Origin: Patescibacteria group bacterium
Lineage (GTDB): Bacteria; Patescibacteriota; Patescibacteriia; JAXHNJ01
Length of the DNA: 64,000 nucleotides
NCBI GenBank assembly: GCA_034520665.1
Contig: JAXHNJ010000002.1
Location: 352,660 to 416,659 of the forward strand
Direction: 5' to 3'
Shown here: one piece after another, positions 1 through 64,000 of the stretch
How positions within the stretch are numbered: the stretch's first letter is position 1
How the letters are laid out: each line of letters begins with the position of its first letter
Translations under genes and position numbers: made by a program
The notes under the pieces: generated by a model
What the model saw: only the letters and a program-made list of their open reading frames with translations
Database searches by the model: none
Told to the model about the DNA's origin: nothing

Positions 1-376
1 GCTATTGACGGTTGAGGTGAATTATTTATTGGTGTAGCTTGGTCCCAATTTTCTTCAGTAATTGACGAGAGAGCGTAACGGATATCATAAGTAGTGGCCT
101 GGCCAATAGCTCCGTCATCACCCGGTGCTGTCCATTTTAGAGTAACCGAGTTCGAACTCTGGCTGACAATATAATTTTGGGTATCGGCCGGTAAAGCCAC
201 AAAACCAGCCACATAAAAAATGACTGACGATATTACTGCTATCACTCCGACTGAATAACAAGTGCCCTGAAATATTTTTTGATAAGTCTTTACCTCTAAA
301 CCCAGATTGATTTTTATTTTGGTCAATAGTTTTAATGATTTTTGGTTGTCTTTTTCAAAATAAATTGGTTTCATAT
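1..376 (-). CDS. Partial CDS (N-terminal 125 aa; continues beyond the window start): membrane-anchored protein with a fibronectin type III-like domain
   Basis: ATG at 376 on the minus strand with an open frame to position 1. Translation MKPIYFEKDNQ... has a TM segment then ...SVTLKWTAPGDDG...YDIRY, an Fn3-like pattern. Not in the ORF track because it is truncated. Confidence 0.45.
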
Positions 377-2767
377 TTAGGTGGCGTTTAAGTCATTAAT
401 ATTATCAGGTGGAGTTTCATCGGCTGGCACTTCAGTATTAATATAAATATTATTCTGATACCGTTCAAAATCAATAGAATTATTTTCATTATCCAAAACT
501 GAAGTTACATATGGACCGTAAATTATGGATTCAGCTAAAGCATCACTAATCGTTACTGTTGAGCCATCACTGGCAACACTAATAGATTCAGCATTGGTTT
601 GTACTAAATCAATATCATTAACCAATAAAGAATTACCCTGATAAAGACCAAATTTAGATAAAGTATTATTATTTTTTCTCACTAAAGTAAATTTTCCATT
701 ACTAACTATATTATCATAGGAAATATTATTATTGGTATAAAACAAATAATCATCAATATTATTGTCCCAGGTTAATTTCACGCCGTAACCATTATTTACT
801 GGCAGATTAGTAAAATCGGGTGAATCAGAATTAGCTAGATAAGGATACATAATTGTAAAAAATTGAGGATTAACTGTATTATTAGTCACTACCAGCCGCT
901 GATTATCACCATCCTTATTGCCGGTATCATAAACACCCTGCGATAAACTAAGGTTAGAAAAATCAGGATTGGCAAAATAAATATCCAGTTTATTGCCCTT
1001 GTATTTACCAGTAATAGTAATTGGGTTTTGGCTGGTATCAATCGTATTATTTAAAGTGGAATGTAATAACCAATCGTATTTATGACTATTAGCATCTTTT
1101 TTAATATCATCGAATACTACAAAATATTCTCCGACTTCTGACTTTTTTACCGCTAAAACATAGCGATTGGCTTTTTCCACTGTATTGGGTTCACAACGCC
1201 AACCGCTCCAATCAGAATATCCTAGATTACAGTCAGGGCATTCAGCTGGGAAGGGATAGCCATCAGCATTAAACTCGCTGTGTCCATTATAAGCTGGAGA
1301 GAGATCAGCTTGGAGATAATCACTAAAAGGGTTAATTAAATGATTGGCGATATTACCATCTGTTCCAAGCGAACTGCCGGCATTATTTTGCCCAACATCG
1401 TCAATAGCTATAGTATTGTGGTCTTGCCAATCGCCGGCCCCATAGCCGGAATCAACCACAAAATCTTCGCCTTTTGACCAAAGAGTAAAATTACCTTGAT
1501 CTTCTTGAGCATGGCCTCCGTAAAACTTACCCGCATAGAGAGAAAAAACTGAATCGTTTGTCTCGGTTTGATTAACTCTCGGCCAGCCAGTACGGTAATA
1601 ATAAAGACCGCGATGTGAAAAAAGTTTTGAATTTGGCAATATTTGATTGGGATCCGCTGGTTCGATGTCTTGACTCCACAAAACCGTAGCTACATTATCA
1701 ATGTACGACAACCATAAATTCCGTCCCTGTGAAGCTTCCTTATCCCAAAGCCATTTGGCAAGACTGCTGTTATATCTATATTGCGGCCAGTCCATAATTC
1801 CGTTATACAAAGACAAAGGATAAGTTGTCCATAAGGCATCATTAAGATTATTTATTTGTGACCAAGAATTAGGACGAATATTATAAGCTAACCAATTTGA
1901 CATTTCACTAAGCTGTGGCAAAGTGCTGTAATCATAGCCATCATATTTTTTTCTAGCCTCTACGTAAGGAGCAAAAAATCTCATAGCAAAGCCGGCATAA
2001 AGAACACCTTCATTAAAAGCGCCATCCGTGCCAAAAATACTGTTAAGATTAATATTAATTACTGCCTCTGACCAAGCAAGTGCTTTATCTAAAAGTGTAT
2101 CATCTATGCCCTCTCCTCGGAAAACAATAGAAGCCAGGCCCACAGCACTACCACTCATCACTCCGCCATTATTAACATAAGGGCGATACTTTTTAGCTTC
2201 CCAGTCCCAAATCGGCCAATCACCACGATCACTAATATAAGTCAAAAGGCTTTGCATTTCGTTAACCATAATATTTTTTTCTTCCTGACTAGCTCCATCA
2301 AAACACATATCAAAACCTAAAGACATGGCAAAAATTCTTTGTGAACAAGCATGGGGGTCCTGACTATTATCATAATTATTAGCTAGATACAAAACTGCTT
2401 GTTTGCATTTATCCCGATATTCATATTTATTAGCATTAGATTGACTAGAAAGTTGATAAGCCGTGCCCAGAAGCGGAATATTAATAAAGCCATATTCTAA
2501 ACCTATCCAGGAATTAGGCGAAGAATAACCAACTATGGTATCCGCCCGGTTAATCAGACGATTATAAGCTGCGTCATCATCGCCTAAACTATCACTAATC
2601 TTTTCTCTTAAAGACAGAATTTCTTCTTCCGTAAAAAGTAAGCGTGGATGAAAAGCACCTTCCTGCGCCTTAACTGAAAAGATCCCAGGCTTAACTATTA
2701 ATCCAGAAATAGTCAAAAAAGCAAGAAATAAGCTTAATATAATTATTTTTTTGTTTCGTTTATTCAT
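377..2767 (-). CDS. Secreted heparinase II/III-like / alginate-lyase-like polysaccharide lyase (796 aa)
   Basis: N-terminal signal/TM segment, then GAFHPRLLFTEEEILSLREKI, which resembles the alginate-lyase/heparinase II/III N-terminal signature. Large aromatic-rich ectodomain. C-terminal ...DNINDLNAT tail shared with the upstream gene. Confidence 0.5.
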   Translation of the reverse strand: MNKRNKKIIILSLFLAFLTISGLIVKPGIFSVKAQEGAFHPRLLFTEEEILSLREKISDSLGDDDAAYNRLINRADTIVGYSSPNSWIGLEYGFINIPLLGTAYQLSSQSNANKYEYRDKCKQAVLYLANNYDNSQDPHACSQRIFAMSLGFDMCFDGASQEEKNIMVNEMQSLLTYISDRGDWPIWDWEAKKYRPYVNNGGVMSGSAVGLASIVFRGEGIDDTLLDKALAWSEAVININLNSIFGTDGAFNEGVLYAGFAMRFFAPYVEARKKYDGYDYSTLPQLSEMSNWLAYNIRPNSWSQINNLNDALWTTYPLSLYNGIMDWPQYRYNSSLAKWLWDKEASQGRNLWLSYIDNVATVLWSQDIEPADPNQILPNSKLFSHRGLYYYRTGWPRVNQTETNDSVFSLYAGKFYGGHAQEDQGNFTLWSKGEDFVVDSGYGAGDWQDHNTIAIDDVGQNNAGSSLGTDGNIANHLINPFSDYLQADLSPAYNGHSEFNADGYPFPAECPDCNLGYSDWSGWRCEPNTVEKANRYVLAVKKSEVGEYFVVFDDIKKDANSHKYDWLLHSTLNNTIDTSQNPITITGKYKGNKLDIYFANPDFSNLSLSQGVYDTGNKDGDNQRLVVTNNTVNPQFFTIMYPYLANSDSPDFTNLPVNNGYGVKLTWDNNIDDYLFYTNNNISYDNIVSNGKFTLVRKNNNTLSKFGLYQGNSLLVNDIDLVQTNAESISVASDGSTVTISDALAESIIYGPYVTSVLDNENNSIDFERYQNNIYINTEVPADETPPDNINDLNAT

Positions 2768-2799
2768 TATTTTTATTATAAACCTAAATCAAAATTACT

Positions 2800-4371
2800 T
2801 TAAGTAGCTTTTAAATCATCAATAGTCCCTGGAACAATAGTATCGACTTCCAATAATATGGCTCCCTCCCAGTTTCTCAAAGAAATTTCGGTTATTTTCG
2901 GCCCCAAATTTGCATCGGCATCAAGTGATTTGAAAGTACCGGGTAATAAATGAGTGGTTCGTGAATTTTCACTAAGGTTATAACCAACATGAGGCGGTTT
3001 AATTAAAACCATCGCTTTTGTAAAATTTCTTGCAAATATTTTATAATTATAATTATTTCCATCTATTCCTTCAGCAAAAACATAATAGTCACCCTCTGGC
3101 TGACCAATATCGTAGCCAATGGCATCATACCAAGCATTATAAGGATCAATGTCGAGACTATTAACTACCGGATAAGAAAAAAAGTAAGTATTTTCATTTT
3201 TTGAAAGATAGTAGGTAGCTAAACCAGCAATTCTTGAGATGTCAGCAATTGAAGCATTTCCGTCTTCTAATCTATGCTGCCTTAAAACAATATGTCCTTC
3301 GTTTGAAGCATCTAAACAAGCTTTGAGTTCATTTTCAAATGAATTAATATTCATGCCTGAATGAATTGATCCTTCGCGGATATAAATATCAACATTATCC
3401 TTAAAAGTAAAGGTTGGTTCTTCATAACTATTATCCAAATGTCTCCAAGTATTAGCAGCTAAATATTTACCCAGATAAGTCTCGTGTAATTTATTTTGAA
3501 TAATTTCTGTTAAATTAGCTAAATAAGTATTATACTCTTCTCTAGAAGAAAATTCTCTTAAATTTTGAAATTCTTCTTCAGTAGAAAAATGAGCATAACC
3601 ATCCCAGGACAACACATCTAGAAAATAGCCGTCAACATTTTCTTCATATTTTATTATTAGCTGCTCGGTATAATAATCCTGCCAAAAATCAATATAAACC
3701 GGTGATTTAATATTAGTATACCAACTAGAAGCATCCCAAGCTCCGGGTACTCTTGAGCGAGTCGGATCAGCCGGATCATAAGGGGTTATGGTAATTTCCG
3801 TGGTGCCATAACGATCTTCCCGGCCACCAAAAGTAAAAGTAATTGGATCAGAAGTCTCTGATAGATGCAACCAACAATCTTCAAAAGCTTCATCAACTGA
3901 ATTAAAACCCCAGCCGTTATAATTATCAAAATTATTTTCTATCCAATTATATAAATCAGTCCACTGACCTTCCCAATAATAAGTATTAGAAGAGTAATCA
4001 TAAAAACCAGCCCCTGTATTGGCATCACCGCCAAGAATTAATCGGTTTGCTTCTTGTTCTTTATAATCCTGTGGCGAATAGCCAGTAACAATAAGATCGT
4101 GCTTACTTAACCAGAAATCTTTAACATCTTCAGCCGAATAATCCGGAAATTTACCTTCCCCATATTCCCCAAATCGAGTATAGGGCATTAAATAATAGCC
4201 ATAACTTTTCACTGATGAAAGGGGAACTTGATAGTTAGTTTCTTGTCCAACCGCTTCTTTTGTTTTATCTGCCCAGAAACTTATTTTTGATAAATAAAAA
4301 ATACCCGATAAAACTAAAATTAGTGTAAAAAATCCGTAAGTTAAGTATTTTAAATATTTATTTATCATCAT
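2800..4371 (-). CDS. Membrane-anchored hypothetical protein, possibly glycoside-hydrolase-like ectodomain (523 aa)
   Basis: Single N-terminal TM. W/Y/D-rich extracellular domain. C-terminal ...TIDDLKAT motif shared with ORF 377..2767. Same strand and 32-nt spacing suggest an operon with the lyase-like gene. Confidence 0.4.
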   Translation of the reverse strand: MMINKYLKYLTYGFFTLILVLSGIFYLSKISFWADKTKEAVGQETNYQVPLSSVKSYGYYLMPYTRFGEYGEGKFPDYSAEDVKDFWLSKHDLIVTGYSPQDYKEQEANRLILGGDANTGAGFYDYSSNTYYWEGQWTDLYNWIENNFDNYNGWGFNSVDEAFEDCWLHLSETSDPITFTFGGREDRYGTTEITITPYDPADPTRSRVPGAWDASSWYTNIKSPVYIDFWQDYYTEQLIIKYEENVDGYFLDVLSWDGYAHFSTEEEFQNLREFSSREEYNTYLANLTEIIQNKLHETYLGKYLAANTWRHLDNSYEEPTFTFKDNVDIYIREGSIHSGMNINSFENELKACLDASNEGHIVLRQHRLEDGNASIADISRIAGLATYYLSKNENTYFFSYPVVNSLDIDPYNAWYDAIGYDIGQPEGDYYVFAEGIDGNNYNYKIFARNFTKAMVLIKPPHVGYNLSENSRTTHLLPGTFKSLDADANLGPKITEISLRNWEGAILLEVDTIVPGTIDDLKAT

Positions 4372-4427
4372 CTTTATTATACCAAGCTGTAAACAATTTG
4401 ATAAATCCTGTATAATACATCAGCTTT

Positions 4428-6398
4428 ATGAAATTTAAACTACGAACAAAATTTAAACCAACTGGCGATCAGCCGCAGGCTATAAAAAAAATTACCAGGG
4501 GTCTTAATAATAGTTTAAAAAACCAAACCTTGCTTGGCGTCACCGGCTCTGGCAAAACTTTTACTATGGCTAACATTATTGAAAAAGTACAAAGGCCAAC
4601 TTTAATTATTTCACATAATAAAACTTTGGCCGCTCAACTAGCCAGTGAATTTAAACAGTTTTTTCCTAAAAACGCGGTTAATTATTTTGTCTCTTATTAT
4701 GATTATTACCAACCAGAGGTTTATATTCCCCGCTCAGATACTTATATTGCTAAAGAAACCCAAATTAATCAAGAAATAGACCGCCTGCGTCATGCTTCCA
4801 CGGCTGATCTTTTAACTAGAAAAGATGTTATTATTGTGGCTTCAGTTTCCTGTATTTATTCGCTAGGCTCGCCAAGTACTTATCAAAAACAAAAAGTAAA
4901 TATAAAAAAATCTGAAAAAAAATCAAGAACTAAATTATTTAAAGAATTAACCCGTATTCAGTATAAAAGAAATGATATTGATTTCCATCGGGGAGTTTTT
5001 CGAGCTAAAGGTGATACGGTTGACATTTATCCCGCTTCGGCCCGGGAGGAAGGTTTTAAAATAGAATTTTTTGGTGATGAAATTGAAAACATAAGCCGTT
5101 TTGATCCTTTGACCGGAGAAAGACTGGAAGACTTAAAAAAAATTGATATTTACCCGGCCAGCCATTATTTAACTACTCAAGAAAATCTCGATCATATTTT
5201 CCAACAAATTAGAAAAGATTTGCGCCAAAGATTAAAAAATTTGAAAAAACAAAATAAACTTTTGGAAGCCCAAAGACTAGAACAAAGAACTAATTATGAC
5301 CTGGAAATGATAAAAACCACCGGCTTTTGTTCGGGTATTGAAAATTATTCCCGTTATTTTGACGGCCGTTCGCCAGGAGATCCTGCTTTTACTCTCTTTG
5401 ATTATTATCCAAATAACTTTCTGGTTTTTATTGATGAATCACACATGACTATTCCGCAAATTGGCGCTATGTATAAAGGCGACCGTTCCCGTAAAAAAAC
5501 TCTAATTAAGCATGGTTTTCGCCTGCCTTCAGCTCTGGATAACCGACCGCTTAAGTTTAAGGAATACGAAAAAAGGGTTAATCAAGCCGTTTATGTCTCG
5601 GCTACTCCCTCTTCTTATGAAAAAAGGGTTTCAGATCAAGTGGTTGAGCAACTGCTTAGACCAACCGGTTTGCTAGACCCGACTATTAAAGTCAAGCCGA
5701 CCAAAAACCAGATTGATGATCTTATTCACCAAATTAAAGAAAGAATAAAGAAAAAACAAAGAGTTCTGGTAACTACTTTAACCAAAAGAATGGCTGAAGA
5801 ACTGGCTGAATATTTAAGTGAAGTTAATATCAAAGTTCATTACCTACATTCAGAAATTGATACCCTGAAACGCCTGGAAATACTCAGGGATTTACGAATA
5901 GGCACCTATGAAGTATTAGTAGGCATAAATCTTCTTCGCGAGGGTCTAGATTTACCAGAAGTTTCATTAATCATCATACTAGACGCTGATAAAGAGGGTT
6001 ACTTAAGAACCTCCACCGCTTTAATCCAAACTATGGGCCGGGCCGCTCGGCACCAGGAAGGCCATATTATTATGTACGCGGACAAAATCACTAAATCTAT
6101 GAAGCAAGCGATTGATGAAACTAAACGCCGCCGCCAATACCAAAAAAAATACAATAAAAAATATAAAATTACTCCGACTTCTATCAAAAAAGCGATACAA
6201 AAAGATCGTTTGGCCGGAGTTAAAATAGCTGAAACTGAAATTGAGCATCCTGATATTAAAAAAATACCCAAAGGTGAAATTAACCATCTAATTAAAGACT
6301 TAAAAGACCAGATGGAGCTAGCGGCTCAAAATCTTGAATTTGAAAAAGCGGCCGCTTTGCGCGATGAGATTAAAAGTATCAGAAAACAAAGCCAATAA
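4428..6398 (+). CDS. uvrB: Excinuclease ABC subunit B
   Basis: GVTGSGKTF Walker A, helicase motifs, and a C-terminal UVR domain (EFEKAAALRDEIKSIRK). 656 aa is typical length. Confidence 0.95.
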   Translation: MKFKLRTKFKPTGDQPQAIKKITRGLNNSLKNQTLLGVTGSGKTFTMANIIEKVQRPTLIISHNKTLAAQLASEFKQFFPKNAVNYFVSYYDYYQPEVYIPRSDTYIAKETQINQEIDRLRHASTADLLTRKDVIIVASVSCIYSLGSPSTYQKQKVNIKKSEKKSRTKLFKELTRIQYKRNDIDFHRGVFRAKGDTVDIYPASAREEGFKIEFFGDEIENISRFDPLTGERLEDLKKIDIYPASHYLTTQENLDHIFQQIRKDLRQRLKNLKKQNKLLEAQRLEQRTNYDLEMIKTTGFCSGIENYSRYFDGRSPGDPAFTLFDYYPNNFLVFIDESHMTIPQIGAMYKGDRSRKKTLIKHGFRLPSALDNRPLKFKEYEKRVNQAVYVSATPSSYEKRVSDQVVEQLLRPTGLLDPTIKVKPTKNQIDDLIHQIKERIKKKQRVLVTTLTKRMAEELAEYLSEVNIKVHYLHSEIDTLKRLEILRDLRIGTYEVLVGINLLREGLDLPEVSLIIILDADKEGYLRTSTALIQTMGRAARHQEGHIIMYADKITKSMKQAIDETKRRRQYQKKYNKKYKITPTSIKKAIQKDRLAGVKIAETEIEHPDIKKIPKGEINHLIKDLKDQMELAAQNLEFEKAAALRDEIKSIRKQSQ

Positions 6399-6401
6399 AA
6401 A

Positions 6402-6434
6402 AAGGCTGCCATTTTTTTAAAAATTAGCAGCCTT
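6402..6434. terminator. Hairpin AAGGCUGC...GCAGCCUU between convergent uvrB and rpoD (bidirectional terminator candidate)
   Basis: 8-bp inverted repeat with an A/T-rich loop and flanking T/A runs, immediately after the uvrB stop and the rpoD stop. Confidence 0.45.
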
Positions 6435-6436
6435 AG

Positions 6437-7936
6437 TTAATAATCAGGATGAATGCCTTCTAGAAAACAAGCTCGACTGGGATGTCTTAATTTTTTTAAA
6501 GCTTTTTCTTCAATCTGCCGCACTCTTTCACGGGTAACCCCTAAGATTTTACCTACTTCTTCTAAGGTTCTGTCTTGGCCGTCTCCCAGACCAAATCTTA
6601 AACGGATCACTTTTTCCTCACGGCGACTGAGAGTAGCCAAAACTTTTTCGGCCTTGTCACTAAGCAGTGAATGCCTGGCTACCTCGGCCGGTGAGACAGC
6701 CTTTTTATCTTCAATAAAATTACCAAAAAAAGAATCTTCCTCATCACTGACCTTTTTATCCAGAGATTGGGGATTTTTAGCAAACTCTAAGGCCTTTTCT
6801 ATTTTTGCTACTGGTAAATTTAATTTATTGGCTATATCTTCTGGCTTTGGTGACCGTTTTATTTCCTGATATAACTCTTGCCTAGCCCGTACTACTTTAT
6901 TAATAATCTCAACCATATGTACCGGCACTCTGATGGTTCGAGATTGGTCAGCTAAAGCGTGGGTAATAGCATGGCGAATCCACCAGACCGCATAAGTAGA
7001 AAACTTATAGCCTTTACAATAATCAAATTTTTCCACGGCTCGTATTAAGCCGGCATTGCCTTCTTGAATAAGATCTAAAAAATCCATTCCTCGGTAAGTG
7101 TAACGCTTGGCCACAGCCACCACTAAACGCACATTGGCTTCAGTCATTTCATGCTTGGCTTTTTCTATAATTATTAAGCCTTTTTCTAATTGTTGTCTGA
7201 CTTCTCCTAAAAAGCGACTATTTAACTCCTCTTCGTCATCACTTTTTATATTCCTAGCTTTTTCAATCAATTTTTTCAAGTATTTAGGCTGAAATCTAAA
7301 CTTAAGACAAAGATCACTGTATCTCTTTTTCTTCTGATCATACTCTTTTTGCCAGGAATCTACTTTACTCTGATTTTTTTTCAGATAAAATAATTTTCTT
7401 CTAAGCAGCAGGATTTCTTCCAGAAGACGAATACATTTTTTGCTATTGGCGGCCCAAGGATTATTGTGATGAAGTTCTCCACGAATTTCAAAAAACTTAA
7501 TAGGCTTATATTTCTTTTCTTGCAAAACTCTGATAACTTTATGCATTTCTAATGAAATAGGCTCAAGTCTAAACAAAGCTTGATGTGTTTTTTGATAACC
7601 CCTTTCTATCTTCCGAAATATTTCAATCTCTTCTTGCCATGTAAGCAGCTGGCTTTTTGATATTTCATGAAGATAGAAGCCCAATGAATTATGTTTTCTT
7701 TTTCTTCTCCCTAATGTCTTTTTCTTAGTTTTGACAGAACTGGGAGAAGAAAGTTGAAGACCAAGATTTTTATAAGCCTTTTTGAGAATAGATTTTTTTA
7801 AGCCGTTAACTTTAAGCTGTGCAAATATTTTATCCAGATCTCCCTGGTAATTCTGATGAGCTTGACGCAAAGCCTGATCAATGTCCAAGCCAGTCTTTTT
7901 TTCAATCCTTCGGCCCAGTTCTGTCTGTGCTGCCAT
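6437..7936 (-). CDS. rpoD: RNA polymerase sigma-70 factor RpoD
   Basis: Region 2 [19 protein letters not shown]. Region 4 [30 protein letters not shown]. Confidence 0.95.
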
Positions 7937-7972
7937 TTATGAATTCACCTCCTTCTTCTAAACAAGTCTACT

Positions 7973-8611
7973 TTATAACCCAGACTCTGATTTTGAAATC
8001 ATTGCTTTTATACTTTTATGTTTTTTATATTGATAAAAATCCGCATCGTTTATTTGAAAGCCCGGCTTTGCAGATTTTTCCAGAGCCTTTTTCATTTTTC
8101 TTTTCCAGTCTCCTAAGCCTTCTGCTTGGTTAAATGAACGAACTAGAGCTTCCTTTAAGCTCTCACCTTCTTTGTCAGAAAAAGCACGGCGGTACATTTC
8201 CGCGTACTCTTTCATCTTACCGGTCATTTCCTTACCTAGGCTGGCAGACTTCTTTTCAGAACTGCTCTTTACTTTAGAATCTTTTTGATCCTCTTCTTCC
8301 GCAGGTTCTTCTTCCTGGGAGCTTTCCTCTTCTCCATCCCATTCAATCTCATTACTATAAATCTTAAGAGCCGCGATTACTGCGTGCCTGGCTTTTGTTA
8401 TCTTTTCAATATTATCTTCTGGAATATCAAAGTCTAAGAGCTTTTCTAGCTCAAGGGGTTTAAGCTCTTTTTCTTTAAAGTCAGTAGCCAAACACATAAG
8501 ATCAAATTCAGGCGGCAGATGTTCTATCCAGTTTTCATTGATTTCATCCGGGTGTTTGAGTAAAAATTGCAGCCGTCTGAAAAGTACTTCTGAAAATAAA
8601 GTTGAATTCAT
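7973..8611 (-). CDS. Hypothetical acidic protein (212 aa)
   Basis: Long ORF with a glutamate-rich central stretch. No recognisable motif. Sits upstream of rpoD on the same strand. Confidence 0.45.
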   Translation of the reverse strand: MNSTLFSEVLFRRLQFLLKHPDEINENWIEHLPPEFDLMCLATDFKEKELKPLELEKLLDFDIPEDNIEKITKARHAVIAALKIYSNEIEWDGEEESSQEEEPAEEEDQKDSKVKSSSEKKSASLGKEMTGKMKEYAEMYRRAFSDKEGESLKEALVRSFNQAEGLGDWKRKMKKALEKSAKPGFQINDADFYQYKKHKSIKAMISKSESGL

Positions 8612-8832
8612 TATTATCCTCCTTTTTTAAGTTTAAAAACTTTAAAACTCCGGCTAATTTAGATCCTGTCCATAAATAATCTCCTTTACTACATAATCCT
8701 GATTTAAATAAAAAATAAATGTCAAAGATCAAATACCCTCCACATTTTGATTTATTGTTATACCTTAGCCATATTTGTATAAATTGTCAATTAACAATTT
8801 TGTTGATAATTTTTTATTAAAAAAAATAACCC

Positions 8833-8860
8833 GTAGATGCTAGTCGCGACTAACGCCTAC
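8833..8860. repeat. Imperfect palindrome GTAGATGCTAGTCGCGACTAACGCCTAC, copy 2 of a palindromic element
   Basis: Related to the perfect 28-nt palindrome at 11733..11760 (shared core TAGTCGCGACTA). Lies in the divergent intergenic region upstream of ORF 8916. Confidence 0.4.
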
Positions 8861-8915
8861 TAGACAATAAAAACCAGTAAATATGCTATTATAAAAAGAG
8901 ATAAAACTAGAATTT

Positions 8916-9341
8916 ATGAAAAAAGAAAAAAAAGTCCTGGTTTTCGGCACTTTTGACCATCTTCACCCCGGTCACCAGTATTTTTTAAAAAAAGCCAAAA
9001 GTTTAGGAAATAGGTTAATGGTAGTATTGGCTCGAGATAAAAATGTCAAGAAAATCAAAGGGCAAAAGCCGAGCCAAAATGAAAAGCAAAGACTAATAAA
9101 AATTAAAAATCTTGATTTTGTTGATCAGGTCTTTTTAGGTCAAGATAATTTAAATCATAAATATGATATTATCAAAAAAATTAAGCCGGATATTATTGCT
9201 TTAGGTTATGATCAGAAAAATTTTACTCAGGATTTACCAAAATATATAAACAATAAAACAAAAATAATTAGACTTAAGGCATTTGAGCCTGGTAAATATA
9301 AATCATCAATTATTAAACAAAGAAAAAACGGCGACTTATAA
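8916..9341 (+). CDS. Cytidylyltransferase-like nucleotidyltransferase (HxGH family; FAD synthetase RibL-like or glycerol-3-P cytidylyltransferase-like)
   Basis: FGTFDHLHPGHQYFL carries the (T/H)xGH nucleotidyltransferase signature. 141 aa. Confidence 0.6.
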   Translation: MKKEKKVLVFGTFDHLHPGHQYFLKKAKSLGNRLMVVLARDKNVKKIKGQKPSQNEKQRLIKIKNLDFVDQVFLGQDNLNHKYDIIKKIKPDIIALGYDQKNFTQDLPKYINNKTKIIRLKAFEPGKYKSSIIKQRKNGDL

Positions 9342-9374
9342 AATCGCCGTTTGGTTAAAGTTCAAAATTAATAA

Positions 9375-10877
9375 CTAGACCCGAGGCTCAACCTCAGTGG
9401 GATATCTATCTGTAAAACAAGCATTACAGAAATTCCTCTCCTGATTAAAAGGTCTGGCAAAATTATCCAAGGTTTCATTTAAACCTTTAATAGAAAGGTA
9501 ACGAACACTGGCTGCTCCCAGTATCTGGGCTATTTCTTTTTCACTATGATTGGCCGCAATAAGCTCATCATAAGTCGGAGTGTCAATACCGTAATAGCAG
9601 GGAGCCTTGATCATGGGAGAGGGAATACGAGTGTGTATTTCTAGGTCCTTTTTTTGACCGCCCAAATTAGACCATTCTTCTATAACCATACTGACCAGAA
9701 CTTTTAATGTCGTCAACCGCACGATAGAATCATCAACAATAATGATTTTCACTGGGGTTTTAATCTGTCTTGTCTGGATTTTGCCAATCAAAGAAGAGAG
9801 GAGAGAGGGCATCAGGCTGTATTTGAGCCGGGATTTACGTTCGCGGTGACCTTCTTTTTCAATAAAAGTTCGGGTTATATAAGGTGTATGTACGAACAAA
9901 ACTTTATCATTGAGGTTTCCTCCTCGAGCAAAACCTTTAGCGGCCGGGATGCCTGAGTTTGGCACTCCAACTACAATTCCCTCTTCAAGGGGTTGCTCTT
10001 GATAAAGTTTTCTTCCCAACTCATAGCGAAAAGCGAAAAACTCTTTTTCGCCTATACCAAAAAGGCGGCTGTCTGGACGAGAAAAATAAATCCATTCAAA
10101 GGGACATCTTTGCCCTGGTCGTTTAGGCTCTACTAATTGATGTTTTTTTATTTTACCGTCCAAGGTAAAAATAATCAGCTCTCCCGGCTTTACTTCACCT
10201 TCTACTTTAGCTTCTGATTCATGAAAAGCACAACTCTCGGAAGCAAAAACCCAGCTATTTTTCCAATACCCATAGACTAAGGGGCGAAAACCATAAGGAT
10301 CGCGAAAAAGATAAAGTTTATCATGAAAGGTTAAGGCTGTTGAATAAGCTCCTTTAGTAGTCAGCATAAAATCTCTTATCGCTTTAGTAAAATTCCTTCC
10401 ATTTTCTTCTGCTAAAAGACTTATTTTTTTGAGAATAATTTCTGCATCATTAGGCATTACTATTTCACCTTGTCGATTGCGGCTACTTAAAAGAAAAACT
10501 TCTTTATCTTCTAAACATTTTCTCTCCTGATCAAGCAAAGGTAAATCTCCGTTTGAACAAACAACTCTTCTTCCTTCTAAAAAATCCATCCATTGAGGCT
10601 GAGCACAACGCATACTTTTGCTGCCGGCTGTAGCGTAGCGTGTATGTCCAGTGGCAATTAAAGGCTGAAAATCTCTGAAAGATTTCAAAAATTTATCATT
10701 AAAAACAGTGCTTACTAAGCCATATCCTTTAATAATATCTTCAATATAATCTCCATTCGAAAAAGCAGCGCCACAGTTTTCCTGTCCCCGGTGCTGCAGG
10801 AAAAAACCCATCAAAGCAAAAAAGGACGCCAGTTCTTCATTCCATTTTTTAGCCACATAGCCAAATACTCCACACAT
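9375..10877 (-). CDS. purF: Amidophosphoribosyltransferase (glutamine PRPP amidotransferase), PurF-like
   Basis: N-terminal MCGVFG (Ntn Cys1) and LQHRGQ class-II glutamine amidotransferase motif. RDPYGFRPL. PRTase motif IIVDDSIVRLTT. C-terminal Cys cluster. Confidence 0.75.
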   Translation of the reverse strand: MCGVFGYVAKKWNEELASFFALMGFFLQHRGQENCGAAFSNGDYIEDIIKGYGLVSTVFNDKFLKSFRDFQPLIATGHTRYATAGSKSMRCAQPQWMDFLEGRRVVCSNGDLPLLDQERKCLEDKEVFLLSSRNRQGEIVMPNDAEIILKKISLLAEENGRNFTKAIRDFMLTTKGAYSTALTFHDKLYLFRDPYGFRPLVYGYWKNSWVFASESCAFHESEAKVEGEVKPGELIIFTLDGKIKKHQLVEPKRPGQRCPFEWIYFSRPDSRLFGIGEKEFFAFRYELGRKLYQEQPLEEGIVVGVPNSGIPAAKGFARGGNLNDKVLFVHTPYITRTFIEKEGHRERKSRLKYSLMPSLLSSLIGKIQTRQIKTPVKIIIVDDSIVRLTTLKVLVSMVIEEWSNLGGQKKDLEIHTRIPSPMIKAPCYYGIDTPTYDELIAANHSEKEIAQILGAASVRYLSIKGLNETLDNFARPFNQERNFCNACFTDRYPTEVEPRV

Positions 10878-10959
10878 CTTACTTCCTCCTTTTCAAAAAA
10901 TAAAAAATTCAACTTTCAAAGTTCAAAAGAGCTTTTTATTTTATAATCCCTACCCATCC

Positions 10960-10988
10960 TTGTCAAATACAAAAAGCCATGTTATAAT
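10960..10988 (+). promoter_or_regulatory. Sigma-70-type promoter for rpsT (TTGTCA - 17 nt - TATAAT)
   Basis: -35 TTGTCA at 10960-10965 and -10 TATAAT at 10983-10988, about 35 nt upstream of the rpsT ATG. Confidence 0.5.
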
Positions 10989-11022
10989 GCTTTTACTTTA
11001 TCAATCACTAATAAAAATAATT

Positions 11023-11289
11023 ATGCCGATTAAAAAAGCAGCCATTAAAGCCATTAAACAAGACAAGAAAAGAAAAAAAAGAAACCAGAAAGTAAAAAAT
11101 AATATAAAAGAATTGCGCACAGCTTTTCGCAAAGCCATAGAATCAAAAAATAAAAAAGAATCTGAAAAGATTTCCAAAAAACTCATTAAAGCTTATGATA
11201 AAGCCAGTCAGCATAAAAGTATCAAAAAAAATACAGCTGCTCGGAAAAAATCACGGCTAATGAAGAAGTTGAACAAACTTAAATCTTAA
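11023..11289 (+). CDS. rpsT: 30S ribosomal protein S20
   Basis: MPIKKAAIKAIKQDKKRKKRN...KNTAARKKSRLMKKLNKL matches the S20 family. The ORF-track start at 10960 is an upstream extension that runs through the promoter; true start is the internal ATG at 11023. Confidence 0.9.
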   Translation: MPIKKAAIKAIKQDKKRKKRNQKVKNNIKELRTAFRKAIESKNKKESEKISKKLIKAYDKASQHKSIKKNTAARKKSRLMKKLNKLKS

Positions 11290-11310
11290 ATAATAAATAT
11301 TTATTTAAAT

Positions 11311-11345
11311 AAAAAGTGGGTTATTTAATTATAAGCCACTTTTTA
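11311..11345 (+). terminator. rpsT rho-independent terminator candidate (AAAAAGUGG...CCACUUUUU)
   Basis: Inverted repeat followed by a T run directly after the rpsT stop. Confidence 0.4.
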
Positions 11346-11935
11346 GTTATTGGGCCAAGCGACGAGTAAGAGCGTGATTTTTTGAGCCTAGAATATAAAC
11401 TAAAACACTGCCCAATGACCATACCAACCGCTCCGCCCGACATCTTTTTAAGGCTAATAGTGCGGCGATTCAAAAACTTTATTCCATTTCGACCCCCTCG
11501 ACTCTCTCACTTTATTCGTTCGCTCGGGGCAGGCTGAGTGGAGAAATCTCACTAAAATATTCATAAGGATCTCTCCTTTGTATAGTGGCGTAAAGAAAAT
11601 AAACCGGACTAAAGTCCGTATGAAAATAATATTTTCTTTTTTCTTAGCCACTTCAGATGTGTACTAATAAAATAGAAAATAAGGTTATGCTGACGCTTTC
11701 CTCCTTTTACCACTTCGTCCGATCATTAAAGAGTAGATGTCAGTCGCGACTGACATCTACGGATAGCAGGCCGCATGGAGAAATCCTGTTAAATTAACCA
11801 TAAGGTTCTCTCCACTGCATCGCGCTCAGCGCGACTGCGGTCGAGATGGTTTGAGTGATTATAATAGCGTAGGCTCGCGTCCCTTGCGCCTTGCAAAACT
11901 AGACAGCCAAGTCTGCCCTTTTCTTTTTAAATACA
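11346..11935. other. ~590-bp GC-richer non-coding block with structured repeats; candidate ncRNA gene(s) or element remnant
   Basis: Lies between the stops of convergent rpsT and holA, so it is neither a promoter nor a 5'UTR. Contains two 37-nt hairpins, GGAGAAATC...CATAAGG(A/T)TCTCTCC, at 11540-11576 and 11777-11813. Contains a perfect 28-nt palindrome at 11733-11760. Has short segments resembling RNase P RNA motifs (GAGTAAGAGCG; CATAAGG), but no complete rnpB or ssrA architecture could be reconstructed by eye. Confidence 0.3.
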
Positions 11936-11953
11936 AGAACAAACCCTATTAAC

Positions 11954-12946
11954 CTAAGAATTACACACCTTAAAAATAAACAAGTCAAAAAGCACTCTCG
12001 GTTCAGCCTGGCTTGTTTTTATTTTCAGGTCAATATCTAGAAGCTGCTGGTAAATATTTTTTAATTCTTTAAATTTAAAATTTCTGGTTTGAACTAAAGA
12101 TTTTTTAGCTACGAAAGGGTGTAAATTTAAACGATTGGCAATGGTATAATAATTGCTTTCTTCTTGGGAAACTTCTTTAACCTGAACTAAAATTCTAAAA
12201 AGACGGCTAAGCATAGCCAGTAGATAAAGCTCATTTTCACCGCTCATAATCTGATCCCTGATTAGTTTTAAAGCTAATTTTTTCTTTTTTTCAGCCAAGG
12301 CATCAGTCAATTTAAAAATATCCGTGTCATACTTAGTTTTTACAAATAAACTAACATCATCTTTATTAATAACTTTTCCTTTTTTATAATTAATTAATTT
12401 TTCAATTTCATTATTCATCTGCCATAAATCCTGGCCAACTAAAGCCAGTAATAAATCCAGAGCTACTGGTTCAATTCGTCCGCCCCTTTTTCTAATTTCT
12501 TTTTCAGTCCAGTTTTTTAGCCTGTACCCTTTGAGTAAACCAAAATCTTCAACTTTAGCTTCTTTAGCCAGATATTTTTGTAGAGGCGAAACTTTCTTAC
12601 GGCCTCTTTTTTTCTTACCGCGGCCCTGATTTTCGATATCACCTTCCCAAAAAATTAAAACTTCATCCTGGCTTAATTTATTTTCTTTTAAATATTTAAC
12701 TACTTCTTTTTGTATTTTCTCTTTTTTATTTTTGCCCATCAAATCTTCTATAACCACTAACTTCTTTTTTGAAAGCAGTCCTTTATTGCCTAATTTATTT
12801 CTTAAATCTTCCAACTTTAATTTTTCACCGGCTAAAACTTCAATATTAAAACCTTGAGGGTCGTATTTTTTCTTAAACCCTTCTCTGTAAAATTTTAGTT
12901 TTTGCCGGGAGCGAAAAGTATCGGCTCCGTAAAGAAAAATTATCAT
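11954..12946 (-). CDS. holA: DNA polymerase III delta subunit
   Basis: N-terminus MIIFLYGADTFRSRQKL... is a typical HolA start. 330 aa. The holA-rpsT neighbourhood is conserved in many bacteria. Confidence 0.7.
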   Translation of the reverse strand: MIIFLYGADTFRSRQKLKFYREGFKKKYDPQGFNIEVLAGEKLKLEDLRNKLGNKGLLSKKKLVVIEDLMGKNKKEKIQKEVVKYLKENKLSQDEVLIFWEGDIENQGRGKKKRGRKKVSPLQKYLAKEAKVEDFGLLKGYRLKNWTEKEIRKRGGRIEPVALDLLLALVGQDLWQMNNEIEKLINYKKGKVINKDDVSLFVKTKYDTDIFKLTDALAEKKKKLALKLIRDQIMSGENELYLLAMLSRLFRILVQVKEVSQEESNYYTIANRLNLHPFVAKKSLVQTRNFKFKELKNIYQQLLDIDLKIKTSQAEPRVLFDLFIFKVCNS

Positions 12947-13223
12947 AGGTACTTATTATCTTGACACAATTAATATAATTTGTTAAGTTTCACAGTCTGT
13001 ATTAGAATGAAAATTAGTTCTTTTAACTAAAAACAAGGAAAGTGAAAAATGAAAAAAAAGTAGAATATTTTTGTACATTTTTTAAATTTAAATTATCGAA
13101 AAGTAAATTCTGTAATTTTGCCCAAGTCCTTAAAGCCAAGGAGTTCTTATAAAAGATCTTACCTTAAACTTCTACTAGATTTTAAAAGACTTTCATTTAC
13201 CACCTAAAAGAAAGGAAAGAAAA

Positions 13224-13445
13224 ATGAATGATAATCTCTTTGATCTAAGGAAAAATCCTAATAAAACCAGTTCTGATGGTAAAACAAACAAGCCTGGAGA
13301 TTTGTTCGGTTTATCTGCTATTGATCCAAGCTATGATCCCACCAAAGACATTAATCTTCAAGAATATAATGGTGATTTCCAAGAAGAAGATCCAGACGAA
13401 CCTCAGGATGGTTTTCCTGATAATAAAATTTTCCACGTTTTCTAA
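13224..13445 (+). CDS. Small acidic hypothetical protein (73 aa)
   Basis: Good SD (AGAAAGGAAAG) 8 nt upstream of the ATG. Followed by a CCCCC...GGGGG hairpin and a T run. D/E/P-rich. Confidence 0.45.
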   Translation: MNDNLFDLRKNPNKTSSDGKTNKPGDLFGLSAIDPSYDPTKDINLQEYNGDFQEEDPDEPQDGFPDNKIFHVF

Positions 13446-13597
13446 TTATCCCTACCCCCAGTCTTTTAAGGCTCGGGGGTTTTTTATATTATAAAAGAAC
13501 GCCTAAAAAAAGACGCCCTATTATATTAATTTTACTATTTTGATAACTGAGCCGTTATTTTATTAGAATAAAAACCGCACTAACATCATTGCTATAA

Positions 13598-15337
13598 TTA
13601 AAGCACTTCTCCTTCTTTTATTTCTACCGTATTACTACAGGTAACCTGATAAGCTGTGTCCACCACACAAATAGAATAATAATGTGTACCCTGGGTTAAG
13701 TTTACTTCAGTTTTTCTGGCACTGCCGGCCTTTTTGCCTGTATCAACATAACTGACAGTACTGGCATTGGAGATCGCTTGCAAATAATCATCGGCTGGAT
13801 AGGTAGGAGTAGCCTCGGTTTGTGACCAAACAAGCTTATAGTATTTAAAATCTGATTCAATCGATTTATTCCAAGAGAGAGTGACTCTATCGGCACTAAT
13901 AGACCCCGAAAGTGTAACCGCGCTAGGAGCATCATTTTCATTGATAGCCGTGATCTGGACCACATTACTACAAATAGTTTCGTCGCCAACGGCGCAAATT
14001 CGATAGTAATAGCTAGTACCATTTACAGCTAATTTATCTCGATAACTAGTATTACTTTTGCCTAGGGCCGTTATATATCCGTCATCGGGGTATCTGAGAT
14101 CAGCATTTGTTTTTGAGCGAACCACTTTGTAATACTTAAATCCGGCCATAGATGAAAGATCAGTCCACCAGAGGCCCACTCCGGTACTTTCCGCTTTAGC
14201 CGACATAGTGAGAGAGATTTCGCTGGTTGAAGATGTTTCTGGTGCGGTTACGATAATATCATTAGAATAAACCCCGCATTCAGAACCTAAATACTGGCAA
14301 ACCCGAAAATGCCAAGTTTTACCATCTTTTAATTCCCATTGGTAGCTTTTATTTTCTCCCTTATTTAAGTAGACATAATACGAGCCCGGGTAAACTGGAT
14401 TTTCTTCCAGACTTCTCACAACTTTAAATCCGTGACTAACATCTAGCCCCGTAGCTGTCCAAGAAAGACTGACACCATTATCGCTGGCTGAACCGGTTAA
14501 AACAATACTACCTGTTTCTTCGGTAGAAGTATTGGTATTTGAATTTGTGTTAGTATCGTCACCCGTATCATCTTCCTCCGCTTTATTATTTTCTTCTTCT
14601 TTTTTAAAATCTAAAAATCCCAGTTCTTTTTTTTCTGACTGGTCTTTTTCCTTGTTCCACATGACAAAAGCGTCATTTTTTACTTCCTCTTGATCAATTT
14701 CTTTAACTACTTTAACTTCTTCCGGTTTATCTTTTTTTTCAATATAATATTTCTCACCCTCAGCCACCACCGTTTCATTGCCTTCGCCAATAACTTTAAC
14801 ACTGCTCTCAAAAACCTCAACTCCTTTTTCACCTTCATTATTAACCGTGCTAAAAGCCGTGCCTAATGATTGATAGACTACATCCATAGCTTTAATCTGA
14901 TAGGTTCTCTCAAGCTTGGCTACCCGAGAGTAAATTTCTCCTTTATCATTAGTAATAATAATATTATTCGGATCCATACTAGTCAGAGTAATACCAGCAT
15001 TACTGTTTAAACGCACAGCACTGCCGTCATCAAGATTAATAATGGCTTTTCCTTCACCGACAATTTCTACTGAATAACTCTCAAATAAGTTATCATTTAA
15101 ACTAGCTCGAGCCCACTGGCCATTAGGTTCTTTATATTCCACCACTCCTTCTAAATAGGAAAAGGTAGCCCCAATCTCAGTTTTTTCTTCCACTTCTTCG
15201 GCCACAGTATTAGTATTAGTCACTTCTTCTTCAGTAAAATAAAGCTGGTAAGCCATGTATCCGCCAATAATTACCAAAATGAAAACTAAAGTTAGAACAT
15301 AAGGTAAATAACTCGATTTTTTATTTTCTTCACTCAT
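13598..15337 (-). CDS. Membrane-anchored FecR-like domain protein with three C-terminal Fn3-like repeats
   Basis: N-terminal TM. FecR-like pattern (GxVEYKEPNGQWARASLNDNLFESYSVEIVGEGKAIINLDDGSAVRLNSNAGITL). Acidic linker. Three ~90-aa repeats with (W/G)xxxxxxx(F/Y)KYYK(L/V)V(R/W)S motifs, read as Fn3-like. Confidence 0.55.
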   Translation of the reverse strand: MSEENKKSSYLPYVLTLVFILVIIGGYMAYQLYFTEEEVTNTNTVAEEVEEKTEIGATFSYLEGVVEYKEPNGQWARASLNDNLFESYSVEIVGEGKAIINLDDGSAVRLNSNAGITLTSMDPNNIIITNDKGEIYSRVAKLERTYQIKAMDVVYQSLGTAFSTVNNEGEKGVEVFESSVKVIGEGNETVVAEGEKYYIEKKDKPEEVKVVKEIDQEEVKNDAFVMWNKEKDQSEKKELGFLDFKKEEENNKAEEDDTGDDTNTNSNTNTSTEETGSIVLTGSASDNGVSLSWTATGLDVSHGFKVVRSLEENPVYPGSYYVYLNKGENKSYQWELKDGKTWHFRVCQYLGSECGVYSNDIIVTAPETSSTSEISLTMSAKAESTGVGLWWTDLSSMAGFKYYKVVRSKTNADLRYPDDGYITALGKSNTSYRDKLAVNGTSYYYRICAVGDETICSNVVQITAINENDAPSAVTLSGSISADRVTLSWNKSIESDFKYYKLVWSQTEATPTYPADDYLQAISNASTVSYVDTGKKAGSARKTEVNLTQGTHYYSICVVDTAYQVTCSNTVEIKEGEVL

Positions 15338-15420
15338 AATTTTTTATTTAATTGATAAAAGGAGATTAATAAATAAACCTCCTTAATTTAATTTTATAAC
15401 AAATTTATTGATTAAACAAG

Positions 15421-18162
15421 CTAATCACACTCTCCCCAGCTTTGACCTGATTCAATATCGACCACTATCGGCACCTTTAATTTATGAATATTCTCCATGG
15501 TTTCTTTAACAAACTTTGATACTTTTGAAAGCTCTTTTTCCGGCACCTCAAAGACCAGCTCGTCATGAACTTGCATAATCATTTTTGACTTAGAGCTAAT
15601 CCGGGGTAACTCTTTGTCTATTTTGATCATGGCTAATTTTATAATATCAGCGGCTGTGCCCTGAACCGGATGATTAATAGCCGCTCTTTCGGCCGCTGCT
15701 TTTAAACCCTTATTACCGGACTGAATTTCCGGGTAATAACGGCGCCGGCCAAACAGGGTTTCATTATAACCCTCTTCAAAAGCCTGATCCCGACTGGTTT
15801 CCAAAAAGTCAGCTACTCCTTCATACAAAGAAAAATATCTTTCAATAAAATCGCGGGCTTTATCTAAAGAAATACCCGCATTGCTTGAAAGCCCATACAC
15901 TCCCAGACCGTAAATAATACCAAAGTTAGTCGCTTTAGCGGCGTAACGCATTTTTTTCGTCACTTTGTCTAAAGGCACTTCATTAATAATAGCCGCTGTG
16001 CGGGTATGAATATCCTCTCCTTTTTTAAACGAATTAATCATTTTCTCGTCCCCAGACAGAGAAGCCACTACTCTTAGCTCTATTTGAGAATAATCAGCCT
16101 TTAAAATCTTATATCCTTTTTCCGGTATAAAAGCATTTCTAATCTTGGCTCCAAGCTTGGTGCGAACGGGAATATTCTGTAAATTAGGTTTAGAAGAGGA
16201 AAGCCGTCCAGTGGCTACTATAGTCTGATTATAACTAGTGTGTACCCGTCCAGTTTTTTTATTTACTAATTTAGGCAAAGCCTCTAGATAAGTTGATTTT
16301 AACTTGCTTAATTCGCGGTGTTCTGAAATAAGATTAATAATCGGGTGACGATCTTTCATTTTTTCCAGTTCAGAAGCAGCTGTGGAAATACCAGTCTTGG
16401 TCCGGCTAATACCCTCGGCTGAAATTTTTAATTCTTCAAACAAAATTTTTCTTAATTGAAGCGGTGAATTTATATTAAACTCACACCCTGCTAGTTTATA
16501 AATCTCTTTTCTTATTTTAGATAAACGTGCCCTAACTTCCTGGCTCATTTCAGCTAAATAATCACTGTCAATTTTTACTCCCACTTCTTCCATTTCCGCC
16601 AAAACTCTGACTAGGGGCATTTCCATTTCATGAAAAAGTTTATCTAAATTCTTTTTATCCAGTTCTGGGTCCAGCTTTTTAGACAATTTAAAAGTAAAGT
16701 CAGCGTCTTCGCAGGAATACCAGCTTAATTTTTCCAGGGGAATTTTCTCTATCAGCAATTGGTTTTTCCCTTTCTTTCCGATTAGGGCCGTCATCGGCTG
16801 CATTTCATAACCGAGCTCAGAAAAAACCAAACTATCCAAATTATACTGCCTTACTCCCGGGTTAATTAAATAAGCAGCAATCATTGAGTCAAACCAAAGC
16901 GGTTTAACCTCCACCCCGGCTTGCTTCATAACAGAATAATCATATTTAATATTATGGGCGTATTTTAATATTTTTTCGTTTTCTAAGATTGGTTTTAACT
17001 TTTCTATAGCTTTCGGCAATTTTACAACAGAGACAAAATAAGCCTCATTCCCTTTAAAACTAAAACTAATACCCAAAAGACGGGCCTTTAAGGGCTCAAA
17101 GCTGGTGGTCTCAGTATCAAAACAAACTTCTTTTTGTCTTTTTAAAGCCTCAATTAACTTAATTAAATCCTTTTCTTTATCAATTAACTTATATTCCAGC
17201 CCCAAATCCTTGGCTTTTTCTTTTCTTTTTTCTTGATTATTTTCGCTACCTAATGGCATTTTACCCTGAAATCCCTTTCCCTTTTCTACTTCCGGCAATC
17301 TGTTTAACATACTTTTAAACTCTAGCTTTTGAAAAAGCTCCACCACTTCTCTCCGGTCATAATCATGGATTTTAGCTTTTTTCAAATTAAATTTAAGTGG
17401 TACATTACAATTTATAGTAGCCAGCTTTTTGGAAAGCTCGGCTTCTTTTTTATTTTCTTTTAAAAGCTTTTGCCAACGCTCTTTGATTTTGTCGATATTT
17501 TTATAAATTTTTTCCAAGCAGCCGTATTCTTTAATCAGCTTAGTGGCTGTTTTCTGGCCCACTCCTTTTACTCCTGGAATATTATCTGAGGGGTCGCCTC
17601 GCAGGGCTTTGTAGTCAACCACTTTTTTAGGCCCAAAACCAAATCTTTGTTTAACCGCTTTTTCATCATAAATTACCTCATCACTCACTCCTTTTTTTAA
17701 GGTAAAAACCTTGGTACTTTTATTAACTAATTGCAAAGTATCTAAATCACCAGTAACAACAATACTCTCAATTTGTGATTTGTGATTTGTGATTTGTGAT
17801 ACGATTGTGCCGATTAGGTCATCGGCTTCAAAACCTTTTTTTTCAAAAATGGGAATATTAAAAGCCTTAACCACTTCTTTAACCCGCGGAATCTGATCAT
17901 AAAGCGACTGGTCCGCTTTAACCCGCGTGGCCTTGTATTCTTTATACATCTTGTCGCGAAAAGTCGGGCCGGCTAAATCAAAAGTAGCCGCTACATAGTC
18001 AGGCTTTAAGTCATTCAAAACTTTAAGTAAAACCGAGGTAAAACCATAAACAGCGTTAACTAGTTCACCTTTTTTGGTGGTCAAAGTCGGAGGCAAGGCG
18101 TGAAAAGCCCGGTGAATCAAAGCATTGCCGTCTATAATTACTAGTTTTTCTTTTTTTGTCAT
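15421..18162 (-). CDS. polA: DNA polymerase I (5'-3' exonuclease + polymerase domains)
   Basis: 913 aa. N-terminal 5'-3' exo/FEN fold motifs and C-terminal family A polymerase motifs (DYSQIELR, QVHDELVFE). Confidence 0.95.
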   Translation of the reverse strand: MTKKEKLVIIDGNALIHRAFHALPPTLTTKKGELVNAVYGFTSVLLKVLNDLKPDYVAATFDLAGPTFRDKMYKEYKATRVKADQSLYDQIPRVKEVVKAFNIPIFEKKGFEADDLIGTIVSQITNHKSQIESIVVTGDLDTLQLVNKSTKVFTLKKGVSDEVIYDEKAVKQRFGFGPKKVVDYKALRGDPSDNIPGVKGVGQKTATKLIKEYGCLEKIYKNIDKIKERWQKLLKENKKEAELSKKLATINCNVPLKFNLKKAKIHDYDRREVVELFQKLEFKSMLNRLPEVEKGKGFQGKMPLGSENNQEKRKEKAKDLGLEYKLIDKEKDLIKLIEALKRQKEVCFDTETTSFEPLKARLLGISFSFKGNEAYFVSVVKLPKAIEKLKPILENEKILKYAHNIKYDYSVMKQAGVEVKPLWFDSMIAAYLINPGVRQYNLDSLVFSELGYEMQPMTALIGKKGKNQLLIEKIPLEKLSWYSCEDADFTFKLSKKLDPELDKKNLDKLFHEMEMPLVRVLAEMEEVGVKIDSDYLAEMSQEVRARLSKIRKEIYKLAGCEFNINSPLQLRKILFEELKISAEGISRTKTGISTAASELEKMKDRHPIINLISEHRELSKLKSTYLEALPKLVNKKTGRVHTSYNQTIVATGRLSSSKPNLQNIPVRTKLGAKIRNAFIPEKGYKILKADYSQIELRVVASLSGDEKMINSFKKGEDIHTRTAAIINEVPLDKVTKKMRYAAKATNFGIIYGLGVYGLSSNAGISLDKARDFIERYFSLYEGVADFLETSRDQAFEEGYNETLFGRRRYYPEIQSGNKGLKAAAERAAINHPVQGTAADIIKLAMIKIDKELPRISSKSKMIMQVHDELVFEVPEKELSKVSKFVKETMENIHKLKVPIVVDIESGQSWGECD
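17771..17798. repeat. Heptanucleotide tandem repeat (ATTTGTG)x4 inside polA coding sequence
   Basis: Direct reading of the sequence. Encodes QITNHKSQI in polA. Confidence 0.8.
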
Positions 18163-18332
18163 ATTCTTATTTTAACAAAAAATAAGCTTTTCGTCTTGCT
18201 AAAATTTATACTACTAATTTAAATCTACTAACCTTAATAAAAATATTGACATAATAAAAAACCTATGTTTAAATACCCTGTTATAGTACTTTAAATTTAA
18301 GATTTGTTTTTTTTACAAGAAGGGAGTATCAA

Positions 18333-18626
18333 ATGAGTGGTAAAAAGAGAAACAGTATAGAAGATTTAGGTCTAATTAAATGCAAAAATGTGAAAGGATT
18401 TTGTTCTATTTGTAAAACTAAATGGAGAGAAGGAAAAGACTGTCCAAATGGTCACAAAAAAGGTGTTACATATTTTGTACAAGAAAGAAAAAGTAATAAT
18501 CTAAAAAGAAGAAGATTAATTAAATGTAAACTTTTTGGAAATCGATGTAATATTTGTGGCTCATCTGTTGATGAATGCGGGATATGCAATAATCAACATG
18601 TCCTGGGTCAATTTTATCCTGTTTAA
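18333..18626 (+). CDS. Small Cys-rich zinc-ribbon-like hypothetical protein (97 aa)
   Basis: Strong SD (AAGAAGGGAG) upstream. Four CxxC/CxxxH pairs. Confidence 0.4.
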   Translation: MSGKKRNSIEDLGLIKCKNVKGFCSICKTKWREGKDCPNGHKKGVTYFVQERKSNNLKRRRLIKCKLFGNRCNICGSSVDECGICNNQHVLGQFYPV

Positions 18627-18708
18627 TTTTCTTTTTTCATTTAGAATATATGGGGGAGTAAAAAAATCTTTATCTATTACTTGGCGAATCAATTATGATT
18701 CGCCTTTT

Positions 18709-19386
18709 TTATATCACTTGATTTTTACTTATCTTTTTATATTTACCTAGGTCAAGATCATCAATTTCTAACTTACCAATTCTTACTCTACTTAATTCAT
18801 CAGTCTTATAACCAATTTCCTCAAACATACGCCGGATTTGTCTTTTCCAGCCCTGATGGATAATAATTTTGTATTTTTTATCATCAATTTTTTTAATTTT
18901 ATCAAACCTAGCCAAACCTTCCTCTAATTTAACACCTTTTTTCAATTTTAATAAATTTTCTGAAGATAATTTATCACTTAATTCAACTTGATACTCTTTT
19001 TCGTGTTTAAACTTGGGATGAGTCAGCCTGTAAATAAAGTCTCCGTCATTGGATAAAATTAAAAGACCTTCGGAATTTTTATCCAGCCGTCCGGCTATTT
19101 TTAAATGATGATATTTTTCGGGCAAAAGTTTATAAACTGATTTTTCTCCTTTAAAATCAGCTCGGGTGCAAACATAAGCCCGGGGCTTATTCAAAGCCAG
19201 ATAAGCATACTCTTTTACCTGGCAAGGTTTATTATTGACTAAAACCTCATCTTTTTCCGGATTAATTTTTATTCCCAACTCTTTAACCACTTGGCTATTT
19301 ATTTTAACCCGGCCTTGTTTTATTATTTGGTCAGCTTTTCGCCTGGAAGCCACTCCACATAATGATAAATATTTATTCAGTCTCAT
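18709..19386 (-). CDS. rRNA pseudouridine synthase, RsuA/RluB family
   Basis: N-terminal S4 domain (MRLNKYLSLCGVASRRKADQII) and catalytic motif AGRLDKNSEGLLILSNDG. Confidence 0.85.
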   Translation of the reverse strand: MRLNKYLSLCGVASRRKADQIIKQGRVKINSQVVKELGIKINPEKDEVLVNNKPCQVKEYAYLALNKPRAYVCTRADFKGEKSVYKLLPEKYHHLKIAGRLDKNSEGLLILSNDGDFIYRLTHPKFKHEKEYQVELSDKLSSENLLKLKKGVKLEEGLARFDKIKKIDDKKYKIIIHQGWKRQIRRMFEEIGYKTDELSRVRIGKLEIDDLDLGKYKKISKNQVI

Positions 19387-19404
19387 ATTTTTAGTATAAC
19401 ATAC

Positions 19405-21675
19405 TCAAGAATCTAATTTTCTAGCTTTAAACCATTTAATCAATAAGGTGCCCCCGGTAATAATTACGCCAGCTAAACAAACCCACAAATATTTATAAAT
19501 ATTACTTTTATTATCCTCTCCTTCAATCATAATTTCTTTTTCGCTAGTAGCCCCTAAAACTTCACCTTCTTCATCTTCAGCTGCTTCTGATATTTTTTCT
19601 TCCCCTAGAACCCGGGCTTCATCTAACACTCTTATATCACTGTTTACTCTTGGCAATAATCTAAACCCCAAATCATTATCATAAGAAATTAAAATACCTA
19701 AAACTTCTACTTGGCTGCCTTCTTTATAATCATGGCCATTTATATTAGTGCCTCTTTTATAATAAATTTCAATTTCTTCTGTTTCTTCACTTAAAAGCAT
19801 TTTTGTTTTTGAGTTTTCTAAAACACTGCCATTAACTATAACCAAACTGCCGAAATAAGTTTCATCAATTTCTCCTAAACTTAACCTGATCGCTTCCGGA
19901 AAAATATCTTGATCGCTCAATATCTTAACATCCTCCTCACTGCCAATATTAATTTTCTTTTCCCCGCTACTCTCTGAAATCTTGCCGGTTATTTTTACAT
20001 AATCACCAATTTTCAAGTCCGGAAAATCTTTTTTATATGAATATATTTTAATACCGTTTTGCCCATCAAAAAGATAAAAGTACTGAACCCCAAAAACAGC
20101 CGGTTCCACCGCTACAAAACCTTTGACTATTACTTCCTGGCCTTTTTCTAATTCTTTAGCCCGATTGATTGATACTTCGGATATTTTTGCTGCTTCTGAT
20201 ACTTCTAACTCCTTTACCTCTGCTTCATCCTTTATCCCTAAGACTTTCTCTGAATTTTCCACCTCCTCTAAATCCTCTGTTTCTCTTTTCTTTTTTACAT
20301 CTCCTAAAATCTCATTTTCACTGCCCGGGCTGACCAAAGAAGTCCAAGCCCAACTATTAGTGCCGGCTTTTCTGGCAAAAGAAGAGCCTTTTATTGCTTC
20401 GGGATATTCTACTCCATTAACCACTTTTTGCTTGGGGTCTAAAAGTTGTAAGGTCATACCTGAATTTTTTAGATATATCTTTGTTTGCTGATAACCAAGA
20501 ACTAGAAAGCTTTCTGTTTCTATTAAAGTATCTTTTTCAAAAGTAAAGTATTTTTTACCATTATAAATCTGCCAGCCTCTTAGATTAACCGGTTGATTGT
20601 CTTTATTGATTAATTCAATAAATTCGTTTTCCAGATCACTGCCTTCAGGATTAGGAAAAACTTCATTAATTAAAATTTTATCAGAAAAATCATACTCGAT
20701 ATTTTTGGCTTTATCTTCAGTATTTTCATCTTCTAAATCTAAATTTTCATTTTCTTCCTCCTGATTATCTTCCTCTTCATTTACTTCATCAAAAACAAAC
20801 TCTTCCTCCTCTTCTTCTTTTTCTTTAACTACTACACTTAAGCTGGCAGTGACTTTATTATAACCGTCACTAATGGTTAAAGTAACACCATAATCACCAA
20901 CTGTCTGAAAAACATGATGCGGAGTAATGCCTTCTCCCTGCTGGCCATCTCCAAAATCCCAGGAAAAGCTTAATTCATCCTCTTCCGGGTCAAAAGAGTC
21001 AGAAGCGTCGAAATAAACTTTTTCACCGACTAATACTTCCCTATCTTCTCCGGCCTCAATCACCGGCGGCTGGTTTGAATTTTCCTGACCCGGGGTACCA
21101 AATTCTTGGTCAGTTTTAAAGCCTGTTTTCTGGCTGGCAATATGCCAGGAACTTTCTAAACTTCCCTCTTCAATTTTTGTGTTTCTTTCCATTGACTGCC
21201 AGACCTCACCGGAAGAATATTCGCCTGATAAAGGCTGCCCTGAACCATCATCAGCTGTGTCAATTAAATTTCCCTTATCATCATAAAGTTTTATCTCAAG
21301 CTGGCTGTTGGACAAAGAGACTGACGTATCCACCAAATTGCTTTCTACATTTAGAGCTGACTTTTCTGATTCTGATGAATAATTAGAAATAATATAAAAA
21401 TTATCTAACACTTCACCTTCTGGAATCTCTAGCATTAATTTTTCTTCCCCGGAAGATTTCTTGCTTAAATACCAGTTTGATAAATCAACCCGGGAATCAG
21501 ATAAATTTTTCAGCTCCAACCATTCATCATAAGAAGAAATACTTGACCCCATCCACATCAATTCGTTAATAACTACCATGGGCCTTTCATAAGACTGGAC
21601 TTTTTTAGCTTTAATAAAAAGACCATTACTCACTAATAAAATAATGAGTAAACTAATAATAATTTTTTTAGTCAT
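19405..21675 (-). CDS. Cell-surface protein with LTD - PKD - LTD - OB-fold architecture and C-terminal TM anchor
   Basis: Signal peptide. LTD-like VVINELMWMGSS...DEWLELKN. PKD-like SFSWDFGDGQQG...GDYGVTLTISDG. Second LTD ILINEVFPNPEGSDLENEFIELIN. OB-fold-like KGFVAVEPAVFGVQYFYLFDGQNGIKIY. C-terminal TM plus basic tail. Confidence 0.6.
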   Translation of the reverse strand: MTKKIIISLLIILLVSNGLFIKAKKVQSYERPMVVINELMWMGSSISSYDEWLELKNLSDSRVDLSNWYLSKKSSGEEKLMLEIPEGEVLDNFYIISNYSSESEKSALNVESNLVDTSVSLSNSQLEIKLYDDKGNLIDTADDGSGQPLSGEYSSGEVWQSMERNTKIEEGSLESSWHIASQKTGFKTDQEFGTPGQENSNQPPVIEAGEDREVLVGEKVYFDASDSFDPEEDELSFSWDFGDGQQGEGITPHHVFQTVGDYGVTLTISDGYNKVTASLSVVVKEKEEEEEEFVFDEVNEEEDNQEEENENLDLEDENTEDKAKNIEYDFSDKILINEVFPNPEGSDLENEFIELINKDNQPVNLRGWQIYNGKKYFTFEKDTLIETESFLVLGYQQTKIYLKNSGMTLQLLDPKQKVVNGVEYPEAIKGSSFARKAGTNSWAWTSLVSPGSENEILGDVKKKRETEDLEEVENSEKVLGIKDEAEVKELEVSEAAKISEVSINRAKELEKGQEVIVKGFVAVEPAVFGVQYFYLFDGQNGIKIYSYKKDFPDLKIGDYVKITGKISESSGEKKINIGSEEDVKILSDQDIFPEAIRLSLGEIDETYFGSLVIVNGSVLENSKTKMLLSEETEEIEIYYKRGTNINGHDYKEGSQVEVLGILISYDNDLGFRLLPRVNSDIRVLDEARVLGEEKISEAAEDEEGEVLGATSEKEIMIEGEDNKSNIYKYLWVCLAGVIITGGTLLIKWFKARKLDS

Positions 21676-21740
21676 TAGTTTAATCCTCGTTAAGCCACCG
21701 TATTTATTTTTTAGTTGTGGTTATTGCAGCTAGTAAGGTT

Positions 21741-22148
21741 TTAGGTTTTAGTTTTTGTAATTCTTTTATTATTAAAATTATCCCAAGCCTTGGCCAAGGT
21801 AAATGTTTGCCGAGCAATTTTATCATATTCTTCGATTAAATTATTACATAAATTTTTATCAAAATTATAAAAATCTTTAAGCTGTGATAAGCCAACAATA
21901 GTCTCATTAATTTCAGCTAAGGCATCATCAAGATATTTCTGAAAACCGGCCTTTTGGTGTTTTTTAGCATAACCTTCGGCAATAAGACGTGGTATAGCTT
22001 TACAAGATCTTCTTAACTGAGATGACAAATCATTTCTCTCTATCGAAGGAATTAATGGCAATATTTTATCAAATACAATAACACAAGTTTTATAACTTGA
22101 TCTATAAATTTCTAAATCATTGAAACTTTTTATTTTTCTATAAACCAT
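21741..22148 (-). CDS. Four-helix-bundle protein (23S rRNA intervening-sequence protein family)
   Basis: ...DLEIYRSSYKTCVIVFD...LSSQLRRSCKAIPRLIAEGYAKKHQKAGFQKYLDDALAEINET matches the family pattern. The ORF-track start at 22190 is probably an N-terminal extension; the internal ATG is at 22148. Confidence 0.65.
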   Translation of the reverse strand: MVYRKIKSFNDLEIYRSSYKTCVIVFDKILPLIPSIERNDLSSQLRRSCKAIPRLIAEGYAKKHQKAGFQKYLDDALAEINETIVGLSQLKDFYNFDKNLCNNLIEEYDKIARQTFTLAKAWDNFNNKRITKTKT

Positions 22149-22348
22149 AACTACAACCTTACTAGCCGCCATAACTAAAACTAAATTCAATAAAAAAATT
22201 TGGTGACTCCTTTAGCGGAGCCACCAAAATCTGTCTACAAGTATAGAATATATTTTTCGGCTAAATATGTCAAGTTGTAAATCCACAAATTATCAACTTC
22301 TATTATAGTATGACCTTAAGCTCCGTCAAAGGACACAAGTTTTGCCCT

Positions 22349-22378
22349 TATAAAAAAGGGGCTCGTTTGAGCCCCATG
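22349..22378 (-). terminator. Rho-independent terminator of prs (minus strand: GGGGCUC-AAAC-GAGCCCC + U run)
   Basis: GC-rich 7-bp stem followed by TTTTTT on the minus strand, immediately after the prs stop. Confidence 0.55.
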
Positions 22379-22382
22379 GGAA

Positions 22383-23417
22383 TTACCATTTTAAATTGGC
22401 CTTCATGGCCTTCAGGCTATCAAGATAACCTTCAAGCTCAAAAAGCTTAGTAATGCTTTTATCATGGTGGAGGTGCCAGATAGCTAAAGCTAAAAGCCTA
22501 GAGATAGAAATAACTTCCAGTTTTTCTCCCAGTATTTCCCTGGCTTCCTCAAAAATTGGCAGAGAATCGGTGGTAATAATCTTTTCTATAGGACTATCAG
22601 CTAAGCTTCGGCAGACATCCAGATTAGCTAGCACTGGATGGATAAGAATAGCATTAATGCTCTTAGCATTTTTACTCTTGGCTGCCTCAGCCGCTCTGAT
22701 TATAGTAGCCCCACTTGAAGTCATATCATCAATAAAATAAATGGGCCGATCCTTAAAATCACCAATTAGACTTATCTTGTCTATTCCTTCATCGCTTGAT
22801 CCAGTTTTATGACCAATACCAAATCTAATATCATCCATTACTTCATTCAATCTTTTGTAAAAAGATTCTACTAGTTTGGCTCCGCCGGCATCAGTAGAAG
22901 AAAGAGTGATTTTATTCAGCTTATTTTCAATTATCCAGTCCAAAATAACTGGGCGGGCGTTAAGGTGGTCTACCTTAATTTTATTATCAGCCATTTCTGT
23001 CACAGTAGTAATAACCGGATTGTGAAGATTAAGAAAAACTATACGGTCACAACCTGTACCCACTAAATTTCTAATCTTCACTTTCATAGAAATCGGCACT
23101 CTTGATTCTCCACGCCTGTCCTGACGAGCATAGCCGAAATAAGGAATTACGGCCGTTACTCTTTCCGCTGATCTTTCCACCGCGTCAATAAGAAGTTCTA
23201 CTTCCGTTTGATTCCGATCGGGCTGATTAGTTGGTTGGATAATAAAAACATCCATGCCCCGGGTATTACCCAAATCAACAATTTTGGCTTCGCCATCAAG
23301 AAACCTACCAACTTCTCCTGATAATAAGTCCTTATGAAGACAAGCGGCGATTTCATGAGCCAAATCACGATGAGCATTACCGGTTAAAAGAGCTAGATTG
23401 TTTGTATTTTTATCCAT
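22383..23417 (-). CDS. prs: Ribose-phosphate pyrophosphokinase (PRPP synthetase)
   Basis: N-terminal and C-terminal PRTase-type domains. PRPP-binding loop FIDDMTSSGATI. Confidence 0.8.
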   Translation of the reverse strand: MDKNTNNLALLTGNAHRDLAHEIAACLHKDLLSGEVGRFLDGEAKIVDLGNTRGMDVFIIQPTNQPDRNQTEVELLIDAVERSAERVTAVIPYFGYARQDRRGESRVPISMKVKIRNLVGTGCDRIVFLNLHNPVITTVTEMADNKIKVDHLNARPVILDWIIENKLNKITLSSTDAGGAKLVESFYKRLNEVMDDIRFGIGHKTGSSDEGIDKISLIGDFKDRPIYFIDDMTSSGATIIRAAEAAKSKNAKSINAILIHPVLANLDVCRSLADSPIEKIITTDSLPIFEEAREILGEKLEVISISRLLALAIWHLHHDKSITKLFELEGYLDSLKAMKANLKW

Positions 23418-23517
23418 CTCCTTCTCCTCTCGCCAAAAATTTAAAAGAAATTAAAGGTACGTTCATAATTAGCTTTTTATCTTATCAAGACTAATAAATC
23501 TGTCAAATTAATAATAA

Positions 23518-24315
23518 CTATTTTTTTCTTTCTTTGTCTGATTTTTTAATATATTTATCCAAGCCTTTGGAAATTTTAGCTAGATTAAACCCGATAACTT
23601 GAAAAAGTTTTCTGTTAGTTGGTTCTTTTTTTGGCTCTGGGTGATTCAATTTTTGCCAAATTTTTTCGTTAAATTCATTAAGACTATTTAATTTAAATTC
23701 TGCCAGAGAAAAAACCTTATCATCTCTATCTTCAGAAGCCGGTACGGCTACTACCTTAATCCTGGCCGCCCGAGCTGCGATTAGACCGTTTTCTGAATCT
23801 TCAAAACAAAAACAATTAACCGAATCAACTTCTAATTCTTTTAAAGTTTTTAAATAAATTTCCGGATGAGGTTTGCCATAATTATCTTCTTCTGATGAAT
23901 GAATAACCTGGAAATATTTTTTAAGACCAAACTTTTCTAACACAGCCATGACTACTTTTTTATAGGAAGAAGAAGCCAAAGCTATTTTTAGTTCTTTTTT
24001 TTCCAAAAAATCCAATATCTTTCTTGCTCCTTTTTTTAATTCTCCTTTTTGTCTTATTCTTTCTACCACTTTATTAACTATTTCTTCTTCAGCTTTTTTT
24101 AGAGAAATATTTTTCAAGGGTATAACCTTATGCCAGGAACTAATTACTTCGTCAACCCGTCCGCCTTTAAGTTCCTGCCATAGTTTTTCTTTAAACTGCG
24201 ATCCATTTTTTTTAACTACCTCTTTTAAGCCTTCCTTCCAAAAAGGCATTGAATTAATTAAGACCCCGTCCATGTCAAATATCACGGCTTTAATTAAATT
24301 TTTTTCTTCAGTCAT
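23518..24315 (-). CDS. HAD-superfamily hydrolase (beta-phosphoglucomutase-like)
   Basis: Motif I VIFDMDGVLINS. HAD motifs II-IV present. Confidence 0.75.
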   Translation of the reverse strand: MTEEKNLIKAVIFDMDGVLINSMPFWKEGLKEVVKKNGSQFKEKLWQELKGGRVDEVISSWHKVIPLKNISLKKAEEEIVNKVVERIRQKGELKKGARKILDFLEKKELKIALASSSYKKVVMAVLEKFGLKKYFQVIHSSEEDNYGKPHPEIYLKTLKELEVDSVNCFCFEDSENGLIAARAARIKVVAVPASEDRDDKVFSLAEFKLNSLNEFNEKIWQKLNHPEPKKEPTNRKLFQVIGFNLAKISKGLDKYIKKSDKERKK

Positions 24316-24405
24316 AATATATTTTAAATTAATTATTTTTGGTGTTTAGAACAATAGTAAGTGCCTCGCCCGTTAACTTTTTTAATTCTCAAGATATGAT
24401 TTTCC

Positions 24406-25161
24406 TCATCTAACTTTATTCGAATATTTAATCATCTGTTTGGCATTTTTAGGAGCGTATCCTTTTTCGTCATTATCAAAATAACAATAGATTTCTTTTA
24501 CCCTTTTTTCTTTTTTAATCTTTTTAAAATAACTTGCCCAAGCCCTTAAACTATTTCCATGATAATTACCCTGATAAGGCTTATCACTGGGACCGTGTAA
24601 ACGAATGTAAGCAAAATCAGCTGTTATTTTTCGCGGCGTTTTAATACCGGCCAGCTGATAAAGGCAGAAGGCAATATTATTTTTCTTAAGCAAATTATAG
24701 ACATCATCACGCCACCAGGACTGATCCCGAAATTCTATGGCAATTTGTTTTTTCTTCGGCAGTAAATTAACAAAGTTATTTAATCTTTCAATATTCTTAT
24801 ACCAATTAGGCGGCAGCTGAAAAAGGATTGGCCCGAGATTATTATTCAAAAGATTTACTCGTGAAAAAAAGCGTTTTAGACTTTCTTTGGGATTTTTTAG
24901 CTTTTTCATGTGGGTGATATACCGGCTGGCTTTGACTGAAAAGATAAATTCTTTTGGCACTTTTTTTCTCCAGCTTTTTATTACTTTTTTTGAAGGCAGG
25001 TTATAAAAGGTATTATTTACTTCTACTGTCTGGAAATGATCAGCATAATAATTCAAAAAATTATTAGTCTTAATTTTTTCTGGATACCAAGCTTTTTGCC
25101 AGTGTTTATAATTCCAACCAGAGGTACCAATATGAATTGTGTCTTTGCTATTCTTAGCCAT
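24406..25161 (-). CDS. DUF72 (YecE/UPF0759) family protein
   Basis: HIGTSGWNYKHWQKAWYPEKIK...NNTFYNLP is the characteristic DUF72 N-terminus. Confidence 0.85.
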   Translation of the reverse strand: MAKNSKDTIHIGTSGWNYKHWQKAWYPEKIKTNNFLNYYADHFQTVEVNNTFYNLPSKKVIKSWRKKVPKEFIFSVKASRYITHMKKLKNPKESLKRFFSRVNLLNNNLGPILFQLPPNWYKNIERLNNFVNLLPKKKQIAIEFRDQSWWRDDVYNLLKKNNIAFCLYQLAGIKTPRKITADFAYIRLHGPSDKPYQGNYHGNSLRAWASYFKKIKKEKRVKEIYCYFDNDEKGYAPKNAKQMIKYSNKVR

Positions 25162-25332
25162 TAAAAAATTTGTGGTTTATTTAATACACTTTCAGTATAA
25201 CATTTATAATTACTTAAACAATTTGATTATTTATAATTTATTTTATTCCCCTTATTATCCCAGCTGTTTTTAACCACCTTTCCGCCGTCTTAACTTTCTG
25301 CTAAAATAAATGAGTAAACTATTATCAATTAG

Positions 25333-26067
25333 ATGATTATTTTATATAGTATTCTTTGTTTTTTAGCTATAACTATTTTTCTTTTAGTTATTCTTTTATT
25401 TAAGCCGAGGAAAAATAAATTTATTTATGAAAAACAAATAGATAAAATACTTCTTAATAATAGCTTTAGTTCATTTAAGCCCGATGAAATGCATCTTCTT
25501 GAAAAAATAGAAAATAACACCGCTTTTTTCCGAATAACTAAACCGGGGCTCTATTCGGCTTATGAAAATAATGTCTACTCTCAATATTATATAGTTCCAA
25601 AATTATATAAAAACAATAAAAAAAATATTGGAATTAATGCTTTTTTTATCCGGAAAAAACCAAAAACCTGGTTCGAACAAAGATTCCCCCAAAGATCAAC
25701 CTTATTCTTTGAATTTTTATTAAATATTCAAATAAATGAAGAAATTATTATATTTAGAGAGTCTTTTAATACTAAGCTCATGAGAAAATTTTTTCCTGAT
25801 AGCCTTTTAGTTGAGGATGTAGACATTGAAAGTATGCTTTTTAACCATAAATATCAGGTATTCACCAATAATAAAAAAATTGCTTTTAAACTGCTTGATC
25901 CTCTAATTGTTGATTTTCTTAATAAAGAAAAATATGTTTCTTTAATTATAAAAGAGAATTCAATAATTTTTAAAATTTGGCCAAAAATTTCTGAAAAAAA
26001 ATTAAAGCAGTACTTGAATATTGGCGTAAAATTTGTTAAACATATAAAGAGTATCTATAAAAAATAA
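25333..26067 (+). CDS. Membrane-anchored hypothetical protein (244 aa)
   Basis: N-terminal TM. No recognised motif. Its last ~30 codons lie inside direct-repeat copy A. Confidence 0.45.
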   Translation: MIILYSILCFLAITIFLLVILLFKPRKNKFIYEKQIDKILLNNSFSSFKPDEMHLLEKIENNTAFFRITKPGLYSAYENNVYSQYYIVPKLYKNNKKNIGINAFFIRKKPKTWFEQRFPQRSTLFFEFLLNIQINEEIIIFRESFNTKLMRKFFPDSLLVEDVDIESMLFNHKYQVFTNNKKIAFKLLDPLIVDFLNKEKYVSLIIKENSIIFKIWPKISEKKLKQYLNIGVKFVKHIKSIYKK

Positions 26068-26093
26068 TAAATTTAGCCCAGGTGGCGGAACTG
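25965..26093. repeat. Direct repeat copy A (~129 bp): 3' end of ORF 25333..26067 plus the first 18 nt of tRNA-Leu
   Basis: About 95% identical to 28009..28137. Confidence 0.85.
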
Positions 26094-26162
26094 GTAGACG
26101 CGCTAGGTTTAGGACCTAGTGGGAGTAATCCCGTGGAGGTTCAAGTCCTCTCCTGGGCACCA
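26076..26162 (+). tRNA. tRNA-Leu (anticodon TAG), class II with long variable arm, CCA encoded
   Basis: Cloverleaf: acceptor GCCCAGG/CCTGGGC; anticodon stem CTAGG/CCTAG with loop TTTAGGA; T-arm GGTTCAAGTCC; 3' ACCA. Confidence 0.9.
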
Positions 26163-26186
26163 GTGCTAACATTTTTATCAAACTAT

Positions 26187-27512
26187 ATGACTAATATGAA
26201 ATATTTATTTACAAGTACTATTATTTGCCTTTTTTTATTAATCCCTTTGGCAGCTCATAGCACTGACGATTGTGAAAACGGTTATGAATATCAGCGTATG
26301 AGTGGAGTTGGTTGTGTTCAAATAAATTGTAACGACATCCCTAATGCTCATTATAGTTACACAAAAGATTGTATTTGTGGTTCCTCTGGCAGTATCCATG
26401 AAGACCCTTCCGACCCAAATACTGAGTGTTATAGAAAGCCCACTTATAAAGCTTGTCCAAGTTGCTTATACGCCTGTGTTCATGCTGGTGAAGAGTGCCC
26501 CGGAGAAGAAAGAGATAATTATGTTGAAGATAGTCAAACAAATACAAACACTAACATAAACAGCAACACTAGTAATCAAAATTCTAACACCAATCAAAGC
26601 GTAAATAATAATACTAATTCCAGCAATACAAATATTTCTGTCGCCGGCACTAATATATCTCTTTCCACTTCAGGAAATATTGATTACAACAGTTGTGAAT
26701 ATATCTGCAGTAAATTTACTCGAGGAAATAAATACGCTGTCGTAAATTTAGCTGAAGGAACTCCTCCAAACTGTAAATGTCAGATAGATATAAACGACAA
26801 ATTAAATCGTCTTAACCAAACCATAAGTGTCAACGGGGACAATGAGACCACATTAACATTTGACCCTAACACTGGTCGGTTAATTAAAAAAACAAAAATC
26901 AATAGAAAAGATGAAGTGGAAAAAATTAGAAAAAGATTAGGCTATAAGTACACGCAAGAACAAATAGATAAATTACTAGCCTCTAATAAAATTGATGAAT
27001 GGTTTAATCAACAGATAAAAAATATTAAAACTTCTACCAGCTTAAAAGATCCGCAGTTTTGGTGGCAACATATGGTCGCCATTTGGGATCATGGATTTGG
27101 TGGTAACAGCGCTGACTTTGTTGACACCTATGAATTCGGGCGTTGTGGTGATTCAATGCTTTGGTTGAACCGTAATCTTACTGCTCATTTGGATATAAAT
27201 GACAACAAAAATACTGCTGGACAAAAACACGAAGCCATCCTTTCAATTACTGGAGAAAAATACGGCAACCTATTAAATCATACCTCCACTCTTATTCGCC
27301 CACAGGGTATATCAAACGTCGCTTGGGAGGATTTAGTAAAAACCCTCCAAGATAAATCAGGAGGTGGAGACAAAAATCCCGGTATTAAAAGAAATGATCT
27401 AAAAAATATCGCCCCAGAAATAATGGATGCAAAAGTATTAGATCCATACAAAAAAGAAATAACCACCGTTAGAGAATTTATTAAGGGATGGTCTTATATA
27501 AGAATTGGTTAA
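26187..27512 (+). CDS. Secreted Cys-rich protein with Asn/Thr-rich low-complexity linker (441 aa)
   Basis: The ORF-track start at 26082 overlaps the tRNA. The internal ATG at 26187 precedes a signal peptide (MTNMKYLFTSTIICLFLLIPLAAHS). Eleven or more Cys in the first 120 mature residues, then NTNTNINSNTSNQNSNTNQ... low complexity, then a C-terminal domain of unknown function containing HGFGG...GRCGDS. Confidence 0.55.
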   Translation: MTNMKYLFTSTIICLFLLIPLAAHSTDDCENGYEYQRMSGVGCVQINCNDIPNAHYSYTKDCICGSSGSIHEDPSDPNTECYRKPTYKACPSCLYACVHAGEECPGEERDNYVEDSQTNTNTNINSNTSNQNSNTNQSVNNNTNSSNTNISVAGTNISLSTSGNIDYNSCEYICSKFTRGNKYAVVNLAEGTPPNCKCQIDINDKLNRLNQTISVNGDNETTLTFDPNTGRLIKKTKINRKDEVEKIRKRLGYKYTQEQIDKLLASNKIDEWFNQQIKNIKTSTSLKDPQFWWQHMVAIWDHGFGGNSADFVDTYEFGRCGDSMLWLNRNLTAHLDINDNKNTAGQKHEAILSITGEKYGNLLNHTSTLIRPQGISNVAWEDLVKTLQDKSGGGDKNPGIKRNDLKNIAPEIMDAKVLDPYKKEITTVREFIKGWSYIRIG

Positions 27513-28017
27513 TTATAAATATATGAAAAAAAGAAAAATAATTTTTTTGTCTATAATAGCAATAATTTTTTTGATCTTACTTTTTGGTTATTTTATTTTG
27601 CGTTGGATACCAAAAGATATTACAGAAGTAACCGAGATAAATTCCGAAGAACATTGGGGAACAATTACCGGCTCGCTGGGTTATCCAAGCGATATTATTC
27701 CTGACATGGGAGTTTGTGCCGAAAGCACTGACCAGAATGACTTATTTTGCACCTATGAAATAATTGAGAATGAAGATTTCACTTATGGATTAGGCTATGA
27801 AATAAAAGTGCCACCAGATTCATATTACGTTTTTGCTCATCTTATTGATGAAACTAACAAAAATATTGGGTATACAGATGAAGATAAAGCCTACTATTCA
27901 AAATTTGTAACCTGTGGCATGGGCCTAGAGTGTACTTCGCACAAACCAATTAAAGTAACTGTGGAAAGATATGAAACCGTTACCAGAATTGATCCAATAG
28001 ATTGGTATAATTTTTAA
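27505..28017 (+). CDS. Membrane-anchored hypothetical protein (170 aa)
   Basis: N-terminal TM. Overlaps the upstream stop by 8 nt, which suggests coupling. Confidence 0.45.
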   Translation: MVNYKYMKKRKIIFLSIIAIIFLILLFGYFILRWIPKDITEVTEINSEEHWGTITGSLGYPSDIIPDMGVCAESTDQNDLFCTYEIIENEDFTYGLGYEIKVPPDSYYVFAHLIDETNKNIGYTDEDKAYYSKFVTCGMGLECTSHKPIKVTVERYETVTRIDPIDWYNF

Positions 28018-28137
28018 AATTTGGCCAAAAATTTCTGAAAAATAATTAAAACAGTACTTGAATATTGGCGTAAAATTTGTTAAACATATACAGAGTATCT
28101 ATAAAAAATAATAAATTTAGCCCAGGTAGTGGAACTG
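28009..28137. repeat. Direct repeat copy B (~129 bp)
   Basis: Matches 25965..26093 with about 6 mismatches, including a frame-disrupting change in the copied ORF tail. Confidence 0.85.
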
Positions 28138-28430
28138 TCCCGAAGTTGTCAAAATCTTTAATTTTGTGACAACTTCGAGGATCCTCGTTCTCCTTTTGCC
28201 AGACGAAAAATTTACTTGCCCGCCTATGCCTGCGCCAGGGTGGTGAAACTGGTAGACACGCAAGGTTTAGAACCTAGTGAGCGCAAGCTCGTGAGAGTTC
28301 AAATCTCTCCTCCGGCATAGGCATTGGCGGGCGGGCCTGCCAGGGCTTGGGAGTTCAATTCTCTCTCTCCTAGCACTAACATCGACCTGTGCCAGACGTA
28401 GCCTTTGGCGAAGTCATCTCCTGGGCCCCA
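28120..28430 (+). pseudogene. Array of tRNA-Leu-derived fragments: split tRNA-Leu-like 5' (28120-28137) and 3' (28409-28430) pieces flanking a 14-bp hairpin, a pseudo-tRNA-Leu(TAG)-like body (28222-28322) and a further T-arm/3'-trailer fragment
   Basis: The 5' piece GCCCAGGTAGTGGAACTG breaks in the D-loop. The 3' piece AAGTCATCTCCTGGGCCCCA resembles the 3' end of the intact tRNA-Leu. The internal body (GGTGGTGAAACTGGTAGACACGCAAGGTTTAGAACCTAGTGAGCGCAAGCTCGTGAGAGTTCAAATCTCTCC) has D, anticodon (TAG), variable and T arms, but its acceptor strands do not pair (TGCGCCA vs CTCCGGC) and it is enclosed by a 9-bp stem GCCTATGCC/GGCATAGGC. A third fragment repeats the T-arm plus the CACTAACAT trailer. 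Confidence 0.45.
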
Positions 28431-28528
28431 TAAATCAAGCTTTTAGTCTATTTTTCTGGAATTAAAAATATATTTATTAAATTATAAATTTTTGCTAATA
28501 TGAAAGCATAAAATAACTATAAAAAATC

Positions 28529-29527
28529 ATGCTTTTATTTTGGATTTTAGTCTTTATTGTTTCCTTAGCAGTATTAGTAAAATGCGCTGACTGGTTTTTA
28601 ATCAGTGCGGAAAAAATAGGCCTATCCCTGGGCTTATCCCCTTTTATTGTCGGCGTGACTATTGTTGCTTTAGGTACTTCTTTTCCTGAACTTATTACTG
28701 CTTTAACCGCCTCGTTCAAAGGAGTAACTGAAATTGTGCCAGCTAATGCTATTGGCTCCAACATCGCCAATATACTTTTAGTGGTTGGTTTTGCCGCCAT
28801 TTTCGCTAAAAAATTAACTGTTACCAAAAGCTTAATTAATCTTGACCTGCCTCTTTTAGCTATTGGCACCGTCCTTCTTTTGGGTATTCTTTGGGATGGG
28901 GAAGTTAATATATTGGAAGCAGTACTTTTGCTTTTAACTTATACCACCTATATTTTTTATACTCTAAAACATGAGGAAGAACCTAACTCTTCTGAAGAAA
29001 GAGAAATTCTGCCATCGCGCCCCAGCCGCCGTCACCACATTACCCACAAAAAAAAGAAAGGGGGAATTAAACAACAAAAATTAATAAAAAAGGATTTTGT
29101 TTTATTAGTTATCGGAGTTTTAGGCTTAATTTTTGGTTCTCGTTATTTAATAAATTCGGTTACTGAGATTTCCGCTATATTAGAAATTGGCGCCGGAGTT
29201 ATTGCTATCTCGGCCGTGGCTATTGGTACCTCTTTGCCCGAATTAATGGTTACTATTAAGGCCGCTCTAGCTCATAAATCAGAAGTGGCCTTAGGTAATA
29301 TATTCGGCTCCAATATCTTTAACATGCTAGTGGTAGTTGGTTTACCCGGTATTTTTTCCAACTTAAAAGCTGATGAAAAAACCATTACCCTTGGTCTGCC
29401 CGCTTTGGCTCTAACTACTTTAATATTTGTTATCTCCGGTATCTCCAGAAAGATTCATATCTGGGAAGGTTTTTTCTATCTTTCTTTGTATGTTTTATTT
29501 ATTGGTAAGTTATTTGATTTGTTTTAA
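28529..29527 (+). CDS. CaCA-family Na+/Ca2+ (cation/Ca2+) exchanger, YrbG-like
   Basis: Two alpha-repeats GTSFPEL and GTSLPEL. About 10 TM segments. Central hydrophilic loop. Confidence 0.85.
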   Translation: MLLFWILVFIVSLAVLVKCADWFLISAEKIGLSLGLSPFIVGVTIVALGTSFPELITALTASFKGVTEIVPANAIGSNIANILLVVGFAAIFAKKLTVTKSLINLDLPLLAIGTVLLLGILWDGEVNILEAVLLLLTYTTYIFYTLKHEEEPNSSEEREILPSRPSRRHHITHKKKKGGIKQQKLIKKDFVLLVIGVLGLIFGSRYLINSVTEISAILEIGAGVIAISAVAIGTSLPELMVTIKAALAHKSEVALGNIFGSNIFNMLVVVGLPGIFSNLKADEKTITLGLPALALTTLIFVISGISRKIHIWEGFFYLSLYVLFIGKLFDLF

Positions 29528-29578
29528 AGAAAATAAAAGTTTAATTTTTTAAATTAAAAATAAAATAGGAATAAAACC

Positions 29579-30505
29579 CTATTTTTTATTTTCTTTAATT
29601 AATTTATATGAAAATATAGGCCCAAGAATAAATAAAAAAATTACTTTAACGGCTCTTCCCAGTAAAGCACTAGCCAGTGATACTGTCGGGGATATACCAA
29701 AAGCATTTGCAGAAAAAACAATAATTACTTCTTCTATACCTAGATTAGCTGGTGTAATTGATATGAGTAAAGAAAGATTAGTTAAGGAAGAAAGAATTAA
29801 AGCTCCTGCAAAATTAATTTCCACTCCAAAAACTTTAAATTGAAGGATCAGCATCAAAGCAATTAATGTAAGCTGAAAAATAGCAAAAAGAGCTACCAAA
29901 AAGATAATTTTTTGATTATTTTTAATTAAATTCCAGCCATGGAAAACTTTTGAAATTTTTCCTAACCACCTCCCTTTTAATTTCGGAATGTATCCCGAGA
30001 AAAAAATTAATAATAACATTAATAAAATAATAATAAAAAAAATACCTATTATTAACCAATTATAATTTTCTATTATATTAAAAATATATAAAGAAGAAAA
30101 TAAACCAATAATTCCTGAAACAATAAATATTATTATATACATCCCAGCCAGAGTAGATAAAAAAGTAGTATAACTTAATTTATATTTTTTTTTCAGATAA
30201 GCAGCTCTAATCATCATTCCCCCTCTAAAAGGAGTTATTAAATTATAAAAACCCGTAGCCACAGCTAGCATAAAAGATTCACTAACTTTAATAATTATCC
30301 CAAAAGGTTTAAGCAATGAGCGAATATAAACCGCTACACAAATATAAGAAACCCCAAATAATATAATAAGGTAAATAATTAAAGCTGGAGAAACTAGAGA
30401 AAGTTTTTGAAAACTCGAAATATTATTGAAAATATAATATAAAGCAAAAATTAAAAGTAATAATAGAATTATTAACTTTATTATATTTTTTTTAATTTTA
30501 TTCAT
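29579..30505 (-). CDS. Flippase-like / UPF0104 (LPG-synthase TM-domain-like) membrane protein
   Basis: Polytopic membrane protein with C-terminal ...ITPANLGIEEVIIVFSANAFG motif typical of the family. Confidence 0.55.
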   Translation of the reverse strand: MNKIKKNIIKLIILLLLLIFALYYIFNNISSFQKLSLVSPALIIYLIILFGVSYICVAVYIRSLLKPFGIIIKVSESFMLAVATGFYNLITPFRGGMMIRAAYLKKKYKLSYTTFLSTLAGMYIIIFIVSGIIGLFSSLYIFNIIENYNWLIIGIFFIIILLMLLLIFFSGYIPKLKGRWLGKISKVFHGWNLIKNNQKIIFLVALFAIFQLTLIALMLILQFKVFGVEINFAGALILSSLTNLSLLISITPANLGIEEVIIVFSANAFGISPTVSLASALLGRAVKVIFLFILGPIFSYKLIKENKK

Positions 30506-30514
30506 ATTATAAAA

Positions 30515-31276
30515 TTATAATTTTTTGGCTATACATAAATACCCTTCAGATAAATCAAACCTATTAAATAATTTGCTAAATTGTATAAAGGAATAAAGCA
30601 CATACTTGTTGGAAATTAAACTTATTAGAGGTAATTTAACAAAATTAAGTCCACTTTTCTGGCTAAGTTCATATTTGCTTCTAGTTAATATTTTATTTTT
30701 CTCTCGTCTTGCAAATATAATTCTAATTAATTTTAATAAATTTAAAAAAGGAAATCCATAAGAATAAAATTTAATTATCTGAAAATTATTCTTTCCTAAA
30801 AAATTAATTAATTCTGCTTTTTCATAACGCCTAAAATGACCGACCAATTTATCATCAATACCCCAATATTTTCTACGAGCAGGAACAGAGAAAACAATAT
30901 AACCGTTGGAATTTAATAAAAAATTTATTTTATCTAAAAAATCTTGGTCATTTTCTATATGTTCAAGAACTTCAAAAAAAGTGATTAATCCAAATTTTTT
31001 ATTTGTCTTAAATTTTAAAAAATCAATTTGACTAAATTTTAATTCTTTGGATTTTTCCTCTTTAATCCTATTTTTAATTATTTTTGCCGCTTTTTTAGAA
31101 AAATCGATAAGATGCCCCATATAATTACTTTTAATTAAACTAAAGGCAAAATCTCCAGAACCACAACCTATATCAAGAAAATATGTTTTTTTAGGTACAT
31201 AATTTTTAATTAAATCTAAAGCTAATTTTTTTCTAAATAAATAGCGTGGGTATTTTATAAATTTATTTTCTGACAT
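30515..31276 (-). CDS. Class I SAM-dependent methyltransferase
   Basis: Motif I FLDIGCGSGDF. Rossmann-fold spacing of motifs II/III. Confidence 0.75.
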   Translation of the reverse strand: MSENKFIKYPRYLFRKKLALDLIKNYVPKKTYFLDIGCGSGDFAFSLIKSNYMGHLIDFSKKAAKIIKNRIKEEKSKELKFSQIDFLKFKTNKKFGLITFFEVLEHIENDQDFLDKINFLLNSNGYIVFSVPARRKYWGIDDKLVGHFRRYEKAELINFLGKNNFQIIKFYSYGFPFLNLLKLIRIIFARREKNKILTRSKYELSQKSGLNFVKLPLISLISNKYVLYSFIQFSKLFNRFDLSEGYLCIAKKL

Positions 31277-32327
31277 TTTTTTTAATTATCTCTTCCAATG
31301 AATTTTTAATTCTCTCCTGCACTGATAAAAATGTATTAAATCCCTTTTCTGAAATTTTCTCTATTAATATTTTATTATTTTCTAATTGGGTTATTGCTTT
31401 AACTAAATCTTTTGGATCAGAATTTTTTACCATTAAACAATTATTTTGACTAATAAAAACTTCCTTATTAGCTTCATTCTGACTAACAATGACTGGCTTC
31501 TTCATTGCTAAGAACTGATAAACTTTTCCTGGAATCACTCTTTTAGCTTTAGAAATTTTTGAGAAATGACCGCCTAAACAAACATCAGCTTTAGCAATTT
31601 CCTCCGGCAATTTTTCATATTTAATCCAATCAATAAATTCTATATTATTTATATTTTTTTCTGCAACAATCTTATTAATCTTATTTTTTTTCGGCCCTCG
31701 TCCAATAATTTTAAAAATGATATTTTTTTTATTCTCTAATAACTTGGCAGATTCAACAATATATTCTAAACCATGCAAGGGGCGAAAAGTTGAATAATAT
31801 AAAACAATAAATTTATTAATTTTTTTTATTTCTTGACGCGGATAAAAAATATTCTTGTCAGCGCCAACATAGACTGAAGAAATTTTATTTTTAGGTATTT
31901 TATAAAGTTCCTTAAAGAATTTAACATGAGTCTTTGTATCCAATAAAATATGATCAACAATACCAAGTAGATATTTTTCAAAGTAAAACATCAACTTACC
32001 AATTAATGAATAAGGTGAGATAACTTTTCTCTCAAAACAAAGCGTATCATAAAGTGATATAAAAGCGTCAAAAATTATCGGCTTTTTAGTTAATAAGCGC
32101 AAAAAAGGTAAAACCTCGTGACCACGAAAACCGACAATAATTACATCTATATCTTTTTTAGAAATAAATAGATATTTCCAGAAAACCTGTAAATATCTAA
32201 ATAAAGATTTTTTATTTACAACACATTCTATGACATCAATACTTTTAATTTCTTTTAGGCAATTAATGATTACATTTTGTCTGACATAATTATCTAAATA
32301 ATAAGTGGCAAAGTAAAGAATTTTCAT
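31263..32327 (-). CDS. Glycosyltransferase family 4 (GT-B, group 1)
   Basis: C-terminal GT1/GT4 domain pattern (...GGHFSKISKAKRVIPGKVYQFLAMKKPVIVS...). 354 aa. Confidence 0.65.
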   Translation of the reverse strand: MKILYFATYYLDNYVRQNVIINCLKEIKSIDVIECVVNKKSLFRYLQVFWKYLFISKKDIDVIIVGFRGHEVLPFLRLLTKKPIIFDAFISLYDTLCFERKVISPYSLIGKLMFYFEKYLLGIVDHILLDTKTHVKFFKELYKIPKNKISSVYVGADKNIFYPRQEIKKINKFIVLYYSTFRPLHGLEYIVESAKLLENKKNIIFKIIGRGPKKNKINKIVAEKNINNIEFIDWIKYEKLPEEIAKADVCLGGHFSKISKAKRVIPGKVYQFLAMKKPVIVSQNEANKEVFISQNNCLMVKNSDPKDLVKAITQLENNKILIEKISEKGFNTFLSVQERIKNSLEEIIKKNVRK

Positions 32328-32329
32328 AA

Positions 32330-33310
32330 TTATGATTGATCTTTCTTTACTGTATTATTTCTTTGATAATGTTTTATTTTTTCAAAATATATTATTTTTT
32401 CTTGAGTTCTTCTTACCTTATTAATCATATCAGCTACTAAACCAACAATAATTAGTAATAAACCGAAAATATTTAAGGCTAAGCCCATAAAGCCTAAAGT
32501 TTTATAGGGAAAAACTGCTCCTAAAATTAGTAATCTTATAAATATAAAAATATCAAAAATAAGACCAAGAATAAAAAAAATAATTCCGGTCCAGCCAAAA
32601 TATCTTAAAGGCTTATAATCAATAAGAGTTCTAAAAAAAGTATTTAATATTTGATAGCCATAACGCCAAAGATTATGGGCAATTTTTGATTGACCAAAAT
32701 CTCTTTCGCCCTTTACTTTAATAGGAACTTCTTTAATTAATAAATTTTTAAAAGCTAAATTAAGAATCGTTTCATGGGTGTAAGTATAACGCCCAAAAAG
32801 ATTAAGGTTCAGTAAGGCCTCTCTAGAATAAGCCCGAAAACCGCAGGAAACATCATAGAATTTTTTCTTTGTTGATAAACTGATTAATCGGCTAATTATA
32901 AAATTACCCCCTTTTTTTAGCCGCGGCATTCTAGGAATAATTTTTTTATTTATAAATCTTGAAGCAGTGACTAAAGCCTTTTTTTCCTCTATTATTGGTT
33001 TCACTAAATAAGGAATATCTCCGGCATTAAACTGACCATCAGCGTCAATATTAACCATTATATCTGCTTTTCTTTTTAAAGCTTCCTCTACTCCTCTTTG
33101 AAAAACTAAACTTAAGCCCTGATTTTCTAAAAAAGAAATAACTTCGGCTCCGGCTCTTAAAGCTTCCCTTTTTGTGGCGTCATCAGAGCCATCATCAATA
33201 ACTAAAACTTCTATATTATCAATTCCTTTAATTTCTTGGGGGATATCTTTTATAACCGACTTTATTGTCTTTTCTTCGTTATAGGCCGGCAGTAAAACTA
33301 ATAACTTCAT
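32330..33310 (-). CDS. Glycosyltransferase family 2, polyprenyl-phosphate sugar transferase-like (DPM1/ArnC/GtrB-like) with C-terminal TM helices
   Basis: LLPAYNEEKTI...VIDDGSDDAT...DADGQ (DXD region). Two C-terminal TM segments. Confidence 0.8.
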   Translation of the reverse strand: MKLLVLLPAYNEEKTIKSVIKDIPQEIKGIDNIEVLVIDDGSDDATKREALRAGAEVISFLENQGLSLVFQRGVEEALKRKADIMVNIDADGQFNAGDIPYLVKPIIEEKKALVTASRFINKKIIPRMPRLKKGGNFIISRLISLSTKKKFYDVSCGFRAYSREALLNLNLFGRYTYTHETILNLAFKNLLIKEVPIKVKGERDFGQSKIAHNLWRYGYQILNTFFRTLIDYKPLRYFGWTGIIFFILGLIFDIFIFIRLLILGAVFPYKTLGFMGLALNIFGLLLIIVGLVADMINKVRRTQEKIIYFEKIKHYQRNNTVKKDQS

Positions 33311-33350
33311 ATCTTTTATTTAATCATATAATTAATAATTATTAAAGAAA

Positions 33351-34892
33351 TTAATTTATTTTTATTTTATAAAAATAAAATCCATTTTTTTCAAATAGTA
33401 ATTTTAAATCTTTATTTTCTTTTATTTTATATAGATTTTTCAAATTTGGTCTAAGATATGGTATTTTTTCATTGTTAAAAATAAGATATTTTATTTCTCT
33501 GTTTCTAGCAAATTCAATTATATCTTCATACTCATTGCTTGGCAAAATATAATTTATTCCTTGAGCCCAATAAGCTATTATTCTTGCATTCGTTAATATT
33601 TTATGGCCAGAGCCATACTTTTCCTTAAAAAATTGACTCATTTCTTTTATTTCTGTATCTCTGAACAAGGAAAAAAATCTGAATTGATAACCATCTTCTA
33701 TAGCAATAACAAACTGAAAAGACAAAAAAACTAATAAAATACTCAATATAACTATCCTCTTCTTTTTAAAGGATAAACTTTGATATAATCTCACTATACC
33801 TACGGCCACAATCATTAATATAATTGGAGTTAGCGGAAAGTAATAGCGGTAATAGACTTTTCCTGAATAATATATAAAAAGGAAAAAGGGTATCCAGCTA
33901 CCTAAAAAATAAAGTTTGTGCAAAATATATTTTTTCTTTTTTGAAAAATAAAAAGCAAAAACTATAAAAATTATCTGAAAAATAAAGTAACAGATAACAT
34001 AGGCTATATTATGAGGTAAATTTCTGAAAAAATTATTAATATAAATAATTATATACGATTTTTTTGGTTTTTCCATTTCTAGCTGGTTACTATTATAATC
34101 TGTATTTTCTTCATTCAACCCAAAGAAAATGATATTTTTTTCAAAATAAGAACTTTTGCTAGAAGAAACCGCGTAATCCTGCTGACCGGTAATTACAAAC
34201 TGGCCTTTTTCTTTATATAAATAAATCAAATAAGGAGAAACAACCATAACCACACCAATTATTAATAAGGTTAAACTAATAAATAATTTCTTTAATCTAA
34301 TTCTTTTATAATAAATATAATTAATAAAAAGCCATAAGATTATAACCGGCAAAAAACTTAAACCAACAATTCTTACATAATAAGAAAAACCAATTAAAAT
34401 ACCTAAGATCAGATACCAAAAAGTATTTTTCTCTTTATTTAAAAGAAGCCAACTTAAAAGAACAATACTAATAAAGAGAAAAGTAAATAAAGCTTCGGTC
34501 CAGGCCGCACCAGAATACCAAATAACATAAGGGTTTAAAATAAATAAAATAATAGATAGAATAGCTATTTTAAAATTAAAAAGTTTTTTAGCCAGAAAAT
34601 AAATAATAATAATTGATAAAAAAGTACTAATTAAGGAAACAATCTGGCTGGCCAGTTCAATATTATTTAAATAAAAATTATAAACATAAATCATAAAAGG
34701 AAAACCAGGCTGTATCAAACTATTTAACCGGGTAGTAGTATTAATCTTTAAACTTTTATCTAGGTTTTCTGCTAATTTGAAATATAAGGCTGAGTCACTA
34801 CTAGAAACCACTGAAGAAGAAAAAGTAAAAAATAAAACAAGAGCTAATAACAATATACCTCCCACAAAATATATTTCTTTTTTTCTAGACAT
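33351..34892 (-). CDS. GT-C-fold membrane glycosyltransferase (ArnT/PMT-like; GT39/GT83-like), tandem paralog 1
   Basis: 513 aa with 11 or more TMs. N-terminal ...SDSALYFKLAENL... periplasmic-loop motif typical of polyprenyl-P-sugar-dependent GT-C enzymes. Confidence 0.55.
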   Translation of the reverse strand: MSRKKEIYFVGGILLLALVLFFTFSSSVVSSSDSALYFKLAENLDKSLKINTTTRLNSLIQPGFPFMIYVYNFYLNNIELASQIVSLISTFLSIIIIYFLAKKLFNFKIAILSIILFILNPYVIWYSGAAWTEALFTFLFISIVLLSWLLLNKEKNTFWYLILGILIGFSYYVRIVGLSFLPVIILWLFINYIYYKRIRLKKLFISLTLLIIGVVMVVSPYLIYLYKEKGQFVITGQQDYAVSSSKSSYFEKNIIFFGLNEENTDYNSNQLEMEKPKKSYIIIYINNFFRNLPHNIAYVICYFIFQIIFIVFAFYFSKKKKYILHKLYFLGSWIPFFLFIYYSGKVYYRYYFPLTPIILMIVAVGIVRLYQSLSFKKKRIVILSILLVFLSFQFVIAIEDGYQFRFFSLFRDTEIKEMSQFFKEKYGSGHKILTNARIIAYWAQGINYILPSNEYEDIIEFARNREIKYLIFNNEKIPYLRPNLKNLYKIKENKDLKLLFEKNGFYFYKIKIN

Positions 34893-35020
34893 TATTAAAG
34901 CTTTTTTAATTATTTTAAAATTTACCCCGCCCCATTGTTTTTTCTTCGTTATAGGCCGGCAGTAAAACTAATAACTTCATATCTTTTATTTAATCATATA
35001 ATTAATAATTATTAAAGAAA

Positions 35021-36565
35021 TTAATTTATTTTTATTTTATAAAAATAAAATCCATTTTTTTCAAATAGTAATTTTAAATCTTTATTTTCTTTTATTTTAT
35101 ATAGATTTTCTAATCTAGGCCTTATCCAAGAAATACGATTTTTATCAAAAATAAGATATTTTATTTCTCTGTTTCTAGCAAATTCAATTATATCTTCATA
35201 CTCATTGCTTGGCAAAATATAATTTATTCCTTGAGCCCAATAAGCTATTATTCTTGCATTCGTTAATATTTTATGGCCAGAGCCATACTTTTCCTTAAAA
35301 AATTGACTCATTTCTTTTATTTCTGTATCTCTGAACAAGGAAAAAAATCTGAATTGATAACCATCTTCTATAGCAATAACAAACTGAAAAGACAAAAAAA
35401 CTAATAAAATACTCAATATAACTATCCTCTTCTTTTTAAAGGATAAACTTTGATATAATCTCACTATACCTACGGCCACAATCATTAATATAATTGGAGT
35501 TAGCGGAAAGTAATAGCGGTAATAGACTTTTCCTGAATAATATATAAAAAGGAAAAAGGGTATCCAGCTACCTAAAAAATAAAGTTTGTGCAAAATATAT
35601 TTTTTCTTTTTTGAAAAATAAAAAGCAAAAACTATAAAAATTATCTGAAAAATAAAGTAACAGATAACATAGGCTATATTATGAGGTAAATTTCTGAAAA
35701 AATTATTAATATAAATAATTATATACGATTTTTTTGGTTTTTCCATTTCTAGCTGGTTACTATTATAATCTGTATTTTCTTCATTCAACCCAAAGAAAAT
35801 GATATTTTTTTCAAAATAAGAACTTTTGCTAGAAGAAACCGCGTAATCCTGCTGACCGGTAATTACAAACTGGCCTTTTTCTTTATATAAATAAATCAAA
35901 TAAGGAGAAACAACCATAACCACACCAATTATTAATAAGGTTAAACTAATAAATAATTTCTTTAATCTAATTCTTTTATAATAAATATAATTAATAAAAA
36001 GCCATAAGATTATAACCGGCAAAAAACTTAAACCAACAATTCTTACATAATAAGAAAAACCAATTAAAATACCTAAAATTAGATACCAAAAAGTATTTTT
36101 TTCTTTATTTAAAAGAAGCCAACTTAAAAAAACAATACTAATAAAGAGAAAAGTAAATAAAGCTTCGGTCCAGGCGGCACCAGAACACCAAATAACATAA
36201 GGGTTTAAAATAAATAAAATAATAGATAGAATAGCTATTTTAAAATTAAAAAGTTTTTTAGCCAGAAAATAAATAATTATTATTGATAAAAAAGTGCTAA
36301 TCAAGGAAACAAGCTGGCTGGCCAGTTCAATATTATTTAAATAAAAATTATAAACATAAATCATAAAGGAATAACCAGGTTGTACCAGGCTATGCAAACT
36401 AGTAGTAGTATTAATCTTTAAACTTTTATCTAGGTTTTCTGCTAATTTGAAATATAAGGCTGAGTCACTGGTAGAAACTACTGAGGAAGAAAAAGTAAAA
36501 AATAAAACAAGAGCTAATAACAATATACCTCCAAGAAAATATATTTCCTTTTTCTTTCCCATCAT
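35021..36565 (-). CDS. GT-C-fold membrane glycosyltransferase (ArnT/PMT-like), tandem paralog 2
   Basis: 514 aa. More than 95% identical to paralog 1, except for the N-terminal residues and a ~15-aa C-terminal patch (DKNRISWIRPRLENL vs NNEKIPYLRPNLKNL). Confidence 0.55.
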   Translation of the reverse strand: MMGKKKEIYFLGGILLLALVLFFTFSSSVVSTSDSALYFKLAENLDKSLKINTTTSLHSLVQPGYSFMIYVYNFYLNNIELASQLVSLISTFLSIIIIYFLAKKLFNFKIAILSIILFILNPYVIWCSGAAWTEALFTFLFISIVFLSWLLLNKEKNTFWYLILGILIGFSYYVRIVGLSFLPVIILWLFINYIYYKRIRLKKLFISLTLLIIGVVMVVSPYLIYLYKEKGQFVITGQQDYAVSSSKSSYFEKNIIFFGLNEENTDYNSNQLEMEKPKKSYIIIYINNFFRNLPHNIAYVICYFIFQIIFIVFAFYFSKKKKYILHKLYFLGSWIPFFLFIYYSGKVYYRYYFPLTPIILMIVAVGIVRLYQSLSFKKKRIVILSILLVFLSFQFVIAIEDGYQFRFFSLFRDTEIKEMSQFFKEKYGSGHKILTNARIIAYWAQGINYILPSNEYEDIIEFARNREIKYLIFDKNRISWIRPRLENLYKIKENKDLKLLFEKNGFYFYKIKIN

Positions 36566-36684
36566 TAAAACTTTTTTAATTATTTTTAAAATCTGTTCCT
36601 CTCTTTATAATAAATAATAATTGAAAAAAAGCAGTTAAGCAAGCCGTTTATCTCTTAAAATAAAAGATGATGGCTCTTTAAATT

Positions 36685-36987
36685 TTGGAGGAAATAATGT
36701 CAGAAGAAAAGATTAAAAAATTAGCCGCTCATGAAATTGGCTGGTGGAGGGCGCATCATAGAAAAGATAAAAAGGAATTCTTAGATCATATGGTTAAACT
36801 ATATATAATTCAATTTGGAATTAAAGAACAAAAAGCCTGTGAAGCTGTTAAATGGAAAATTGAAGCAGCTGACTGACATGATAAAGCTGAATATTATGAA
36901 GATAAAGGAGAACAAGAAAGAGGCAACGATTTTTGGAAAAAAGCTGAGGAATGCTTGCGAGAGCATTTCAAGATTCTGACGAGTTAA
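36685..36987 (+). pseudogene. Small ORF (63 aa) interrupted by an in-frame TGA at 36874-36876, followed by 36 more in-frame sense codons
   Basis: ...KWKIEAAD*HDKAEYYEDKGEQERGNDFWKKAEECLREHFKILTS*. The downstream part still looks protein-like. Confidence 0.3.
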
Positions 36988-37098
36988 TATTTTCAGGGCC
37001 TCAAATAAGAAGCTCTTTTTCTTTTCTATATATCTTGATCACTCCCCGCCAAAGGCGGGTCCGCCTCTGGCGGAAATATCTTGTTATCTCTCTTATAT

Positions 37099-37126
37099 TT
37101 GACAAATCTCAAAAATAGGTTATAAT
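37099..37126 (+). promoter_or_regulatory. Consensus sigma-70 promoter (TTGACA - 16 nt - TATAAT) upstream of the 23S-5S rRNA unit
   Basis: Exact -35 and -10 hexamers about 255 nt upstream of the 23S 5' end. Confidence 0.55.
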
Positions 37127-39513
37127 AACCAATACAAGAGAAATAAGGAGTTATCCACAAAAATATGGAACAAAAAAACCTTAATCTTAAACAAAAAAGC
37201 GGCTAATTTGCGCCTAATTATTTTTTAAGCGTAAAAGTCGCTTGAAAGCGGCTTTTTTGTTTCTTACATTAACTTCTTTAATAAGAACTTTGACAATTAA
37301 ATAATGGTAACAATAAAGAGCATCTACTTAAAATCAACTAAAAAATTAACTTAAATTCATATTTTTAAGCGAGTAAATCAGGATCTAAAAAAGAGCATAT
37401 GGTGGATGCCTCGACATTAAAAGGCGAAGAAGGACGTAGCAGCCTGCGATAAGCCTCGGTCAGGTGGCAAGCAACCTTTGATCCGGGGATTTCCGAATGG
37501 GGAAACCCGTCTGTCTTTTTAAGGACAGTCATCTATGTCTGAATCTATAGGACATAAGAAGTGCACCTGGGGAATTGAAACATCTTAGTACCCAGTGGAA
37601 AAGAAAAAAAAGGGTTAGCTCATAGCTAATGACGGTTTTTGCCGTCATCTGCTATTTGCTAATATATTCCCAGAGTAGTGGCGAGCGAAATGGGAAAAGT
37701 CCAAACTTGTGAAGTTTTTCCGCTTTTGGCGGGAAAGGGGTCATAAGCCCTTATACTTTACGGGGGTAGTGAGATAATTACTTTTAAATCAGCTTATGAC
37801 TGATTGGGGATAGCGTATGTAGTAGACTTTCCTAAAGTTTATTAGGAAATACTATTACTATTTCCTAGCTAAATCACCTGGAAAGGTGAACCAAAGAAGG
37901 TGATAGTCCTGTAAGCAAAAGGAAATAAACTTCCTCGTGATTATTCTCGAGTACCACGAGACTCGTGAAATCCCGTGGGAATCTGGCATGACTATTTTGC
38001 CAAGACTAAATACTTTTAATGATCGATAGCGAACTAGTACCGTGAGGGAAAGGTGAAAAGCACCCCGGTGAGGGGAATGAAATAGTATCTGAAACCATAT
38101 GCTTACAAGCAGTCGGAGTCCCGCCTTTGGTGTGGATGACGGCGTGCCTATTGAAGAATGAGCCAACGACTTAGTTTTATACAGTTTTCGATTAAGCCCT
38201 TCAAGGGCGAAATCAAAGTGAAAGCAAGCGTGAAAACGCGACCATTAGTTAATTAGTGGTTAGTTATTTTATATAATTAATTCACTAATTTTCTAAAAGA
38301 TTGTATGAACTAGACCCGAAGCCAAGTGAGCTATCCATGGCCAGGATGAACTCTTGAGAAATCAAGGGGGAGGTCCGAACCCACTAGCCGTGCAACGCTA
38401 GGGGATGAGCTGTGGATAGAGGTGAAATGCTAATCGAACTTGGCAATAGCTGGTTCTCCTCGAAATAGCTTTAGGGCTAGCCTTATAAATACTTATATGG
38501 AGGTAGAGCACTGAATGGGTGCGGATGGCGTAAGCCTACCACATCCAACCAAACTCCGAATTCCATGTATTTAATTATAGGAGTCAGACCATGGGGGCTA
38601 AGCTCCATCGGTCAAAAGGGAAACAGCCCAGACCACCATCTAAGGTCCCTAAATTTAGGCTAAGTGTAAAGGCAGTATCGCAACTGAAACAACTAGGAGG
38701 TTGGCTTAGAAGCAGCCATCCTTTAAAGAAAGCGTAACAGCTCACTAGTCAAGTTACTTTGCGCCAAAAATTTATAGGGGCTCAAGCCTAATACCGAAGA
38801 TGTGGTCCCCCACTTATTTATAGGTGGGGGAGGTAGAGGAGCATTCCACGTTTACTGAAGTCAATTTGTTAAAATTGATGGAAAACGTGGAAGTGAGAAT
38901 GTTGGCATAAGTAGCAAAAATCAGGGTGAGAATCCCTGACACCGCAAGCTTAAGGTTTCCTGGGCAACGTGAATCGACCCAGGGTTAGTCGGTCCTAAGG
39001 CGAGGCCGAAAGGCGTAGTCGATGGACAGCTGGTTAATATTCCAGCACCGTCTATTTTGCTTGCAACTAATTGACGCATCCTCAAAGTCTGAGCGCATTT
39101 TGGCTATATGCGTTCCTTCACTTAATTTAAGTGGGGGAGAAGAAAAAACCTCCGGGTGGATTCGATTCAGGTGGAGCGGGTGCCAAGAAAAGATTAGCCG
39201 TGTCTAACTTAATAGATGACCGTACCAAAACCAACACAGGTGAGCGGGCAGTTAATCTGCTAAGGTGTACGAGAGAACCCTCGTTTAGGAACTCGGCAAA
39301 ACAGTGGCCGTAACTTCGGGATAAGGCCTTCCCCCACTTGCTTGCAAGTGTGGGGACGCAGTTAATGATCTCAAGCGACTGTTTATCAAAAACACAGGTC
39401 CCTGCTAAACCGTAAGGTGATGTATAGGGGCTGATGCCTGGCCAGTGTCAGAACGTTAAGGGGATAGGTGCAAGCCTTGAACTGAAGCGCTGATGAACGC
39501 CGGCGATAACTAT

Positions 39514-40250
39514 AAGTGACGATTGTAGTTATAAAATTTGGCTATATGCGGGAAACCCTCCTTCATTTGAAGTACTCGCCTTTTACTAAAAGGCAGTAAC
39601 AATCTTCAAAGGACATAATTGTCAGGAGGCAATCCGCAGGAAAGACTCTTGGTAAGAAAGGATTAAACTATGGTAAAAAATAAATGGTTAAAAAATGTAC
39701 CAATAAATATTGGTAATTATATTGCTGGATTTGTAGACGGTGAAGGAAGCTTCAATGTTTCATTAAGAAAAAGAAAAGATCATAAAATGAAATGGCAAGT
39801 TGTATTAACCTTTAATGTATCTCAAAAAGAAAGAGCTATATTGTCTTTACTTAAACGTTATTTAAGTTGTGGCAGACTACAAACTAGAAAAGATGGAGTA
39901 TCTTATTATGTAGTTTCAAATCCATTATCTATTAAAGAAAAAATTATTCCTTTTTTTAGTAGATTTCCCTTCTTATCACAAAGAAAAAGAAGAAACTTCT
40001 CAATTTTTAAAAGAATTACTAATTTAGTCATTAAAAAGGAGCACTTAAATAGCTCGGGACTAGAAAAAATAATTCAACTCAGAGAAAAATTAAATCCCGG
40101 ACGTGGAAGAAAAAGAAAATATTCATTAAAAGACTATAAACAAAACCAAGAGAATCCTCAGAGACTATACGCCAAACCGCGATCTTTTCGTAAAGAAAAA
40201 AGCGGATGAGATAGTCCGATCTCATAGGTAACTATGAGCTAACAATAAAG
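39514..40250 (+). mobile_element. Group I intron in 23S rRNA at E. coli-equivalent position ~L1917 (helix 69), carrying a LAGLIDADG ORF
   Basis: Exon junction reconstructs ...GGCGAUAACUAU|AAUCGUCCUAAGGUAGCG with a compensatory H69 stem. The 5' exon ends in U and the intron ends in G. A P1-like pairing exists between exon ATAACTAT and intron GTAGTTAT. Confidence 0.7.
39670..40209 (+). CDS. LAGLIDADG homing endonuclease (single-motif, homodimer type), intron-encoded
   Basis: NYIAGFVDGEGSF motif. 179 aa. Embedded in the 23S intron. Confidence 0.85.
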   Translation: MVKNKWLKNVPINIGNYIAGFVDGEGSFNVSLRKRKDHKMKWQVVLTFNVSQKERAILSLLKRYLSCGRLQTRKDGVSYYVVSNPLSIKEKIIPFFSRFPFLSQRKRRNFSIFKRITNLVIKKEHLNSSGLEKIIQLREKLNPGRGRKRKYSLKDYKQNQENPQRLYAKPRSFRKEKSG

Positions 40251-40254
40251 AATC

Positions 40255-40317
<63 letters not shown>

Positions 40318-40826
40318 GAGAACTCTCTCAACGAGGGACTCGGTGAAATTGCATTACGAGTAAAGATGCTCGTTACCCACGGCCGGACGAAAAGACCCCG
40401 TGAAGCTTTACTACAACTTGGCATTGAGTTAAGTTTGTGTTTGCTCAGTATAGGTGGGAGACTTTGAAGTCCCAATTTCGGTTGGGACTGAGTCGCCATG
40501 TGAAATACCACCCTAACGTAAATTTAGTTCTAATTTTTGACCATGAAACTGGTCAGGAAAACAGTGTCTGGTGGGTAGTTTGACTGGGGCGGTCGCCTCC
40601 CAAATTGTAACGGAGGCGCTTACAAAGGTTGGCTAGGCTGGGATGGAAATCCAGCCGATAGTGTAAAGGCATAAGCCAGCTTTACTGCAAGACCTACAAG
40701 TCGCGCAGTTACGAAAGTAGAACTTAGTGATCCGACTCTCGATTATAGGATCGGAGAAGCTCATCGGATAAAAGTTACTCCGGGGATAACAGGCTTATCG
40801 GTTCCAAGAGTTCATATCGACGAACC

Positions 40827-40867
<41 letters not shown>

Positions 40868-40898
40868 AAGAAGCTCCCAAGGGTTTGGCTGTTCGCCA

Positions 40899-40942
<44 letters not shown>

Positions 40943-41765
40943 AAAATATAAATAACGTTCTGTCTCTTTTCGTCCATAAAATTAAAATGATCGTGCTGTC
41001 TATAAATCTGGCTATATGCTGGAAACTCTGGCATCCTCAAATAAGGAGAATAGAGGATTGAAGAATCTCACACTACGTGTTATAATATACGTGAAAATGT
41101 GTTGAGTGCAGACAACCAGCAGGGAAGATTTATAGGGAAAAATATGTTAAATCCAAATTACATTTCTGGCTTTGTAGATGGAGAAGGCAGTTTTCATGTC
41201 GCCATTTACAAAGATAATCGTATGAAACATAATATAAAAATAATACCGGAATTTCATATTAGTCAACGAAAAGATAGTAAAATGATTCTGGAAAAAATAA
41301 AAGATTATCTTCAATGTGGTTATATCAAGAAAAATCATGCTAAAAATAAAAATGATTTGACATATGTTTATGTAGTTAGAAATCGAAAAGACCTTCTAGA
41401 AAAAATAATTCCTTTCTTTGAAAAATACACACTAAAAACAGTGAAGAAAAAAGACTATAACATATTCGCTAAAATAGTAGAACTTATGAATAATAATAGA
41501 CACAGTAAAAAAAGTGGACTTAGAAAAATTATTAAACTTTCTTACTCTATGAATAGAAAAGGTAAATACAGAAGATCAAAAATCTCCCTATAAAAACCCT
41601 CAGAGACTATACGCCGGACTCCAACTATAAAATGGAGAAGATATAGTCCGAACTCTATGGCGACATAGAGAGATAAGTAGAAATAACTTATCCCGTAACC
41701 ATAAACCCATTTTTGAAATTTGAATTTTGGAATTTGGAGTTTGTTGTTACGTAGTAACAATTCTG
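40943..41765 (+). mobile_element. Group I intron in 23S rRNA at E. coli-equivalent position ~L2593, carrying a LAGLIDADG ORF
   Basis: Exon junction reconstructs ...CGUCGUGAGACAGU|UCGGUCUCCUAUCCGCCGUGGGCG. The 5' exon ends in U and the intron ends in G. Shares a ~25-nt core (ATYTGGCTATATGCKGGAAACYCT) with intron 1. Confidence 0.7.
41099..41593 (+). CDS. LAGLIDADG homing endonuclease (single-motif), intron-encoded
   Basis: NYISGFVDGEGSF motif. 164 aa. Inside the second 23S intron. Confidence 0.85.
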   Translation: MLSADNQQGRFIGKNMLNPNYISGFVDGEGSFHVAIYKDNRMKHNIKIIPEFHISQRKDSKMILEKIKDYLQCGYIKKNHAKNKNDLTYVYVVRNRKDLLEKIIPFFEKYTLKTVKKKDYNIFAKIVELMNNNRHSKKSGLRKIIKLSYSMNRKGKYRRSKISL

Positions 41766-42211
41766 TCGGTCTCCTATCCGCCGTGGGCGTTTAGAAACTT
41801 GAGAAGATTCTTCCCTAGTACGAGAGGACCGGGAAGAACGAACCTCTAGTCTATGAGCTGTTCCGCCAGGAGCATAGTTCAGTAGCTACGTTCGGAAAGG
41901 ATAAACGCTGAAAGCATATAAGCGTGAAGCCTCCTTCAAGATTAGGTTTCCTTATTTAGTCTCCTTCAAGATAAGAAGGTTAATAGGTGGCCGGTGTAAG
42001 ATCCGTAAGGATTTGAGCCAAGCCATACTAACAGACAATTATTCCTGATTTACTCACTTAAAAATTATGAATTCATTAAAAAATAAATGAAAAAATACAA
42101 AGCCACTTTGAAATTACTCTTAATCTTTATTGTTTTAACCATTTTTTTAGAAATACTACTTTATTTTTCTCCAGCCACTATAGCGGCTAATTAAAATTAA
42201 GAGAGGTAGTA

Positions 42212-42329
42212 TCCTGGTGATACTAGCGACTGTGTTACACCCCTTTCCATTCCGAACAGGGCCGTTAAGACAGTCAGCGCCGATGATACTTGGGGTTTAT
42301 CCCTGAGGGAAAGTAGGTCATCGCCAGGA
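42212..42329 (+). rRNA. rrf: 5S ribosomal RNA
   Basis: Helix I CCUGGUGA/UCAUCGCCAGG. Conserved CCGAACAGGGCCGTTAAG and AGTAGGTCATCGCCAGG. An extended precursor stem GAGAGGTAGTA/ATTGCCTCTC flanks it. T-run terminator at 42341. Confidence 0.85.
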
Positions 42330-42551
42330 TATTGCCTCTCTTTTTTTATTGGTAAAAATTTAGAATAACTAATACATCAAATAATTAAATAGAAATAGCC
42401 TGTCCTGAGCGAGTCCGAGCTTGCCGAGGACGAGTCGAAGGACCAGGATATTGTCTCTCTTTTTTTATACTGAAAAATGGCTAAATCTTAAATTATTGCA
42501 AGAAATAATAAAACTCGGATTTTTATCCAAGTTTAATTTTTATCAGTAATT

Positions 42552-42935
42552 TTATTTCCTCTTAAACTCTTTTTTTAAATAATCAGTAATAATATAAATG
42601 ACTACTACCGCTCCAGTTATAGTTGGTAATTCTTTTGGTATTAAATAATCATTGGCCTGGCCAAAAAATAAATAATGGCCAACAATTAAAACTAAAGTTA
42701 ATATCCAAAGGAATACAAAAATCTCTCCCCGGCGAACACCAGTAAGCCCGCCCTTCCATCTCCTAATTTCTTTATCGGAGGCATAAAAAGTAAGTACTAT
42801 TATATAAATAGTACTTAAAATTGTCGGCAAACAATATCTTCCGCGGCTAACAAATTCAGTCATCAGCCAAAGCCAAATAAATATAGTAAAAACATCCAAT
42901 AATACTAAAAATATTTTTTGTTTTTGGTTTTTCAT
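42552..42935 (-). CDS. Small polytopic membrane protein, hypothetical (127 aa)
   Basis: Four predicted TM segments. No motif recognised. Confidence 0.4.
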   Translation of the reverse strand: MKNQKQKIFLVLLDVFTIFIWLWLMTEFVSRGRYCLPTILSTIYIIVLTFYASDKEIRRWKGGLTGVRRGEIFVFLWILTLVLIVGHYLFFGQANDYLIPKELPTITGAVVVIYIITDYLKKEFKRK

Positions 42936-43083
42936 ATTAAATTTATTATACTATATTTTTTATTAATAAACTATATAAAAGTATTTAGGCTAATATTAGC
43001 CTTTTTTTTATCCACAATTAGCTGTTGACTAAATGTTAATAATTTCATACAATGTATGATAAAGTATGATAATATAAATTATT

Positions 43084-43920
43084 ATGGATCGAAAAAGACT
43101 GACCATTACTCTTAAAAAAGATCTCTTGCCTAAAGTTGATAAGGTAATTGACGGCGCCAGAATCAGAAATCGTTCACATGCTATTGAATATCTTTTGTCT
43201 CAAACCCTCTCCCCTAAAATAAAAAAAGCGGTTATCTTAGCTGGCGGACGCGGTATTAAAATGCGCCCTTTTACTTATGAAATGCCAAAAACCTTAATTC
43301 CAGTTAAAGATAAACCGATTTTGGAATATACCATAGAACTTTTAAAAGAAAATCATATTAGGGAAATACAAATTGTTATTGGTTATCTAGGAGATAAAAT
43401 CAAATCTCATTTTGGCGATGGCTCCAGGTTCGGGGTAAAGATTAGCTACGCTGAAGAAAAAAAAGAAAACGGGACGGCCGCCGCTCTCTTAAAAGCCAAA
43501 GATTTTATCAGCCAAAAACCTTTTGTCCTTATTTACGGTGATACCTTAATTGATATTGACTTAACCGATATAATTGATTTTCATTTGACTCATGACGGAT
43601 TAGCCACTATGGCTTTGACTTCTTATGATAAACCCTATGAATTCGGCGTGGTCCGGCTTCATGGGAACCGCATTGTAAAATTTACGGAAAAACCAGAAAA
43701 AGGTAAAAGAATTTCTCATTTAATTAACGCCGGACTTTTTGTTTGTCAGCCGGAGATATTAAATTACATTCCCAAAAAAGGCAAAAGTATGCTGGAAAAA
43801 GATGTTTTTCCCAAATTGGTGGAAGAAAATAAACTTTATGGCTACCCCTTTGAAGGCCAGTGGTTTGATGTCTCTACGCCAGAGGTTTATGAAGAAGTTT
43901 TGAAGGAGTGGCAACAATAA
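43084..43920 (+). CDS. Sugar-1-phosphate nucleotidyltransferase (NDP-sugar pyrophosphorylase, RmlA/ManC-like) with an N-terminal ribbon-helix-helix (CopG-like) extension
   Basis: Residues 1-45 (KRLTITLKKDLLPKVDKVIDGARIRNRSHAIEYLL) fit an RHH beta-alpha-alpha pattern. The enzyme core starts KAVILAGGRGIKMRPFTYEMPKTLIPVKDKPIL. There is no in-frame ATG between the two parts. Confidence 0.65.
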   Translation: MDRKRLTITLKKDLLPKVDKVIDGARIRNRSHAIEYLLSQTLSPKIKKAVILAGGRGIKMRPFTYEMPKTLIPVKDKPILEYTIELLKENHIREIQIVIGYLGDKIKSHFGDGSRFGVKISYAEEKKENGTAAALLKAKDFISQKPFVLIYGDTLIDIDLTDIIDFHLTHDGLATMALTSYDKPYEFGVVRLHGNRIVKFTEKPEKGKRISHLINAGLFVCQPEILNYIPKKGKSMLEKDVFPKLVEENKLYGYPFEGQWFDVSTPEVYEEVLKEWQQ

Positions 43921-44023
43921 TAAGGAAAAATATGTTTTCAATTGAATTTATTGAAAATGTATAAGTTCCTTTTACTATTTTGCATCAAAACACAAATTAC
44001 CAAAAAAAACCGGAGGTCAAAAA

Positions 44024-45019
44024 ATGACTAAGAAAAAGGAAAACAGTTTTTTCGGAGAAATTCGTGAAAACATGGAGCTTAAAATTCTGGGAATCCCCTA
44101 CATTGTGCAGCGCACTTTTCTTGATTCTCACAACAGCTACGTGCTTCAGGCTAAGCATCCCGACGGTACTTCTGAAGTGCTCAAGATTTATTTCGAGAAA
44201 AGAAAGCTGACCAAAAGACAAGCGACTATTTTTGTCGGTCATGTTCTTACTTACTGCGACAAACTTCGGGATCTGAAAGTATGCCTCCCTCCTGACAAAG
44301 GTATTGTTCTTCTCCCGATTAACGGTCGCCTGGCTGTTATCCATATCAGCCCATTTATGGGAGAAAGCCTGGAAAGAAACATCCGTTTTGCTAAATCCGA
44401 AGAGGATATTATCCGTAATATGGATATTACCTTTACTTGCTTAGGCAATCTCATGAAAAACGGCCGCAGCGACCGGATGTCTGTCGGTATTGACCTCATT
44501 CCCAGAAATTTCGTCAGTCATGACGGAGAAAAAGCCATTTACGTTGATCTGGTTCCGCCTAAGATAAAGGTGGGGTCTAAATACTTACTGGAAATTCCAG
44601 AACCGAAAGATCCTTTGACTCATAAAATAGGCATTTTCCGCCATTATTCAAAACTGGGCGTTATGATCGTCTTTCTGGTTCAGCTTTGCCGACTTAAACC
44701 GCAGTATTACGAAGTCTACGAAGACGAAATTATCAAGTATTTGGAAAAAATGAAACTTTCCAAAACTGCTGATAAATTCAGAAAACGTCTGGTTAAAACT
44801 TCAATTACAGGTACTACAGCTGATGTTCCTGTTATCAAAAATCTCGAATTTGCCGATATTTATGACCTCAGGGAAATTGCCTGTTATTACTGCTACAAAG
44901 ATCTGATGACTAGAGAAGAGCTCAGATATTTCTTCTCTGATTCCCACTTTCAGGACAAACCCCTGACAAAAAAAGTGGTGAATGAATTAAAAAACCGGCT
45001 GATCAAAGCCGTTTCCTAG
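44024..45019 (+). CDS. Protein-kinase-like / aminoglycoside-phosphotransferase-like fold protein, compositionally atypical
   Basis: Putative catalytic loop GIDLIPRNFVSHDG and downstream IYVDLVPPK, compared with the HxDLxPxN...D motifs of ePK/APH folds. Locally higher G+C (~45% by eye) and a different codon style from its neighbours. Confidence 0.4.
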   Translation: MTKKKENSFFGEIRENMELKILGIPYIVQRTFLDSHNSYVLQAKHPDGTSEVLKIYFEKRKLTKRQATIFVGHVLTYCDKLRDLKVCLPPDKGIVLLPINGRLAVIHISPFMGESLERNIRFAKSEEDIIRNMDITFTCLGNLMKNGRSDRMSVGIDLIPRNFVSHDGEKAIYVDLVPPKIKVGSKYLLEIPEPKDPLTHKIGIFRHYSKLGVMIVFLVQLCRLKPQYYEVYEDEIIKYLEKMKLSKTADKFRKRLVKTSITGTTADVPVIKNLEFADIYDLREIACYYCYKDLMTREELRYFFSDSHFQDKPLTKKVVNELKNRLIKAVS

Positions 45020-45036
45020 TTCTTTTACTTTATCCC

Positions 45037-45066
45037 GGCGCTTCGCTTGCGAAGCGCCTTTTTTAT
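45037..45066. terminator. Bidirectional rho-independent terminator (GGCGCUUCGC-UU-GCGAAGCGCC + U run) between convergent genes
   Basis: Perfect 10-bp GC-rich stem followed by TTTTTTATTT. Confidence 0.6.
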
Positions 45067-45079
45067 TTAAATAAAAATT

Positions 45080-46237
45080 CTAATATTTAACTACTCTTTG
45101 CATCAGTTTATAATAAGACTGGTGTTTTTCTTTAAATCGACCCAGAATTGGCTCCATATAATCAAGATATTTCTTTTTAACCTGGCATTTCTCAAAATCA
45201 AAATATGTTTTATCTAAAACTTTTTCCTCATCAACAGCTTTATTCAATGGAATGTCAGATATTTGTATAGCGTCAGGCTTTTTGGTCCTTTCAATCCGGG
45301 CCATCCGCCCAAATTTATCCTCTTTTAACATATGAACCGAGTAATGACCTAAAGAACAAGCGGTGGTGGCATCAATTTTAATGGGCGAGCCAGTTTGCAT
45401 AAAATTACCCGGAAAAAGAGCTTTGCAGCTGATATTTAATTCTTCTTTTACTTTTTGCATTAGTCCTAAGGCGATAAAATTTTTTCTTTTTACTTTAAAA
45501 GTGTCACATTGATTTTGATCAAAGGCTTTTAATTTATCAAACTTGGCTTCTTCAGAGAGTACTACTGTGGCAAAATTACCATTCTCTTTATATTTTTTTT
45601 CTATTAAAAACAGAACTTTCTTTAGTTTTACCTTTTTTTCCGGCGGGATTATCACGTCAGCAGATCCATAAGCGCCGGAAGCAGCCAACCAGCCTGACTG
45701 ACAGCCTAAAACTTCAATAATAAAAACCCGGGAAAGAGTATAAGCGGCGTCAATTTTTATTTCTTCGCAAAAATTAGCTGTATGGTAAGCCGCACTAGGA
45801 AATCCGGGTGACCAATAAGTGCCTTGTAAATCATTATCTATAGTTTTGGGAATACCAACAATCTTAACCTTGCTTTTTTTAAATAATTGATTAGCCGCAC
45901 CCAGGGTATCATCTCCTCCGATAGCAATGACATAGTCAGCCTTATATTGTTTTAATTTATCCAAGACTACTTCCAGTCCCCCGCTTTCACACATGGGATT
46001 GGTCCGGCTGGAGCGCAAAAAAGTGCCGCCAATATCTTTAAGGGGTTTAGGATTAAAGGCCGTTAAATTTATGGACTTACCCTTCTCGGTTAAACAAGCC
46101 CAGCCATAAAGTCCGCCCAGAATTTTCATTTTTTGCCTTTGAGCTTCCCGGATTACTCCATAAAGAGTAGGATTAAGAGCTGGAGCCAACCCCCCGCCTG
46201 TGAAAACCAATAGTTTTTTACCTTTTAAATTATTCAT
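45080..46237 (-). CDS. pfp: 6-phosphofructokinase, likely pyrophosphate-dependent type
   Basis: LLVFTGGGLAPALN. IGGDDTLGAA (Asp in place of the second Gly of the ATP-PFK GGDGS motif, as in PPi-PFKs). PKTIDNDL. Confidence 0.75.
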   Translation of the reverse strand: MNNLKGKKLLVFTGGGLAPALNPTLYGVIREAQRQKMKILGGLYGWACLTEKGKSINLTAFNPKPLKDIGGTFLRSSRTNPMCESGGLEVVLDKLKQYKADYVIAIGGDDTLGAANQLFKKSKVKIVGIPKTIDNDLQGTYWSPGFPSAAYHTANFCEEIKIDAAYTLSRVFIIEVLGCQSGWLAASGAYGSADVIIPPEKKVKLKKVLFLIEKKYKENGNFATVVLSEEAKFDKLKAFDQNQCDTFKVKRKNFIALGLMQKVKEELNISCKALFPGNFMQTGSPIKIDATTACSLGHYSVHMLKEDKFGRMARIERTKKPDAIQISDIPLNKAVDEEKVLDKTYFDFEKCQVKKKYLDYMEPILGRFKEKHQSYYKLMQRVVKY

Positions 46238-46370
46238 AGATAATTGTCATTATTTTATCATTTCTGCCTGACCTTGGCAATATTTATTTCCTACTTTAAT
46301 AATCATTTTGACATAAATATAATAGTATTATAACCTATTCAATAAATAAAGCTCTTTTCACTTTAAAATA

Positions 46371-47360
46371 ATGGAGGTAAAAATGAAGACGGCACGTGAA
46401 TTTCTGGGTATTCCAGATAACCAAAGTTACGAAGTTCTATTGGCTCCCTCAGTTTGTATCGAAGAAACCAAGCAAGGTCCGATCAGTGGCAAATTTTCCA
46501 AAATCCCGGTCACTCTTAAAAGAAGGGTTTCCGGCACTTCCCTTAACATTGCCCTGGCTTTAACCCGGGTCTTTGAAAAAAGTGTTAAGCTTTTAGGCTG
46601 TGTCTCAGACAATGCCTATGAGCCACATAATGCTTATCTGCAAACACATGTTTCAAATCTGGGCCTTGACTTTCATCCTTTACCGGTTTACAACGACACA
46701 TCTGTGGCTACTCTAATTATTGATACCGGTCCGGAAAAAAGTGAAGATAATCTAATGCTCTCCACTAAAGGGAAATTAATTAAACCAGAAATAGCTGCTA
46801 AAGAAATTAGAAAGCAGATTCAACTTTGCCGGCCTGATATTATTATGGCTACCGGAGTCACGGATAATGACTATCCGATGGTCAAGGTTCTTTTTGAAAA
46901 AGAAGAATCATTCCGTATTCTCAATCCCCGTCCTGAGCTGCTTAGACAAATCTCTCTTGATAAAATTAAAGGCATTGACCTTTTAATTATCAATCACGAG
47001 GAGCTTTCCGGCTGTTTAGGCCAGGAAATAAAAGCCAATGAAATTAAGCCAAAAGATGTCCTACCCTGTCATAACTTAGGCATTCCCTTCATTATTGTTA
47101 CTTTAAACCACCACGGCATGATTTTTTCCGGTTCTGAATTAAACTTTTTCAGACCAGCTATTAATCTGGGTCAAGCTATCAGCTCTACCGGTACTGGTGA
47201 CGCTTTTACCAGCGCGTTTATCGCTGCTGTGCTTGAAGGACTGGACCTGGAAACATGTCTTTTATGGGCCCGAGTTTTTGCCGGCCTAAAAGTGATTCGT
47301 ACTGGCGGCTCTAATATTCCAACCGCTAAAGAATTCCGAGTCGCTCTTGAAAAAATTTAA
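46371..47360 (+). CDS. PfkB-family carbohydrate kinase (ribokinase-like)
   Basis: C-terminal signature ISSTGTGDAFTSAFIAAVLEG (DTxGAGDxF-type). Confidence 0.8.
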   Translation: MEVKMKTAREFLGIPDNQSYEVLLAPSVCIEETKQGPISGKFSKIPVTLKRRVSGTSLNIALALTRVFEKSVKLLGCVSDNAYEPHNAYLQTHVSNLGLDFHPLPVYNDTSVATLIIDTGPEKSEDNLMLSTKGKLIKPEIAAKEIRKQIQLCRPDIIMATGVTDNDYPMVKVLFEKEESFRILNPRPELLRQISLDKIKGIDLLIINHEELSGCLGQEIKANEIKPKDVLPCHNLGIPFIIVTLNHHGMIFSGSELNFFRPAINLGQAISSTGTGDAFTSAFIAAVLEGLDLETCLLWARVFAGLKVIRTGGSNIPTAKEFRVALEKI

Positions 47361-47376
47361 AGTTGTAAATTTAATC

Positions 47377-47408
47377 GCCGCACAAATCTTTCTGTGCGGC
47401 TTTTTTTA
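47377..47408 (+). terminator. Rho-independent terminator GCCGCACAAAUCUUUCUGUGCGGC + U8 (copy 1 of a repeated terminator element)
   Basis: 8-bp GC stem plus TTTTTTTT directly after the PfkB stop. Near-identical copy at 49103-49133. Confidence 0.6.
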
Positions 47409-47471
47409 TTAATTGACAAAAAAACAAATTTAACCTATATTACCATAAATGAATTTAAATATTTTTTTATA

Positions 47472-48215
47472 ATGAAAACTTTCCAAATTGTTCTTCTAGC
47501 CGCTGGAAAAGGTAAAAGAATGAAAAGCAAAAATACACCAAAAGTCCTTTTCCCCTTAAAAGATAAGCCCCTTATAAAATATATACTTAGAGAAATAAAA
47601 AAATCAGGAATATGTCAAAAACCGGTTATTATTGTTGGTTATAAAAGTCAAATGGTAAAAAAAGTCCTGGGCAAAAATTACACTTACGTTTTACAAAAAA
47701 AACAACTGGGCACTGGGCACGCTGTCAACTGTGCTAGAAATTTTTTAGAAAATAAAGCAAAGAACATTCTTATACTCTACGGCGATAAACCTTGCATAAA
47801 AGCTGATAGTATATTAAAAATTATAAATCGCCATATAAAAAATAATAATATTCTGACCATGGCTACGATTAAAATCCCCGATTATAAAAATTGGCGTGTT
47901 GATTTTAAAAGTTTTGGGCGTGTAATTCGTAATAATAAGGGAGAAATTGAGAAAATTGTCGAAAAAAAAGAAGCCACTCCGCAAGAACTTAAAATAAAAG
48001 AGGTGTCACCTAGTATTTTCTGTTTTAAGGCTAACTGGCTTTGGGATAATATCCCAAAAATTAAGTTAAGCCCTCAAAATGAATATTATCTGACTGATTT
48101 AATTCAGATTATTAAAAAACAAAAAAATAAAATAGATTATGTTAATATTGATCCGATAGAAGGTCTGGGTATTAACAGTCAAAAACAACTAAAAATAGTT
48201 TCTCAATTTATTTAA
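47472..48215 (+). CDS. Sugar-phosphate nucleotidyltransferase (GlmU N-terminal-domain-like; no acetyltransferase domain)
   Basis: MKTFQIVLLAAGKGKRMKS...ILYGDKP. The ORF-track start at 47394 is likely an extension; the internal ATG at 47472 precedes the G-rich loop. Confidence 0.6.
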   Translation: MKTFQIVLLAAGKGKRMKSKNTPKVLFPLKDKPLIKYILREIKKSGICQKPVIIVGYKSQMVKKVLGKNYTYVLQKKQLGTGHAVNCARNFLENKAKNILILYGDKPCIKADSILKIINRHIKNNNILTMATIKIPDYKNWRVDFKSFGRVIRNNKGEIEKIVEKKEATPQELKIKEVSPSIFCFKANWLWDNIPKIKLSPQNEYYLTDLIQIIKKQKNKIDYVNIDPIEGLGINSQKQLKIVSQFI

Positions 48216-48257
48216 ATAATTCGATCTTTAAAAAATTATTTTGTTTCTGAGGAGGTA

Positions 48258-49094
48258 ATGATGTTTTCAAAAACAGCAGTAATGTTTACGGCCTTTAACG
48301 ATGGCGAAACTATTGGTGATTTGATTAAAAAAGTGATAGAAATTACCAAAGAGAAATCTGACATTTGGGTGATTAATGACGGGTCGAAAGATAACACTTC
48401 AAAAATAGCTAAAAAACTAGACTGCTGTTTAGTGGATCTTCCTGAAAATCAGGGAGTCGGGTCAGCTTATAAGGCTGGTTTTTCTGAAATTATTAAGAAA
48501 GGAGAAAAGTATAAATACGTTATTAAAATTGATGCTGATGGTCAGCATCAACCGAAATTTATACCAAAAATCATTAGAAATCTAGAAAATGGATTTCAGC
48601 TGGTGGTTTGCTCCCGCTTTCATGAGCGTTCCTGCCAAAACAGCACTCCTAAAGACAGAAGTTTTTTAAACTGGCTTTACGCCCGTGAATTAAGCCAGAT
48701 AATAGGAAGCCGTGTAACAGACGCCCGTTCCGGATTTTTCGGTATTACTCTACCGGTTCTTAAAAAAATTACTCCTAAACTGATCACACCCGGATACGGT
48801 ATTCCTATGGAAGTTTTACTTCGCACCTGGCAGTTTATAAAGGAGGTAAAAAAGTGGCCAAATTCTTGGCGAGAAGAGATAATTCACCCGGCTATCTATG
48901 ATTATGCTATTCATAAGAATACCCGTCGCCATAAGATGTACCAAAGCGAAGAATGGCATCATAAAATTGAAAGATTTTTAACCGCTTATACCGCCCTGGT
49001 AACAGTACTTTATGATATGGGTTTTAACACCCATGAAATTACCCAAAGGATCTCAAAACAACTGGCTGAACACACCGAATACCTTATTGGGTAA
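48258..49094 (+). CDS. Glycosyltransferase family 2 (DPM1-like, soluble)
   Basis: VMFTAFNDGETIGDLI...VINDGSKDNT...IDADGQH. Confidence 0.75.
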   Translation: MMFSKTAVMFTAFNDGETIGDLIKKVIEITKEKSDIWVINDGSKDNTSKIAKKLDCCLVDLPENQGVGSAYKAGFSEIIKKGEKYKYVIKIDADGQHQPKFIPKIIRNLENGFQLVVCSRFHERSCQNSTPKDRSFLNWLYARELSQIIGSRVTDARSGFFGITLPVLKKITPKLITPGYGIPMEVLLRTWQFIKEVKKWPNSWREEIIHPAIYDYAIHKNTRRHKMYQSEEWHHKIERFLTAYTALVTVLYDMGFNTHEITQRISKQLAEHTEYLIG

Positions 49095-49102
49095 ATTTAA
49101 TC

Positions 49103-49133
49103 GCCGCACAAATCTCTCTGTGCGGCTTTTTTT
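49103..49133 (+). terminator. Rho-independent terminator, copy 2 (GCCGCACAAAUCUCUCUGUGCGGC + U run)
   Basis: Same ~45-nt element as at 47366-47408, including the upstream AATTTAATC, with one substitution in the loop. Confidence 0.6.
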
Positions 49134-49162
49134 ATAATTTATAAAATGATAAAATATAGAAT

Positions 49163-50404
49163 ATGAAAGAATTTATTACTGACCTTCATTTTCACTCTAA
49201 ATATTCCCGGGCTGTCTCGCCTAAGATGGACCTGGAGCATTTTTATCAGTGGGGTCTAAAAAAGGGCCTTAATCTATTAGGTACCAGTGATTTTACTCAT
49301 CCACAATGGTTTTCTGAACTTAAGAAAAAATTAGTGAGGCAAAAAAACGGTTTTTATAGATTAAAAAATACTGACCAAGAAATATATTTTGTACCAAGCG
49401 CCGAAATCAGCTGTATTTATAAGAAGAACGGGCAGGGTCGGCGCATTCATATTCTTATCATCGCTCCGGATTTAGAAACAGTTAAAAAAATTAATGTTCA
49501 GTTGGGCTGGATTGGTAATTTAAAATCAGACGGCCGGCCAATCCTGGGCTGTGAAGCCAAAGAAATGGCTAAAATTGCCCTAAAAGCTTCAAAAAAATGC
49601 CTAGTCATCCCAGCCCATATTTGGACCCCCTGGTTCTCTTTATTCGGTTCTAGGTCCGGTTTTGACCGCTTAGAAGAATGCTTTGAAGAATATTCAAATA
49701 AAATCTATGCTATTGAAACCGGGCTTTCCTCGGACCCGCCCATGAATTGGCGGCTTAAACAACTGGATAAAAAGGCCATTGTTTCTTTTTCAGATGCTCA
49801 CTCACCCAATAACTTGGGCCGGGAAGCTACTGTTTTTGCATTAAAAAATCCTTCTTACGAAAAATTATTTAAAGCCATTAAAAATAACCAAATTGCTTAC
49901 ACTATTGAATTTTTTCCTCAAGAAGGAAAATATCACTGGGACGGACACAGAAAATGTCAGGTTAGGCTTTCACCCCAAGAAACTAAAAAAAATAAAGGCC
50001 TCTGTCCAAAATGTGGCCGTAAAGTTACTGTCGGGGTTATGAACCGAGTAGATGAACTAGCTGATCGAAAGGAAAATTATCAGGCCTTAAGCCGTCCCCC
50101 TTTTAAATCTTTAGTGCCTTTAAAACAGATTATTAGTCAAGTTTTAGGTATTGGTCCAAAAACCAAGGGTGTGGCTGACGAATATGAAAATTTAATTAAG
50201 CAAGGAAAAAATGAATTTAATGTTTTATTGAATCTTAAAATTGAAAAAATAGAAAAAATCTCCACAAGTAAAATTGCTCAAGGCATAAAAAGAATAAGAG
50301 AAAAAAAATTAAATATTAAACCCGGCTTTGATGGCCAGTACGGCAAGGTTAAAGTTTTTGCCGATAAAAAAGAAGCCTCAATCGGCCAGGAAAGCTTATT
50401 TTAA
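49163..50404 (+). CDS. PHP-domain protein with C-terminal zinc ribbon (endonuclease Q-like candidate)
   Basis: N-terminal DLHFHSKYSRAVS PHP metal-binding motif. HxxC...CPKCG zinc-ribbon. 413 aa. Confidence 0.45.
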   Translation: MKEFITDLHFHSKYSRAVSPKMDLEHFYQWGLKKGLNLLGTSDFTHPQWFSELKKKLVRQKNGFYRLKNTDQEIYFVPSAEISCIYKKNGQGRRIHILIIAPDLETVKKINVQLGWIGNLKSDGRPILGCEAKEMAKIALKASKKCLVIPAHIWTPWFSLFGSRSGFDRLEECFEEYSNKIYAIETGLSSDPPMNWRLKQLDKKAIVSFSDAHSPNNLGREATVFALKNPSYEKLFKAIKNNQIAYTIEFFPQEGKYHWDGHRKCQVRLSPQETKKNKGLCPKCGRKVTVGVMNRVDELADRKENYQALSRPPFKSLVPLKQIISQVLGIGPKTKGVADEYENLIKQGKNEFNVLLNLKIEKIEKISTSKIAQGIKRIREKKLNIKPGFDGQYGKVKVFADKKEASIGQESLF

Positions 50405-50405
50405 A

Positions 50406-50963
50406 ATGATAATAGTTTTTGAATACATTTTTTTATTTTCTGCTTTATTACTAATAGCCGCCGTTCTGATTTTTGTTTCCAATCTTTTTTACAATACTAT
50501 CAGAGTTAAAGTACCTTATATTAAAACATCCCGCTGGGCTATAAAAACAACTCTAAAAGAAATTAATCCTAAAAAAGAAGACAAGGTGGTTGAGTTGGGT
50601 TGTGGTAACGCCCGGGTGATCAGAGCCATTAAGAAAAAATATCCTGAAATTAAAGCCAGGGGTTATGAAGTAGCCTGGTGGCCCTATCTTAAAGCTAAAC
50701 AAAAAATAAAAAAGGATAATTTAAATATTGACTTAATAAGAAAAAATTTTTATAATGTAGACCTTTCAGACTCTGACATAATATTTTGTTTTTTGATTAG
50801 TTCGGTAATGCCACGCTTGGAAAAAAAGCTAAAAAAAGAATTGAAGCCAGGAGCCATTGTTATTTCTTATATTTTCACTTTCCCTCACTGGCCAGCTAAA
50901 AAAGTGATTAAAAATCCCAAAAGATCCGGAGCCAGTAGAATAAATATTTATCAGAAAACATAA
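50406..50963 (+). CDS. Membrane-anchored class I SAM-dependent methyltransferase
   Basis: Start reassigned to the ATG at 50406 (MIIVFEYIFLF... TM segment). Motif I VVELGCGNARVI. Confidence 0.65.
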   Translation: MIIVFEYIFLFSALLLIAAVLIFVSNLFYNTIRVKVPYIKTSRWAIKTTLKEINPKKEDKVVELGCGNARVIRAIKKKYPEIKARGYEVAWWPYLKAKQKIKKDNLNIDLIRKNFYNVDLSDSDIIFCFLISSVMPRLEKKLKKELKPGAIVISYIFTFPHWPAKKVIKNPKRSGASRINIYQKT

Positions 50964-50965
50964 GG

Positions 50966-51095
50966 TGAGTTGTGCCGAATTGGCCCCACTTCACAGTGGT
51001 TTCGCAGGATAAATAAGGCACCGCTCTCCCTACATCACTTGCAAGGCCAGGTGACATCGTGTAGTCGAATAACAAGGCGAAAAATTATCATAAAT
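50966..51095. other. ~130-nt GC-rich (~50%) island in AT-rich surroundings; candidate small structured RNA
   Basis: GGTGAGTTGTGCCGAATTGGCCCCACTTCACAGTGGTTTCGCAGG...GGCACCGCTCTCCCTACATC.... Local composition contrasts strongly with flanking sequence. No ORF. Confidence 0.25.
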
Positions 51096-51370
51096 TTATG
51101 AGTTATATTGTCTATATTCTACTTTTATCCAATAAACAATTATAGACCGGTTTTACTAAAAATTTGAATCAAAGAATTAAACAACATAAAAATGGTGCGG
51201 TTAAATCAACGGCAAAAGACAACCAATAAAATTAATTCATTACGAAGTGTATGCCAAAGAATCAGGGGCCAGACAAAGAGAAAAATATTTAAAGACAACA
51301 GAAGGTAAAAGACTTTTAAAAATGCGGATTAGAAATTTATCAAAGGAATTACAATAGTAATCCGCAGTGC

Positions 51371-51457
51371 GGAGGGGTGCCGGAGTGGTTGAACGGGCCG
51401 CTCTCGAAAAGCGGTAAGCCCTTACGGGTTTCGTGAGTTCGAATCTCACCCCCTCCG
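51371..51457 (+). tRNA. tRNA-Ser (anticodon CGA), class II; CCA not encoded
   Basis: Acceptor GGAGGGG/CCCCTCC. Anticodon stem-loop CCGCT-CTCGAAA-AGCGG. Long variable arm. T-arm GTGAGTTCGAATCTCAC. Flanked by the 10-nt inverted repeat TCCGCAGTGC / GCACTGCGGA. Confidence 0.9.
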
Positions 51458-51500
51458 CACTGCGGAAGATATTTTTTGCCTCTGCCAATAAATAAAAAAT

Positions 51501-52001
51501 ATGCCTGAATATAATCTAGAAGTTAATAAAAATGACCAAATTATTGGCAAAAGACCAAGAAAAGATTTTTATACTGGTCAATATATTCACCGAGCTTCAC
51601 ATTTGATTCTTTTTAATTCTAAAAATCAAATTCTTCTGCAAAAAAGAGTCAAAACAAAAAAATGGTTTCCCAATCTTTATACTTTCTCGGTAGCCGCCAC
51701 TGTTTCTGAGGAAAGCTATAAGGATTGTTTAAAAAGAGAAATTCCTGAAGAAATCGGGATTTCTATACCCATAAAATTTTTATTCAAATATCCTTTTTTT
51801 GATAAAACAGACAAGGCTTTTCACGCCGTTTTTATTAGCAAAAGTGATAAAAAAATTAAACCAGATAAAAGAGAAATTAGTGAAATTATTTGGCTTACGC
51901 CACAAAAGCTTAAACAAGACTTAAAAGCAAATCCTAAAAAGTACACGCCCCCTTTTAGAAAAGGTATGGAAATATTTTTTACTCAGTATTATAAAAAATA
52001 A
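51501..52001 (+). CDS. NUDIX hydrolase
   Basis: Nudix box ...CLKREIPEEIGIS... (Gx5Ex7REUxEExGU pattern). Confidence 0.8.
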   Translation: MPEYNLEVNKNDQIIGKRPRKDFYTGQYIHRASHLILFNSKNQILLQKRVKTKKWFPNLYTFSVAATVSEESYKDCLKREIPEEIGISIPIKFLFKYPFFDKTDKAFHAVFISKSDKKIKPDKREISEIIWLTPQKLKQDLKANPKKYTPPFRKGMEIFFTQYYKK

Positions 52002-52002
52002 T

Positions 52003-52560
52003 TCTCCTACTCCAGAAGAAAAAAGTTAAATATTTCAGTGCTGAAAAGCCGGAAAGAATAATAAACTACACAAAGAGTAAAATAATTAAATTAGAAAAAG
52101 CCTTACCTCAACTAAGAGTTCTTTATGGAAAAGCTCGAAACAGACCGACGGTTAGATTCTATCAAGGCAAACAAGAAATGAAATTAATCCTCCATGAATT
52201 ATTAAAAGAAGCCAAAAAACTTATTGCTTTTAGTTCGGCAAATGACCTTTTTTCCACCTTACCTAATTTTCCAAAATTCGTGAAAAATGAATAAAGAAAA
52301 AAATTCCAGTTAGTGTTATTTTACGGGAGTCACCCAAAGCCAGAGAAAGACAAAAATTAGGCCCCAAACAACTACGCCAAGTAAAAATAATTCATGAATT
52401 TTGATTATCATGGTAGTATTTTTACATGGAGGAGAAAAATAGCTATATTTTCATTTAAAAAAGATATGGTTGCCATTGTTATTAAAAGTAAAGAACTGGC
52501 CAAAATGCAACAAACACTATTTGAGACATTTTGGAATTCTATAAATAAACAAATTTATTA
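52003..52560 (+). pseudogene. Frameshifted remnant of a TrmB-like regulator (C-terminal domain only; HTH missing)
   Basis: Three consecutive frame pieces translate to ...KIIKLEKALPQLRVLYGKARNRPTVRFYQGKQEMKLILHELLKEAKK... / ...IPVSVILRESPKARERQKLG... / ...DMVAIVIKSKELAKMQQTLFETFWNS. These are collinear with TrmB C-terminal domains. No start codon or HTH is present. Confidence 0.35.
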
Positions 52561-52757
52561 TATTCTGTTATAATTATAATATGCTCACCTTCGAACAAAT
52601 TGAAAAAGAAATTAATAAAATCAAAGAAAGAAACGCCAAATTAGAAAAAGACAAGGCCTGGGAAACTAGCTGGACTAGAAGAATAATTATTTTTTTATAC
52701 TATAAGTATTAAAAATTAGAATAATATTTAAAGTTTTATAATTTTGCTTGTAAATTA

Positions 52758-53915
52758 ATGAAAAAAATACATACATCCAAAATTTATATTAGTAAAAAAA
52801 AGTTTATAAATAATTATAAATTTATAAAAAGGGTAGTTGGTAAAAATGTTCGTATTTCTTCAGTGGTTAAAGGCGATGCTTACGGACATGGCATGAAACA
52901 AATAGTACCTTTAGCTGAAGAACAAGGCATTAATCATTTTGCTGTTTTTGCTGCTTTTGAAGCTAAAAAATTATTAAAAATATGTCGCCAAAGTAGTCAG
53001 ATAATGATTATGGGTATGATTAGTAATAAACAGTTGCCCTGGGCTATTAAAAATGGTATTGAATTTTTTATTTTTGAATTCAATCGTTTGCAAGCTGCTT
53101 GTAAAATGGCAAAAAAAATGAAAAAACCAGCTAAGATTCATATTGAAGTTGAAACTGGCTTAAATCGTACTGGCTTTGATTTTAAAGATTTAGATAAATT
53201 ATTAAAATTTTTAAAGAAAAATAAAAAACACTTTAATATCATAGGACTTTGTACGCATTATGCTGGTGCTGAAAGCATTATTAATTATTATCGTATAAAG
53301 AAACAAATAGCTAAATATAATGTTATTTATAAAAAATTTATTAAAGCCGATATAGATATAAAGTATAGACATACCGCTTGTTCAGCTGCGGCTATTAATT
53401 ATAAACAAACTAGAATGGATATGGTTAGAGTGGGTATTATTCAATTTGGTTTATGGCCTAGTGATGAAACTTTAATAAATTATTTAAGTAAGCGAAAAAG
53501 AAAAATAAATCCCTTGCAACCTATATTAAGTTGGAAAACTAAAATATTAAATACTAAAGTGGTTAAGGCGGGTGATTTTATTGGTTATGGCGATACTTTT
53601 ATGGCTAATAAAAATATGAAAATAGCCACTATGCCAGTAGGTTATGCTTGTGGTTATAGTTGTTCTTTAAGTAATCGTGGTAATATATTAATCAATGGAA
53701 AACGAGCTAATATTATTGGTAAAGTAAATATGAATTTATCAATTGTTAATATTACTCATATTCCTGAGGTTAAAAAAGGCGATGAAGTGGTGTTAATTGG
53801 CCAACAGGACAATGATGAAATCCATTTAACTTCTTTTAGAGATATTTATAATAGTTTAAATTACGAATTATTAACTCGACTTCCTTTTGCTATTCCTAGA
53901 ATAATTATAGATTAA
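52758..53915 (+). CDS. alr: Alanine racemase
   Basis: PLP-lysine motif SVVKGDAYGHG. C-terminal beta-domain. Confidence 0.9.
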   Translation: MKKIHTSKIYISKKKFINNYKFIKRVVGKNVRISSVVKGDAYGHGMKQIVPLAEEQGINHFAVFAAFEAKKLLKICRQSSQIMIMGMISNKQLPWAIKNGIEFFIFEFNRLQAACKMAKKMKKPAKIHIEVETGLNRTGFDFKDLDKLLKFLKKNKKHFNIIGLCTHYAGAESIINYYRIKKQIAKYNVIYKKFIKADIDIKYRHTACSAAAINYKQTRMDMVRVGIIQFGLWPSDETLINYLSKRKRKINPLQPILSWKTKILNTKVVKAGDFIGYGDTFMANKNMKIATMPVGYACGYSCSLSNRGNILINGKRANIIGKVNMNLSIVNITHIPEVKKGDEVVLIGQQDNDEIHLTSFRDIYNSLNYELLTRLPFAIPRIIID

Positions 53916-53996
53916 CCATATTATATGAAAAAACTATTAAAAGAACATTTACATGGATTAGAAATACCTGCTTAATTAATAATCCAATTTACTTAA

Positions 53997-54884
53997 ATGA
54001 GATATTCCCTTATAGATCTATTTCGAACAATCGCTATTGTCTTAGTTTTTTTCTTTCATATCTCTATAGAAATAAATCCAATCTGGGGTCGAGTATTTAT
54101 TAATTTTGGTAATATCTATCGCTTTAATACAGGTGATCTAGGCATAGCTATATTTATTATTATCTCGGGTCTTTGCCTGACTTTAAGATATAAAAATAAA
54201 AAAATAGAATATGTAAAATTTATTACCCAGCGTTTTTTAAAAATATACCCTCCTTTCTTTATAGCCTTAATTATGGGCGTTATTTTTTATTATATTCTAC
54301 CAGACACCCTACTTCAAGAAGGCTATTATTATTTTCCTCAAATAAATACAGCTGATATTTTTTGTAGTTTAACTGGTTTTTGTAATTTCTTAGGTAGAAT
54401 CGGTGGTCCATTTTTGGGACCAAGCTGGTTTATTGGTCTAATTATTGTTTTATATCTCCTCTTCCCTTTACTTTTAAAAAAATTTAAAACTAATCCTTAC
54501 GCTTCACTTTTTATTTTATTTTTAATTTCTTTAATTTTTCGTTATTTATATAATAACTTTCCCCCATTAATCTACAAACTTCAACCCTTTTTTCCTTTAG
54601 ATTATTTATTTGAATTTGGTTTGGGTATTTATCTTGGTCTGGTAGTAAAAAATAATTTTTGGACCTATTTAAATAAATACAAAAAGCTATCCAGAATATT
54701 AATTAGATTAGGACTTTTGTCTTTTCCTTTATTTTTAGTTCACCATCCACTTTTATTTATTGTAAATTCTTTGGAAAAATTGAATGTCAGCTTATTTGTC
54801 TCTATTCCCTTATATTTATTAGTCTCAGGTGTTTTTAGTTTCTTGCTCTTTAAAATGATTAAAAAAATTCCAAGGAAAATTTAA
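53997..54884 (+). CDS. Acyltransferase family 3 (OafA-like) membrane protein
   Basis: N-terminal IDLFRTIAIVLVFFFH and about 9 TM segments. Confidence 0.6.
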   Translation: MRYSLIDLFRTIAIVLVFFFHISIEINPIWGRVFINFGNIYRFNTGDLGIAIFIIISGLCLTLRYKNKKIEYVKFITQRFLKIYPPFFIALIMGVIFYYILPDTLLQEGYYYFPQINTADIFCSLTGFCNFLGRIGGPFLGPSWFIGLIIVLYLLFPLLLKKFKTNPYASLFILFLISLIFRYLYNNFPPLIYKLQPFFPLDYLFEFGLGIYLGLVVKNNFWTYLNKYKKLSRILIRLGLLSFPLFLVHHPLLFIVNSLEKLNVSLFVSIPLYLLVSGVFSFLLFKMIKKIPRKI

Positions 54885-54943
54885 GTTTTACAAATCAGCC
54901 TAAATTTATTATAATATTAGAGAAGCTTAACCAAAAAAAACAA

Positions 54944-55819
54944 ATGCCAAAGATAACAAAAGCAGTCATACCAGCCGCTGGTTTAGGCAGTCGCTTTCTA
55001 CCAGTAACTAAAGCCATACCCAAAGAAATGCTGCCTATTGTTGATAAACCTACTATTCAATACGTAGTTGAAGAATTAGCCTCTTCTGGTATTAAAGATA
55101 TAATAATCGTCACTGACTCTTCTAAAACAGCTATTGAAGATCATTTTGATCATTTAGATTATTTAGAAGAAAAGTTAGCTAAACAGGGCAAAAAAGATAA
55201 GGCTAAACAAATCAAAAAAATTGCTGATTTAGGCAATTTTATTTTTATCCGTCAAAAAGGGCCTTATGGCAACGGTACGCCGGCTTTGTGTGCTGAACCA
55301 CTGGTCAAAAATGAGCCTTTTATTTATATCTGGGGTGATGAATTTATTCACGCTAACCCACCCCGAGTCAAACAAATGCTTGAAGTTTATAAAAAATATA
55401 AATGCTCGGTTATTTCTGCCATTAAGGTGGCTAAAAAAGAGGTTTCCCGCTACGGCGTTGCCAAAGTCAAACATATAGAAAAAAATATTCATCAAATAAA
55501 TGAAATCGTGGAAAAACCGCCTCTTGATAAAGCTCCCTCAAGATTAGCTACTCACGGAGCCTATTTATTGACTCCAACTATATTTAAATTTTTAAAAAAA
55601 CAAAAAATAGGTCAAGGAGGAGAACTTTGGCTAGTAGACGCTATTAATAAGCTAGCTCAACAAGAAAAAGTTCTGGCTTGTCTTATCAAAAAAGGCCGGT
55701 ACTACGACATTGGCAATAAACTCGGTTATATTAAAGCTAATATTGAATTTGGTTTGAAACATCCGGAAATTAAAAAAGATTTAAAAAAATACTTAAAAAA
55801 TATAAAAAGCAATGATTAG
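54944..55819 (+). CDS. galU: UTP--glucose-1-phosphate uridylyltransferase
   Basis: KAVIPAAGLGSRFLPVTKAIPKEMLPIVDKPTIQYVVEE is a near-consensus GalU N-terminus. Confidence 0.9.
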   Translation: MPKITKAVIPAAGLGSRFLPVTKAIPKEMLPIVDKPTIQYVVEELASSGIKDIIIVTDSSKTAIEDHFDHLDYLEEKLAKQGKKDKAKQIKKIADLGNFIFIRQKGPYGNGTPALCAEPLVKNEPFIYIWGDEFIHANPPRVKQMLEVYKKYKCSVISAIKVAKKEVSRYGVAKVKHIEKNIHQINEIVEKPPLDKAPSRLATHGAYLLTPTIFKFLKKQKIGQGGELWLVDAINKLAQQEKVLACLIKKGRYYDIGNKLGYIKANIEFGLKHPEIKKDLKKYLKNIKSND

Positions 55820-57215
55820 TAGAAAATATATAATTCTTGGTATAATCGTTTTAGCTATCCTTGTTCCTATCTTTATTGGCATTTTCTTGAAAGAAGAAGT
55901 AAAAATTCCCAAAAGTGTTACTTTAAAATATTGGATTGTTGAAGGCTCAGAAAAAGACTATCAAGATATTGTTAGCGCTTTTAAAAATTATCATCCCTAT
56001 GTCAAAGTAAGTTTTAGAAAAGTAAAACTGGAAGAATACGAAGACACTTTGATTCAAGCTTGGGCTCGTGATCAAGGTCCGGATATATTTGAGTTGCCTT
56101 CAACTTGGTTAAAAAAATATCAGGAATTCATCACTCCCGCACCGGCTGAAATAACTACCGCTTACTATGAAAATAAAAAAGAATTTTTTCGTAATACTGT
56201 AGAAATAAAATACCGCACAAAAAGCTCTCCCACTTTAGATAATATAAAAAATAATTATGTTGATATAATTTATGATGATGTAGTTTTAAGCAACAATCGG
56301 GGAAAAAGACAAATATACGCCCTGCCTTATAGTATTGATACGTTGGCTGTCTATTATAATAAAGATTTATTAAATAATGCTTATATAGCTCAACCGGCTA
56401 AAACTTGGAATGAACTAGTTCAGCAATCTTCAAAGCTAAGTCTCTACGACAATCAAAATAATATTCTCCAGTCCAGTATAGCTTTAGGTCTTTCTTCAAA
56501 TATTGAGTATCATTATGGAATTCTTTCACTACTAATGATACAAAACGGAGTCAGTATGATTTCTCCCAGCGGAGAAGAAGTTAGTTTTAATAGAAGCCGT
56601 GAAACCACCAATTTAGGAGCTTTGGCTTTAGATTTTTACACCAGTTTTACCAATATAAATAAAGAAACTTATTCCTGGAATTCATCACAACCGGAAAGTT
56701 TAGATAACTTTACTAGTGGTAAATCAGCTTACTATATTGGTACCCTAGCTGATAAATCAGTAATTGATAAAACAGCTAATTTAAATTATGGTGTAACTGA
56801 AATGTTTCATATAAATCCATCTGGTACAGACCGAGTTTTAAATAAAGCCGGTAATCCCGTACAAGTTAATTTTGGCAAATACTGGGTCCATACTGTTGCT
56901 AAAAAAACCAAGTCTCTTCAGGAAGCCTGGGATTTAGTCCAGTTTATAGCTCGGGAAAAAAGAAATCGGCAATACCTAGAAAAAACTGGGAAAATTTCCC
57001 CCCTAAGAAGTATTCTTAATATACAAAAAGAAGATCCTGATTTAGGGCTTTGGGCCCGCCAAGCTTTAACCGCCAAAAATTGGTATACTGGTTATGATGC
57101 TTCAGCTACAAAAAATTATTTTGCTGAAATGATTGAGACTGTAGCTTTAAAAAATAAAAGCAGCAGCCAAGCATTAAATGAAGCTGCTGAAAAAATTGAA
57201 AGGACTTTAGAATGA
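55812..57215 (+). CDS. TM-anchored extracellular solute-binding protein (ABC-type sugar-binding family 1-like), orphan
   Basis: N-terminal TM. SBP_bac_1-like central region (ALPYSIDTLAVYYNKDLL). No permease or ATPase genes adjacent. Stop overlaps the next start (ATGA). Confidence 0.55.
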   Translation: MISRKYIILGIIVLAILVPIFIGIFLKEEVKIPKSVTLKYWIVEGSEKDYQDIVSAFKNYHPYVKVSFRKVKLEEYEDTLIQAWARDQGPDIFELPSTWLKKYQEFITPAPAEITTAYYENKKEFFRNTVEIKYRTKSSPTLDNIKNNYVDIIYDDVVLSNNRGKRQIYALPYSIDTLAVYYNKDLLNNAYIAQPAKTWNELVQQSSKLSLYDNQNNILQSSIALGLSSNIEYHYGILSLLMIQNGVSMISPSGEEVSFNRSRETTNLGALALDFYTSFTNINKETYSWNSSQPESLDNFTSGKSAYYIGTLADKSVIDKTANLNYGVTEMFHINPSGTDRVLNKAGNPVQVNFGKYWVHTVAKKTKSLQEAWDLVQFIAREKRNRQYLEKTGKISPLRSILNIQKEDPDLGLWARQALTAKNWYTGYDASATKNYFAEMIETVALKNKSSSQALNEAAEKIERTLE

Positions 57216-58768
57216 AAAATAATTACAAAATTTTATTTTTAATAATAGGTTTAACTTTTTTAATAACACCTCTCAAGTCAATAGCCTCTCCTTTACCGGA
57301 TATAATGCCTGATTGTGACATTACCGTTTATGAGGTTGAAGAACACGGCACTCATAATTTTGATGACGCTGAAGCCTTTAAATATAATAAAGCAGAAGAA
57401 GGAGGAGAAAAAGAAAGTGATTACGAAAGAGTCTGTAATGGCGACTGTATTGACGCTCGTAATTATGTTCAAATAGGTGACAAAGGGGAAAGCGCTCATG
57501 ATAAATACGGGGACGTCACCCATGTTATTGATTATAATCCCTGCGGTTTTGATGATTTTATCACCCTATTAATTAATGCCTTTCAATTCGGCTTAACCAT
57601 GCTGGCTGTGGTGGTTTTATTCTTCTTTATTTGGGGCGGTTTTGGCTTTATTATTGCCGGCGGTCGGACTGAAAAAATCCAGGAAGCAAAAAAGACTATT
57701 AAAGGCGCTTTTGTCGGTATGTTAATAGTATTATGTGCCTGGATTACAGTAAATTTTTATATTTTTGCTTTTACTGATGATCCTCAAAGCAAAATATTCG
57801 GTGAATTTTGGTGGGGTGGCAGTGAAGAATGCCACGAAGATTTTCCTTTAGAATGCGACAAAAATAATCTTCATCTTGGCTGTGGCGGACCCAAAGATTC
57901 AAGTACTGATACTTATATAAAAGACTTACAAAACGCACTTAATAATTTAGAGGGTTGTGAATGTGGCCCAGTAGATGGTTGTTACGGTGATAAAACAGCT
58001 GACTGTGTGATTGAATTTCAGTTAAGTAATCAGGATGAGATTGGTAATTTTGAAGTAGGAGTAGTGGGAGAAAATACCTGGAACGCTATAAAAACAGGCT
58101 CTGGCAGTTGTCAGGTTGATTATGACACCGAGAAAACTGAAGAGGCTGAATATTGTTGTGGACAAATATCTTTAAAACCCGGTCCTATATGTCTACCTAC
58201 TTGGGAAGAAAATGGCTGTGATAAATACGGCGAAAACTATATGTTATTGGAGAAGAAAAAATGTTCAGAACTCGTATTTTGTCAAGAGGGTTGTTGTATA
58301 CCTGATGATTTAAATAAAGATTGTTATAACTGTACAGGTAACGAATGCCTTCCTTATGGTGATACTTTCAATCATGAGGCAAAATGCAAGGAGGAAAGTA
58401 ATTCTGAAGATTGTCTTTGGCATATTTGTCGCGAAAATTCTACTTCAGTTAATAACTGTTATATCCAAAGAGGGGGTTGTCTCCCTGATGTATCTACTAA
58501 TGAAGTAGCTTGGAGTAAAGAAGCGGCTCAAGAAAAAATGTCAACTATGGATGTATGTAATATGGGAACCTGTACTATACCTTTTACTGATGCCAGTGGT
58601 AATACTTACTATGATTGCTATTGGGAATCCCGCTCAAGATGTGAAGAAATAGAAGGTGAATTTTATTATAAAATTCCTACACCTAGCTCAACAGACGATA
58701 CTGATAGTGACGGTTATGCCAATCTAAATGGTGGGTCGCTGCCAGATATTGAGTGCCGAGTAGATTAA
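57212..58768 (+). CDS. Cys-rich surface protein with an embedded VirB2/TrbC-like (T4SS-pilin-like) two-helix module (518 aa)
   Basis: Signal peptide. Residues ~115-185 (LTMLAVVVLFFFIWGGFGFIIAGGRTEKIQEAKKTIKGAFVGMLIVLCAWITV) are homologous to the three downstream small proteins. Flanked by extracellular domains with 40 or more Cys (CxxC, CC, CxC patterns). Confidence 0.55.
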   Translation: MKNNYKILFLIIGLTFLITPLKSIASPLPDIMPDCDITVYEVEEHGTHNFDDAEAFKYNKAEEGGEKESDYERVCNGDCIDARNYVQIGDKGESAHDKYGDVTHVIDYNPCGFDDFITLLINAFQFGLTMLAVVVLFFFIWGGFGFIIAGGRTEKIQEAKKTIKGAFVGMLIVLCAWITVNFYIFAFTDDPQSKIFGEFWWGGSEECHEDFPLECDKNNLHLGCGGPKDSSTDTYIKDLQNALNNLEGCECGPVDGCYGDKTADCVIEFQLSNQDEIGNFEVGVVGENTWNAIKTGSGSCQVDYDTEKTEEAEYCCGQISLKPGPICLPTWEENGCDKYGENYMLLEKKKCSELVFCQEGCCIPDDLNKDCYNCTGNECLPYGDTFNHEAKCKEESNSEDCLWHICRENSTSVNNCYIQRGGCLPDVSTNEVAWSKEAAQEKMSTMDVCNMGTCTIPFTDASGNTYYDCYWESRSRCEEIEGEFYYKIPTPSSTDDTDSDGYANLNGGSLPDIECRVD

Positions 58769-58786
58769 TATTAATTATATAAATAT

Positions 58787-59134
58787 ATGAAAAAAAAGAT
58801 TATAACCTTATTACTCATTATCAATTTTTTCTTTCCCTTAAGTGCTTTAGCCAATGGCACTTCCAATGTATTACCCAACCCTATGGCCTGTACTAACTTG
58901 CTTTGTCTTTTTATTCAGGTAATCAGAATTCTTTTAGGGGCTGTTGGCCTTTTTGCTTTATTTGTTTTTATATGGGGCGGTTTTTTAATGTTGACTTCGG
59001 CCGGCAACGCTGAAAAAGTTAAACAAGCTAAAGATACTTTGCTATGGGCTTCTTTAGGTATTGTTGTTATCTTAGGCAGTTGGGTGATTATTAGATTTTT
59101 AATGGAAACTGTATTGAGTAGTTCTTTTACCTAA
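58787..59134 (+). CDS. VirB2/TrbC-like T4SS pilin-like protein (115 aa), divergent paralog
   Basis: Signal peptide. Helix-1 LLGAVGLFALFVFIWGGFLMLTSAGNAEKVKQAKDTLLWASLGIVVILGSWVII. Confidence 0.55.
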   Translation: MKKKIITLLLIINFFFPLSALANGTSNVLPNPMACTNLLCLFIQVIRILLGAVGLFALFVFIWGGFLMLTSAGNAEKVKQAKDTLLWASLGIVVILGSWVIIRFLMETVLSSSFT

Positions 59135-59210
59135 AATAAAATTTGACAAAAATCTTATTTTAGGATATAATAGAACAAACATAAAAATTATTATTATTAA
59201 AATTAAGAAA

Positions 59211-59570
59211 ATGAAAAAAATATCTCTAATCTTAGCTCTATTTCTACTAATTTTGCCAACGACTGCTTCAGCTGTTGTGACCAGTTATAGTATTGAAGAC
59301 TTTGGTAGTTCTGTTGGATTAGGCACAGCTGATCTTGTAGACACCGCCATTAACGTTATCCAATGGGTCCTTGGTATTTTAGCTTTAGTAGCTGTAGTTA
59401 TGATTATTTATGGTGGCATTCTTTGGATGACGGCTGCTGGTAATGAAGAAAAGATTGGAAAAGCCAAGAAAGTTATTTCGGCCGCTGTTATTGGTTTAAT
59501 TATTGTCTTGATGGCTTGGGCTATTGTCATCTTTGTGGCCGGTACTACTGCTAATGTAGTTTCTGAATAA
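59211..59570 (+). CDS. VirB2/TrbC-like T4SS pilin-like protein (119 aa)
   Basis: Signal peptide (cleavage ~ASA). IQWVLGILALVAVVMIIYGGILWMTAAGNEEKIGKAKKVISAAVIGLIIVLMAWAIVIFVAG resembles the VirB2 loop ...ISWMFG.... Confidence 0.6.
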   Translation: MKKISLILALFLLILPTTASAVVTSYSIEDFGSSVGLGTADLVDTAINVIQWVLGILALVAVVMIIYGGILWMTAAGNEEKIGKAKKVISAAVIGLIIVLMAWAIVIFVAGTTANVVSE

Positions 59571-59617
59571 TATCTGTATAATAATTATTAAAATATTTTT
59601 AGAAAGGAGGTGAAATA

Positions 59618-59974
59618 ATGAAAAAATTAGCTCTAATTACTTCTTCTGTTTTGTTACTAGCTCTTCCAGTTACTGCTTTAGCTCAAACCTCATACTCCAT
59701 TGGAGATATTGGTGGTGAAGTCGGTTTAGGCACAGCTGATCTTAGAGATACAGTAGTTAATATTATTCAATGGGTGCTTGGTATTTTAGCTTTAGTAGCT
59801 GTAGTTATGATTATTATCGGTGGCTTTCAATGGATGACCGCTGCTGGTAATGAAGAAAGGATTGAAAAAGCTAAGAAAGTTATCTCAGCCGCTGTTATTG
59901 GTTTAATTATTGTCTTGCTGGCCTGGGCTATCGTTATCTTTGTGGCTGGTACTACTTCTAACGTTACTCAATAA
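59618..59974 (+). CDS. VirB2/TrbC-like T4SS pilin-like protein (118 aa), close paralog of 59211..59570
   Basis: Same architecture. Mature region is >75% identical to the preceding gene. Strong SD (AGGAGG). Confidence 0.6.
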   Translation: MKKLALITSSVLLLALPVTALAQTSYSIGDIGGEVGLGTADLRDTVVNIIQWVLGILALVAVVMIIIGGFQWMTAAGNEERIEKAKKVISAAVIGLIIVLLAWAIVIFVAGTTSNVTQ

Positions 59975-59996
59975 ATTATTTTTATTTGAAATATAC

Positions 59997-60028
59997 AAAC
60001 ATTCCCGCTTTCAAAAGGCGGGATGTTT
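59997..60028 (+). terminator. Hairpin AAACAUUCCCGC-UUUCAAAAG-GCGGGAUGUUU after the pilin-like cluster
   Basis: 11-12-bp stem with a U/A-rich 3' flank. Confidence 0.4.
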
Positions 60029-60084
60029 GTTATCATTAAAAAATTAGGATAAAATAAAGGAAGAGCTTACTCTTAATAAAAATA

Positions 60085-62106
60085 TTGCTTTATCCAATGA
60101 ATAAAGAAGAAAAAATTAATAATTATTTAAATTATTTAAACGACTATTTACAAAGAAACAGTAAAAAAATTTTAATAGTTATAATTTTAATATACGTTAT
60201 TATATTTTCTGTTTTATGTTTATACAAATATCTTACCTATAACTATATTGGTATAGATTTGGCTATTTTTAACCAGGTTTTTTATAATTCTAGCCTCGGT
60301 GACTTTTTTGAACTAACTATTCATCCCCATCTTTATCTAGGTGATCACTTCGCTTTAATCATCCCCTTGTTAATACCTTTTTATTTTTTACTTAGAAGTC
60401 CAGTCACTTTATTAATTATGCAAACACTTTTTTTGGCTTTAGGAGCTTGGCCACTATATTTAATCGCCCGGCAGAAATTAAGCAAAAATTTATCTCTTTT
60501 TATAAGCTTTTTTTACCTAAGCCATTTGTTTGTTCATAATATAAATACTTATGAATTTCATATTCTTTCTTTGGCTATACCCTTATTATTTTTCTTATTT
60601 TATTTTTATAAAAAAGGAAACTTTGCTCTTTACACACTTTTTCTGGTTCTCTGTCTGAGTATCAGGGAAGATCTGGCTTTAGTTATCTTTATGTTTGGCT
60701 TATTAGCCCTTATCGATAGAAAAAAATGGCACTGGAGTCTCTTACCTATAATTTTAAGTATCGGCTGGTTTATTTTTGCCATGAAAATGACTGGGGAAAT
60801 ATCTGGTTACGGGCAATATAAATTTGTTCGTTATTATGGCTGGTTAGGTGATGACATTAAATCAATTATTTTAGGCGCTATTAATCATCCCTGGGTTGTT
60901 ATAAAACATATTTTTTCCTTTAGTAATATTTCATTTTTAGTCGGACTATTTCTTCCTTTCCTTTTTTTACCGTTATTAAAGCCAAAATATATTTTGCCCA
61001 GCACTTTAATAATTTTACAAATACTCTTTTTAACAGCCGCTGGGCCACTAGCTCTGGAAATTCATTATGTAGCCCTTATTATCCCTTTTTTATTTATTAG
61101 CCTAGTTTATTCTATAAAAAAAATATATAAAAAAGACTCAAAATACAAAATAACAAGGATATTGAATAGAAATAAAGAAATAATTATTGTTATTCTAATC
61201 TTAGCCAGTCTTTATTCTAGTTTAGTTATGGGACCATTATTTTATCTTAGTCAAGATACTCTTAATTACGCCGAGGCAAAAAAAGATATTAATATTAGAA
61301 AATATTTTACCAGTCAAATTCCCGAAAAGTCAGCCGTAGCTACTGGTTTTCATTTCTTACCCCAATTATCTTCCCGTAAAAAAATATATTCTCTTCATTA
61401 TCAATATTTAGGCAAAAAGCAATACTCTAATATTGATTACTCCATTCCATCCGATGTAGAATATCTTCTTTTTGACATGAATGATTTTTTGTATTATCAA
61501 TTCCTTTATCAGGAAAATGATGAAAATAATATTCCCGGAGCTAGCCGTATTCGTAAACTTATAAAAGAAAATGATTTTCATCTTACAAATTATATTGACA
61601 AATACTTCTTATATACAAAAAAGGGTAAAAGCGTGCCTTTACTTTACGAAAAAGAGGTGGATTTACCAAATCAAATTAATTCTATCAATAAAAAATTTGA
61701 AGCTATAGAATTAAAGGGCTATACTACTGAGAAAATAAAAAAATATTCAATAAAAGATTATAACTATGAAATATTGCCCTTAACTTTATACTGGCAATGC
61801 CTTAATGAAATAGAATTTGATTATCAAATTAAGATTCACTTTACCGGTGAAAACTCTTCCTTTGAAGAAAGTTATCCTTTATCGGCTCTTTACCCCACCC
61901 ATGATTGGAAAAAAAATGAAATAATTAAAGTAAATTATCAGATTCTTATGCCTGAAGCATTCAAAAATATTAAATACCAAATAGGTTTATCTGTTTATCA
62001 TGCTCAAGGCAACATGGGTTTAAATAAAAGTAAGATTTTTCGCCCTCAAATCAGCCAAATAGACAAATTTGGGAGGATTAATCTTTTAGGGGTAAATCAA
62101 AATTAG
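60085..62106 (+). CDS. DUF2079-family polytopic membrane protein (GT-C-like) with C-terminal soluble domain
   Basis: Pattern ...DLAIFNQVFYNSSLGDFF...HLYLGDHFALIIPLLIPFYF...LLIMQTLFLALGAWPLY... is typical of DUF2079. Confidence 0.55.
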   Translation: MLYPMNKEEKINNYLNYLNDYLQRNSKKILIVIILIYVIIFSVLCLYKYLTYNYIGIDLAIFNQVFYNSSLGDFFELTIHPHLYLGDHFALIIPLLIPFYFLLRSPVTLLIMQTLFLALGAWPLYLIARQKLSKNLSLFISFFYLSHLFVHNINTYEFHILSLAIPLLFFLFYFYKKGNFALYTLFLVLCLSIREDLALVIFMFGLLALIDRKKWHWSLLPIILSIGWFIFAMKMTGEISGYGQYKFVRYYGWLGDDIKSIILGAINHPWVVIKHIFSFSNISFLVGLFLPFLFLPLLKPKYILPSTLIILQILFLTAAGPLALEIHYVALIIPFLFISLVYSIKKIYKKDSKYKITRILNRNKEIIIVILILASLYSSLVMGPLFYLSQDTLNYAEAKKDINIRKYFTSQIPEKSAVATGFHFLPQLSSRKKIYSLHYQYLGKKQYSNIDYSIPSDVEYLLFDMNDFLYYQFLYQENDENNIPGASRIRKLIKENDFHLTNYIDKYFLYTKKGKSVPLLYEKEVDLPNQINSINKKFEAIELKGYTTEKIKKYSIKDYNYEILPLTLYWQCLNEIEFDYQIKIHFTGENSSFEESYPLSALYPTHDWKKNEIIKVNYQILMPEAFKNIKYQIGLSVYHAQGNMGLNKSKIFRPQISQIDKFGRINLLGVNQN

Positions 62107-63739
62107 GCTTAAATATCTTTACTTCACCTTTTGTAAAAACTAATTTAAATAATTCACTCTGGTCTGGATTATATTTTCCATGCCTTTTTTCAAATGGGCT
62201 AAAAAAGATATAATTTATATTTATCTCTTTAATAAACTCTCGGCGCCAGTCATCACTAGTATTTTCTTGCCAAAACTTTTGCATTTTTTCTCTCTTAGCC
62301 CAAAAATTTATTGTTTCCACCCAATGACTTAAATAAGTTTTTTTCAAAGCAAATCCTGATATAAAGTGAGAAGGAACATGATCTCCGAAAATTACATCCT
62401 GGTCGGACATTTTTTCTTTTAGCCAATTAAAAGTATTTTTATATTCCTTATCTAAATACATATATTCAGGAGGCTCTTTAAATTGAGGATCAGAATAAAA
62501 ATAAAAATCTTCTGCCAAGACATATAAATTAGAAAAACCAAAAAACAATATTGATAGCATTAATACTACCGGAGCGTAAAATATTTTTGAGAGATTAAAT
62601 TTTTTATTTAAATAATGATATAAGCTAACAAGACCCACAAAAGCCATTAGACTCAAGGGTATTTGTAATCCCTGAGTAAGACGTCTTTGAAAACCTAAAG
62701 GAGCAAAAATCAGAGCTGACTGCACGATTAACCAGGTTATTAAAAATACAAACTTTTCATTTTTTATTTTTTTGATAACTCCCCACAAAGCAAAAGGGGT
62801 TAAAAACCCATAACTAATTATTACTACCCAAAAATATGGCGTTAGACAAACATTGCTACTGGCCCGGTCAATAGCCACAGGATTATAAATCAAAATCATA
62901 AAGTGATAAAGAACCGGCGGTATAATTAAAAACAGATAGACCAAATATTTTTTAATATAATCCCATTTAATCTGCCAATCTCTAAATGATTTAACAAAAA
63001 TATAGATTAATAAAACAGCTAAGATAGTTGGCAAATGAAAAGGATGAAAAAACATCAAAGAATTTGCCAGAAATCCAGCCACCAGTAAATAAATCCATTT
63101 ATTTTTAATAAAAGAATAATAAGCCAAAAATAAAGTGCTGATAATAAGAATAGTGGCCATAATAAAATGGGGGCTATGGTAAAGGGTTAAAAAATTATAG
63201 CCTTCGGACACCCATAAATCCATCGGATAATTTTTTAATGTAATTTGATTATTAAATAAATTTCTAATTAAAGGCATGAAATATCCGCCTAATCCCGAAG
63301 CCATTATAGAGAAAATAAAGCCGTATTTTCTTGATTTTACTTTTTTAAAAAAATAACTGATAAAAAAGTACAAAACAAAAACAAATAAAAATATGAGTAA
63401 AATTCTAGAAATCTGATAAGCGGCTATACTGGATAAATTAAATACACGAGCCAAAAAGCCAATAATCAGCCAAAAGGGATTAAAAATAAAAGGTGAGTGG
63501 CTTTCCGAAGTAAAAAGATCCTGAAAAATTAAGTGACCTTCTTTAGCCTGTCCAATATAAGAGTAGTAAACACTAAAATCCCCGGCCGCCATCGAATGTA
63601 TGCCCGGAAAAAATTTATCGGCTGGCTTTATTAAATAGCCGTAGATTAAGGAACTACTAGTTATAATCACTAAAATAAAACCAACCATTAAAACAAATTT
63701 ACATTCTTTTTTTGATATATACTTGAATAAATTTTTCAT
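62078..63739 (-). CDS. Polytopic membrane protein, GT-C-fold glycosyltransferase-like (YfhO/ArnT-like), hypothetical
   Basis: 13 or more TM segments with a C-terminal soluble domain. Convergent with, and overlapping, the end of the DUF2079 gene. Confidence 0.4.
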   Translation of the reverse strand: MKNLFKYISKKECKFVLMVGFILVIITSSSLIYGYLIKPADKFFPGIHSMAAGDFSVYYSYIGQAKEGHLIFQDLFTSESHSPFIFNPFWLIIGFLARVFNLSSIAAYQISRILLIFLFVFVLYFFISYFFKKVKSRKYGFIFSIMASGLGGYFMPLIRNLFNNQITLKNYPMDLWVSEGYNFLTLYHSPHFIMATILIISTLFLAYYSFIKNKWIYLLVAGFLANSLMFFHPFHLPTILAVLLIYIFVKSFRDWQIKWDYIKKYLVYLFLIIPPVLYHFMILIYNPVAIDRASSNVCLTPYFWVVIISYGFLTPFALWGVIKKIKNEKFVFLITWLIVQSALIFAPLGFQRRLTQGLQIPLSLMAFVGLVSLYHYLNKKFNLSKIFYAPVVLMLSILFFGFSNLYVLAEDFYFYSDPQFKEPPEYMYLDKEYKNTFNWLKEKMSDQDVIFGDHVPSHFISGFALKKTYLSHWVETINFWAKREKMQKFWQENTSDDWRREFIKEININYIFFSPFEKRHGKYNPDQSELFKLVFTKGEVKIFKPNFDLPLKD

Positions 63740-64000
63740 AAGTTAAGTATAATAAAATTAACAATAAAAAAGCAATTATAGAAATTCCATTAGACTAAAA
63801 AAGAATTAAATTATTATTTCTTTTTTAATTTACTGTTTTTTTTAAAAAAATATTTGTCTTCAATTAAATAAGCTGATAAAAATATCATTGATAAATAAGA
63901 AATATAATTAGTATTTAAATATCTTGAAAAAAATAAAAAGACAAAAACAAAAACTCCATAATTAAAAACAAGTTGCTTTAAATTATTATTAATTTTTTGT

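Follow-up and report, generated by a model that had tools for sequence, protein, structure and literature searches.

GTAG REPs are stem-loops with a stem of 5-13 bp, a loop of 2-20 nt, and a terminal unpaired GTAG, and genomes carry tens to thousands of such units together with an associated RAYT (Y1/HUH) transposase (Di Nocera et al. 2013, PMC3733652). REPs occupy convergent or unidirectional spacers, form dimers of subtypes that fold into larger structures, gather in clusters, and differ between strains (PMC3733652). Our full-text literature search found no description of dispersed repeats in Patescibacteria (CPR). Here, we consider a block of gene-free DNA between rpsT and holA in a Patescibacteria genome, within a contiguous stretch of 64 kb that we call the window (GC 0.333). 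The block is probably a non-coding mosaic of at least three short dispersed repeat families, two of them hairpin-forming, together with one AT-rich hairpin, similar to REP, BIME, and MITE sequences and located in a permissive convergent spacer. The basis for this reading is that the modules occur at 95-100% identity in an unrelated gene context, are recombined in near-identical strains, and are absent from most orthologous junctions. They also display conserved ends, variable interiors, inverted subtype pairs, lone or truncated arms, and mixed families. The block is thus an ordinary kind of feature. A first-pass annotation had proposed either noncoding RNA or the remnant of an element; the element half of that proposal stands, since modules recur elsewhere and vary between strains, while the half that pointed to a known RNA falls with the empty Rfam searches.

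The rpsT-holA spacer and its modules

The two genes converge on a spacer of 664 bp (11290-11953). Its largest ORF in a six-frame translation is 65 aa and stops interrupt all frames, in agreement with the first-pass description of an ORF-free block of approximately 590 bp. The spacer is also, as had been stated, richer in GC than its surroundings, at 0.40 (0.38-0.50 in 200-nt windows) against 0.25-0.31 in the flanks and 0.333 in the window. Intergenic gaps were said to be normally very short in this genome, which is only partly the case: the window contains 22 gaps of at least 100 bp, two of which (813 and 756 bp) exceed this spacer, although it is the longest gap between convergent genes. It had further been argued that the block cannot be a UTR, but this does not follow, as a bidirectional terminator adjoins rpsT at 11306-11349. 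Because the terminator is still beside rpsT, the block sits between the holA stop codon and the terminator, and it is plausibly the 3' UTR of holA. All of the sequence features named in the first pass were confirmed in place. The features of the region are listed below, with L numbers for the loci and contigs used in the comparison.

11023-11289, plus strand: rpsT (Pfam Ribosomal_S20p)
11306-11349, both strands: bidirectional terminator-type hairpin AAAAAGTGGGTTAT...ATAAGCCACTTTTT, inverted repeat I1, with 19-nt arms that are 89% complementary
11397-11449, minus strand: K motif GGGCGGAGCGGTTGGTATGGTCATTGGGCAGTGTTTTAG, which aligns with L004, L030, and L031
11484-11548, plus strand: complete type-1 arm, with a-end CCATTTCGAC (11484-11493), a variable GC-rich interior, and b-end GGAGAAATC (11540-11548)
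11540-11576, unstranded: hairpin 1, in which an AT-rich loop separates the type-1 b-end from an orphan type-2 b-end GATCTCTCC (11568-11576)
11584-11652, unstranded: long imperfect AT-rich hairpin AGTGGC...GCCACT with tip CGGACTTTAGTCCG (11605-11618), from sequence reading and MFE folds
11733-11760, unstranded: perfect 28-nt palindrome GTAGATGTCAGTCGCGACTGACATCTAC with 14+14 arms, followed by TCTTT on the minus strand
11766-11785, plus strand: 5'-truncated type-1 arm GCAGGCCGCATGGAGAAATC, a duplicate of 11529-11548 (direct repeat D1)
11777-11813, unstranded: hairpin 2, made of a type-1 b-end, the loop TGTTAAATTAACCATAA, and a type-2 b-end
11805-11849, minus strand: complete type-2 arm, with a-end CCATCTCGAC (11849-11840) and b-end GGAGAGAAC (11813-11805)
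11899-11918, minus strand: weak hairpin GGGCAGACTTGGCTGTCTAG followed by TTTTG, right after the holA stop, from sequence reading and the minus-strand fold
11954-12946, minus strand: holA (Pfam DNA_pol3_delta_C)
8833-8860, unstranded: second, imperfect copy of the palindrome GTAGATGCTAGTCGCGACTAACGCCTAC, outside the block and between divergent genes

The arms fall into two subtypes that pair in inverted orientation. Type 1 runs from CCATTTCGAC to GGAGAAATC, and type 2 runs from CCATCTCGAC to GGAGAGAWC, followed by a CTTATGG loop; in our motif table, diagnostic bases (T/A versus C/G) separate the subtypes in every copy. Type-1 copies were found in the window (11484-11548, plus strand), twice in L028, and twice in L029, and type-2 copies in the window (11849-11805, minus strand), L025, and L028. 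The type-2 arm of the window, which is conserved in L025 and L028, has an internal GC stem-loop at approximately 11815-11839. In a facing pair of type-1 and type-2 arms, the 37-nt hairpin is formed by the b-ends and a 10-bp closing helix by the a-ends. In the block, pairing is possible between the type-2 a-end (11849-11840) and the type-1 a-end (11484-11493), which would close a domain of approximately 366 nt (11484-11849). The outer arms of this domain are complete and its hairpin part is duplicated, with an orphan type-2 b-end and a truncated type-1 arm. The two paralogous 37-nt hairpins, 237 nt apart, noticed by the first-pass annotation are these duplicates, and they lie within a 55-nt direct repeat that is 75% identical. 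The approximately 190 nt between them hold the long AT-rich hairpin and the GTAG...CTAC palindrome.

Within the 64-kb window, the arm modules are confined to the block, and the only 20-mers of the block that occur a second time are those of the palindrome, read on its two strands. The AT-rich hairpin at 11584-11652 gave a terminator-like match on the minus strand in the terminator scan, and BLAST and nhmmer found no second copy of it in the window or the relative loci. The weak hairpin at 11899-11918 may be a leaky holA terminator, although the terminator scan did not call it. The hairpin beside rpsT at 11306-11349 is likely the ancestral terminator of holA and rpsT, and two relatives with a short spacer (L002 and L027) carry one such terminator hairpin at the junction.

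The junction in relatives and dispersed copies of the modules

In a HolA protein search, all of the relatives were Patescibacteria MAGs. A holA scan over one genome per GTDB species gave 22 Patescibacteria loci, every one of which keeps the convergent holA and rpsT arrangement, as do 24 of the 24 relatives with a contig spanning the junction. The spacer measures approximately 10-25 bp by coordinates in 14 of the 22 GTDB loci and 10-70 bp in most relatives, where it holds one bidirectional terminator. For example, it is 24 bp in the closest species representative (L002, 71% HolA identity) and 60 bp in L027 (66% HolA identity). Most relatives are therefore without the block at this junction, an absence that the first-pass annotation had named as evidence against its own candidate. 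In the remainder, the same site holds insertions unrelated to the block. Low-complexity inverted repeats of the AAATCC type are inserted in L003, L026, and L004; in L004 they come with an ORF of 200 aa. The insert in L016 and L023 is what we take, by eye, to be a GxxExxY-like ORF flanked by ATTACGAATTACGAA inverted repeats, and L017 and L018 have other unassigned ORFs, one in each with motifs that we presume, again by eye, to be HD-domain-like. Unrelated insertions alongside short spacers in most relatives indicate that the junction is an insertion hotspot and that its ancestral state is a short spacer.

The nearest relative found, L025 (88% HolA and 83% holA DNA identity), is the only one with a related block at the junction, and its contig ends 389 nt into that block. 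Between L025 and the window, the modules alone align: the a-end (CCATCTCGACC) is identical at 12 of 12 positions, and the hairpin (b-end plus loop) is approximately 85% identical. By comparison, third-codon positions of holA are 66% identical between the two. L025 has a diverged version of the palindrome, a different arm interior, and two additional GC hairpins, and the rest of its block could not be aligned. Conserved ends next to an unalignable rest suggest that the module ends are constrained or homogenised, while everything else turns over quickly.

Copies of the modules also occur away from the junction. A metagenome scan by hairpin pattern returned one contig, L028; the same scan missed the L025 contig even though the pattern fits it, and the collection is thus incomplete for this lineage. 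In L028, three modules of the block surround a gene pair encoding UDP-glucose 4-epimerase and UDP-glucose dehydrogenase (UGDH), and the window has no homologue of this epimerase. The palindrome with its TCTTT is identical over 34 nt to L028 197-230 (100%), the J module (type-1 arm interior plus a-end) is 96% identical over 51 nt to L028 1265-1314 and to L029 1-50, and hairpin 2, which is also common to L025, is 95% identical over 38 nt to L028 1377-1414. L029 is the L028 locus from another sample and is 96.6% identical to it. In the epimerase-UGDH spacer of L029, the palindrome is replaced by a lone type-1 arm, CCATTTCGACC-GAGGTCCCGTAGGGACC-GAGCGGAGAAATCC, joined to the AT-rich leader that is also found ahead of the epimerase gene; the arm and the adjoining leader are duplicated upstream of two neighbouring genes. 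Differing modules at 96.6% identity indicate that modules are shuffled between near-identical strains.

L028, L029, and L025 may represent one closely related lineage, and the high identity of the modules could partly reflect shared ancestry plus selection. When we looked for the L028 epimerase in the genome of the window, no cluster above 72% identity came from the source contig, and the search gave no second locus in that genome. L025 and L029 come from the same sample. In sample SRR26473340, both Logan contigs that carry the holA and rpsT of the window end inside modules, at 11787 and 11510, which fits the presence of extra copies or variants elsewhere in that sample. Pattern scans of viral contigs found no further copies. 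When four module profiles were run with nhmmer against the window and 27-30 loci, arm, hairpin, and palindrome copies outside the window were recovered only in L025, L028, and L029. The confinement of these modules to three contigs other than that of the window is an observation contrary to the mosaic reading, as is the restriction of the arms to one block, and of the palindrome to two copies, within the 64 kb.

The K motif is distributed differently. Its nhmmer profile, run on the same loci, found copies only in L004, L030, and L031 besides the window. It lies just after holA in L004 and just after the gene upstream of an epimerase in L030 and L031, and in all of these it directly follows a stop codon. 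The copy in the window scored E=2e-10, as one of the four sequences from which the profile was built. A weak resemblance (nhmmer E=0.27) was seen between the K motif and the flank of the 23S-rRNA-IVP gene of the window.

Readings as RNA, peptide, or protein-binding site

The first-pass annotation had pointed to short strings resembling RNase P RNA landmarks and had hinted at RNase P RNA or tmRNA. We searched 4227 Rfam families with cmscan, using the gathering score for the whole window and E<=10 with permissive filters for positions 11200-12050 (851 nt). At the gathering score, the whole window yielded only 23S rRNA, 5S rRNA, and three tRNAs, which bears out the remark that neither rnpB nor ssrA is visible in it. 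The block itself gave only noise at E<=10, and RNase P, tmRNA, 6S, SRP, OLE, ROOL, and raiA were all unmatched, so that the covariance-model search suggested by the first-pass annotation found no catalogued RNA. The noise consisted of an rli60 hit with 23.9 bits, where the gathering score is 60, and a mir-1255 hit on the hairpin of the terminator. ARAGORN reported three tRNAs and no tmRNA in the window. GOLLD, HEARO, and group I and II introns had no Rfam match in the window, nor in L025, L028, and L029, and the modules of those three contigs had no Rfam match at E<=1. The landmark strings are short matches without covariance-model support, and given that the Rfam and ARAGORN searches were empty, we regard them as chance. 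On this evidence, the probability is negligible that a catalogued housekeeping RNA, whether RNase P RNA, tmRNA, or another, lies in the block in divergent form. A few string matches and the absence of rnpB and ssrA from the 64-kb window, which is approximately 9% of the genome, speak for such an RNA. Against it stand not only the empty searches but also the distribution of the block, which is missing at this locus in relatives with 71% and 66% HolA identity and in more distant ones, and parts of which recur beside an epimerase gene. Compared with bacterial RNase P RNA and tmRNA, the block is similarly GC-enriched, gene-free, and rich in hairpins, with a few matching strings, but it has no covariance-model match, is not conserved at its locus, and is modular and dispersed. 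We advise against annotating the block as rnpB, ssrA, or any other housekeeping RNA; rnpB and ssrA are to be looked for in other parts of the genome.

A new, lineage-restricted structured RNA, in the form of either a multi-copy arm-loop-arm small RNA of approximately 100 nt or the whole domain of approximately 366 nt (11484-11849), is a different proposal, and an unlikely one. GC is enriched over an AT-rich background, as it is in the rRNA and tRNAs of the window. The compact unit of approximately 100 nt in L028 folds at -40.3 and -43.7 kcal/mol on its two strands (z approximately -4.2 for both), the whole block folds with z scores of -2.2 on the plus and -2.9 on the minus strand, and the helix-forming ends are conserved above the level of synonymous sites. 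However, RNAalifold on four copies found compensatory change in 0 of 12 hairpin pairs, the copies being too similar to decide the matter, and the two strands of the compact unit fold equally well. The window and its 88% relative have wholly different arm interiors and linkers, lone arms exist without a partner, and the block is absent from the junction in most relatives. Nor is there a strong promoter-like site in the block, where the best score was 9/12. The wobble positions do not help to choose a strand. Each helix has one non-Watson-Crick position, which reads as G.U on one strand and as A.C on the opposite strand. The bias of the a helix is the reverse of that of the b helix, and neither strand stands out as the RNA. 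The case for an RNA in the holA sense, suggested by the G.U of the b helix on the minus strand, is thus cancelled by the a helix. As a separate observation contrary to the mosaic reading, the raised GC and the strong folding (z -4.2 for the compact unit) would suit a small RNA gene equally well.

A combined proposal is that the arm-loop-arm unit of approximately 100 nt, with its conserved paired ends, variable interiors, and GGAGAGAWCCUUAUGG as the invariant loop region, is a mobile structured element of Patescibacteria, not described before, that functions as RNA as well. We consider this quite unlikely. Such a unit might be a small RNA or a module for 3'-end processing or stability that moves between operons. 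In that case, the lone type-1 arms that lie immediately upstream of two genes in L028 and L029 might even bring promoter or leader sequence along.

The block might instead be a decayed gene or encode small peptides. In the latter case, GGAGAGAWCCTTATG of the type-2 arm would be an SD and ATG partly buried in a hairpin, in the manner of a type I toxin. The SD-like GGAG and the ATG are invariant in 4 of 4 copies, ORFs of 14, 33, and 36 aa begin at this signal (the fourth is cut by the contig end), and genuine accessory genes do lie at the junction in other lineages. Still, a coding role is highly improbable. The peptides are fully divergent beyond approximately nine residues, are of unequal length, and, reading their sequences by eye, do not look hydrophobic as type I toxins do. 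An alignment of the four SD+ATG peptides, led by one of 45 aa, had no match at E<=10 in 5.8 billion proteins, the four largest ORFs of the block have no Pfam match, and tblastx found no similarity between the block and the genes inserted at the junction in relatives. A pseudogene was rejected on the grounds of stops in all frames, the lack of Pfam matches, and the empty tblastx comparison.

The palindrome deserves separate treatment. The first-pass annotation had reported a perfect 28-nt palindrome, which we located at 11733-11760; its pattern was absent from all 100 shuffled versions of the window. It folds into a 12-bp stem with a 4-nt loop (-18.2 kcal/mol, z -6.0). There are two copies in the 64 kb and one each in L025 and L028, and GTAG pairs with CTAC in all of them (11733, 8833, L028, and L025). 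Taken alone, the palindrome could be a site for a protein, either the operator of a dimeric regulator or a dif-style recombinase site of 11+6+11 nt. Its dyad symmetry is perfect, and Xer sites have an 11-6-11 layout that equals its 28-nt length. At 8833-8860, the second copy lies immediately before a promoter-like -35/-10 pair, TAGACA..TATTAT, upstream of a CTP_transf_like gene (8916-9341). The palindrome is also present in L028 and absent from L029 at the same locus. Even so, a protein-binding site is very unlikely to be the explanation. The copies lie in three unrelated contexts (the spacer of a convergent pair, the promoter region of a divergent pair, and a spacer within an operon), and the L025 copy is asymmetric in its centre and one arm while its hairpin is kept. 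We see no likeness between the palindrome and the conserved XerD arm of dif. GC skew has the same sign on both sides of the block, with no change that would mark a terminus. A dif or terminus site was rejected because there is more than one copy of the palindrome and the GC skew does not switch sign.

Proposed spread of the modules and comparison with known repeat systems

We consequently return to the mosaic of dispersed repeats. Its core is a composite inverted-arm element in which type-1 and type-2 arms stand face to face. In the window, this element has its hairpin part in duplicate, and the separate K motif lies next to the likely ancestral terminator. The modules would spread at the level of DNA, either through a transposase supplied in trans or by recombination between copies. 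No transposase, including Y1/RAYT, was found among ten unassigned ORFs scanned in the window, which speaks against the mosaic reading, as does the lack of a definable target-site duplication. Like clusters of REP/BIME and MITE sequences, the modules may be tolerated because the site is downstream of both genes. They are probably transcribed within the holA 3' UTR as far as the terminator at 11306-11349, and their stable hairpins may incidentally slow 3' exonucleases or reinforce the termination of convergent transcription.

For one lineage, the two arm subtypes, the GTAG...CTAC palindrome, and the K motif thus co-occur, at a junction that appears to be a recurrent insertion hotspot. The modules break short-read assemblies, and they could serve as strain markers or lead to the mobilising enzyme.

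Several known kinds of repeat can be compared with the block. In the manner of REP/BIME sequences, which are palindromic repeats tagged with GTAG or CGTC, its short GC-rich stem-loops are intergenic, downstream of genes, and between convergent ORFs; its subtypes pair in inverted orientation, cluster in mosaics, and differ by strain; and its palindrome begins with GTAG. The 12-bp stem and 4-nt loop of the palindrome fit the size of a REP stem-loop. However, the GTAG is paired with CTAC in every copy and is not an unpaired tag, and we therefore file the block as REP-like in habit but outside the GTAG superfamily. Unlike the REP/BIME sequences of Proteobacteria, the block has a tiny demonstrated copy number (in 64 kb and a few contigs) and no RAYT among the ten ORFs. 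The host is a Patescibacterium with a reduced genome, and the sequences are unrelated to any described family.

The likeness to MITEs and to the Correia-type mosaics of Neisseria lies in the compact unit of approximately 100 nt, with 10-nt terminal inverted repeats CCATYTCGAC and GTCGARATGG and a variable interior. These repeats, CCATTTCGAC and GTCGAGATGG, match at 9 of 10 positions and form the ends of both the window element and unit B of L028. Differing gene contexts, presence or absence by strain (at a few loci), and interleaved repeat families are further points in common. In contrast to MITEs, the block has no definable target-site duplication, no known parent IS, and lone arms, and some of the spread, such as that of the arm and leader in L029, resembles local duplication or recombination. 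The flanks of type-1 a-ends vary by copy, while CTCA(C/A)A always precedes type-2 a-ends and looks internal to the element.

The K motif recalls a third kind of system, the low-complexity inverted-repeat flanks of 23S-rRNA-IVP (four-helix-bundle) and GxxExxY-like gene cassettes. It shares with the IVP flanks of the window GGTTAT.. and sequence of the GGTTTTAG type, and cassettes of this sort lie at the holA-rpsT junction in L003, L004, L016, L023, and L026. The block differs from them in holding no such gene and only one K-type flank, and the similarity is weak (E=0.27).

The holA/rpsT junction and gaps in its assembly

Across Patescibacteria, the convergent holA/rpsT junction recurs as a hotspot for insertions. 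The contents of the spacer that follows holA vary by lineage (L003, L004, L016, L017, L018, L020, L023 and L026, all loci of relatives at this junction), and the ORFs among them were assigned by eye, without Pfam:

AAATCC-type inverted-repeat cassettes, in some lineages
GxxExxY-like genes with ATTACGAA repeats as flanks
a small membrane-protein-like ORF
other ORFs, given no family by eye, in some lineages
GC-rich hairpins, in some lineages

The two Logan contigs of sample SRR26473340 that carry the holA and rpsT of the window, L001 and L024, both stop within the hairpin-repeat block (at 11787 and 11510), and positions 11511-11786 were therefore left unassembled in that sample. These breaks suggest either that copies of the repeats exist elsewhere or that the strains are heterogeneous.

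Block elements at other sites

In four organisms, unrelated genes have a motif of approximately 45 nt (GGGCGTGGCGGYYRGTATGGYC..GG..GGTTTTAG) immediately 3′ of their stop codon; in L004 and L030, AAATCC-type low-complexity repeats come next:

L004 4001-4057
L030 514-571 and L031 422-480, each after a gene upstream of an epimerase
window 11397-11449

The palindrome of the block also recurs:

8833-8860, imperfect second copy of the 28-nt palindrome (GTAGATGCTAGTCGCGACTAACGCCTAC), between divergent genes

A promoter-like site, TAGACA-N-TATTAT, immediately adjoins this copy and is located approximately 55 nt upstream of a CTP_transf_like gene (8916-9341), for which the copy could be an operator. 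AT-rich segments of the block gave BLAST matches that repeat, at a constant offset of 1670 nt, in a pair of ORFs that appear to be tandem paralogues:

33351-34892, minus strand, and its neighbor 35021-36565, minus strand, ORFs of 513 and 514 aa

Other insertions, a possible cassette, and hairpins

The 23S rRNA in the 37379-42329 region has several insertions and measures 3619 nt, versus 2925 nt for the model. No 16S rRNA lies upstream of it within the window, and the Rfam search of the window gave no group I intron match at or above the gathering score. Two endonuclease ORFs are found here:

39670-40209, LAGLIDADG endonuclease, within the 23S rRNA
41099-41593, second LAGLIDADG endonuclease, in the 1.2-kb gap preceding the 5S rRNA

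A further gene is located outside any rRNA:

21741-22190, minus strand, 23S rRNA-intervening-sequence protein (four-helix bundle, PF05635)

Low-complexity inverted repeats of approximately 45 nt lie on both sides (about 21700-21745 and 22150-22195), with GTTGTGGTTATTGCAGCTAGTAAGGTTTTAGGTTTTAG on one and its complement on the other, and because of these flanks, the gene and its repeats look like a cassette.

On L028, a metagenome contig with block modules around a UDP-glucose 4-epimerase gene, one more stretch was found:

L028 61-175, hairpins of type GTCATGCTGAGCCTGACGAAG and GTCAAGCTCAGGGTGAC

Sequences of similar style are present in the L003 and L020 spacers, and the L028 hairpins resemble short repeats that are common throughout metagenomic intergenic DNA.

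Follow-up and report, generated by a model that had tools for sequence, protein, structure and literature searches.

How did a two-gene operon come to lie directly behind the tRNA-Leu(UAG) gene of a Patescibacteria group bacterium, with a second, incomplete copy of that tRNA and of the sequence in front of it on its far side? The locus belongs to a stretch of 64,000 nucleotides (GCA_034520665.1 JAXHNJ010000002.1:352660-416659), which is called the window here and from whose first letter all positions are counted. The contig as a whole has 698 kb and encodes MDZ7798789.1 and MDZ7798790.1. A sequence-only reading had placed tRNA-Leu at the centre of an insertion or segmental duplication, and had offered a non-canonical recombination event or a decayed island as the cause. 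That range of explanations was the right one, and a true empty site in a relative, the metagenomic contig L083, bears out the insertion itself. The locus is a rearrangement scar, real and fairly ordinary, and not a classical integrase island.

Anatomy of the locus

The direct repeats that had been described around the tRNA-Leu(TAG) insert are real: in a blastn self-comparison 25963-26093 and 28007-28137 are identical at 126 of 131 positions (96.2%, E ~1e-55), and a repeat search of the window extends the pair to 142 nt at 93%. The repeated sequence consists of the last 105 nt of ORF25333, a spacer of 8 nt and nt 1-18 of tRNA-Leu(UAG) (Table 1). As had been stated, copy 1 holds the real 3' end of ORF25333, and an intact tRNA-Leu, a gene for a Cys-rich secreted protein and a gene for a small membrane protein lie between the copies. 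ORF25333 has a weak DUF3137 match, under the curated cut-off, and a single homolog in 5.8e9 proteins (P0002, 79% identity). The intact tRNA (tRNA#1) differs from its L083 ortholog by 1 nt.

Table 1. Features of the tRNA-Leu locus in the window
Feature	Position	Strand	Remarks
ORF25333, 244 aa	25333..26067	+	MDZ7798789.1, locus tag U5L76_04205; intact upstream neighbour
Repeat copy 1	25963..26093	+	ORF25333 tail, 8-nt spacer, tRNA-Leu nt 1-18
tRNA-Leu(UAG) #1	26076..26162	+	intact, CCA encoded, 56.7 bits
Inserted 1.84-kb segment	26163..28006	+	two-gene operon F0-F1; missing from the L083 site
F0, 441 aa	26187-27512	+	signal peptide, 10-Cys module, N/T-rich linker, 4-Cys module, conserved C-terminal domain
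F1, 164 aa	27523-28017	+	N-terminal membrane helix and Cys-containing domain
Repeat copy 2	28007..28137	+	pseudo-copy of ORF25333 tail, spacer, 18-nt 5' stump of second tRNA-Leu
Y	28138..28410	+	273-nt GC-rich filler in place of tRNA nt 19-67; Y1, tRNA#2, Y3
Y1	28138-28233	+	44% GC; ~14-bp hairpin at 28141-28177
tRNA-Leu(UAG) #2	28234..28317	+	heterologous, degenerate, 43.4 bits, CCA not encoded
Y3	28318-28410	+	59% GC; internally deleted third tRNA-Leu-like piece at ~28331-28374
3' stump of disrupted resident tRNA-Leu	28411..28430	+	T-loop to CCA, 18/20 to 26143-26162
Intergenic spacer and CaCA antiporter gene	28431..29527	+	downstream flank; native spacer of 98 nt (15% GC), gene at 28529-29527

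The two copies differ at five positions (25999/28043, 26007/28051, 26047/28091, 26084/28128 and 26086/28130). The first of these, A to T at 28043, gives the ORF25333 tail in copy 2 a premature TAA (28043-28045); there are no indels, and the earlier description of this tail as a frame-breaking variant has to be amended accordingly. The first 11 nt of copy 2 (ATAATTTTTAA) serve also as the final codons and stop of F1. This overlap marks the junction, at which 4-11 nt of microhomology are possible: ATAA is common to F1 and the ORF tail, and the shared stretch would reach up to ATAATTTTTAA if the native F1 ended in WYNF* as in L096.

Copy 2 ends in a 5' tRNA-Leu stump (28120-28137) that matches tRNA#1 at 16 of 18 positions. 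Beyond it by 273 nt sits the 3' stump, whose match to tRNA#1 has a chance expectation of zero and which joins the upstream region of the CaCA gene directly, as in the empty site of L083. Taken together, copy 2 and the 3' stump make up a second, gutted tRNA-Leu copy. Within their 38 nt the stumps carry 4 substitutions, mostly GC to AT, which is consistent with neutral decay. The earlier statement that the 5' half of the tRNA is repeated and not the 3' half holds for the 131-nt repeat; since a displaced 3' fragment is present too, it gives half of the picture.

An empty site and the direction of change

In L083, where orthologs are 69-86% identical in amino acid sequence, a homolog of ORF25333 is followed by tRNA-Leu(UAG), 96 nt and the CaCA gene, and the flanks are orthologous to those of the window on both sides. 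A search for such an empty site in related genomes had been proposed, and its outcome implies that the window lineage gained ~2.3 kb. L083 is the one close relative compared at the site. A CaCA-based genome scan for nearer relatives gave identities of <=60% without synteny, and the CaCA homologs P0119 (75%) and P0120 (66%) have upstream contexts that differ from that of the window.

In a three-way alignment with L083, both copies run colinear with the ancestral site, each on its outer side. The alignment of copy 1 ends at CCA; copy 2 plus the 3' stump, once Y is removed, is colinear with the whole L083 site, with a sole gap of 49 nt (tRNA nt 19-67). There are hence two direct copies of one contiguous target around new DNA, as expected of a segmental duplication with junction insertion, and two overlapping images of a single 200-bp target around the operon are the signature of a target duplication. 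Both copies have an 8-nt insertion (TAAATTTA) that is missing in L083, and they are 96% alike as against 85-89% identity to L083; the duplication therefore arose within the window lineage. Derived changes are balanced, with two in copy 1 and three in copy 2.

A second event is found 5 kb away, a clean tandem duplication of 1.66 kb (96.3% identity) that takes in a stump of the gene next to it, with 13 nt of GC-rich filler at the junction. Its divergence equals that of the tRNA-Leu repeat. The anatomy of the site, the direction of change (a gain in the window lineage) and the relative age (~4% between copies versus ~15% to L083) can be taken as shown.

The cargo operon

The inserted operon does not have a foreign composition: the GC content is 35% for F0 and 33% for F1 compared with 33% for the window. 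The operon recurs in many Patescibacteria (116 homologs), in varying contexts, and the adjacency of F0 and F1 is invariable in 23 metagenome loci and in L084-L088. A conserved operon with host-like GC and a fixed partner gene is not what islands typically carry. In the list of F0 homologs, just one F0 protein carries the name of this metagenome-assembled genome.

The N-terminal module of F0 is common to ~30 proteins with differing C-termini. The C-terminal domain, which had been called unknown, proved to be an orphan with 18 cluster representatives in a sequence search of 1.84e9 proteins. Profile searches of Pfam, NCBIfam and PDB gave no match for F0, those of Pfam and NCBIfam none for F1, and a Foldseek search of the cargo fold against PDB and BFVD had no match at E<=0.001. 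The AlphaFold model of the cargo protein has a mean pLDDT of 67, with >80 in the C-terminal domain. In an alignment of F0 homologs, Cys316, His361 and Asp415 of this domain (numbering of the 437-aa reference sequence) are invariant; F0 might be a papain- or transglutaminase-like hydrolase, with F1 as a putative inhibitor or immunity partner. Exact look-ups of ORF25333, F0, P0001 and P0003 returned no record. To call F0 a putative effector-like protein is a guess.

In the L084 lineage, 75 nt left over from the operon's own 3' end and terminator lie in front of it; therefore duplication followed by partial deletion has taken place around this operon elsewhere too. The genes flanking it in L084 have no homologs in the window, and no reciprocal empty site was found. 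A palindromic element around the operon in L084-L089 (GTCATTTCGAGCGA / GGTCGAAGTGAC), which bears a vague likeness to the Y1 hairpin, has no counterpart in the window and was rejected as a candidate. A tRNA-Gly(CCC) lies upstream of the operon in L099, L101 and L102, and a tRNA-Asn downstream in L106; none of these four loci has flanking tRNA-fragment repeats, and the idea that the operon targets tRNAs elsewhere was given up.

The filler and the second tRNA-Leu

Y has a GC content of 52%, compared with 15% in native intergenic DNA and 33% in the genome. In its middle lies a second tRNA-Leu(UAG) (tRNA#2), a tRNA call that the earlier reading had overlooked. Of its base pairs, 7 carry compensatory changes relative to tRNA#1 and 2 are broken (4:69 and 28:42), and its foreign nature can be taken as shown. 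It is enclosed by a leader and a trailer that are complementary over ~15 bp (GCCCGCC-TATGCCT / AGGCAT-T-GGCGGGC). The motif TGCCAGACG occurs twice in Y, and the small ORFs in it are all <50 aa and unremarkable.

With Rfam at E<=10, only the two tRNAs were detected in 25800-28700 and 28100-28450, and no group I or group II intron, tmRNA or other family. Sigma-70-like promoters and intrinsic terminators in 25800-28700 did not rise above shuffles. The non-tRNA parts of Y have no homolog in the 114 fetched loci, the similarity of Y to INPHARED phages is merely generic for tRNA-Leu, and the exact pattern of tRNA#2 had no match in IMG/VR viral contigs. An IS- or MITE-type element was considered for Y and rejected: Y has neither a duplication at its flanks nor a further copy, be it in the window or among the 114 loci.

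Origin of the arrangement

The explanation that we prefer, and to which we give about an even chance of being correct, is a duplication of the 200-bp target by non-site-specific recombination with capture of the operon at the junction, followed by decay of the redundant tRNA. We infer the order of events and the enzymology. The starting point, as L083 shows, was a site with ORF25333, tRNA-Leu, 96 nt and CaCA. In the first event, 200 bp that take in the final 105 nt of ORF25333, the spacer and the tRNA in full would have been doubled in direct orientation, and the 1.84-kb F0-F1 operon caught between the copies, so to speak as the filler of a small tandem duplication. Illegitimate or microhomology-mediated joining, or template switching during replication, is the likely route; in a template switch, the nascent strand would leave past the CCA of the tRNA, copy the operon and re-enter 200 nt upstream at ATAA(TTTTTAA). 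ORF25333 and the tRNA would have stayed intact in the upstream copy. In the second event, probably later, the redundant downstream tRNA would have lost nt 19-67 to a foreign GC-rich segment of 273 bp, bringing with it a heterologous tRNA-Leu(UAG) and a partial duplicate of tRNA-Leu(UAG), both of which may have begun to decay under the AT-biased mutation of the genome.

This duplication with capture is supported by the empty site in L083, the colinear copies with their joint 8-nt insertion and balanced derived changes, the tandem duplication of the same divergence 5 kb away, the L084 remnant and the lack of an integrase within ~8 kb. The operon is widespread and host-like in GC, tRNA#2 has its pair changes, and the flanks of tRNA#2 within Y have 44-59% GC compared with 15% in intergenic DNA, all of which also speak for it. 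It should be noted, however, that the left junction lies exactly past the CCA of the tRNA and that the 3' stump starts in the T-loop, which is the pattern of an integrase island; that the junction microhomology of 4-11 nt is ambiguous; and that a templated junction insertion of 1.8 kb is unusual in bacteria.

The main rival, which we consider unlikely, is a decayed integrase island. An element with F0-F1 and Y would have integrated at the T-loop of tRNA-Leu, where 26143-26162 would be attL with the regenerated tRNA and 28411-28430 attR with the displaced end. The integrase and most of the element would have been lost later, and a further step, either a secondary duplication of 131 nt or a deletion after tandem duplication, would have put the ORF tail and the 5' stump inside the remnant. 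An intact regenerated tRNA together with a displaced 20-nt fragment from T-loop to CCA that chance does not produce (18/20), an insertion that starts exactly past CCA, and the empty site in L083 are what one would expect of it, and Y is foreign in composition, with a heterologous tRNA-Leu that an element could have picked up from a former host by imprecise excision. However, as had already been noticed from the sequence, there is no integrase: within ~8 kb of the site integrase, transposase and phage genes are all lacking, and the neighbours are genes for DUF72, HAD, PRPP synthetase, bAvd-like, CaCA, LPG_synthase_TM and methyltransferase proteins and glycosyltransferases. That the 5' stump is followed by Y and then by the 3' stump, in the order and orientation of one gutted tRNA, would have to be a coincidence, and at least three events are required. 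Moreover, the cargo is conserved, chromosomal and of host GC, and elsewhere has no flanking tRNA fragments even where a tRNA-Gly lies upstream.

It is improbable, though to be thought of, that a ready-made segment of ORF tail, tRNA and F0-F1 came from a sibling strain. It could have entered as a 2,044-bp circle by a Campbell-type single crossover, and the structure is indeed that of such a crossover with the resident site. Homology-facilitated illegitimate recombination is the other route, in which ORF25333 and the tRNA would serve as the homologous anchor and the far end would be joined through the possible ATAA microhomology at one junction. The 4% difference between the copies could then reflect strain divergence and not age. 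This import only moves the question of how the arrangement arose into another strain, however, and no donor arrangement or circle was seen; the joint lineage-specific 8-nt insertion would make the donor nearly the same organism.

It is very doubtful that Y is an enzyme-less module for tRNA replacement, which recombines into the resident tRNA-Leu, brings a substitute tRNA-Leu(UAG) in a leader/trailer hairpin and, together with F0-F1, represents an integrase-independent, tRNA-anchored transfer of operons between Patescibacteria genomes. If true, Y and F0-F1 would reveal such movement among these genomes.

Slightly less credible again is an ancestral arrangement from which L083 lost the insert by homologous deletion: recombination between the two tRNA copies or the 20-nt repeats would presumably restore a clean ORF-tRNA-CaCA site, but the 8-nt insertion absent from L083 and the closeness of the copies (96% versus 85-89%) would then call for sustained gene conversion.

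An assembly artefact, in which two strains or molecules were joined via the 131-nt repeat (e.g., a chromosome with ORF, stump, Y, stump and CaCA, and a separate 2-kb unit), is extremely improbable. In an independent Logan assembly of run SRR26473340, one contig spans the junction from F1 to copy 2 and another runs from copy 2 through the stump and Y to CaCA, both identical to the window. The two contigs stop within the repeat, as expected of k=31 unitigs, and do not phase it. However, a copy-specific mismatch occurs as early as 36 nt into the repeat, and no identical run is longer than 39 nt, so that ordinary reads do phase it. On the alternative path, moreover, the chromosome would have no intact tRNA-Leu(UAG).

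Just as hard to credit is a functional RNA at 28120-28430 (311 nt), be it a tRNA-Leu that is split or has an intron, or a structured RNA with tRNA acceptor-stem ends. Its ends can pair as a perfect 7-bp acceptor stem, it folds more stably than shuffled sequences do (z = -4.0), and its GC of 52% stands out from the 33% of the genome. But the supposed exons are 18 + 20 of 87 nt, broken from D-loop to T-loop, so that the D-stem lacks its 3' strand, the T-stem its 5' strand, and the anticodon and variable arms are gone altogether; the stumps have the mostly GC to AT substitutions of 4 in 38 nt, the Rfam, locus, phage and viral contig searches gave neither an intron or other family nor a homolog of the non-tRNA parts, and L083 has a plain tRNA.

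Significance

The locus is a well-resolved change of gene order in the small, integrase-poor genomes of Patescibacteria, where a relative has the empty site, the two junctions can be read and a redundant tRNA copy is in the midst of decay. A tRNA-adjacent insertion with a displaced tRNA fragment does not require an integrase island, and island finders based on tRNA-fragment repeats can be expected to miscall this site. F0-F1, a secreted Cys-rich protein and its membrane partner restricted to Patescibacteria, may be thought of as a movable unit.

Comparison with known systems

For tRNA islands of the tyrosine-integrase type we follow the definition of Islander (PMC4383910). The locus resembles them in that the inserted DNA directly follows the 3' end of a tRNA, with the regenerated, intact tRNA at one end (56.7 bits) and a displaced 20-nt T-loop-to-CCA fragment as a direct repeat at the other, and in that a relative has an empty site, i.e., presence and absence are polymorphic. 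It differs from such islands in having no gene for a tyrosine or serine recombinase, which usually lies by the tRNA end: F0 and F1 are the only ORFs between the ends, and the insert is just 2.3 kb. Its cargo, a conserved chromosomal operon of host GC, has no mobile-element genes, and foreign composition is limited to the 273-nt Y. Nor is the duplication limited to the tRNA segment from crossover to end: the 5' 18 nt and 113 nt upstream are duplicated too, which is not a product of integrase crossover.

With polymorphic-toxin/immunity-like pairs, only the cargo invites comparison: F0 is secreted, has an N-terminal module that is combined with varied C-termini elsewhere, and is always co-inherited with a small membrane-anchored partner, F1. 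Unlike such pairs, F0-F1 has no toxin or immunity domain in the Pfam, NCBIfam, PDB sequence and fold searches.

Homology-facilitated illegitimate recombination during natural transformation was reportedly described by de Vries and Wackernagel in 2002. The locus is similar in that homology (ORF25333 and the tRNA) could have made the join on one side and microhomology on the other, with DNA added beside the anchor; it is different in that the joint lineage markers of the copies make the "foreign" DNA nearly self.

Illegitimate or microhomology-mediated recombination and template switching of the FoSTeS/MMBIR type yield tandem and segmental duplications with DNA inserted at the junction. We know of no demonstration of an FoSTeS/MMBIR-type mechanism in Patescibacteria. 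The insert here differs in being a complete operon of 1.84 kb. The likeness lies in the direct duplication of a contiguous 200-bp target around non-local DNA, in what may be 4-11 nt of microhomology at one junction, and in a second tandem duplication of the same age, again with filler, in the same 10 kb.

Anatomy of the Repeat Pair

Direct repeats of ~129 bp at the tRNA-Leu(UAG) locus had been pointed out in the sequence-only reading, and these were recovered by blastn comparison of the window with itself: copies 1 and 2 are identical in 126 of 131 nt (E ~1e-55) and thus differ at five positions, and a repeat search lengthens the match to 142 nt at 93% identity. Between the copies lie the rest of the first tRNA gene (tRNA#1) and the two-gene operon F0-F1. 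The ORF25333 tail in copy 2, previously described as frame-breaking, has no frameshift; an A->T substitution makes a TAA stop (28043–28045).

ORF25333 (MDZ7798789.1; U5L76_04205) and F0 (MDZ7798790.1; U5L76_04215) are both located on a 698-kb contig of an NCBI Patescibacteria MAG. An independent Logan assembly (SRR26473340) yields two contigs identical in sequence to the window, one (L002) reaching from inside tRNA#1 through F0 and F1 to 30 nt into copy 2, and the other (L001) from 22 nt before the 5′ stump of the second tRNA image into the antiporter gene CaCA and further. Both stop inside the repeat because k=31 unitigs must; that the arrangement is a misassembly is extremely improbable.

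Features of the locus and of other parts of the window
Feature	Position	Size	Remarks
LTD+PKD surface protein	19405..21675 (minus)	756 aa	
bAvd / 23S-rRNA-IVP-like four-helix protein	21741..22190 (minus)		adjoins LTD+PKD protein
Upstream indel	25162-25332	171 nt	L083 7056-10000
ORF25333	25333-26067		
Copy 1	25963-26093	131 nt	last 105 nt of ORF25333, 8-nt spacer, tRNA-Leu(UAG) nt 1-18
tRNA#1, tRNA-Leu(UAG)	26076-26162		56.7 bits
F0	26187-27512	441 aa	between copies; secreted, Cys-rich
F1	27523-28017	164 aa	between copies; membrane-anchored
Copy 2	28007-28137	131 nt	
5′ stump of tRNA	28120-28137	18 nt	16/18
Filler Y	28138-28410	273 nt	after 5′ stump
Y1	28138-28233		part of Y before tRNA#2
tRNA#2, tRNA-Leu(TAG)	28234-28317		43.4 bits
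Y3	28318-28410		part of Y after tRNA#2
3′ stump of tRNA	28411-28430	20 nt	after Y; then CaCA upstream region
CaCA	28529-29527		
GT2 gene	32330..33310 (minus)		
Tandem duplication	33264-34920 / 34934-36590	1.66 kb	
57-nt element	47365-47421 / 49091-49146	57 nt	93% identity
Direct repeat	59210-59557 / 59617-59964	~350 nt	80% identity, 407-nt period

Elsewhere in the window, the ~350-nt direct repeat reflects an older tandem duplication or else lies, as an internal repeat, within a gene, and the two copies of the 57-nt element consist of a terminator-like hairpin (AATCGCCGCACAAATCT.TCTGTGCGGCTTTTTTT).

A Site Lacking the Operon

Among 5.8e9 proteins ORF25333 has only one homolog, P0002 (79% identity), which is encoded on the related metagenomic contig L083 (JGI 3300022700, Ga0248669_103233). 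Upstream of the site, L083 is syntenic with the window (LTD/PKD protein, bAvd-like ORF, PRPP synthetase, HAD, and DUF72; 69–86% amino acid identity), and at the site the order is ORF25333 homolog, tRNA-Leu(UAG), 96 nt, CaCA. The tRNA is 1 nt apart from tRNA#1, and CaCA is 98% identical to that of the window over the 115 residues present. A search for an empty site in relatives had been proposed from the sequence, and L083 has one, both F0-F1 and Y being absent there; that this state is a secondary loss is very improbable.

In a three-way alignment, copy 1 is colinear with L083 as far as the CCA, beyond which it departs into sequence upstream of F0, and copy 2 plus the 3′ stump is, with Y removed, colinear with the whole L083 site save for a 49-nt gap (tRNA nt 19–67). 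The alignment thus settles the anatomy: a single 200-bp target (ORF tail, spacer, and tRNA) is present as two overlapping images on either side of the 1.84-kb operon, and the second tRNA image has been gutted by Y.

Directly upstream there is a second indel: from DUF72 to the ORF25333 homolog L083 has six extra genes (ChaB, glutaredoxin, DJ-1/PfpI, DUF378, BON, and PhdYeFM antitoxin), where the window has only the short stretch listed in the table. The Pfam assignments for the proteins at 19405–22190 were taken from the L083 orthologs.

The Second tRNA Copy and Filler Y

The view of the locus as an insertion or segmental duplication at a tRNA gene is borne out in part; it had overlooked tRNA#2, called by both ARAGORN and Rfam, and the 3′ stump, which repeats the final 20 nt of tRNA#1 (from the T-loop to the CCA) with 2 mismatches (chance expectation none). 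In the two stumps 4 of 38 nt are changed, three of them from GC to AT, versus 1 of 113 nt in the pseudo-tail and spacer, which are AT-rich (Fisher p = 0.014). The pattern fits GC-rich tRNA sequence decaying neutrally while mutation is biased towards AT.

The GC content of Y is 52% (non-tRNA parts: Y1 44%, Y3 59%), that of the window 33% on average, and that of the native spacer just downstream 15%. Relative to tRNA#1 and the L083 tRNA, tRNA#2 shows 7 fully compensatory pair changes spread over four helices; two pairs are broken (4:69 and 28:42) and CCA is not encoded. These changes mark it as a formerly working tRNA-Leu(UAG), from a lineage much more distant than L083, that is now degenerating. 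At 28212–28341 a leader/trailer duplex of ~15 bp surrounds tRNA#2 and stacks on the acceptor stem (GCCCGCC-TATGCCT / AGGCAT-T-GGCGGGC), a feature uncommon in bacterial tRNA genes. After tRNA#2 there follows an internally deleted third copy including 6 nt of upstream flank (GCCTGC-CAGGGCTTGG|GAGTTCAATTCTCTC..., read from the sequence), and Y1 contains a hairpin of ~14 bp.

Rfam gave no match on Y except tRNA, and the non-tRNA parts had none in the other 114 loci, the phage database, or IMG/VR. We take Y to be foreign or ectopic DNA. No support was found for Y as an intron, a split tRNA, or a mobile-element family; a functional intron-like RNA is hardly credible.

The F0-F1 Operon

F0 has 116 homologs, nearly all full-length and 42–77% identical, in Patescibacteria MAGs (Kerfeld-, Uhr-, and Parcubacteria labels). 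F1 directly follows F0 in all loci examined (L084–L088 and 23 metagenome loci), the genes flanking the pair are not conserved among the lineages compared, and a tRNA adjoins the operon in only a few of these; around the operon in other lineages with an adjacent tRNA, tRNA-fragment repeats were not found. The closest F0 (77%) and F1 (82%) are diverged like ordinary window-L083 orthologs, and the GC content of the operon equals that of the host. F0-F1 looks like a lineage-typical operon that changed place, not like classic island cargo.

F0 is composed of a signal peptide, a 10-Cys module, a low-complexity N/T/P linker, a 4-Cys module, and a strongly conserved C-terminal domain; motifs conserved in the alignment include FWWQH, DHG, GRCGDSM, SITGE..NHT, and DAKVLDPY. 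Its N-terminal 100 aa (26187–26500; signal peptide and 10-Cys module) are common to ~30 other Patescibacteria proteins (39–68% identity) that differ from F0 in their C-terminal regions, a sharing that suggests a modular secreted-protein family. One of these proteins has a precomputed PAAR-motif match and one a MopE-type match. The C-terminal domain of F0 is an orphan (18 cluster representatives in 1.84e9 proteins) with no Pfam, NCBIfam, or PDB-sequence match, and the fold model (pLDDT >80 in this domain) gave no significant PDB or viral fold match. It is a reasonable guess that F0 is a putative secreted cysteine hydrolase and F1 a putative membrane-bound partner or immunity protein.

In L084, which represents the lineage with the nearest F0, a 75-nt F1-tail remnant with terminator comes before the operon; behind this remnant, and again behind the complete downstream F1, stands a palindromic element, GTCATTTCGAGCGA...GGTCGAAGTGAC (direct-repeat regions 9652–9900 versus 11752–11960; also in L085–L089). 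The operon is therefore bracketed by direct repeats in this lineage too.

Age and Proposed Mechanism of the Duplication

Both window copies, not L083, have an 8-nt insertion (TAAATTTA) between ORF stop and tRNA, and they are 96% identical to each other versus 85–89% to L083. It follows that the duplication is younger than the split from L083 and belongs to the window lineage, unless gene conversion has long kept the copies alike. Polarised against L083, 2 derived changes fall in copy 1 and 3 in copy 2.

The reported absence of an integrase was confirmed within ~8 kb of the locus, where no transposase or phage gene is present either. ATAA is common to both sides of the F1/ORF-tail junction, and the overlap may extend to ATAATTTTTAA, given that WYNF* is the end of some F1 orthologs. 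The clean tandem duplication 5 kb downstream (96.3% identity) is as diverged as the 131-nt repeat; its units each comprise a 47-nt 5′ stump of the GT2 gene and a gene for a 513/514-aa membrane protein, and a 13-nt GC-rich filler (TTTACCCCGCCCC) lies at the junction. Taken together, these findings and the L084 remnant favour a duplication-type, non-site-specific event. The best reading, which we hold with moderate confidence, is that the 200-bp target was duplicated, the operon being captured at the junction between the copies, perhaps by template switching or illegitimate joining, and that Y would later have disrupted the redundant tRNA copy. tRNA genes are plausible fork-stalling sites.

The main rival, albeit an unlikely one, is a decayed integrase island with the regenerated tRNA as attL and the 20-nt 3′ stump as attR. 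It matches two of the defining features in the Islander description (PMC4383910) and accounts for the insert starting exactly after the CCA and the 3′ stump in the T-loop; however, the integrase is missing, the ordered 5′ stump, Y, and 3′ stump must be coincidence, and more events are required. Distinctly unlikely is that a sibling strain supplied the segment ready-made, through a Campbell-type crossover or homology-facilitated illegitimate recombination.

Comparison with Known Events

That the locus represents a replacement module bearing a tRNA, or a means of operon transfer that is anchored at the tRNA and needs no integrase, is improbable. The empty site makes the locus nicely resolved, and for specialists it is not surprising. 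The type of event, tRNA-proximal insertion or segmental duplication with pseudo-tRNA debris, is already known, and the locus is a new instance of it.

Follow-up and report, generated by a model that had tools for sequence, protein, structure and literature searches.

A 311-nt stretch (28120-28430) at a tRNA-Leu(TAG) locus of a Patescibacteria (CPR) genome is probably a composite of recombination leftovers and not one gene. It lies in a 64-kb window (the whole stretch of DNA that was analysed, 64,000 nt) from a genome of 33% G+C, whose bacterial 23S rRNA match scores 2073 bits. An earlier note on this DNA had described five tRNA-derived pieces, numbered (i) to (v), and read them as recombination scars at a tRNA gene or, alternatively, as parts of a tRNA that is processed, permuted or split. 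Each of the five lies at the position given there, and the first of these readings is borne out by a syntenic relative in which the tRNA gene is uninterrupted and to whose tRNA 3' end piece (v) is orthologous. The features of the locus are as follows (window positions, with the basis of each assignment in brackets).

25952-26093, + strand: repeat U, in which the final 33 codons of ORF244 are followed by an 8-nt spacer and by the first 18 bases of the intact tRNA-Leu
26076-26162, + strand: intact resident-type tRNA-Leu(TAG), CCA encoded (ARAGORN; Rfam, 56.7 bits)
26143-26162, + strand: left copy of a 20-nt direct repeat, T-loop to CCA (repeat search; spacing 2268 nt)
26163-26173, + strand: trailer GTGCTAACAT, left end of the extra DNA (alignments)
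26187-28017, + strand: cargo genes ORF441 (signal-peptide protein, 26187-27512) and ORF164 (27523-28017) (no Pfam match)
27996-28137, + strand: repeat U', in which a pseudo-copy of the ORF244 3' end, its frame closed by a premature stop, precedes the spacer and tRNA bases 1-18
28141-28177, + strand: piece (ii), a hairpin of 32% G+C whose 11-bp stem is perfect and which no T-run follows (folding)
28197-28205, + strand: left copy of the 9-nt direct repeat TGCCAGACG (exact-copy count)
28218-28233, + strand: helix leader arm GCCCGCCTATGCCTGC, 75% G+C, containing GCCCGCCT (pairs with 28318-28332)
28234-28317, + strand: piece (iii), a complete tRNA-Leu(TAG) of foreign type, in which A73 is present and CCA is not encoded (ARAGORN; Rfam)
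28318-28332, + strand: helix trailer arm TAGGCATTGGCGGGC, containing TTGGCGGGC (pairing)
28333-28382, + strand: piece (iv), a truncated second tRNA unit, 3' half plus trailer (repeat search; alignment with the intact gene)
28390-28398, + strand: right copy of TGCCAGACG (exact-copy count)
28411-28430, + strand: piece (v), T-loop to CCA (orthologous to the relative's tRNA 3' end, contiguous with the shared downstream spacer)
28431-28528, + strand: ancestral spacer between tRNA and Na/Ca-exchanger gene, 15% G+C (aligns with L085 10823-10918)

The interrupted locus and its uninterrupted relative

In the close relative, contig L085, ORF244 (79% amino-acid identity) is followed by a single intact tRNA-Leu(TAG), 96 nt of spacer and then the Na/Ca-exchanger gene, and the genes for PRPP synthase, HAD and DUF72 are syntenic. 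The resident tRNA-Leu of the window differs by 1 base from its L085 orthologue. Because the spacer that follows the CCA in L085 aligns as the orthologue of window positions 28431 onward, piece (v) is the displaced original 3' end of the tRNA gene. Compared with L085, the window carries about 2.27 kb of extra DNA (26143-28410), a segment bounded by the 20-nt direct repeat. The two repeat copies agree at 18 of 20 bases, and both substitutions in piece (v), including A73 to C, are derived relative to L085 and the intact copy. Since 2.27 kb separates the T-loop from the displaced last 20 bases, the intact gene carries a regenerated 3' end and a new trailer. That trailer is not homologous to the L085 trailer, and a related one follows piece (iv). 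The direction of change, insertion here or deletion in L085, rests on one outgroup, since a single orthologous empty site was found; a contig scan and protein search for Na/Ca-exchanger synteny returned no relative with the locus, the closest matches having 60-75% identity and different neighbours.

The cargo is of a chromosomal kind. ORF441 and ORF164 form a two-gene cassette conserved in Patescibacteria, in which ORF441 homologues (55-77% identity) are always paired with an ORF164-like gene and occur in unrelated contexts. No integrase gene or remnant accompanies these two genes in the 2.27-kb insert, and no Phage_integrase match was obtained among the tested ORFs of at least 120 aa between window positions 11954 and 36565.

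Directly after ORF164 lies U', the second copy of a 142-nt direct repeat (96% identity over 131 nt). The first copy, U, is the functional one, its ORF244 frame being open on translation. As U' has in common with U an 8-nt spacer insertion absent from L085, the duplication arose within this lineage. Piece (i) (GCCCAGGTAGTGGAACTG, 28120-28137) is the terminal 18 bases of U', 16 of which match the start of the intact tRNA-Leu at 26076. U' repeats the sequence that directly precedes the resident tRNA and presumably includes its promoter. Beyond it stands the perfect hairpin that had been reported as piece (ii), confirmed here with an 11-bp stem; no terminator was called on it.

Assemblers can be misled by repeats as long as these 142 nt, and the window comes from a metagenome-assembled genome, so that a chimeric join at U/U' has to be weighed. 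Such an artefact is very unlikely. The diagnostic junctions recur in two distinct Logan contigs of run SRR26473340: L222 spans the tRNA, ORF441/ORF164 and the start of U', confirming the ORF164-U' junction, and L081, with 100% identity, extends from U' across the entire region as far as the Na/Ca exchanger. The ORF164-U' and U'-hairpin junctions, both unique to this arrangement, are thus each contained in a separate contig. In the contig with the U'-hairpin junction, U' bears its private variants GGTAGTGG and continues into the hairpin and beyond, and sister run SRR26473339 reproduces 28372 onward.

The inner tRNA-Leu and its flanks

Piece (iii) had been taken for a pseudo-tRNA with non-pairing acceptor strands. 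This description does not hold, as both ARAGORN and Rfam call a second tRNA-Leu(TAG) here, and its acceptor strands (GCCAGGG/CTCCGGC) pair at 6 of 7 positions, once as G.U, the seventh being an A.C mismatch. A class II cloverleaf, as expected of tRNA-Leu, is recognized by Rfam RF00005 over the full model (1-71) with 43.4 bits, above the gathering score of 29 (E = 2.9e-7). The sequence is 90.5% identical to the tRNA-Leu(TAG) of L092, an unrelated groundwater contig, vs 79.7% for the resident gene. That it evolved as a real tRNA is shown by compensatory differences in its D, variable and T stems. At present it is redundant, because the intact resident-type tRNA-Leu(TAG) exists 2 kb upstream. Two stem pairs are non-standard, 4:69 (A.C, acceptor) and 28:42 (A.A, anticodon stem), both positions being standard pairs in 7/7 close homologues, and the Rfam score is about 12-13 bits below those of the other tRNA-Leu genes scored (about 55-57 bits). 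The mismatches and the lower score suggest that the imported copy is decaying. The inner tRNA could still be functional. Neither a sigma-70-like promoter nor a terminator was called for it.

A metagenome scan with a 25-mer from the variable/T-arm of the inner tRNA recovered ordinary tRNA-Leu genes only and no second copy of the region, and nothing was found when the inner tRNA and the piece (ii) hairpin were scanned against viral contigs. The metagenome tRNA-Leu matches are useful for typing the inner tRNA.

The inner tRNA is enclosed by a leader-trailer helix that extends its acceptor stem. A stem had indeed been noticed here, with a length of 9 bp; the stem stands and the length does not, since 28218-28233 and 28318-28332 give about 15-17 pairs (17 including G.U by script, 8+7 in the predicted fold). 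These flanks have 75% G+C vs 15% in the native spacer, and the motifs GCCCGCCT and TTGGCGGGC are each unique in the window. Immediately downstream, piece (iv) aligns with the 3' half of the intact gene plus trailer, in agreement with its description as a T-arm and trailer fragment. It contains the leader-like motif GCCTGCCAG, likewise unique in the window, a T arm (GGGAG/TTCAATT/CTCTC) and, after an acceptor 3' strand that is damaged, CACTAACAT as its trailer. The repeat TGCCAGACG, with two copies in 64 kb vs 0.06 expected, brackets a 193-nt block that contains the imported tRNA and piece (iv). A transposon with inverted ends bounded by this 9-nt repeat was considered and rejected, as the ends are not inverted repeats.

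A second nest and the rival explanations

A similar arrangement occurs around tRNA-Thr(GGT) on L098, an unrelated Patescibacteria contig with homologous GC-rich flanks. There, a 5' fragment broken in the D-loop is followed by TCC and a hairpin, a GC-rich leader, an inner tRNA with the same anticodon, a homologous trailer and finally the 3' portion of the outer tRNA. The motifs GCCCGCCT, TTGGCGGGC and GCCTGCCAG occur once each in the 64-kb window and once each in L098, and in both they flank the inner tRNA. The trailer of piece (iii) is homologous to that of the tRNA-Thr nest; between the two trailers, AGGCATTGGCGGGCGGGC and AGGCGCTTGGCGGGCAGGC, helix pairing is kept through changes on both strands. 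A screen of all compared loci for tRNAs enclosed by outer acceptor pairs recovered the L098 tRNA-Thr nest and nothing else. Scanning viral contigs for GCCCGCCT...TTGGCGGGC yielded 120 matches in GC-rich phages (median 62% G+C), which are ascribed to chance because none encloses a tRNA.

Among 48 scored tRNAs (those scorable of 52 ARAGORN tRNAs in the loci compared), the length of the leader-trailer helix is bimodal: most have at most 6 pairs, and five distinct genes have 10-17. Two of these five directly follow a GIY-YIG gene. The L098 GIY-YIG gene (3684-3956) is intact and directly upstream of tRNA-Trp; that of the window (51099-51354) is a pseudogene beside tRNA-Ser, with a Pfam match of 4e-16 after repair; and a third remnant abuts tRNA-Cys in L089. 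No such nuclease gene stands beside the tRNA-Leu, where a tblastn search of 27990-28530 with two GIY-YIG proteins produced chance matches only. Nothing was found when the GIY-YIG protein was scanned against viral contigs.

For a composite of recombination leftovers, three events may be envisaged, whose order and mechanism are inferred and not unique. DNA in which the ORF441-ORF164 cassette stood between a tRNA 3' end and downstream sequence would have entered at the T-loop, by site-specific recombination or by homology-anchored illegitimate recombination after DNA uptake. Segmental duplication or Campbell-type recombination would then have copied U and the tRNA 5' end beyond the cargo. Finally, the 193-nt block bracketed by TGCCAGACG would have brought the foreign tRNA with its flanks. 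On this account, pieces (i), (iv) and (v) have no function. The earlier note had instead invoked successive tyrosine-integrase insertions, and its tRNA scar stands. In classical nested islands, such elements would have entered successively at the tRNA-Leu 3' end and each would have left a displaced 3' fragment behind, the integrases and most of the cargo being deleted later. An intact tRNA with a displaced repeat of its last 20 bases and a T-loop boundary is the signature used in island mapping (PMC4383910), and piece (iv) with its trailer resembles a second, older junction. However, the insert and the tested ORFs around it hold no integrase, the cargo is found elsewhere in non-island contexts, and the residual 'elements' between fragments are just 20-30 nt long. 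Insertion at the 3' end cannot yield piece (i), because this piece duplicates the 5' flank and the tRNA 5' end, and the complete foreign tRNA is left unexplained as well. Nested islands therefore appear improbable.

A more specific process is suggested by the L098 nest, which is hard to square with purely haphazard scarring. A small mobile unit, consisting of a tRNA gene within a GC-rich leader-trailer helix, might enter a chromosomal tRNA gene with the same anticodon, disrupt it close to the D-loop and provide a substitute copy; it would move with the help of a GIY-YIG homing nuclease or in the manner of a palindromic element. At the Leu locus its target would have been the second member of a duplicated tRNA-Leu pair, leaving piece (i), the cassette and piece (iv), and the nuclease gene would since have been lost; the Leu nest would be an old, nuclease-less and decaying case, and the L098 tRNA-Thr(GGT) nest a live example. 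Points in its favour are the identical part order in both nests, the shared flanking motifs, the helix pairing preserved between them, the bimodal helix lengths with their five long members, and the GIY-YIG genes before two of these and against the L089 tRNA-Cys; a precedent is phage T4 SegB, a GIY-YIG homing nuclease acting in a tRNA gene cluster (PMC2330249). On the other hand, the nests compared here number 2, and neither a nuclease gene nor a remnant is present in the Leu locus. Moreover, CCGCC...GGCGG hairpins abound in L098, and for that reason the shared motif may do no more than mark DNA imported from an L098-like lineage. Such a tRNA-invading cassette is a possible but rather unlikely origin of the nest. 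It is equally doubtful, to the same degree, that Patescibacteria harbour an undescribed selfish element of this build, in some cases accompanied by a small GIY-YIG nuclease gene, on which the cell comes to depend by relying on the invader and not on splicing.

A further reading has the region encode a working tRNA that is split, permuted, nested or interrupted by an intron, or else another structured RNA that is closed by a GCCCAGG/CCUGGGC stem and matures by processing. Pieces (i) and (v) can pair at 7/7 positions, piece (v) ends in CCA, and transcription into the region is plausible because U' copies the sequence upstream of the resident tRNA. The 311-nt RNA also folds better than shuffles (z = -4.0), but the hairpin, the tRNA and the tRNA helix account for its low folding energy. 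The proposal that piece (v) completes piece (i) fails on content: together they provide no more than the acceptor stem, the 5' strand of the D stem, the 3' strand of the T stem and portions of the D-loop and T-loop. Missing are the anticodon and variable arms, the 3' strand of the D arm and the 5' strand of the T stem. The only full set of arms belongs to the self-contained inner tRNA. The two pieces derive from different duplicated segments, that of piece (i) containing a dead gene fragment; position 73 is C in piece (v) and A in the intact copy, in L085 and in the inner tRNA; L085 carries an ordinary gene, and an intact copy lies 2 kb upstream. The host is bacterial, and no Rfam intron family was matched. 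With E values up to 10, Rfam reported two tRNAs only between 25800 and 28700, and no group I/II intron, tmRNA, YrlA or T-box; ARAGORN found no tmRNA. A group I intron in tRNA-Leu was rejected for its wrong position and missing model match, and a tmRNA-like two-piece tRNA domain for its missing T arm. Any such gene is highly improbable, and the earlier note's alternative of a processed, permuted or split tRNA is not retained.

Significance and comparison with known systems

Taken alone, the locus illustrates how tRNA genes in very small, recombination-prone CPR genomes gather insertions, duplications and foreign tRNA copies, and how displaced tRNA fragments can pass for exotic gene structures. 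Should the recurrent nest prove real, it would represent a new way for a mobile element to occupy an essential RNA gene, in which the element carries a spare copy instead of splicing itself out. It would also draw attention to the unusually long leader-trailer helices on some Patescibacteria pre-tRNAs. In the literature, no description was found of nested bacterial tRNAs, of leader-trailer helices on CPR tRNAs, or of the processing of Patescibacteria pre-tRNAs with such helices.

Small GC-rich palindromic repeats that spread in AT-rich genomes include REP elements, Rickettsia palindromic elements and the GC clusters of yeast mitochondria. The inner tRNA is likewise flanked by GC-rich inverted repeats, with 75% G+C in a 33% genome, which resemble the many hairpins of L098. 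None of the elements named is known to carry a tRNA gene in its loop or to target the cognate tRNA gene.

In archaea and red algae, disrupted tRNA genes comprise intron-containing, split and permuted forms (PMC4390854, PMC3978253). The Leu locus shares with them an interruption at a non-canonical position, the D-loop, and a stem that joins distant pieces. Unlike these genes, which retain all cloverleaf parts and are spliced at bulge-helix-bulge motifs, it has incomplete outer pieces, a bacterial host and an intact copy. Genomic islands in tRNA genes leave attL and attR sites with a displaced tRNA 3' fragment, the basis of Islander-type mapping (PMC4383910). An intact tRNA, a near-identical copy of its last 20 bases, a T-loop boundary and an empty site in a relative are common to both, whereas the window locus is without integrase, its 2.27-kb insert holds a chromosomal-type cassette, and it includes both a second copy of the 5' flank with the start of the tRNA and an entire foreign tRNA that has the same anticodon.

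Phage T4 SegB is a free-standing GIY-YIG homing endonuclease in a tRNA gene region (PMC2330249). In contrast to that system, the Leu locus has no nuclease gene, and the hosts are cellular Patescibacteria and not phage. As with SegB, small GIY-YIG genes lie directly upstream of tRNA genes, namely tRNA-Ser in the window and tRNA-Trp in L098, and homing-type gene conversion would explain the replaced or broken resident genes.

The tRNA-Leu pieces and their setting

The stretch at 28120-28430 is, with good support, a composite scar rather than a gene. Within it lie a dead duplicate of a 5' flank and tRNA 5' end, a hairpin, an imported and flanked tRNA-Leu(TAG), a truncated second unit and a displaced ancestral 3' end, a composition that is equally well supported. 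The source genome is a Patescibacteria (CPR) metagenome-assembled genome; the window encodes a bacterial 23S rRNA, and ORF244 (25333-26067) corresponds to NCBI protein U5L76_04205 at 100% identity. Across the whole window, ARAGORN calls three tRNAs, including a second tRNA-Leu(TAG) in the scar, and all five tRNA-derived pieces that an earlier note had described downstream of its repeat B are present in the sequence.

tRNA genes called by ARAGORN, and the five pieces
26076-26162, tRNA-Leu(TAG), intact resident gene
28234-28317, second tRNA-Leu(TAG), which is piece (iii), the inner tRNA; 43.4 bits with the Rfam tRNA model (gathering score 29)
51371-51458, tRNA-Ser(CGA)
28120-28137, piece (i), final 18 bases of a 142-nt direct repeat (repeat search)
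Piece (ii), perfect hairpin of 11 bp
Piece (iv), alignable to the T arm, acceptor 3' strand and trailer of the intact gene
Piece (v), sharing 18 of 20 bases with the intact tRNA-Leu 3' end

The acceptor strands of piece (iii), previously described as non-pairing, in fact pair at six of seven positions in the Rfam model alignment. The arrangement is genuine, and an assembly artefact is excluded by two Logan contigs: L222 spans the tRNA 3' end, ORF441, ORF164 and the start of the downstream repeat copy, and L081, at 100% identity, covers the end of that copy (private variants included), the entire region and genes further downstream. The alternative of a processed, permuted or split tRNA is rejected, as pieces (i) and (v) are unable to form a cloverleaf and Rfam searches of the region (E up to 10) returned no intron, tmRNA, YrlA or any other RNA family.

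The uninterrupted locus of a relative and the make-up of the insert

A single homologue of ORF244 was found in a collection of 5.8 billion proteins, at 79% identity, on JGI contig Ga0248669_103233 (L085). This contig and the window are syntenic over a bAvd-like gene, PRPP synthase, HAD hydrolase, DUF72 and ORF244. One intact tRNA-Leu(TAG), differing by one base from the intact window copy, comes directly after ORF244 in L085; a 96-nt AT-rich spacer and then a Na/Ca-exchanger gene follow. The spacer after the CCA (TAAATC...) aligns with window 28431-28528, directly 3' of piece (v), and not with the sequence 3' of the intact window tRNA (26163 on). It follows that the resident gene originally ended with piece (v), that homology breaks in the T-loop, and that about 2.27 kb (26143-28410) is extra in the window relative to L085. 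This one uninterrupted locus supports the proposal that the pieces are recombination scars. The extra DNA comprises a new trailer GTGCTAACAT, ORF441, ORF164, U' (the dead copy of the 142-nt repeat) with piece (i), the hairpin, the flanked inner tRNA and piece (iv).

Seven small genes between DUF72 and ORF244 in L085 (7139-9863), encoding ChaB, glutaredoxin, DJ-1/PfpI, DUF378, an unannotated ORF, a BON-domain protein and a PhdYeFM antitoxin, are absent from the window (25161-25333); gene-content differences are thus frequent around this locus. In both sequences, the bAvd-like gene (23S_rRNA_IVP family) stands beside a large LTD/PKD-domain protein (window 19405-22190; L085 1349-4057), a pairing typical of the accessory and target genes of diversity-generating retroelements.

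ORF441 and ORF164 are the only genes of the insert, and neither has a Pfam match. Together they make up a gene pair conserved in Patescibacteria that recurs in unrelated chromosomal surroundings (L094-L097, L098, L099, L100). The pair is found at 26187-28017 in the window and at 7648-9954 in L094; ORF441 is cysteine-rich and carries a signal peptide. Long direct repeats of about 260 nt also border the pair in L094; they take in the 3' end of the ORF164 homologue and are spaced 2088 nt apart, compared with 2044 nt for those on either side of the window cassette. This cassette seems to be readily duplicated.

The direct repeats of the region form three pairs in staggered positions: the 142-nt pair U/U', the 20-nt tRNA 3' ends and TGCCAGACG. 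U (25952-26093), the functional copy, and U' (27996-28137) are 96% identical over 131 nt. U' combines a copy of the final 33 ORF244 codons, cut short by a premature stop, with an 8-nt spacer and tRNA bases 1-18; its start coincides with the stop codon of ORF164, with a short ATAA overlap. Pieces (i) and (v) are not partners. Since the 8-nt spacer insertion is common to U and U' and absent from L085, the duplication occurred within the lineage of the window. With L085 as outgroup, U has acquired two private changes since then and U' three, plus two further changes in its tRNA part. The copies of TGCCAGACG, at 28197 and 28390 (chance expectation 0.06), bracket a 193-nt block that contains the inner tRNA and piece (iv).

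The inner tRNA, its flanking helix and a second nest

By its sequence, the inner tRNA is a genuine tRNA gene of foreign type, sharing 79.7% identity with the resident tRNA-Leu and 90.5% with a tRNA-Leu(TAG) on the Hainich groundwater contig L092. In the D, variable and T stems, it departs from the resident gene by compensatory changes; the inner tRNA was therefore shaped by selection as a tRNA. Its only defects are mismatches at pairs 4:69 (acceptor) and 28:42 (A.A, anticodon stem), both standard in seven of seven close homologues, and its Rfam score lies about 12-13 bits below those of the other tRNA-Leu genes scored. Position 73, where A is a major leucine identity element according to work in E. 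coli, is A in the inner tRNA and C in piece (v). An intact resident-type gene 2 kb upstream makes the inner copy redundant, and it looks as if decay had just begun. Its flanks are 75% G+C, against 33% for the genome and 15% for the native spacer.

A leader-trailer helix, stacked on the acceptor stem, encloses the inner tRNA; it has 17 pairs including G.U by script count and 8+7 pairs in the predicted fold. Such pairing, scored for 48 of the 52 ARAGORN tRNAs in the collected loci, is bimodal: most have at most six pairs, and five distinct genes have 10-17.

Helix-flanked tRNAs (10-17 pairs)
Window, inner tRNA-Leu
Window, tRNA-Ser(CGA)
L092, tRNA-Lys
L098, tRNA-Thr(GGT), 14 pairs
L098, tRNA-Trp

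The window tRNA-Ser and both L098 tRNAs are predicted to fold as clean cloverleaves on long helices. L098 (GCA_043817315.1, JBDRGY010000013.1) is a different Patescibacteria genome, chosen solely for its ORF441 homologue. At about 1493-1710, where ARAGORN calls two overlapping tRNA-Thr genes, it repeats the part order of the window, with an intact tRNA-Thr(GGT) lodged inside a broken tRNA-Thr(GGT) gene.

Parts of the tRNA-Thr(GGT) nest of L098, in order
Outer 5' fragment GCCCAGATACCTCAGC, broken in the D-loop
TCC, then a hairpin
GC-rich leader
Intact inner tRNA-Thr(GGT), 72 bits
Trailer
Outer gene from anticodon arm to 3' end, its acceptor strand pairing 7/7 with the outer 5' fragment

The motifs GCCCGCCT, TTGGCGGGC and GCCTGCCAG occur once each in the 64-kb window and in L098, and flank the inner tRNA in both; the two sets of flanking motifs are homologous. 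Between the two inner-tRNA trailers, AGGCATTGGCGGGCGGGC and AGGCGCTTGGCGGGCAGGC, and their leaders, helix pairing is kept despite changes on both strands. CCGCC...GGCGG hairpins are numerous in L098.

Two helix-flanked tRNAs, one in L098 and one in the window, lie directly downstream of small GIY-YIG nuclease genes.

GIY-YIG sequences beside tRNAs
L098 3684-3956, intact gene, 90 aa, Pfam 2e-15, followed by the helix-flanked tRNA-Trp
Window about 51099-51354, pseudogene with one in-frame stop and one frameshift; Pfam PF01541 4e-16 when repaired; followed by the helix-flanked tRNA-Ser(CGA)
L089, third remnant, abutting tRNA-Cys

All three GIY-YIG-like sequences found in about 0.9 Mb (window plus L001-L100) are immediately upstream of a tRNA; no such remnant occurs at the tRNA-Leu locus.

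Several further features were observed at these and other RNA genes. The window tRNA-Ser(CGA) is without an encoded CCA and has a 10-bp leader-trailer helix (CCGCAGTGC / GCACTGCGG); GGTGAGTTGTGCCGAATTGG at 50966-50990, followed by a small hairpin, resembles a class II tRNA 5' end, and no matching 3' fragment was found. In L098 (3460-4140), the GIY-YIG gene and tRNA-Trp lie between two partial tRNA-Trp copies, each carrying a related GC-rich hairpin that is inserted after the CCA anticodon and bordered by TCCA on either side; a run of small GC-rich hairpins further interrupts the upstream copy. Partial self-copies 70-260 nt downstream of several tRNA genes are very short inserts at those genes: exact 18-21-nt copies of the tRNA 3' end (L090 3393-3547 and 4131-4264, L092 10322-10483, L087 about 1665-1777), an exact 21-nt copy of an internal segment (L098 2041-2131) and an imperfect 3'-end copy (L001 about 3409-3680). 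The two L090 inserts share a motif resembling an antisense tRNA 3' half (TGGTGC...CGAAGGCCGG). In the rRNA region of the window (37379-42329), the 23S match extends over 3619 nt for a model of 2925 nt, and a LAGLIDADG endonuclease ORF (39670-40209) lies inside it, which makes an intervening sequence likely. Another LAGLIDADG ORF (41099-41593) is situated after the end of this match and before the 5S rRNA; all Rfam intron families stayed below the gathering score.

Order of events and precedents

Both the order of events and the enzymes are a matter of inference. In the preferred sequence, a segment carrying a tRNA 3' end and cargo would have entered at the T-loop, U with the tRNA 5' end would then have been duplicated, and the 193-nt tRNA block would have been inserted last. 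A route of the Campbell type, or by tandem duplication, would account for the region just as well. The earlier note had proposed successive tyrosine-integrase insertions; its reading of the pieces as scars is supported in general, but the mechanism is unproven, as no integrase was found in the insert or among the tested ORFs at 11954-36565, which gave housekeeping or other non-integrase matches or none. Classical nested islands of this kind possibly account for the displacement of piece (v) and are unsupported for the rest of the region. It is also conceivable, if rather improbable, that a tRNA-carrying cassette invades cognate tRNA genes and takes over their function. The L098 nest, repeating the window architecture, and the association of GIY-YIG genes with helix-flanked tRNAs speak for such a cassette; however, only two nests were seen, and a motif scan of viral contigs gave chance matches only.

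Neither nested bacterial tRNAs nor such leader-trailer helices in CPR are described in the literature searched. The wider interest lies in the recurrent nest architecture rather than in the tRNA-Leu locus itself. Among known systems, those nearest are tRNA-integrated islands (PMC4383910), the SegB nuclease of T4, which acts in a tRNA gene cluster (PMC2330249), and disrupted tRNAs in archaea and red algae (PMC4390854, PMC3978253).

Follow-up and report, generated by a model that had tools for sequence, protein, structure and literature searches.

How did two neighbouring GT-C glycosyltransferase genes, found in the 64-kb stretch of DNA analysed here (the window), come to be identical over long tracts and densely different in short blocks? 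An earlier note on this DNA had proposed a very recent tandem duplication. The duplication itself is borne out: the GT-C gene region of a surface-glycosylation operon contains a head-to-tail direct repeat with a period of 1,670 bp, whose unit 1 (33264–34933, minus strand) is 96.3% identical to 34934–36590 over 1,662 columns. The product of this repeat is two intact minus-strand GT-C ORFs, namely copy A (33351–34892, 513 aa, MDZ7798797.1) and copy B (35021–36565, 514 aa, MDZ7798798.1). In unit 1, copy A is followed by a spacer of 40 nt and by the initial 47 nt of the functional GT2 gene. In unit 2 (34934 to about 36591, minus strand), copy B and the spacer are followed by a remnant of the GT2 start, 47 nt long, which lies between the copies because the repeat unit ends 47 nt into the downstream GT2 gene. 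The downstream sequence described earlier as non-coding is indeed repeated, but it is really this spacer followed by the beginning of GT2.

The remnant is read in a minus-strand ORF of 21 codons (MKLLVLLPAYNEEKTMGRGKF, then a stop codon; 34915–34980), in which the duplicated first 15 GT2 codons run into junction sequence; this ORF stops 22 nt short of the copy A start codon, an ATG. The junction carries a filler of 11–12 nt, GGGGCGGGGTA in the minus-strand reading (34922–34933), that matches neither flank and is rich in G+C, against 33% G+C for the genome. The two units have only about 25–28 nt in common ahead of the start codon. Taking as reference the nearest relative, L001, which has a single GT-C copy, the ancestral upstream flank lies with copy B, where L001 homology extends 77 nt upstream of the ATG, and the ancestral downstream flank lies with copy A, whose downstream neighbour is the ancestral one, GT2. 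No minus-strand terminator was found between the copies, and the promoter and terminator scans gave the same counts as shuffled controls. Expansion of a plain repeat by the assembler is unlikely, since about 60 sites distinguish the copies and unique sequence is present at the junction.

The GT-C identity given in the earlier note is confirmed both by domain and by fold. The two copies match Pfam PF13231 (PMT_2) with 38.7 and 38.3 bits (cut-off 26.1), and the AlphaFold model of the protein (pLDDT 93.4, pTM 0.93) has a Foldseek probability of 1.0 to STT3, AglB, PglB, ArnT, ALG9 and AftA, with TM-scores of 0.55–0.64. The prediction gives eleven transmembrane helices and, after them, a small alpha/beta outer domain at the C-terminus. 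Of 70 homologues, 67 retain D33, a residue of the first extracytoplasmic loop, and 63 retain Y37; copies A and B have both residues, which may have a catalytic role. Since every family-invariant residue is retained in copy A and in copy B, both are probably active. Neither PF02366 (PMT) nor a MIR domain was matched at E<=0.01 in the GT-C copies, and the NCBI name, that of a classical GT39 protein O-mannosyltransferase, is ruled out because only PMT_2 matches, without these two domains. The ArnT equivalog is also ruled out (NCBIfam NF009784 gives 16 bits, where the cut-off is 567). The search against solved structures gave no sequence match to the GT-C protein, and phmmer found no further GT-C paralogue among ten larger ORFs of the window (seven of them of at least 450 aa).

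The differences between copies A and B are distributed very unevenly. A tract of 930 nt (33477–34406, minus strand, codons 164–472) is 100% identical to 35147–36076, and a second one of 170 nt (33270–33439, minus strand), which extends from the last 28 codons and the stop codon through the spacer into the start of GT2, is 100% identical to 34940–35109; together they make up about 1,100 nt, roughly two thirds of the unit. The longest run of agreement spans 159 of 277 polymorphic sites (Sawyer-type permutation, p<1e-5; maximum in 100,000 permutations 61). On the other hand, in the N-terminal third (34407–34893 in copy A, minus strand) about 7% of the nucleotides differ. Codons 1–164 hold 35 nucleotide and 13 amino-acid differences, including a second island, and not merely the few N-terminal codons reported before; with dS 0.25, dN 0.035 and dN/dS 0.14, this third appears to be moderately old and under purifying selection. 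The duplication can accordingly be called "very recent" for two thirds of the unit at most, and not for the N-terminal third. Where the copies differ, the outgroup agrees with copy A at 28 sites and with copy B at 24, which means that derived states are present in each of them. A and B resemble each other more than either resembles the orthologue.

Strong constraint on the identical tract, within an old duplication that never recombined, is an explanation for which the intactness of the genes is the sole supporting point, and we give it almost no credence. Compared with the L001 orthologue, the identical tract is in fact less conserved (dS 0.65, dN 0.117) than the N-terminal third (0.46 and 0.08), and the non-coding spacer is identical as well.

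Two short islands stand out from the rest of the unit. The C-terminal island comprises codons 473–485 of copy A (NNEKIPYLRPNLK, 33440–33476, minus strand) and its counterpart in copy B (DKNRISWIRPRLE, 35110–35146, minus strand), with 21 of 37 nt different (p<5e-5, permutation); it is the dense patch of about 40 nt near the 3′ end of the coding sequence that had been noticed before, although the residues changed are 9 of 15 rather than about 12. Within the C-terminal alpha/beta domain it takes in the end of a beta-strand and passes into a helix, and it covers the family motif D473-x7-R481-P482-x-L484. All its synonymous sites differ (pS 1.0, pN 0.43, ratio <1), and the residues common to both copies, I, R, P and L, are encoded by different codons in four cases out of four. 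The N-terminal island comprises codons 55–66 of copy A (RLNSLIQPGFPF, 34698–34731, minus strand) and the corresponding segment of copy B (SLHSLVQPGYSF, 36368–36401, minus strand), with 12 of 34 nt different (p<5e-5, permutation; pS 0.78). It lies in the first extracytoplasmic loop, past the conserved D33 motif, and flanks the invariant P62. The positive-inside rule places both islands outside the cytoplasm in the predicted topology, in agreement with the earlier assignment of the patch to the C-terminal outer domain. Across the whole family the C-terminal island corresponds to a variable loop, and hence it may simply be weakly constrained.

The codon usage of the C-terminal island indicates that it is an old block and not the result of diversification after a recent duplication, because the four conserved residues use different codons and the adjoining 927 nt are unchanged: there are 0 A/B changes over 178 synonymous sites in these 927 nt, for which copy A and L001 have a dS of 0.65. 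The islands are short, with about seven synonymous sites each, so that their ages are imprecise; they would go back roughly to the split from L001. With dN/dS <1, the islands do not by themselves point to selection for difference.

These values bear directly on the proposal that, after a very recent duplication, positive selection drove diversifying point mutations in the C-terminal patch. The identity of about 1,100 nt, including non-coding sequence, and the position of the patch in an exposed loop would fit such a history; nevertheless we hold it to be very improbable, given a patch pS of 1.0 with pN/pS <1, four of four conserved residues recoded next to 190 flanking synonymous sites without change, and an N-terminal third with dS 0.25 and dN/dS 0.14. 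Point mutation after a recent duplication cannot yield a pattern of three ages, and the diversifying change after duplication suggested in the earlier note finds no support in the dN/dS of the patch. Targeted hypermutation (a diversity-generating retroelement could cause it, and so could template-switch mutagenesis) would be in line with short, closely packed, in-frame differences close to the 3′ end of a gene whose product is exposed. However, the 64-kb window contains no third (template) copy of the region, and none of the 27 window ORFs scanned against Pfam matches a reverse-transcriptase family. Moreover, an adenine of either copy is involved in only 12 of the 21 mismatches; in copy A, 9 of the mismatched sites carry another base, and in neither copy are all 21 sites adenines. 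There is no match in inverted or shifted form, and the second island and the diverged N-terminal third are present too. The chance that hypermutation made the patch seems to us negligible. Compensating frameshifts or an inversion in the C-terminal island were rejected, as the in-frame alignment is the best one (24 of 45 matches), and no local template, frameshift or inversion that would explain the island was found.

We think it probable that the locus is a tandem duplication turned into a recombinational mosaic of three ages, that is, a homogenised unit with old islands; gene conversion or recombination had been among the options of the earlier note and fits the data. A 1,670-bp segment that comprises the GT-C gene, the spacer and 47 nt from the start of the gene that follows would have been duplicated; most of the unit would owe its homogeneity either to this event or to gene conversion between A and B. 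The three ages would be represented by the identical 1,100 nt, by the N-terminal third with dS 0.25, and by the two islands of about 35 nt at or near synonymous saturation, which would be old allele blocks retained or imported by homologous recombination. Within this explanation we slightly favour conversion between paralogues with retained islands over the import of a diverged allele into a young duplicate. Against the mosaic it can be said that L001 has a single copy, so that an old duplication requires loss or collapse in that lineage. As to conversion, the identity of the GT2 remnant reaches within 6 nt of the repeat edge, and such near-edge identity of a non-coding remnant fits a young duplication better, although the statistics are weak.

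Relatives provide a parallel case. Contig scans for relatives gave no match, nor did a metagenome scan with the protein pattern; the scan with the DNA pattern retrieved only L002 and L003, the latter being the same contig as L001. L001 and L002, whose contig stops inside the gene, represent alleles of a sister lineage: they have a common upstream flank and are 99.7–100% identical outside one 217-nt island in the large outer loop, where identity drops to 72.5% (pS 0.47, pN 0.22). These alleles show, as an independent parallel, that an island of this type is present in a different outer loop.

That sister-lineage alleles from different samples have an island-type mosaic without any duplication is also what makes a strain-chimeric assembly worth considering. 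The differences between A and B would then be allelic between co-existing strains, threaded by the assembler through the identical nodes of 930 and 170 nt; the junction would be real in at least one strain, and any one cell would have either two identical copies or just one. The DNA comes from a metagenome-assembled genome and short reads are unable to phase an exact repeat of 930 nt, so the linkage of N-terminal variants to those of the C-terminal patch depends on the assembly and its phasing is uncertain. Even so we regard the chimera as unlikely. The junction is a unique adjacency with 11–12 nt of filler, which is beyond the invention of an assembler; the 698-kb contig suggests a well-resolved assembly; and the 25-nt upstream stub in the junction differs from the sequence upstream of copy B, as expected for divergence in cis. 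For annotation and assembly, short-read phasing and copy number at this locus are not to be trusted alone.

Returning to the mosaic, the genomic context gives some indication of what the two enzymes may do. Downstream of copy A follow, all on the minus strand, a GT2 glycosyltransferase (32330–33310; GT2 domain 80 bits, hydrophobic C-terminal segments read from the sequence), a GT4 (Glycos_transf_1) glycosyltransferase (31263–32327), a SAM-dependent methyltransferase (30515–31276) and an LPG_synthase_TM/flippase-like membrane protein (29579–30505; 95 bits). The last is a candidate flippase, which scores 35.2 bits against the flippase-like domain TIGR00374 (cut-off 43.2); the operon has no GtrA-type protein. 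The best partial matches of GT2 are AglJ, PpgS, Dol-P-hexose transferase and ArnC, all below the equivalog cut-offs, and GT2 is presumed to be a polyprenyl-phosphate sugar synthase. The partial likeness of this neighbour to AglJ, PpgS and ArnC suggests a polyprenyl-phosphate-linked sugar as donor for GT-C; both copies would then use one lipid-linked sugar supplied by GT2 and transfer it outside the membrane. Since the islands lie in extracytoplasmic loops beside conserved motifs, copies A and B may differ in acceptor recognition. The GT2-GT4-LPG_synthase_TM(-methyltransferase)-GT-C cluster recurs in L004 and L005, and the GT-C copy number of the conserved operon is one, two or three among relatives. 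L004 has a tandem GT-C pair that is only 36% identical; L005 has an operon GT-C gene (P0005) and two adjacent opposite-strand PMT_2/DUF2142 genes, whose similarity to the A/B family is undetectable by BLASTP. The A/B pair shows the growth of a glycosyltransferase repertoire in small-genome candidate-phyla bacteria, at the youngest stage among the relatives compared.

More speculatively, the islands could be specificity-determining GT-C segments whose ancient alleles recombine and are maintained in candidate-phyla populations by selection, diversifying or balancing, with phages or host cells reading the surface glycan as examples of selecting agents. This tentative reading would apply in the pair to the first outer loop and to the loop of the C-terminal domain and, with equal reserve, to the large outer loop of the sister alleles. 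If it is true, the tandem duplicate fixes two such alleles in one genome and maps, in a natural setting, the residues that recognise the acceptor in a GT-C clade hitherto uncharacterised. The specificity determinants of GT-C enzymes are poorly known and are listed as an open question (PMC8035078); the few differing loop residues, set against an identical background, are natural candidates for them.

Among known enzymes, the ArnT/PMT_2-type GT-C proteins (PF13231; structures 5F15 and 5EZM) resemble the A/B pair in the PMT_2 match above threshold, in a TM-score to ArnT of 0.55–0.58 and in a transmembrane module joined to a small alpha/beta C-terminal outer domain, but the pair stays far below the ArnT equivalog cut-off and has no sequence match to a solved structure. 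As for its history, the mosaic tandem duplicate is an ordinary, if tidy, example of a known recombination pattern. Prokaryotic concerted evolution with unconverted islands (e.g., PMC6053082) likewise has paralogues closer than the orthologue, highly significant identical tracts, abrupt borders and short divergent segments. The usual proof of conversion is a duplication predating the split of the single-copy relative; here allelic import can give the same picture, and allelic islands are present in the sister lineage. The operon differs from multi-component transmembrane glycosylation systems such as GtrA-GtrB-GtrC, CsbB-GtcA-YfhO and ArnC-ArnE/F-ArnT (PMC8035078) in having an LPG_synthase_TM-type protein instead of a GtrA/GtcA-type flippase, an extra GT4 and a methyltransferase, no NCBIfam equivalog threshold reached, and a Patescibacteria host with an uncharacterised envelope. 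What it has in common with them is the clustering of a probably membrane-linked GT2 similar to polyprenyl-phosphate sugar synthases, a candidate flippase and GT-C, a multi-spanning GT-C with an Asp conserved in the first outer loop, and a gene cluster kept in relatives. In those systems, several GT-C partners on one donor pathway are a known theme (table 1 of PMC8035078).

The window contains a direct repeat of period 1,670 extending from 33264 to about 36591, in which the first unit (33264-34933) and the sequence at 34934-36590 are 96.3% identical. A GT-C glycosyltransferase is encoded intact on the minus strand of each unit, as copy A (33351..34892, 513 aa) and copy B (35021..36565, 514 aa); the additional residue of copy B is due to an upstream ATG arising from one substitution. 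The tandem duplication described in the earlier note is genuine, and its description was largely right. At NCBI the two proteins are recorded under neighbouring accessions, MDZ7798797.1 and MDZ7798798.1, and come from a Patescibacteria MAG contig of 698,002 bp.

At low coordinates, the repeat unit extends 47 nt into the gene downstream of copy A, a GT2 glycosyltransferase (32330..33310, minus strand), and the spacer plus GT2 codons 1-15 are thus present a second time between both GT-C genes. There, the duplicated GT2 start runs into an 11-12 nt G+C-rich filler, generating a 21-codon remnant ORF (34915..34980) whose stop is 22 nt upstream of the copy A ATG. The filler (34922-34933, GGGGCGGGGTA on the minus strand, against a genome of 33% G+C) shows a weak alignment, with A-to-G changes, to AGAGAGGAACAG, a purine-rich stretch preceding copy B. 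L001, a single-copy contig from the nearest lineage, has 85% nucleotide identity to the window copies (80% for its protein, P0002). Because the alignment of L001 takes in 77 nt ahead of copy B, against just 28 nt ahead of copy A, and continues into GT2 after copy A only, the ancestral upstream flank is that of copy B and the ancestral downstream flank that of copy A, as expected of a simple tandem duplication. Since our scan revealed no minus-strand terminator-like site between the copies, their co-transcription is likely.

The differences between the copies are unevenly spread. None is found at 33270-33439, 21 fall within the 37 nt at 33440-33476 (C island, codons 473-485), none occurs in the following 930 nt (33477-34406), and 35 are scattered over 34407-34893, including 12 at 34698-34731 (N island, codons 55-66). 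This distribution is not due to chance, since the observed run of 159 concordant polymorphic sites compares with a maximum of 61 among 100,000 permutations, and permutation tests gave p<5e-5 for each of the C and N clusters. The dense change noticed earlier in the C-terminal patch is confirmed, although the proposed figure of about 12 of 15 altered residues is a slight overstatement (9/15 differ); the "few N-terminal codons", on the other hand, were understated, as 13 residues differ in the N-terminal part.

Copies A and B each score above the Pfam PMT_2 threshold, and an AlphaFold model built from 73 homologues (pLDDT 93.4, pTM 0.93) matches STT3, AglB, PglB, ArnT and other GT-C enzymes with a Foldseek probability of 1.0. 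The PDB yielded no sequence-level match, and the ArnT equivalog model scored far under threshold. Because PF02366 and MIR have no match in the copies, "family 39", as NCBI labels them, denotes no more than a broad family. From hydropathy and the positive-inside rule, the protein is predicted to cross the membrane with 11 helices and to have a cytoplasmic N-terminus; its extracytoplasmic parts would be residues 26-82 (first loop), 224-295 (another loop) and 399-513 (C-terminal domain). Residues D33, Y37, P62, S127, G164, P220, R349 and P451, near-invariant among 70 homologues, are all present in A and B. According to the predicted topology, both islands are extracytoplasmic and adjoin conserved positions. 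In the AlphaFold model, the C island starts at the end of strand 469-473 and continues across helices 477-489 of a small alpha/beta C-terminal domain, and contains the family motif D473-x7-R481-P482-x-L484, whose anchor residues are conserved and intervening residues variable, both in A/B and family-wide. The N island is located in the first outer loop, directly past the D33/Y37 helix, and surrounds the invariant P62.

Nei-Gojobori counts assign different ages to the segments. Over codons 1-164, A and B diverge with dS 0.25 and dN 0.035 (A vs L001, dS 0.46). Codons 165-473 show no A/B difference and yet a dS of 0.65 (dN 0.117) between A and L001, a value which rejects constraint without recombination. 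In the C island (13 codons) pS is 1.0 and pN 0.43 for A vs B, while pS is 0.64 for A vs L001 and 0.91 for B vs L001; the corresponding pS values of the N island are 0.78 (A vs B) and 0.75 (A vs L001). Moreover, the conserved I, R, P and L of the C island use a different codon in A and B in 4/4 cases, and the 190 synonymous sites flanking it are unchanged. Selection for amino-acid change is unable to recode these residues and leave such flanks intact; the islands are therefore old blocks that date from about the time of the L001 split. In-situ diversification after a recent duplication is rejected on the same data, and the synonymous changes contradict the earlier reading of a recent duplicate now diversifying, favouring paralogues of mosaic structure that hold ancient islands. 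The C-terminal patch is not accounted for by an inversion or by compensating frameshifts either, and a diversity-generating retroelement (DGR) is rejected, as the window holds no local template for the patch and adenine-specific mutagenesis does not explain its differences. Finally, derived states are present in both copies, because L001 agrees with A at 28 of the differing sites and with B at 24.

A comparable pattern is seen between L001 and L002, a second contig of the nearest lineage which ends inside the GT-C gene. The two were drawn from two metagenomes and are alleles, because they share the upstream flank. They are 99.7% identical at nt 4-677 and 100% at nt 895-1010, and only 72.5% identical at nt 678-894 (codons 226-300, large outer loop; pS 0.47, pN 0.22), where their mutual distance equals that of each from copy A. 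Outer-loop island mosaics thus recur in this gene lineage without duplication, which shows that homologous recombination between diverged alleles is active there. In both relatives a 164-aa PP-loop ATPase-like gene (L001 478-972, L002 1192-1686; weak NAD_synthase and tRNA_Me_trans matches) separates GT-C from a small "HEIGWW" gene; the window lacks it, the gap being 119 nt (36566-36684).

The robust conclusion is that the tandem duplication is real and that recombination has made A and B into a mosaic, with old islands lying in predicted outer loops. Possibly, the assembler spread alleles of different strains across A and B, given that the phasing of their variants spans 930 identical bases; however, the duplication junction itself must be present in the reads. 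Within the mosaic reading, an older duplication may have been homogenised over most of the unit by later gene conversion, from which the islands would have escaped, which fits the star-like distances among island sequences. Alternatively, a young duplication could have subsequently received diverged population alleles, a history that fits the single-copy relative, the L001/L002 allelic island and a non-coding remnant whose identity persists nearly up to the edge of the repeat. We lean slightly towards the older duplication followed by conversion.

Other repeats are present in the window. Two tRNA-Leu(TAG) genes (25952-26162 and 27996-28317) are each preceded by a repeat of about 125 nt (the two are ~97% identical); the second shows the first five bases (GCCCA), a ~114-nt insertion and then a complete but diverged tRNA, an arrangement suggestive of a further local duplication that was also rearranged. 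The mechanical ORF 26082-27512 begins within a tRNA-Leu gene (VAELVDALGLGPSG...), its true start probably being a downstream Met; its product is secreted-looking, Asn/Ser-rich and without a Pfam match. Another tandem paralogue pair, at 59211-59974, consists of two small neighbouring genes that encode 119 and 118 aa (85% identity over 266 nt, spacing 407). A 68-nt repeat (47365-47432 and 49091-49158, 84% identical), 3′ of each of two neighbouring genes, is terminator-like, with a run of T after a G+C-rich hairpin. In the 37379-42329 region, a 23S rRNA match spans 3,619 nt vs the 2,925-nt model and includes a LAGLIDADG endonuclease ORF (39670-40209); the 1.2 kb that separate the 23S end from the 5S rRNA (42213-42329) contain a second such ORF (41099-41593). 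The window has no 16S rRNA.

The operon order on the minus strand is GT-C B, GT-C A, GT2, GT4, a methyltransferase and an LPG_synthase_TM flippase-like protein, GT2 having partial matches to AglJ, PpgS, Dol-P-hexose transferase and ArnC. Two other relatives carry the same operon: L004 has two tandem GT-C genes 36% identical to each other, the second being co-orthologous to A and B (44%), and L005 has one GT-C inside plus two adjacent opposite-strand PMT_2/DUF2142 genes with no BLASTP similarity detected to the A/B family. Because of this variation, the number of GT-C copies at the locus is evolutionarily labile. L004 1408-12313 is broadly syntenic with 19405-36565 of the window (LTD/PKD protein, PRPP synthetase, GT2-GT4-flippase-like cluster); GT-C lies after the flippase-like gene in L004 and before GT2 in the window, so that these genes have moved within the cluster. 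The operon follows the same logic as three-/multi-component transmembrane glycosylation systems (PMC8035078), with a putative sugar, acceptor and flippase role. Both the shaping of tandem paralogues by conversion or recombination and the presence of several GT-C partners in one lipid-linked glycosylation operon are already known; the A/B pair is a neat, unsurprising case of both, and supplies testable candidate specificity residues.
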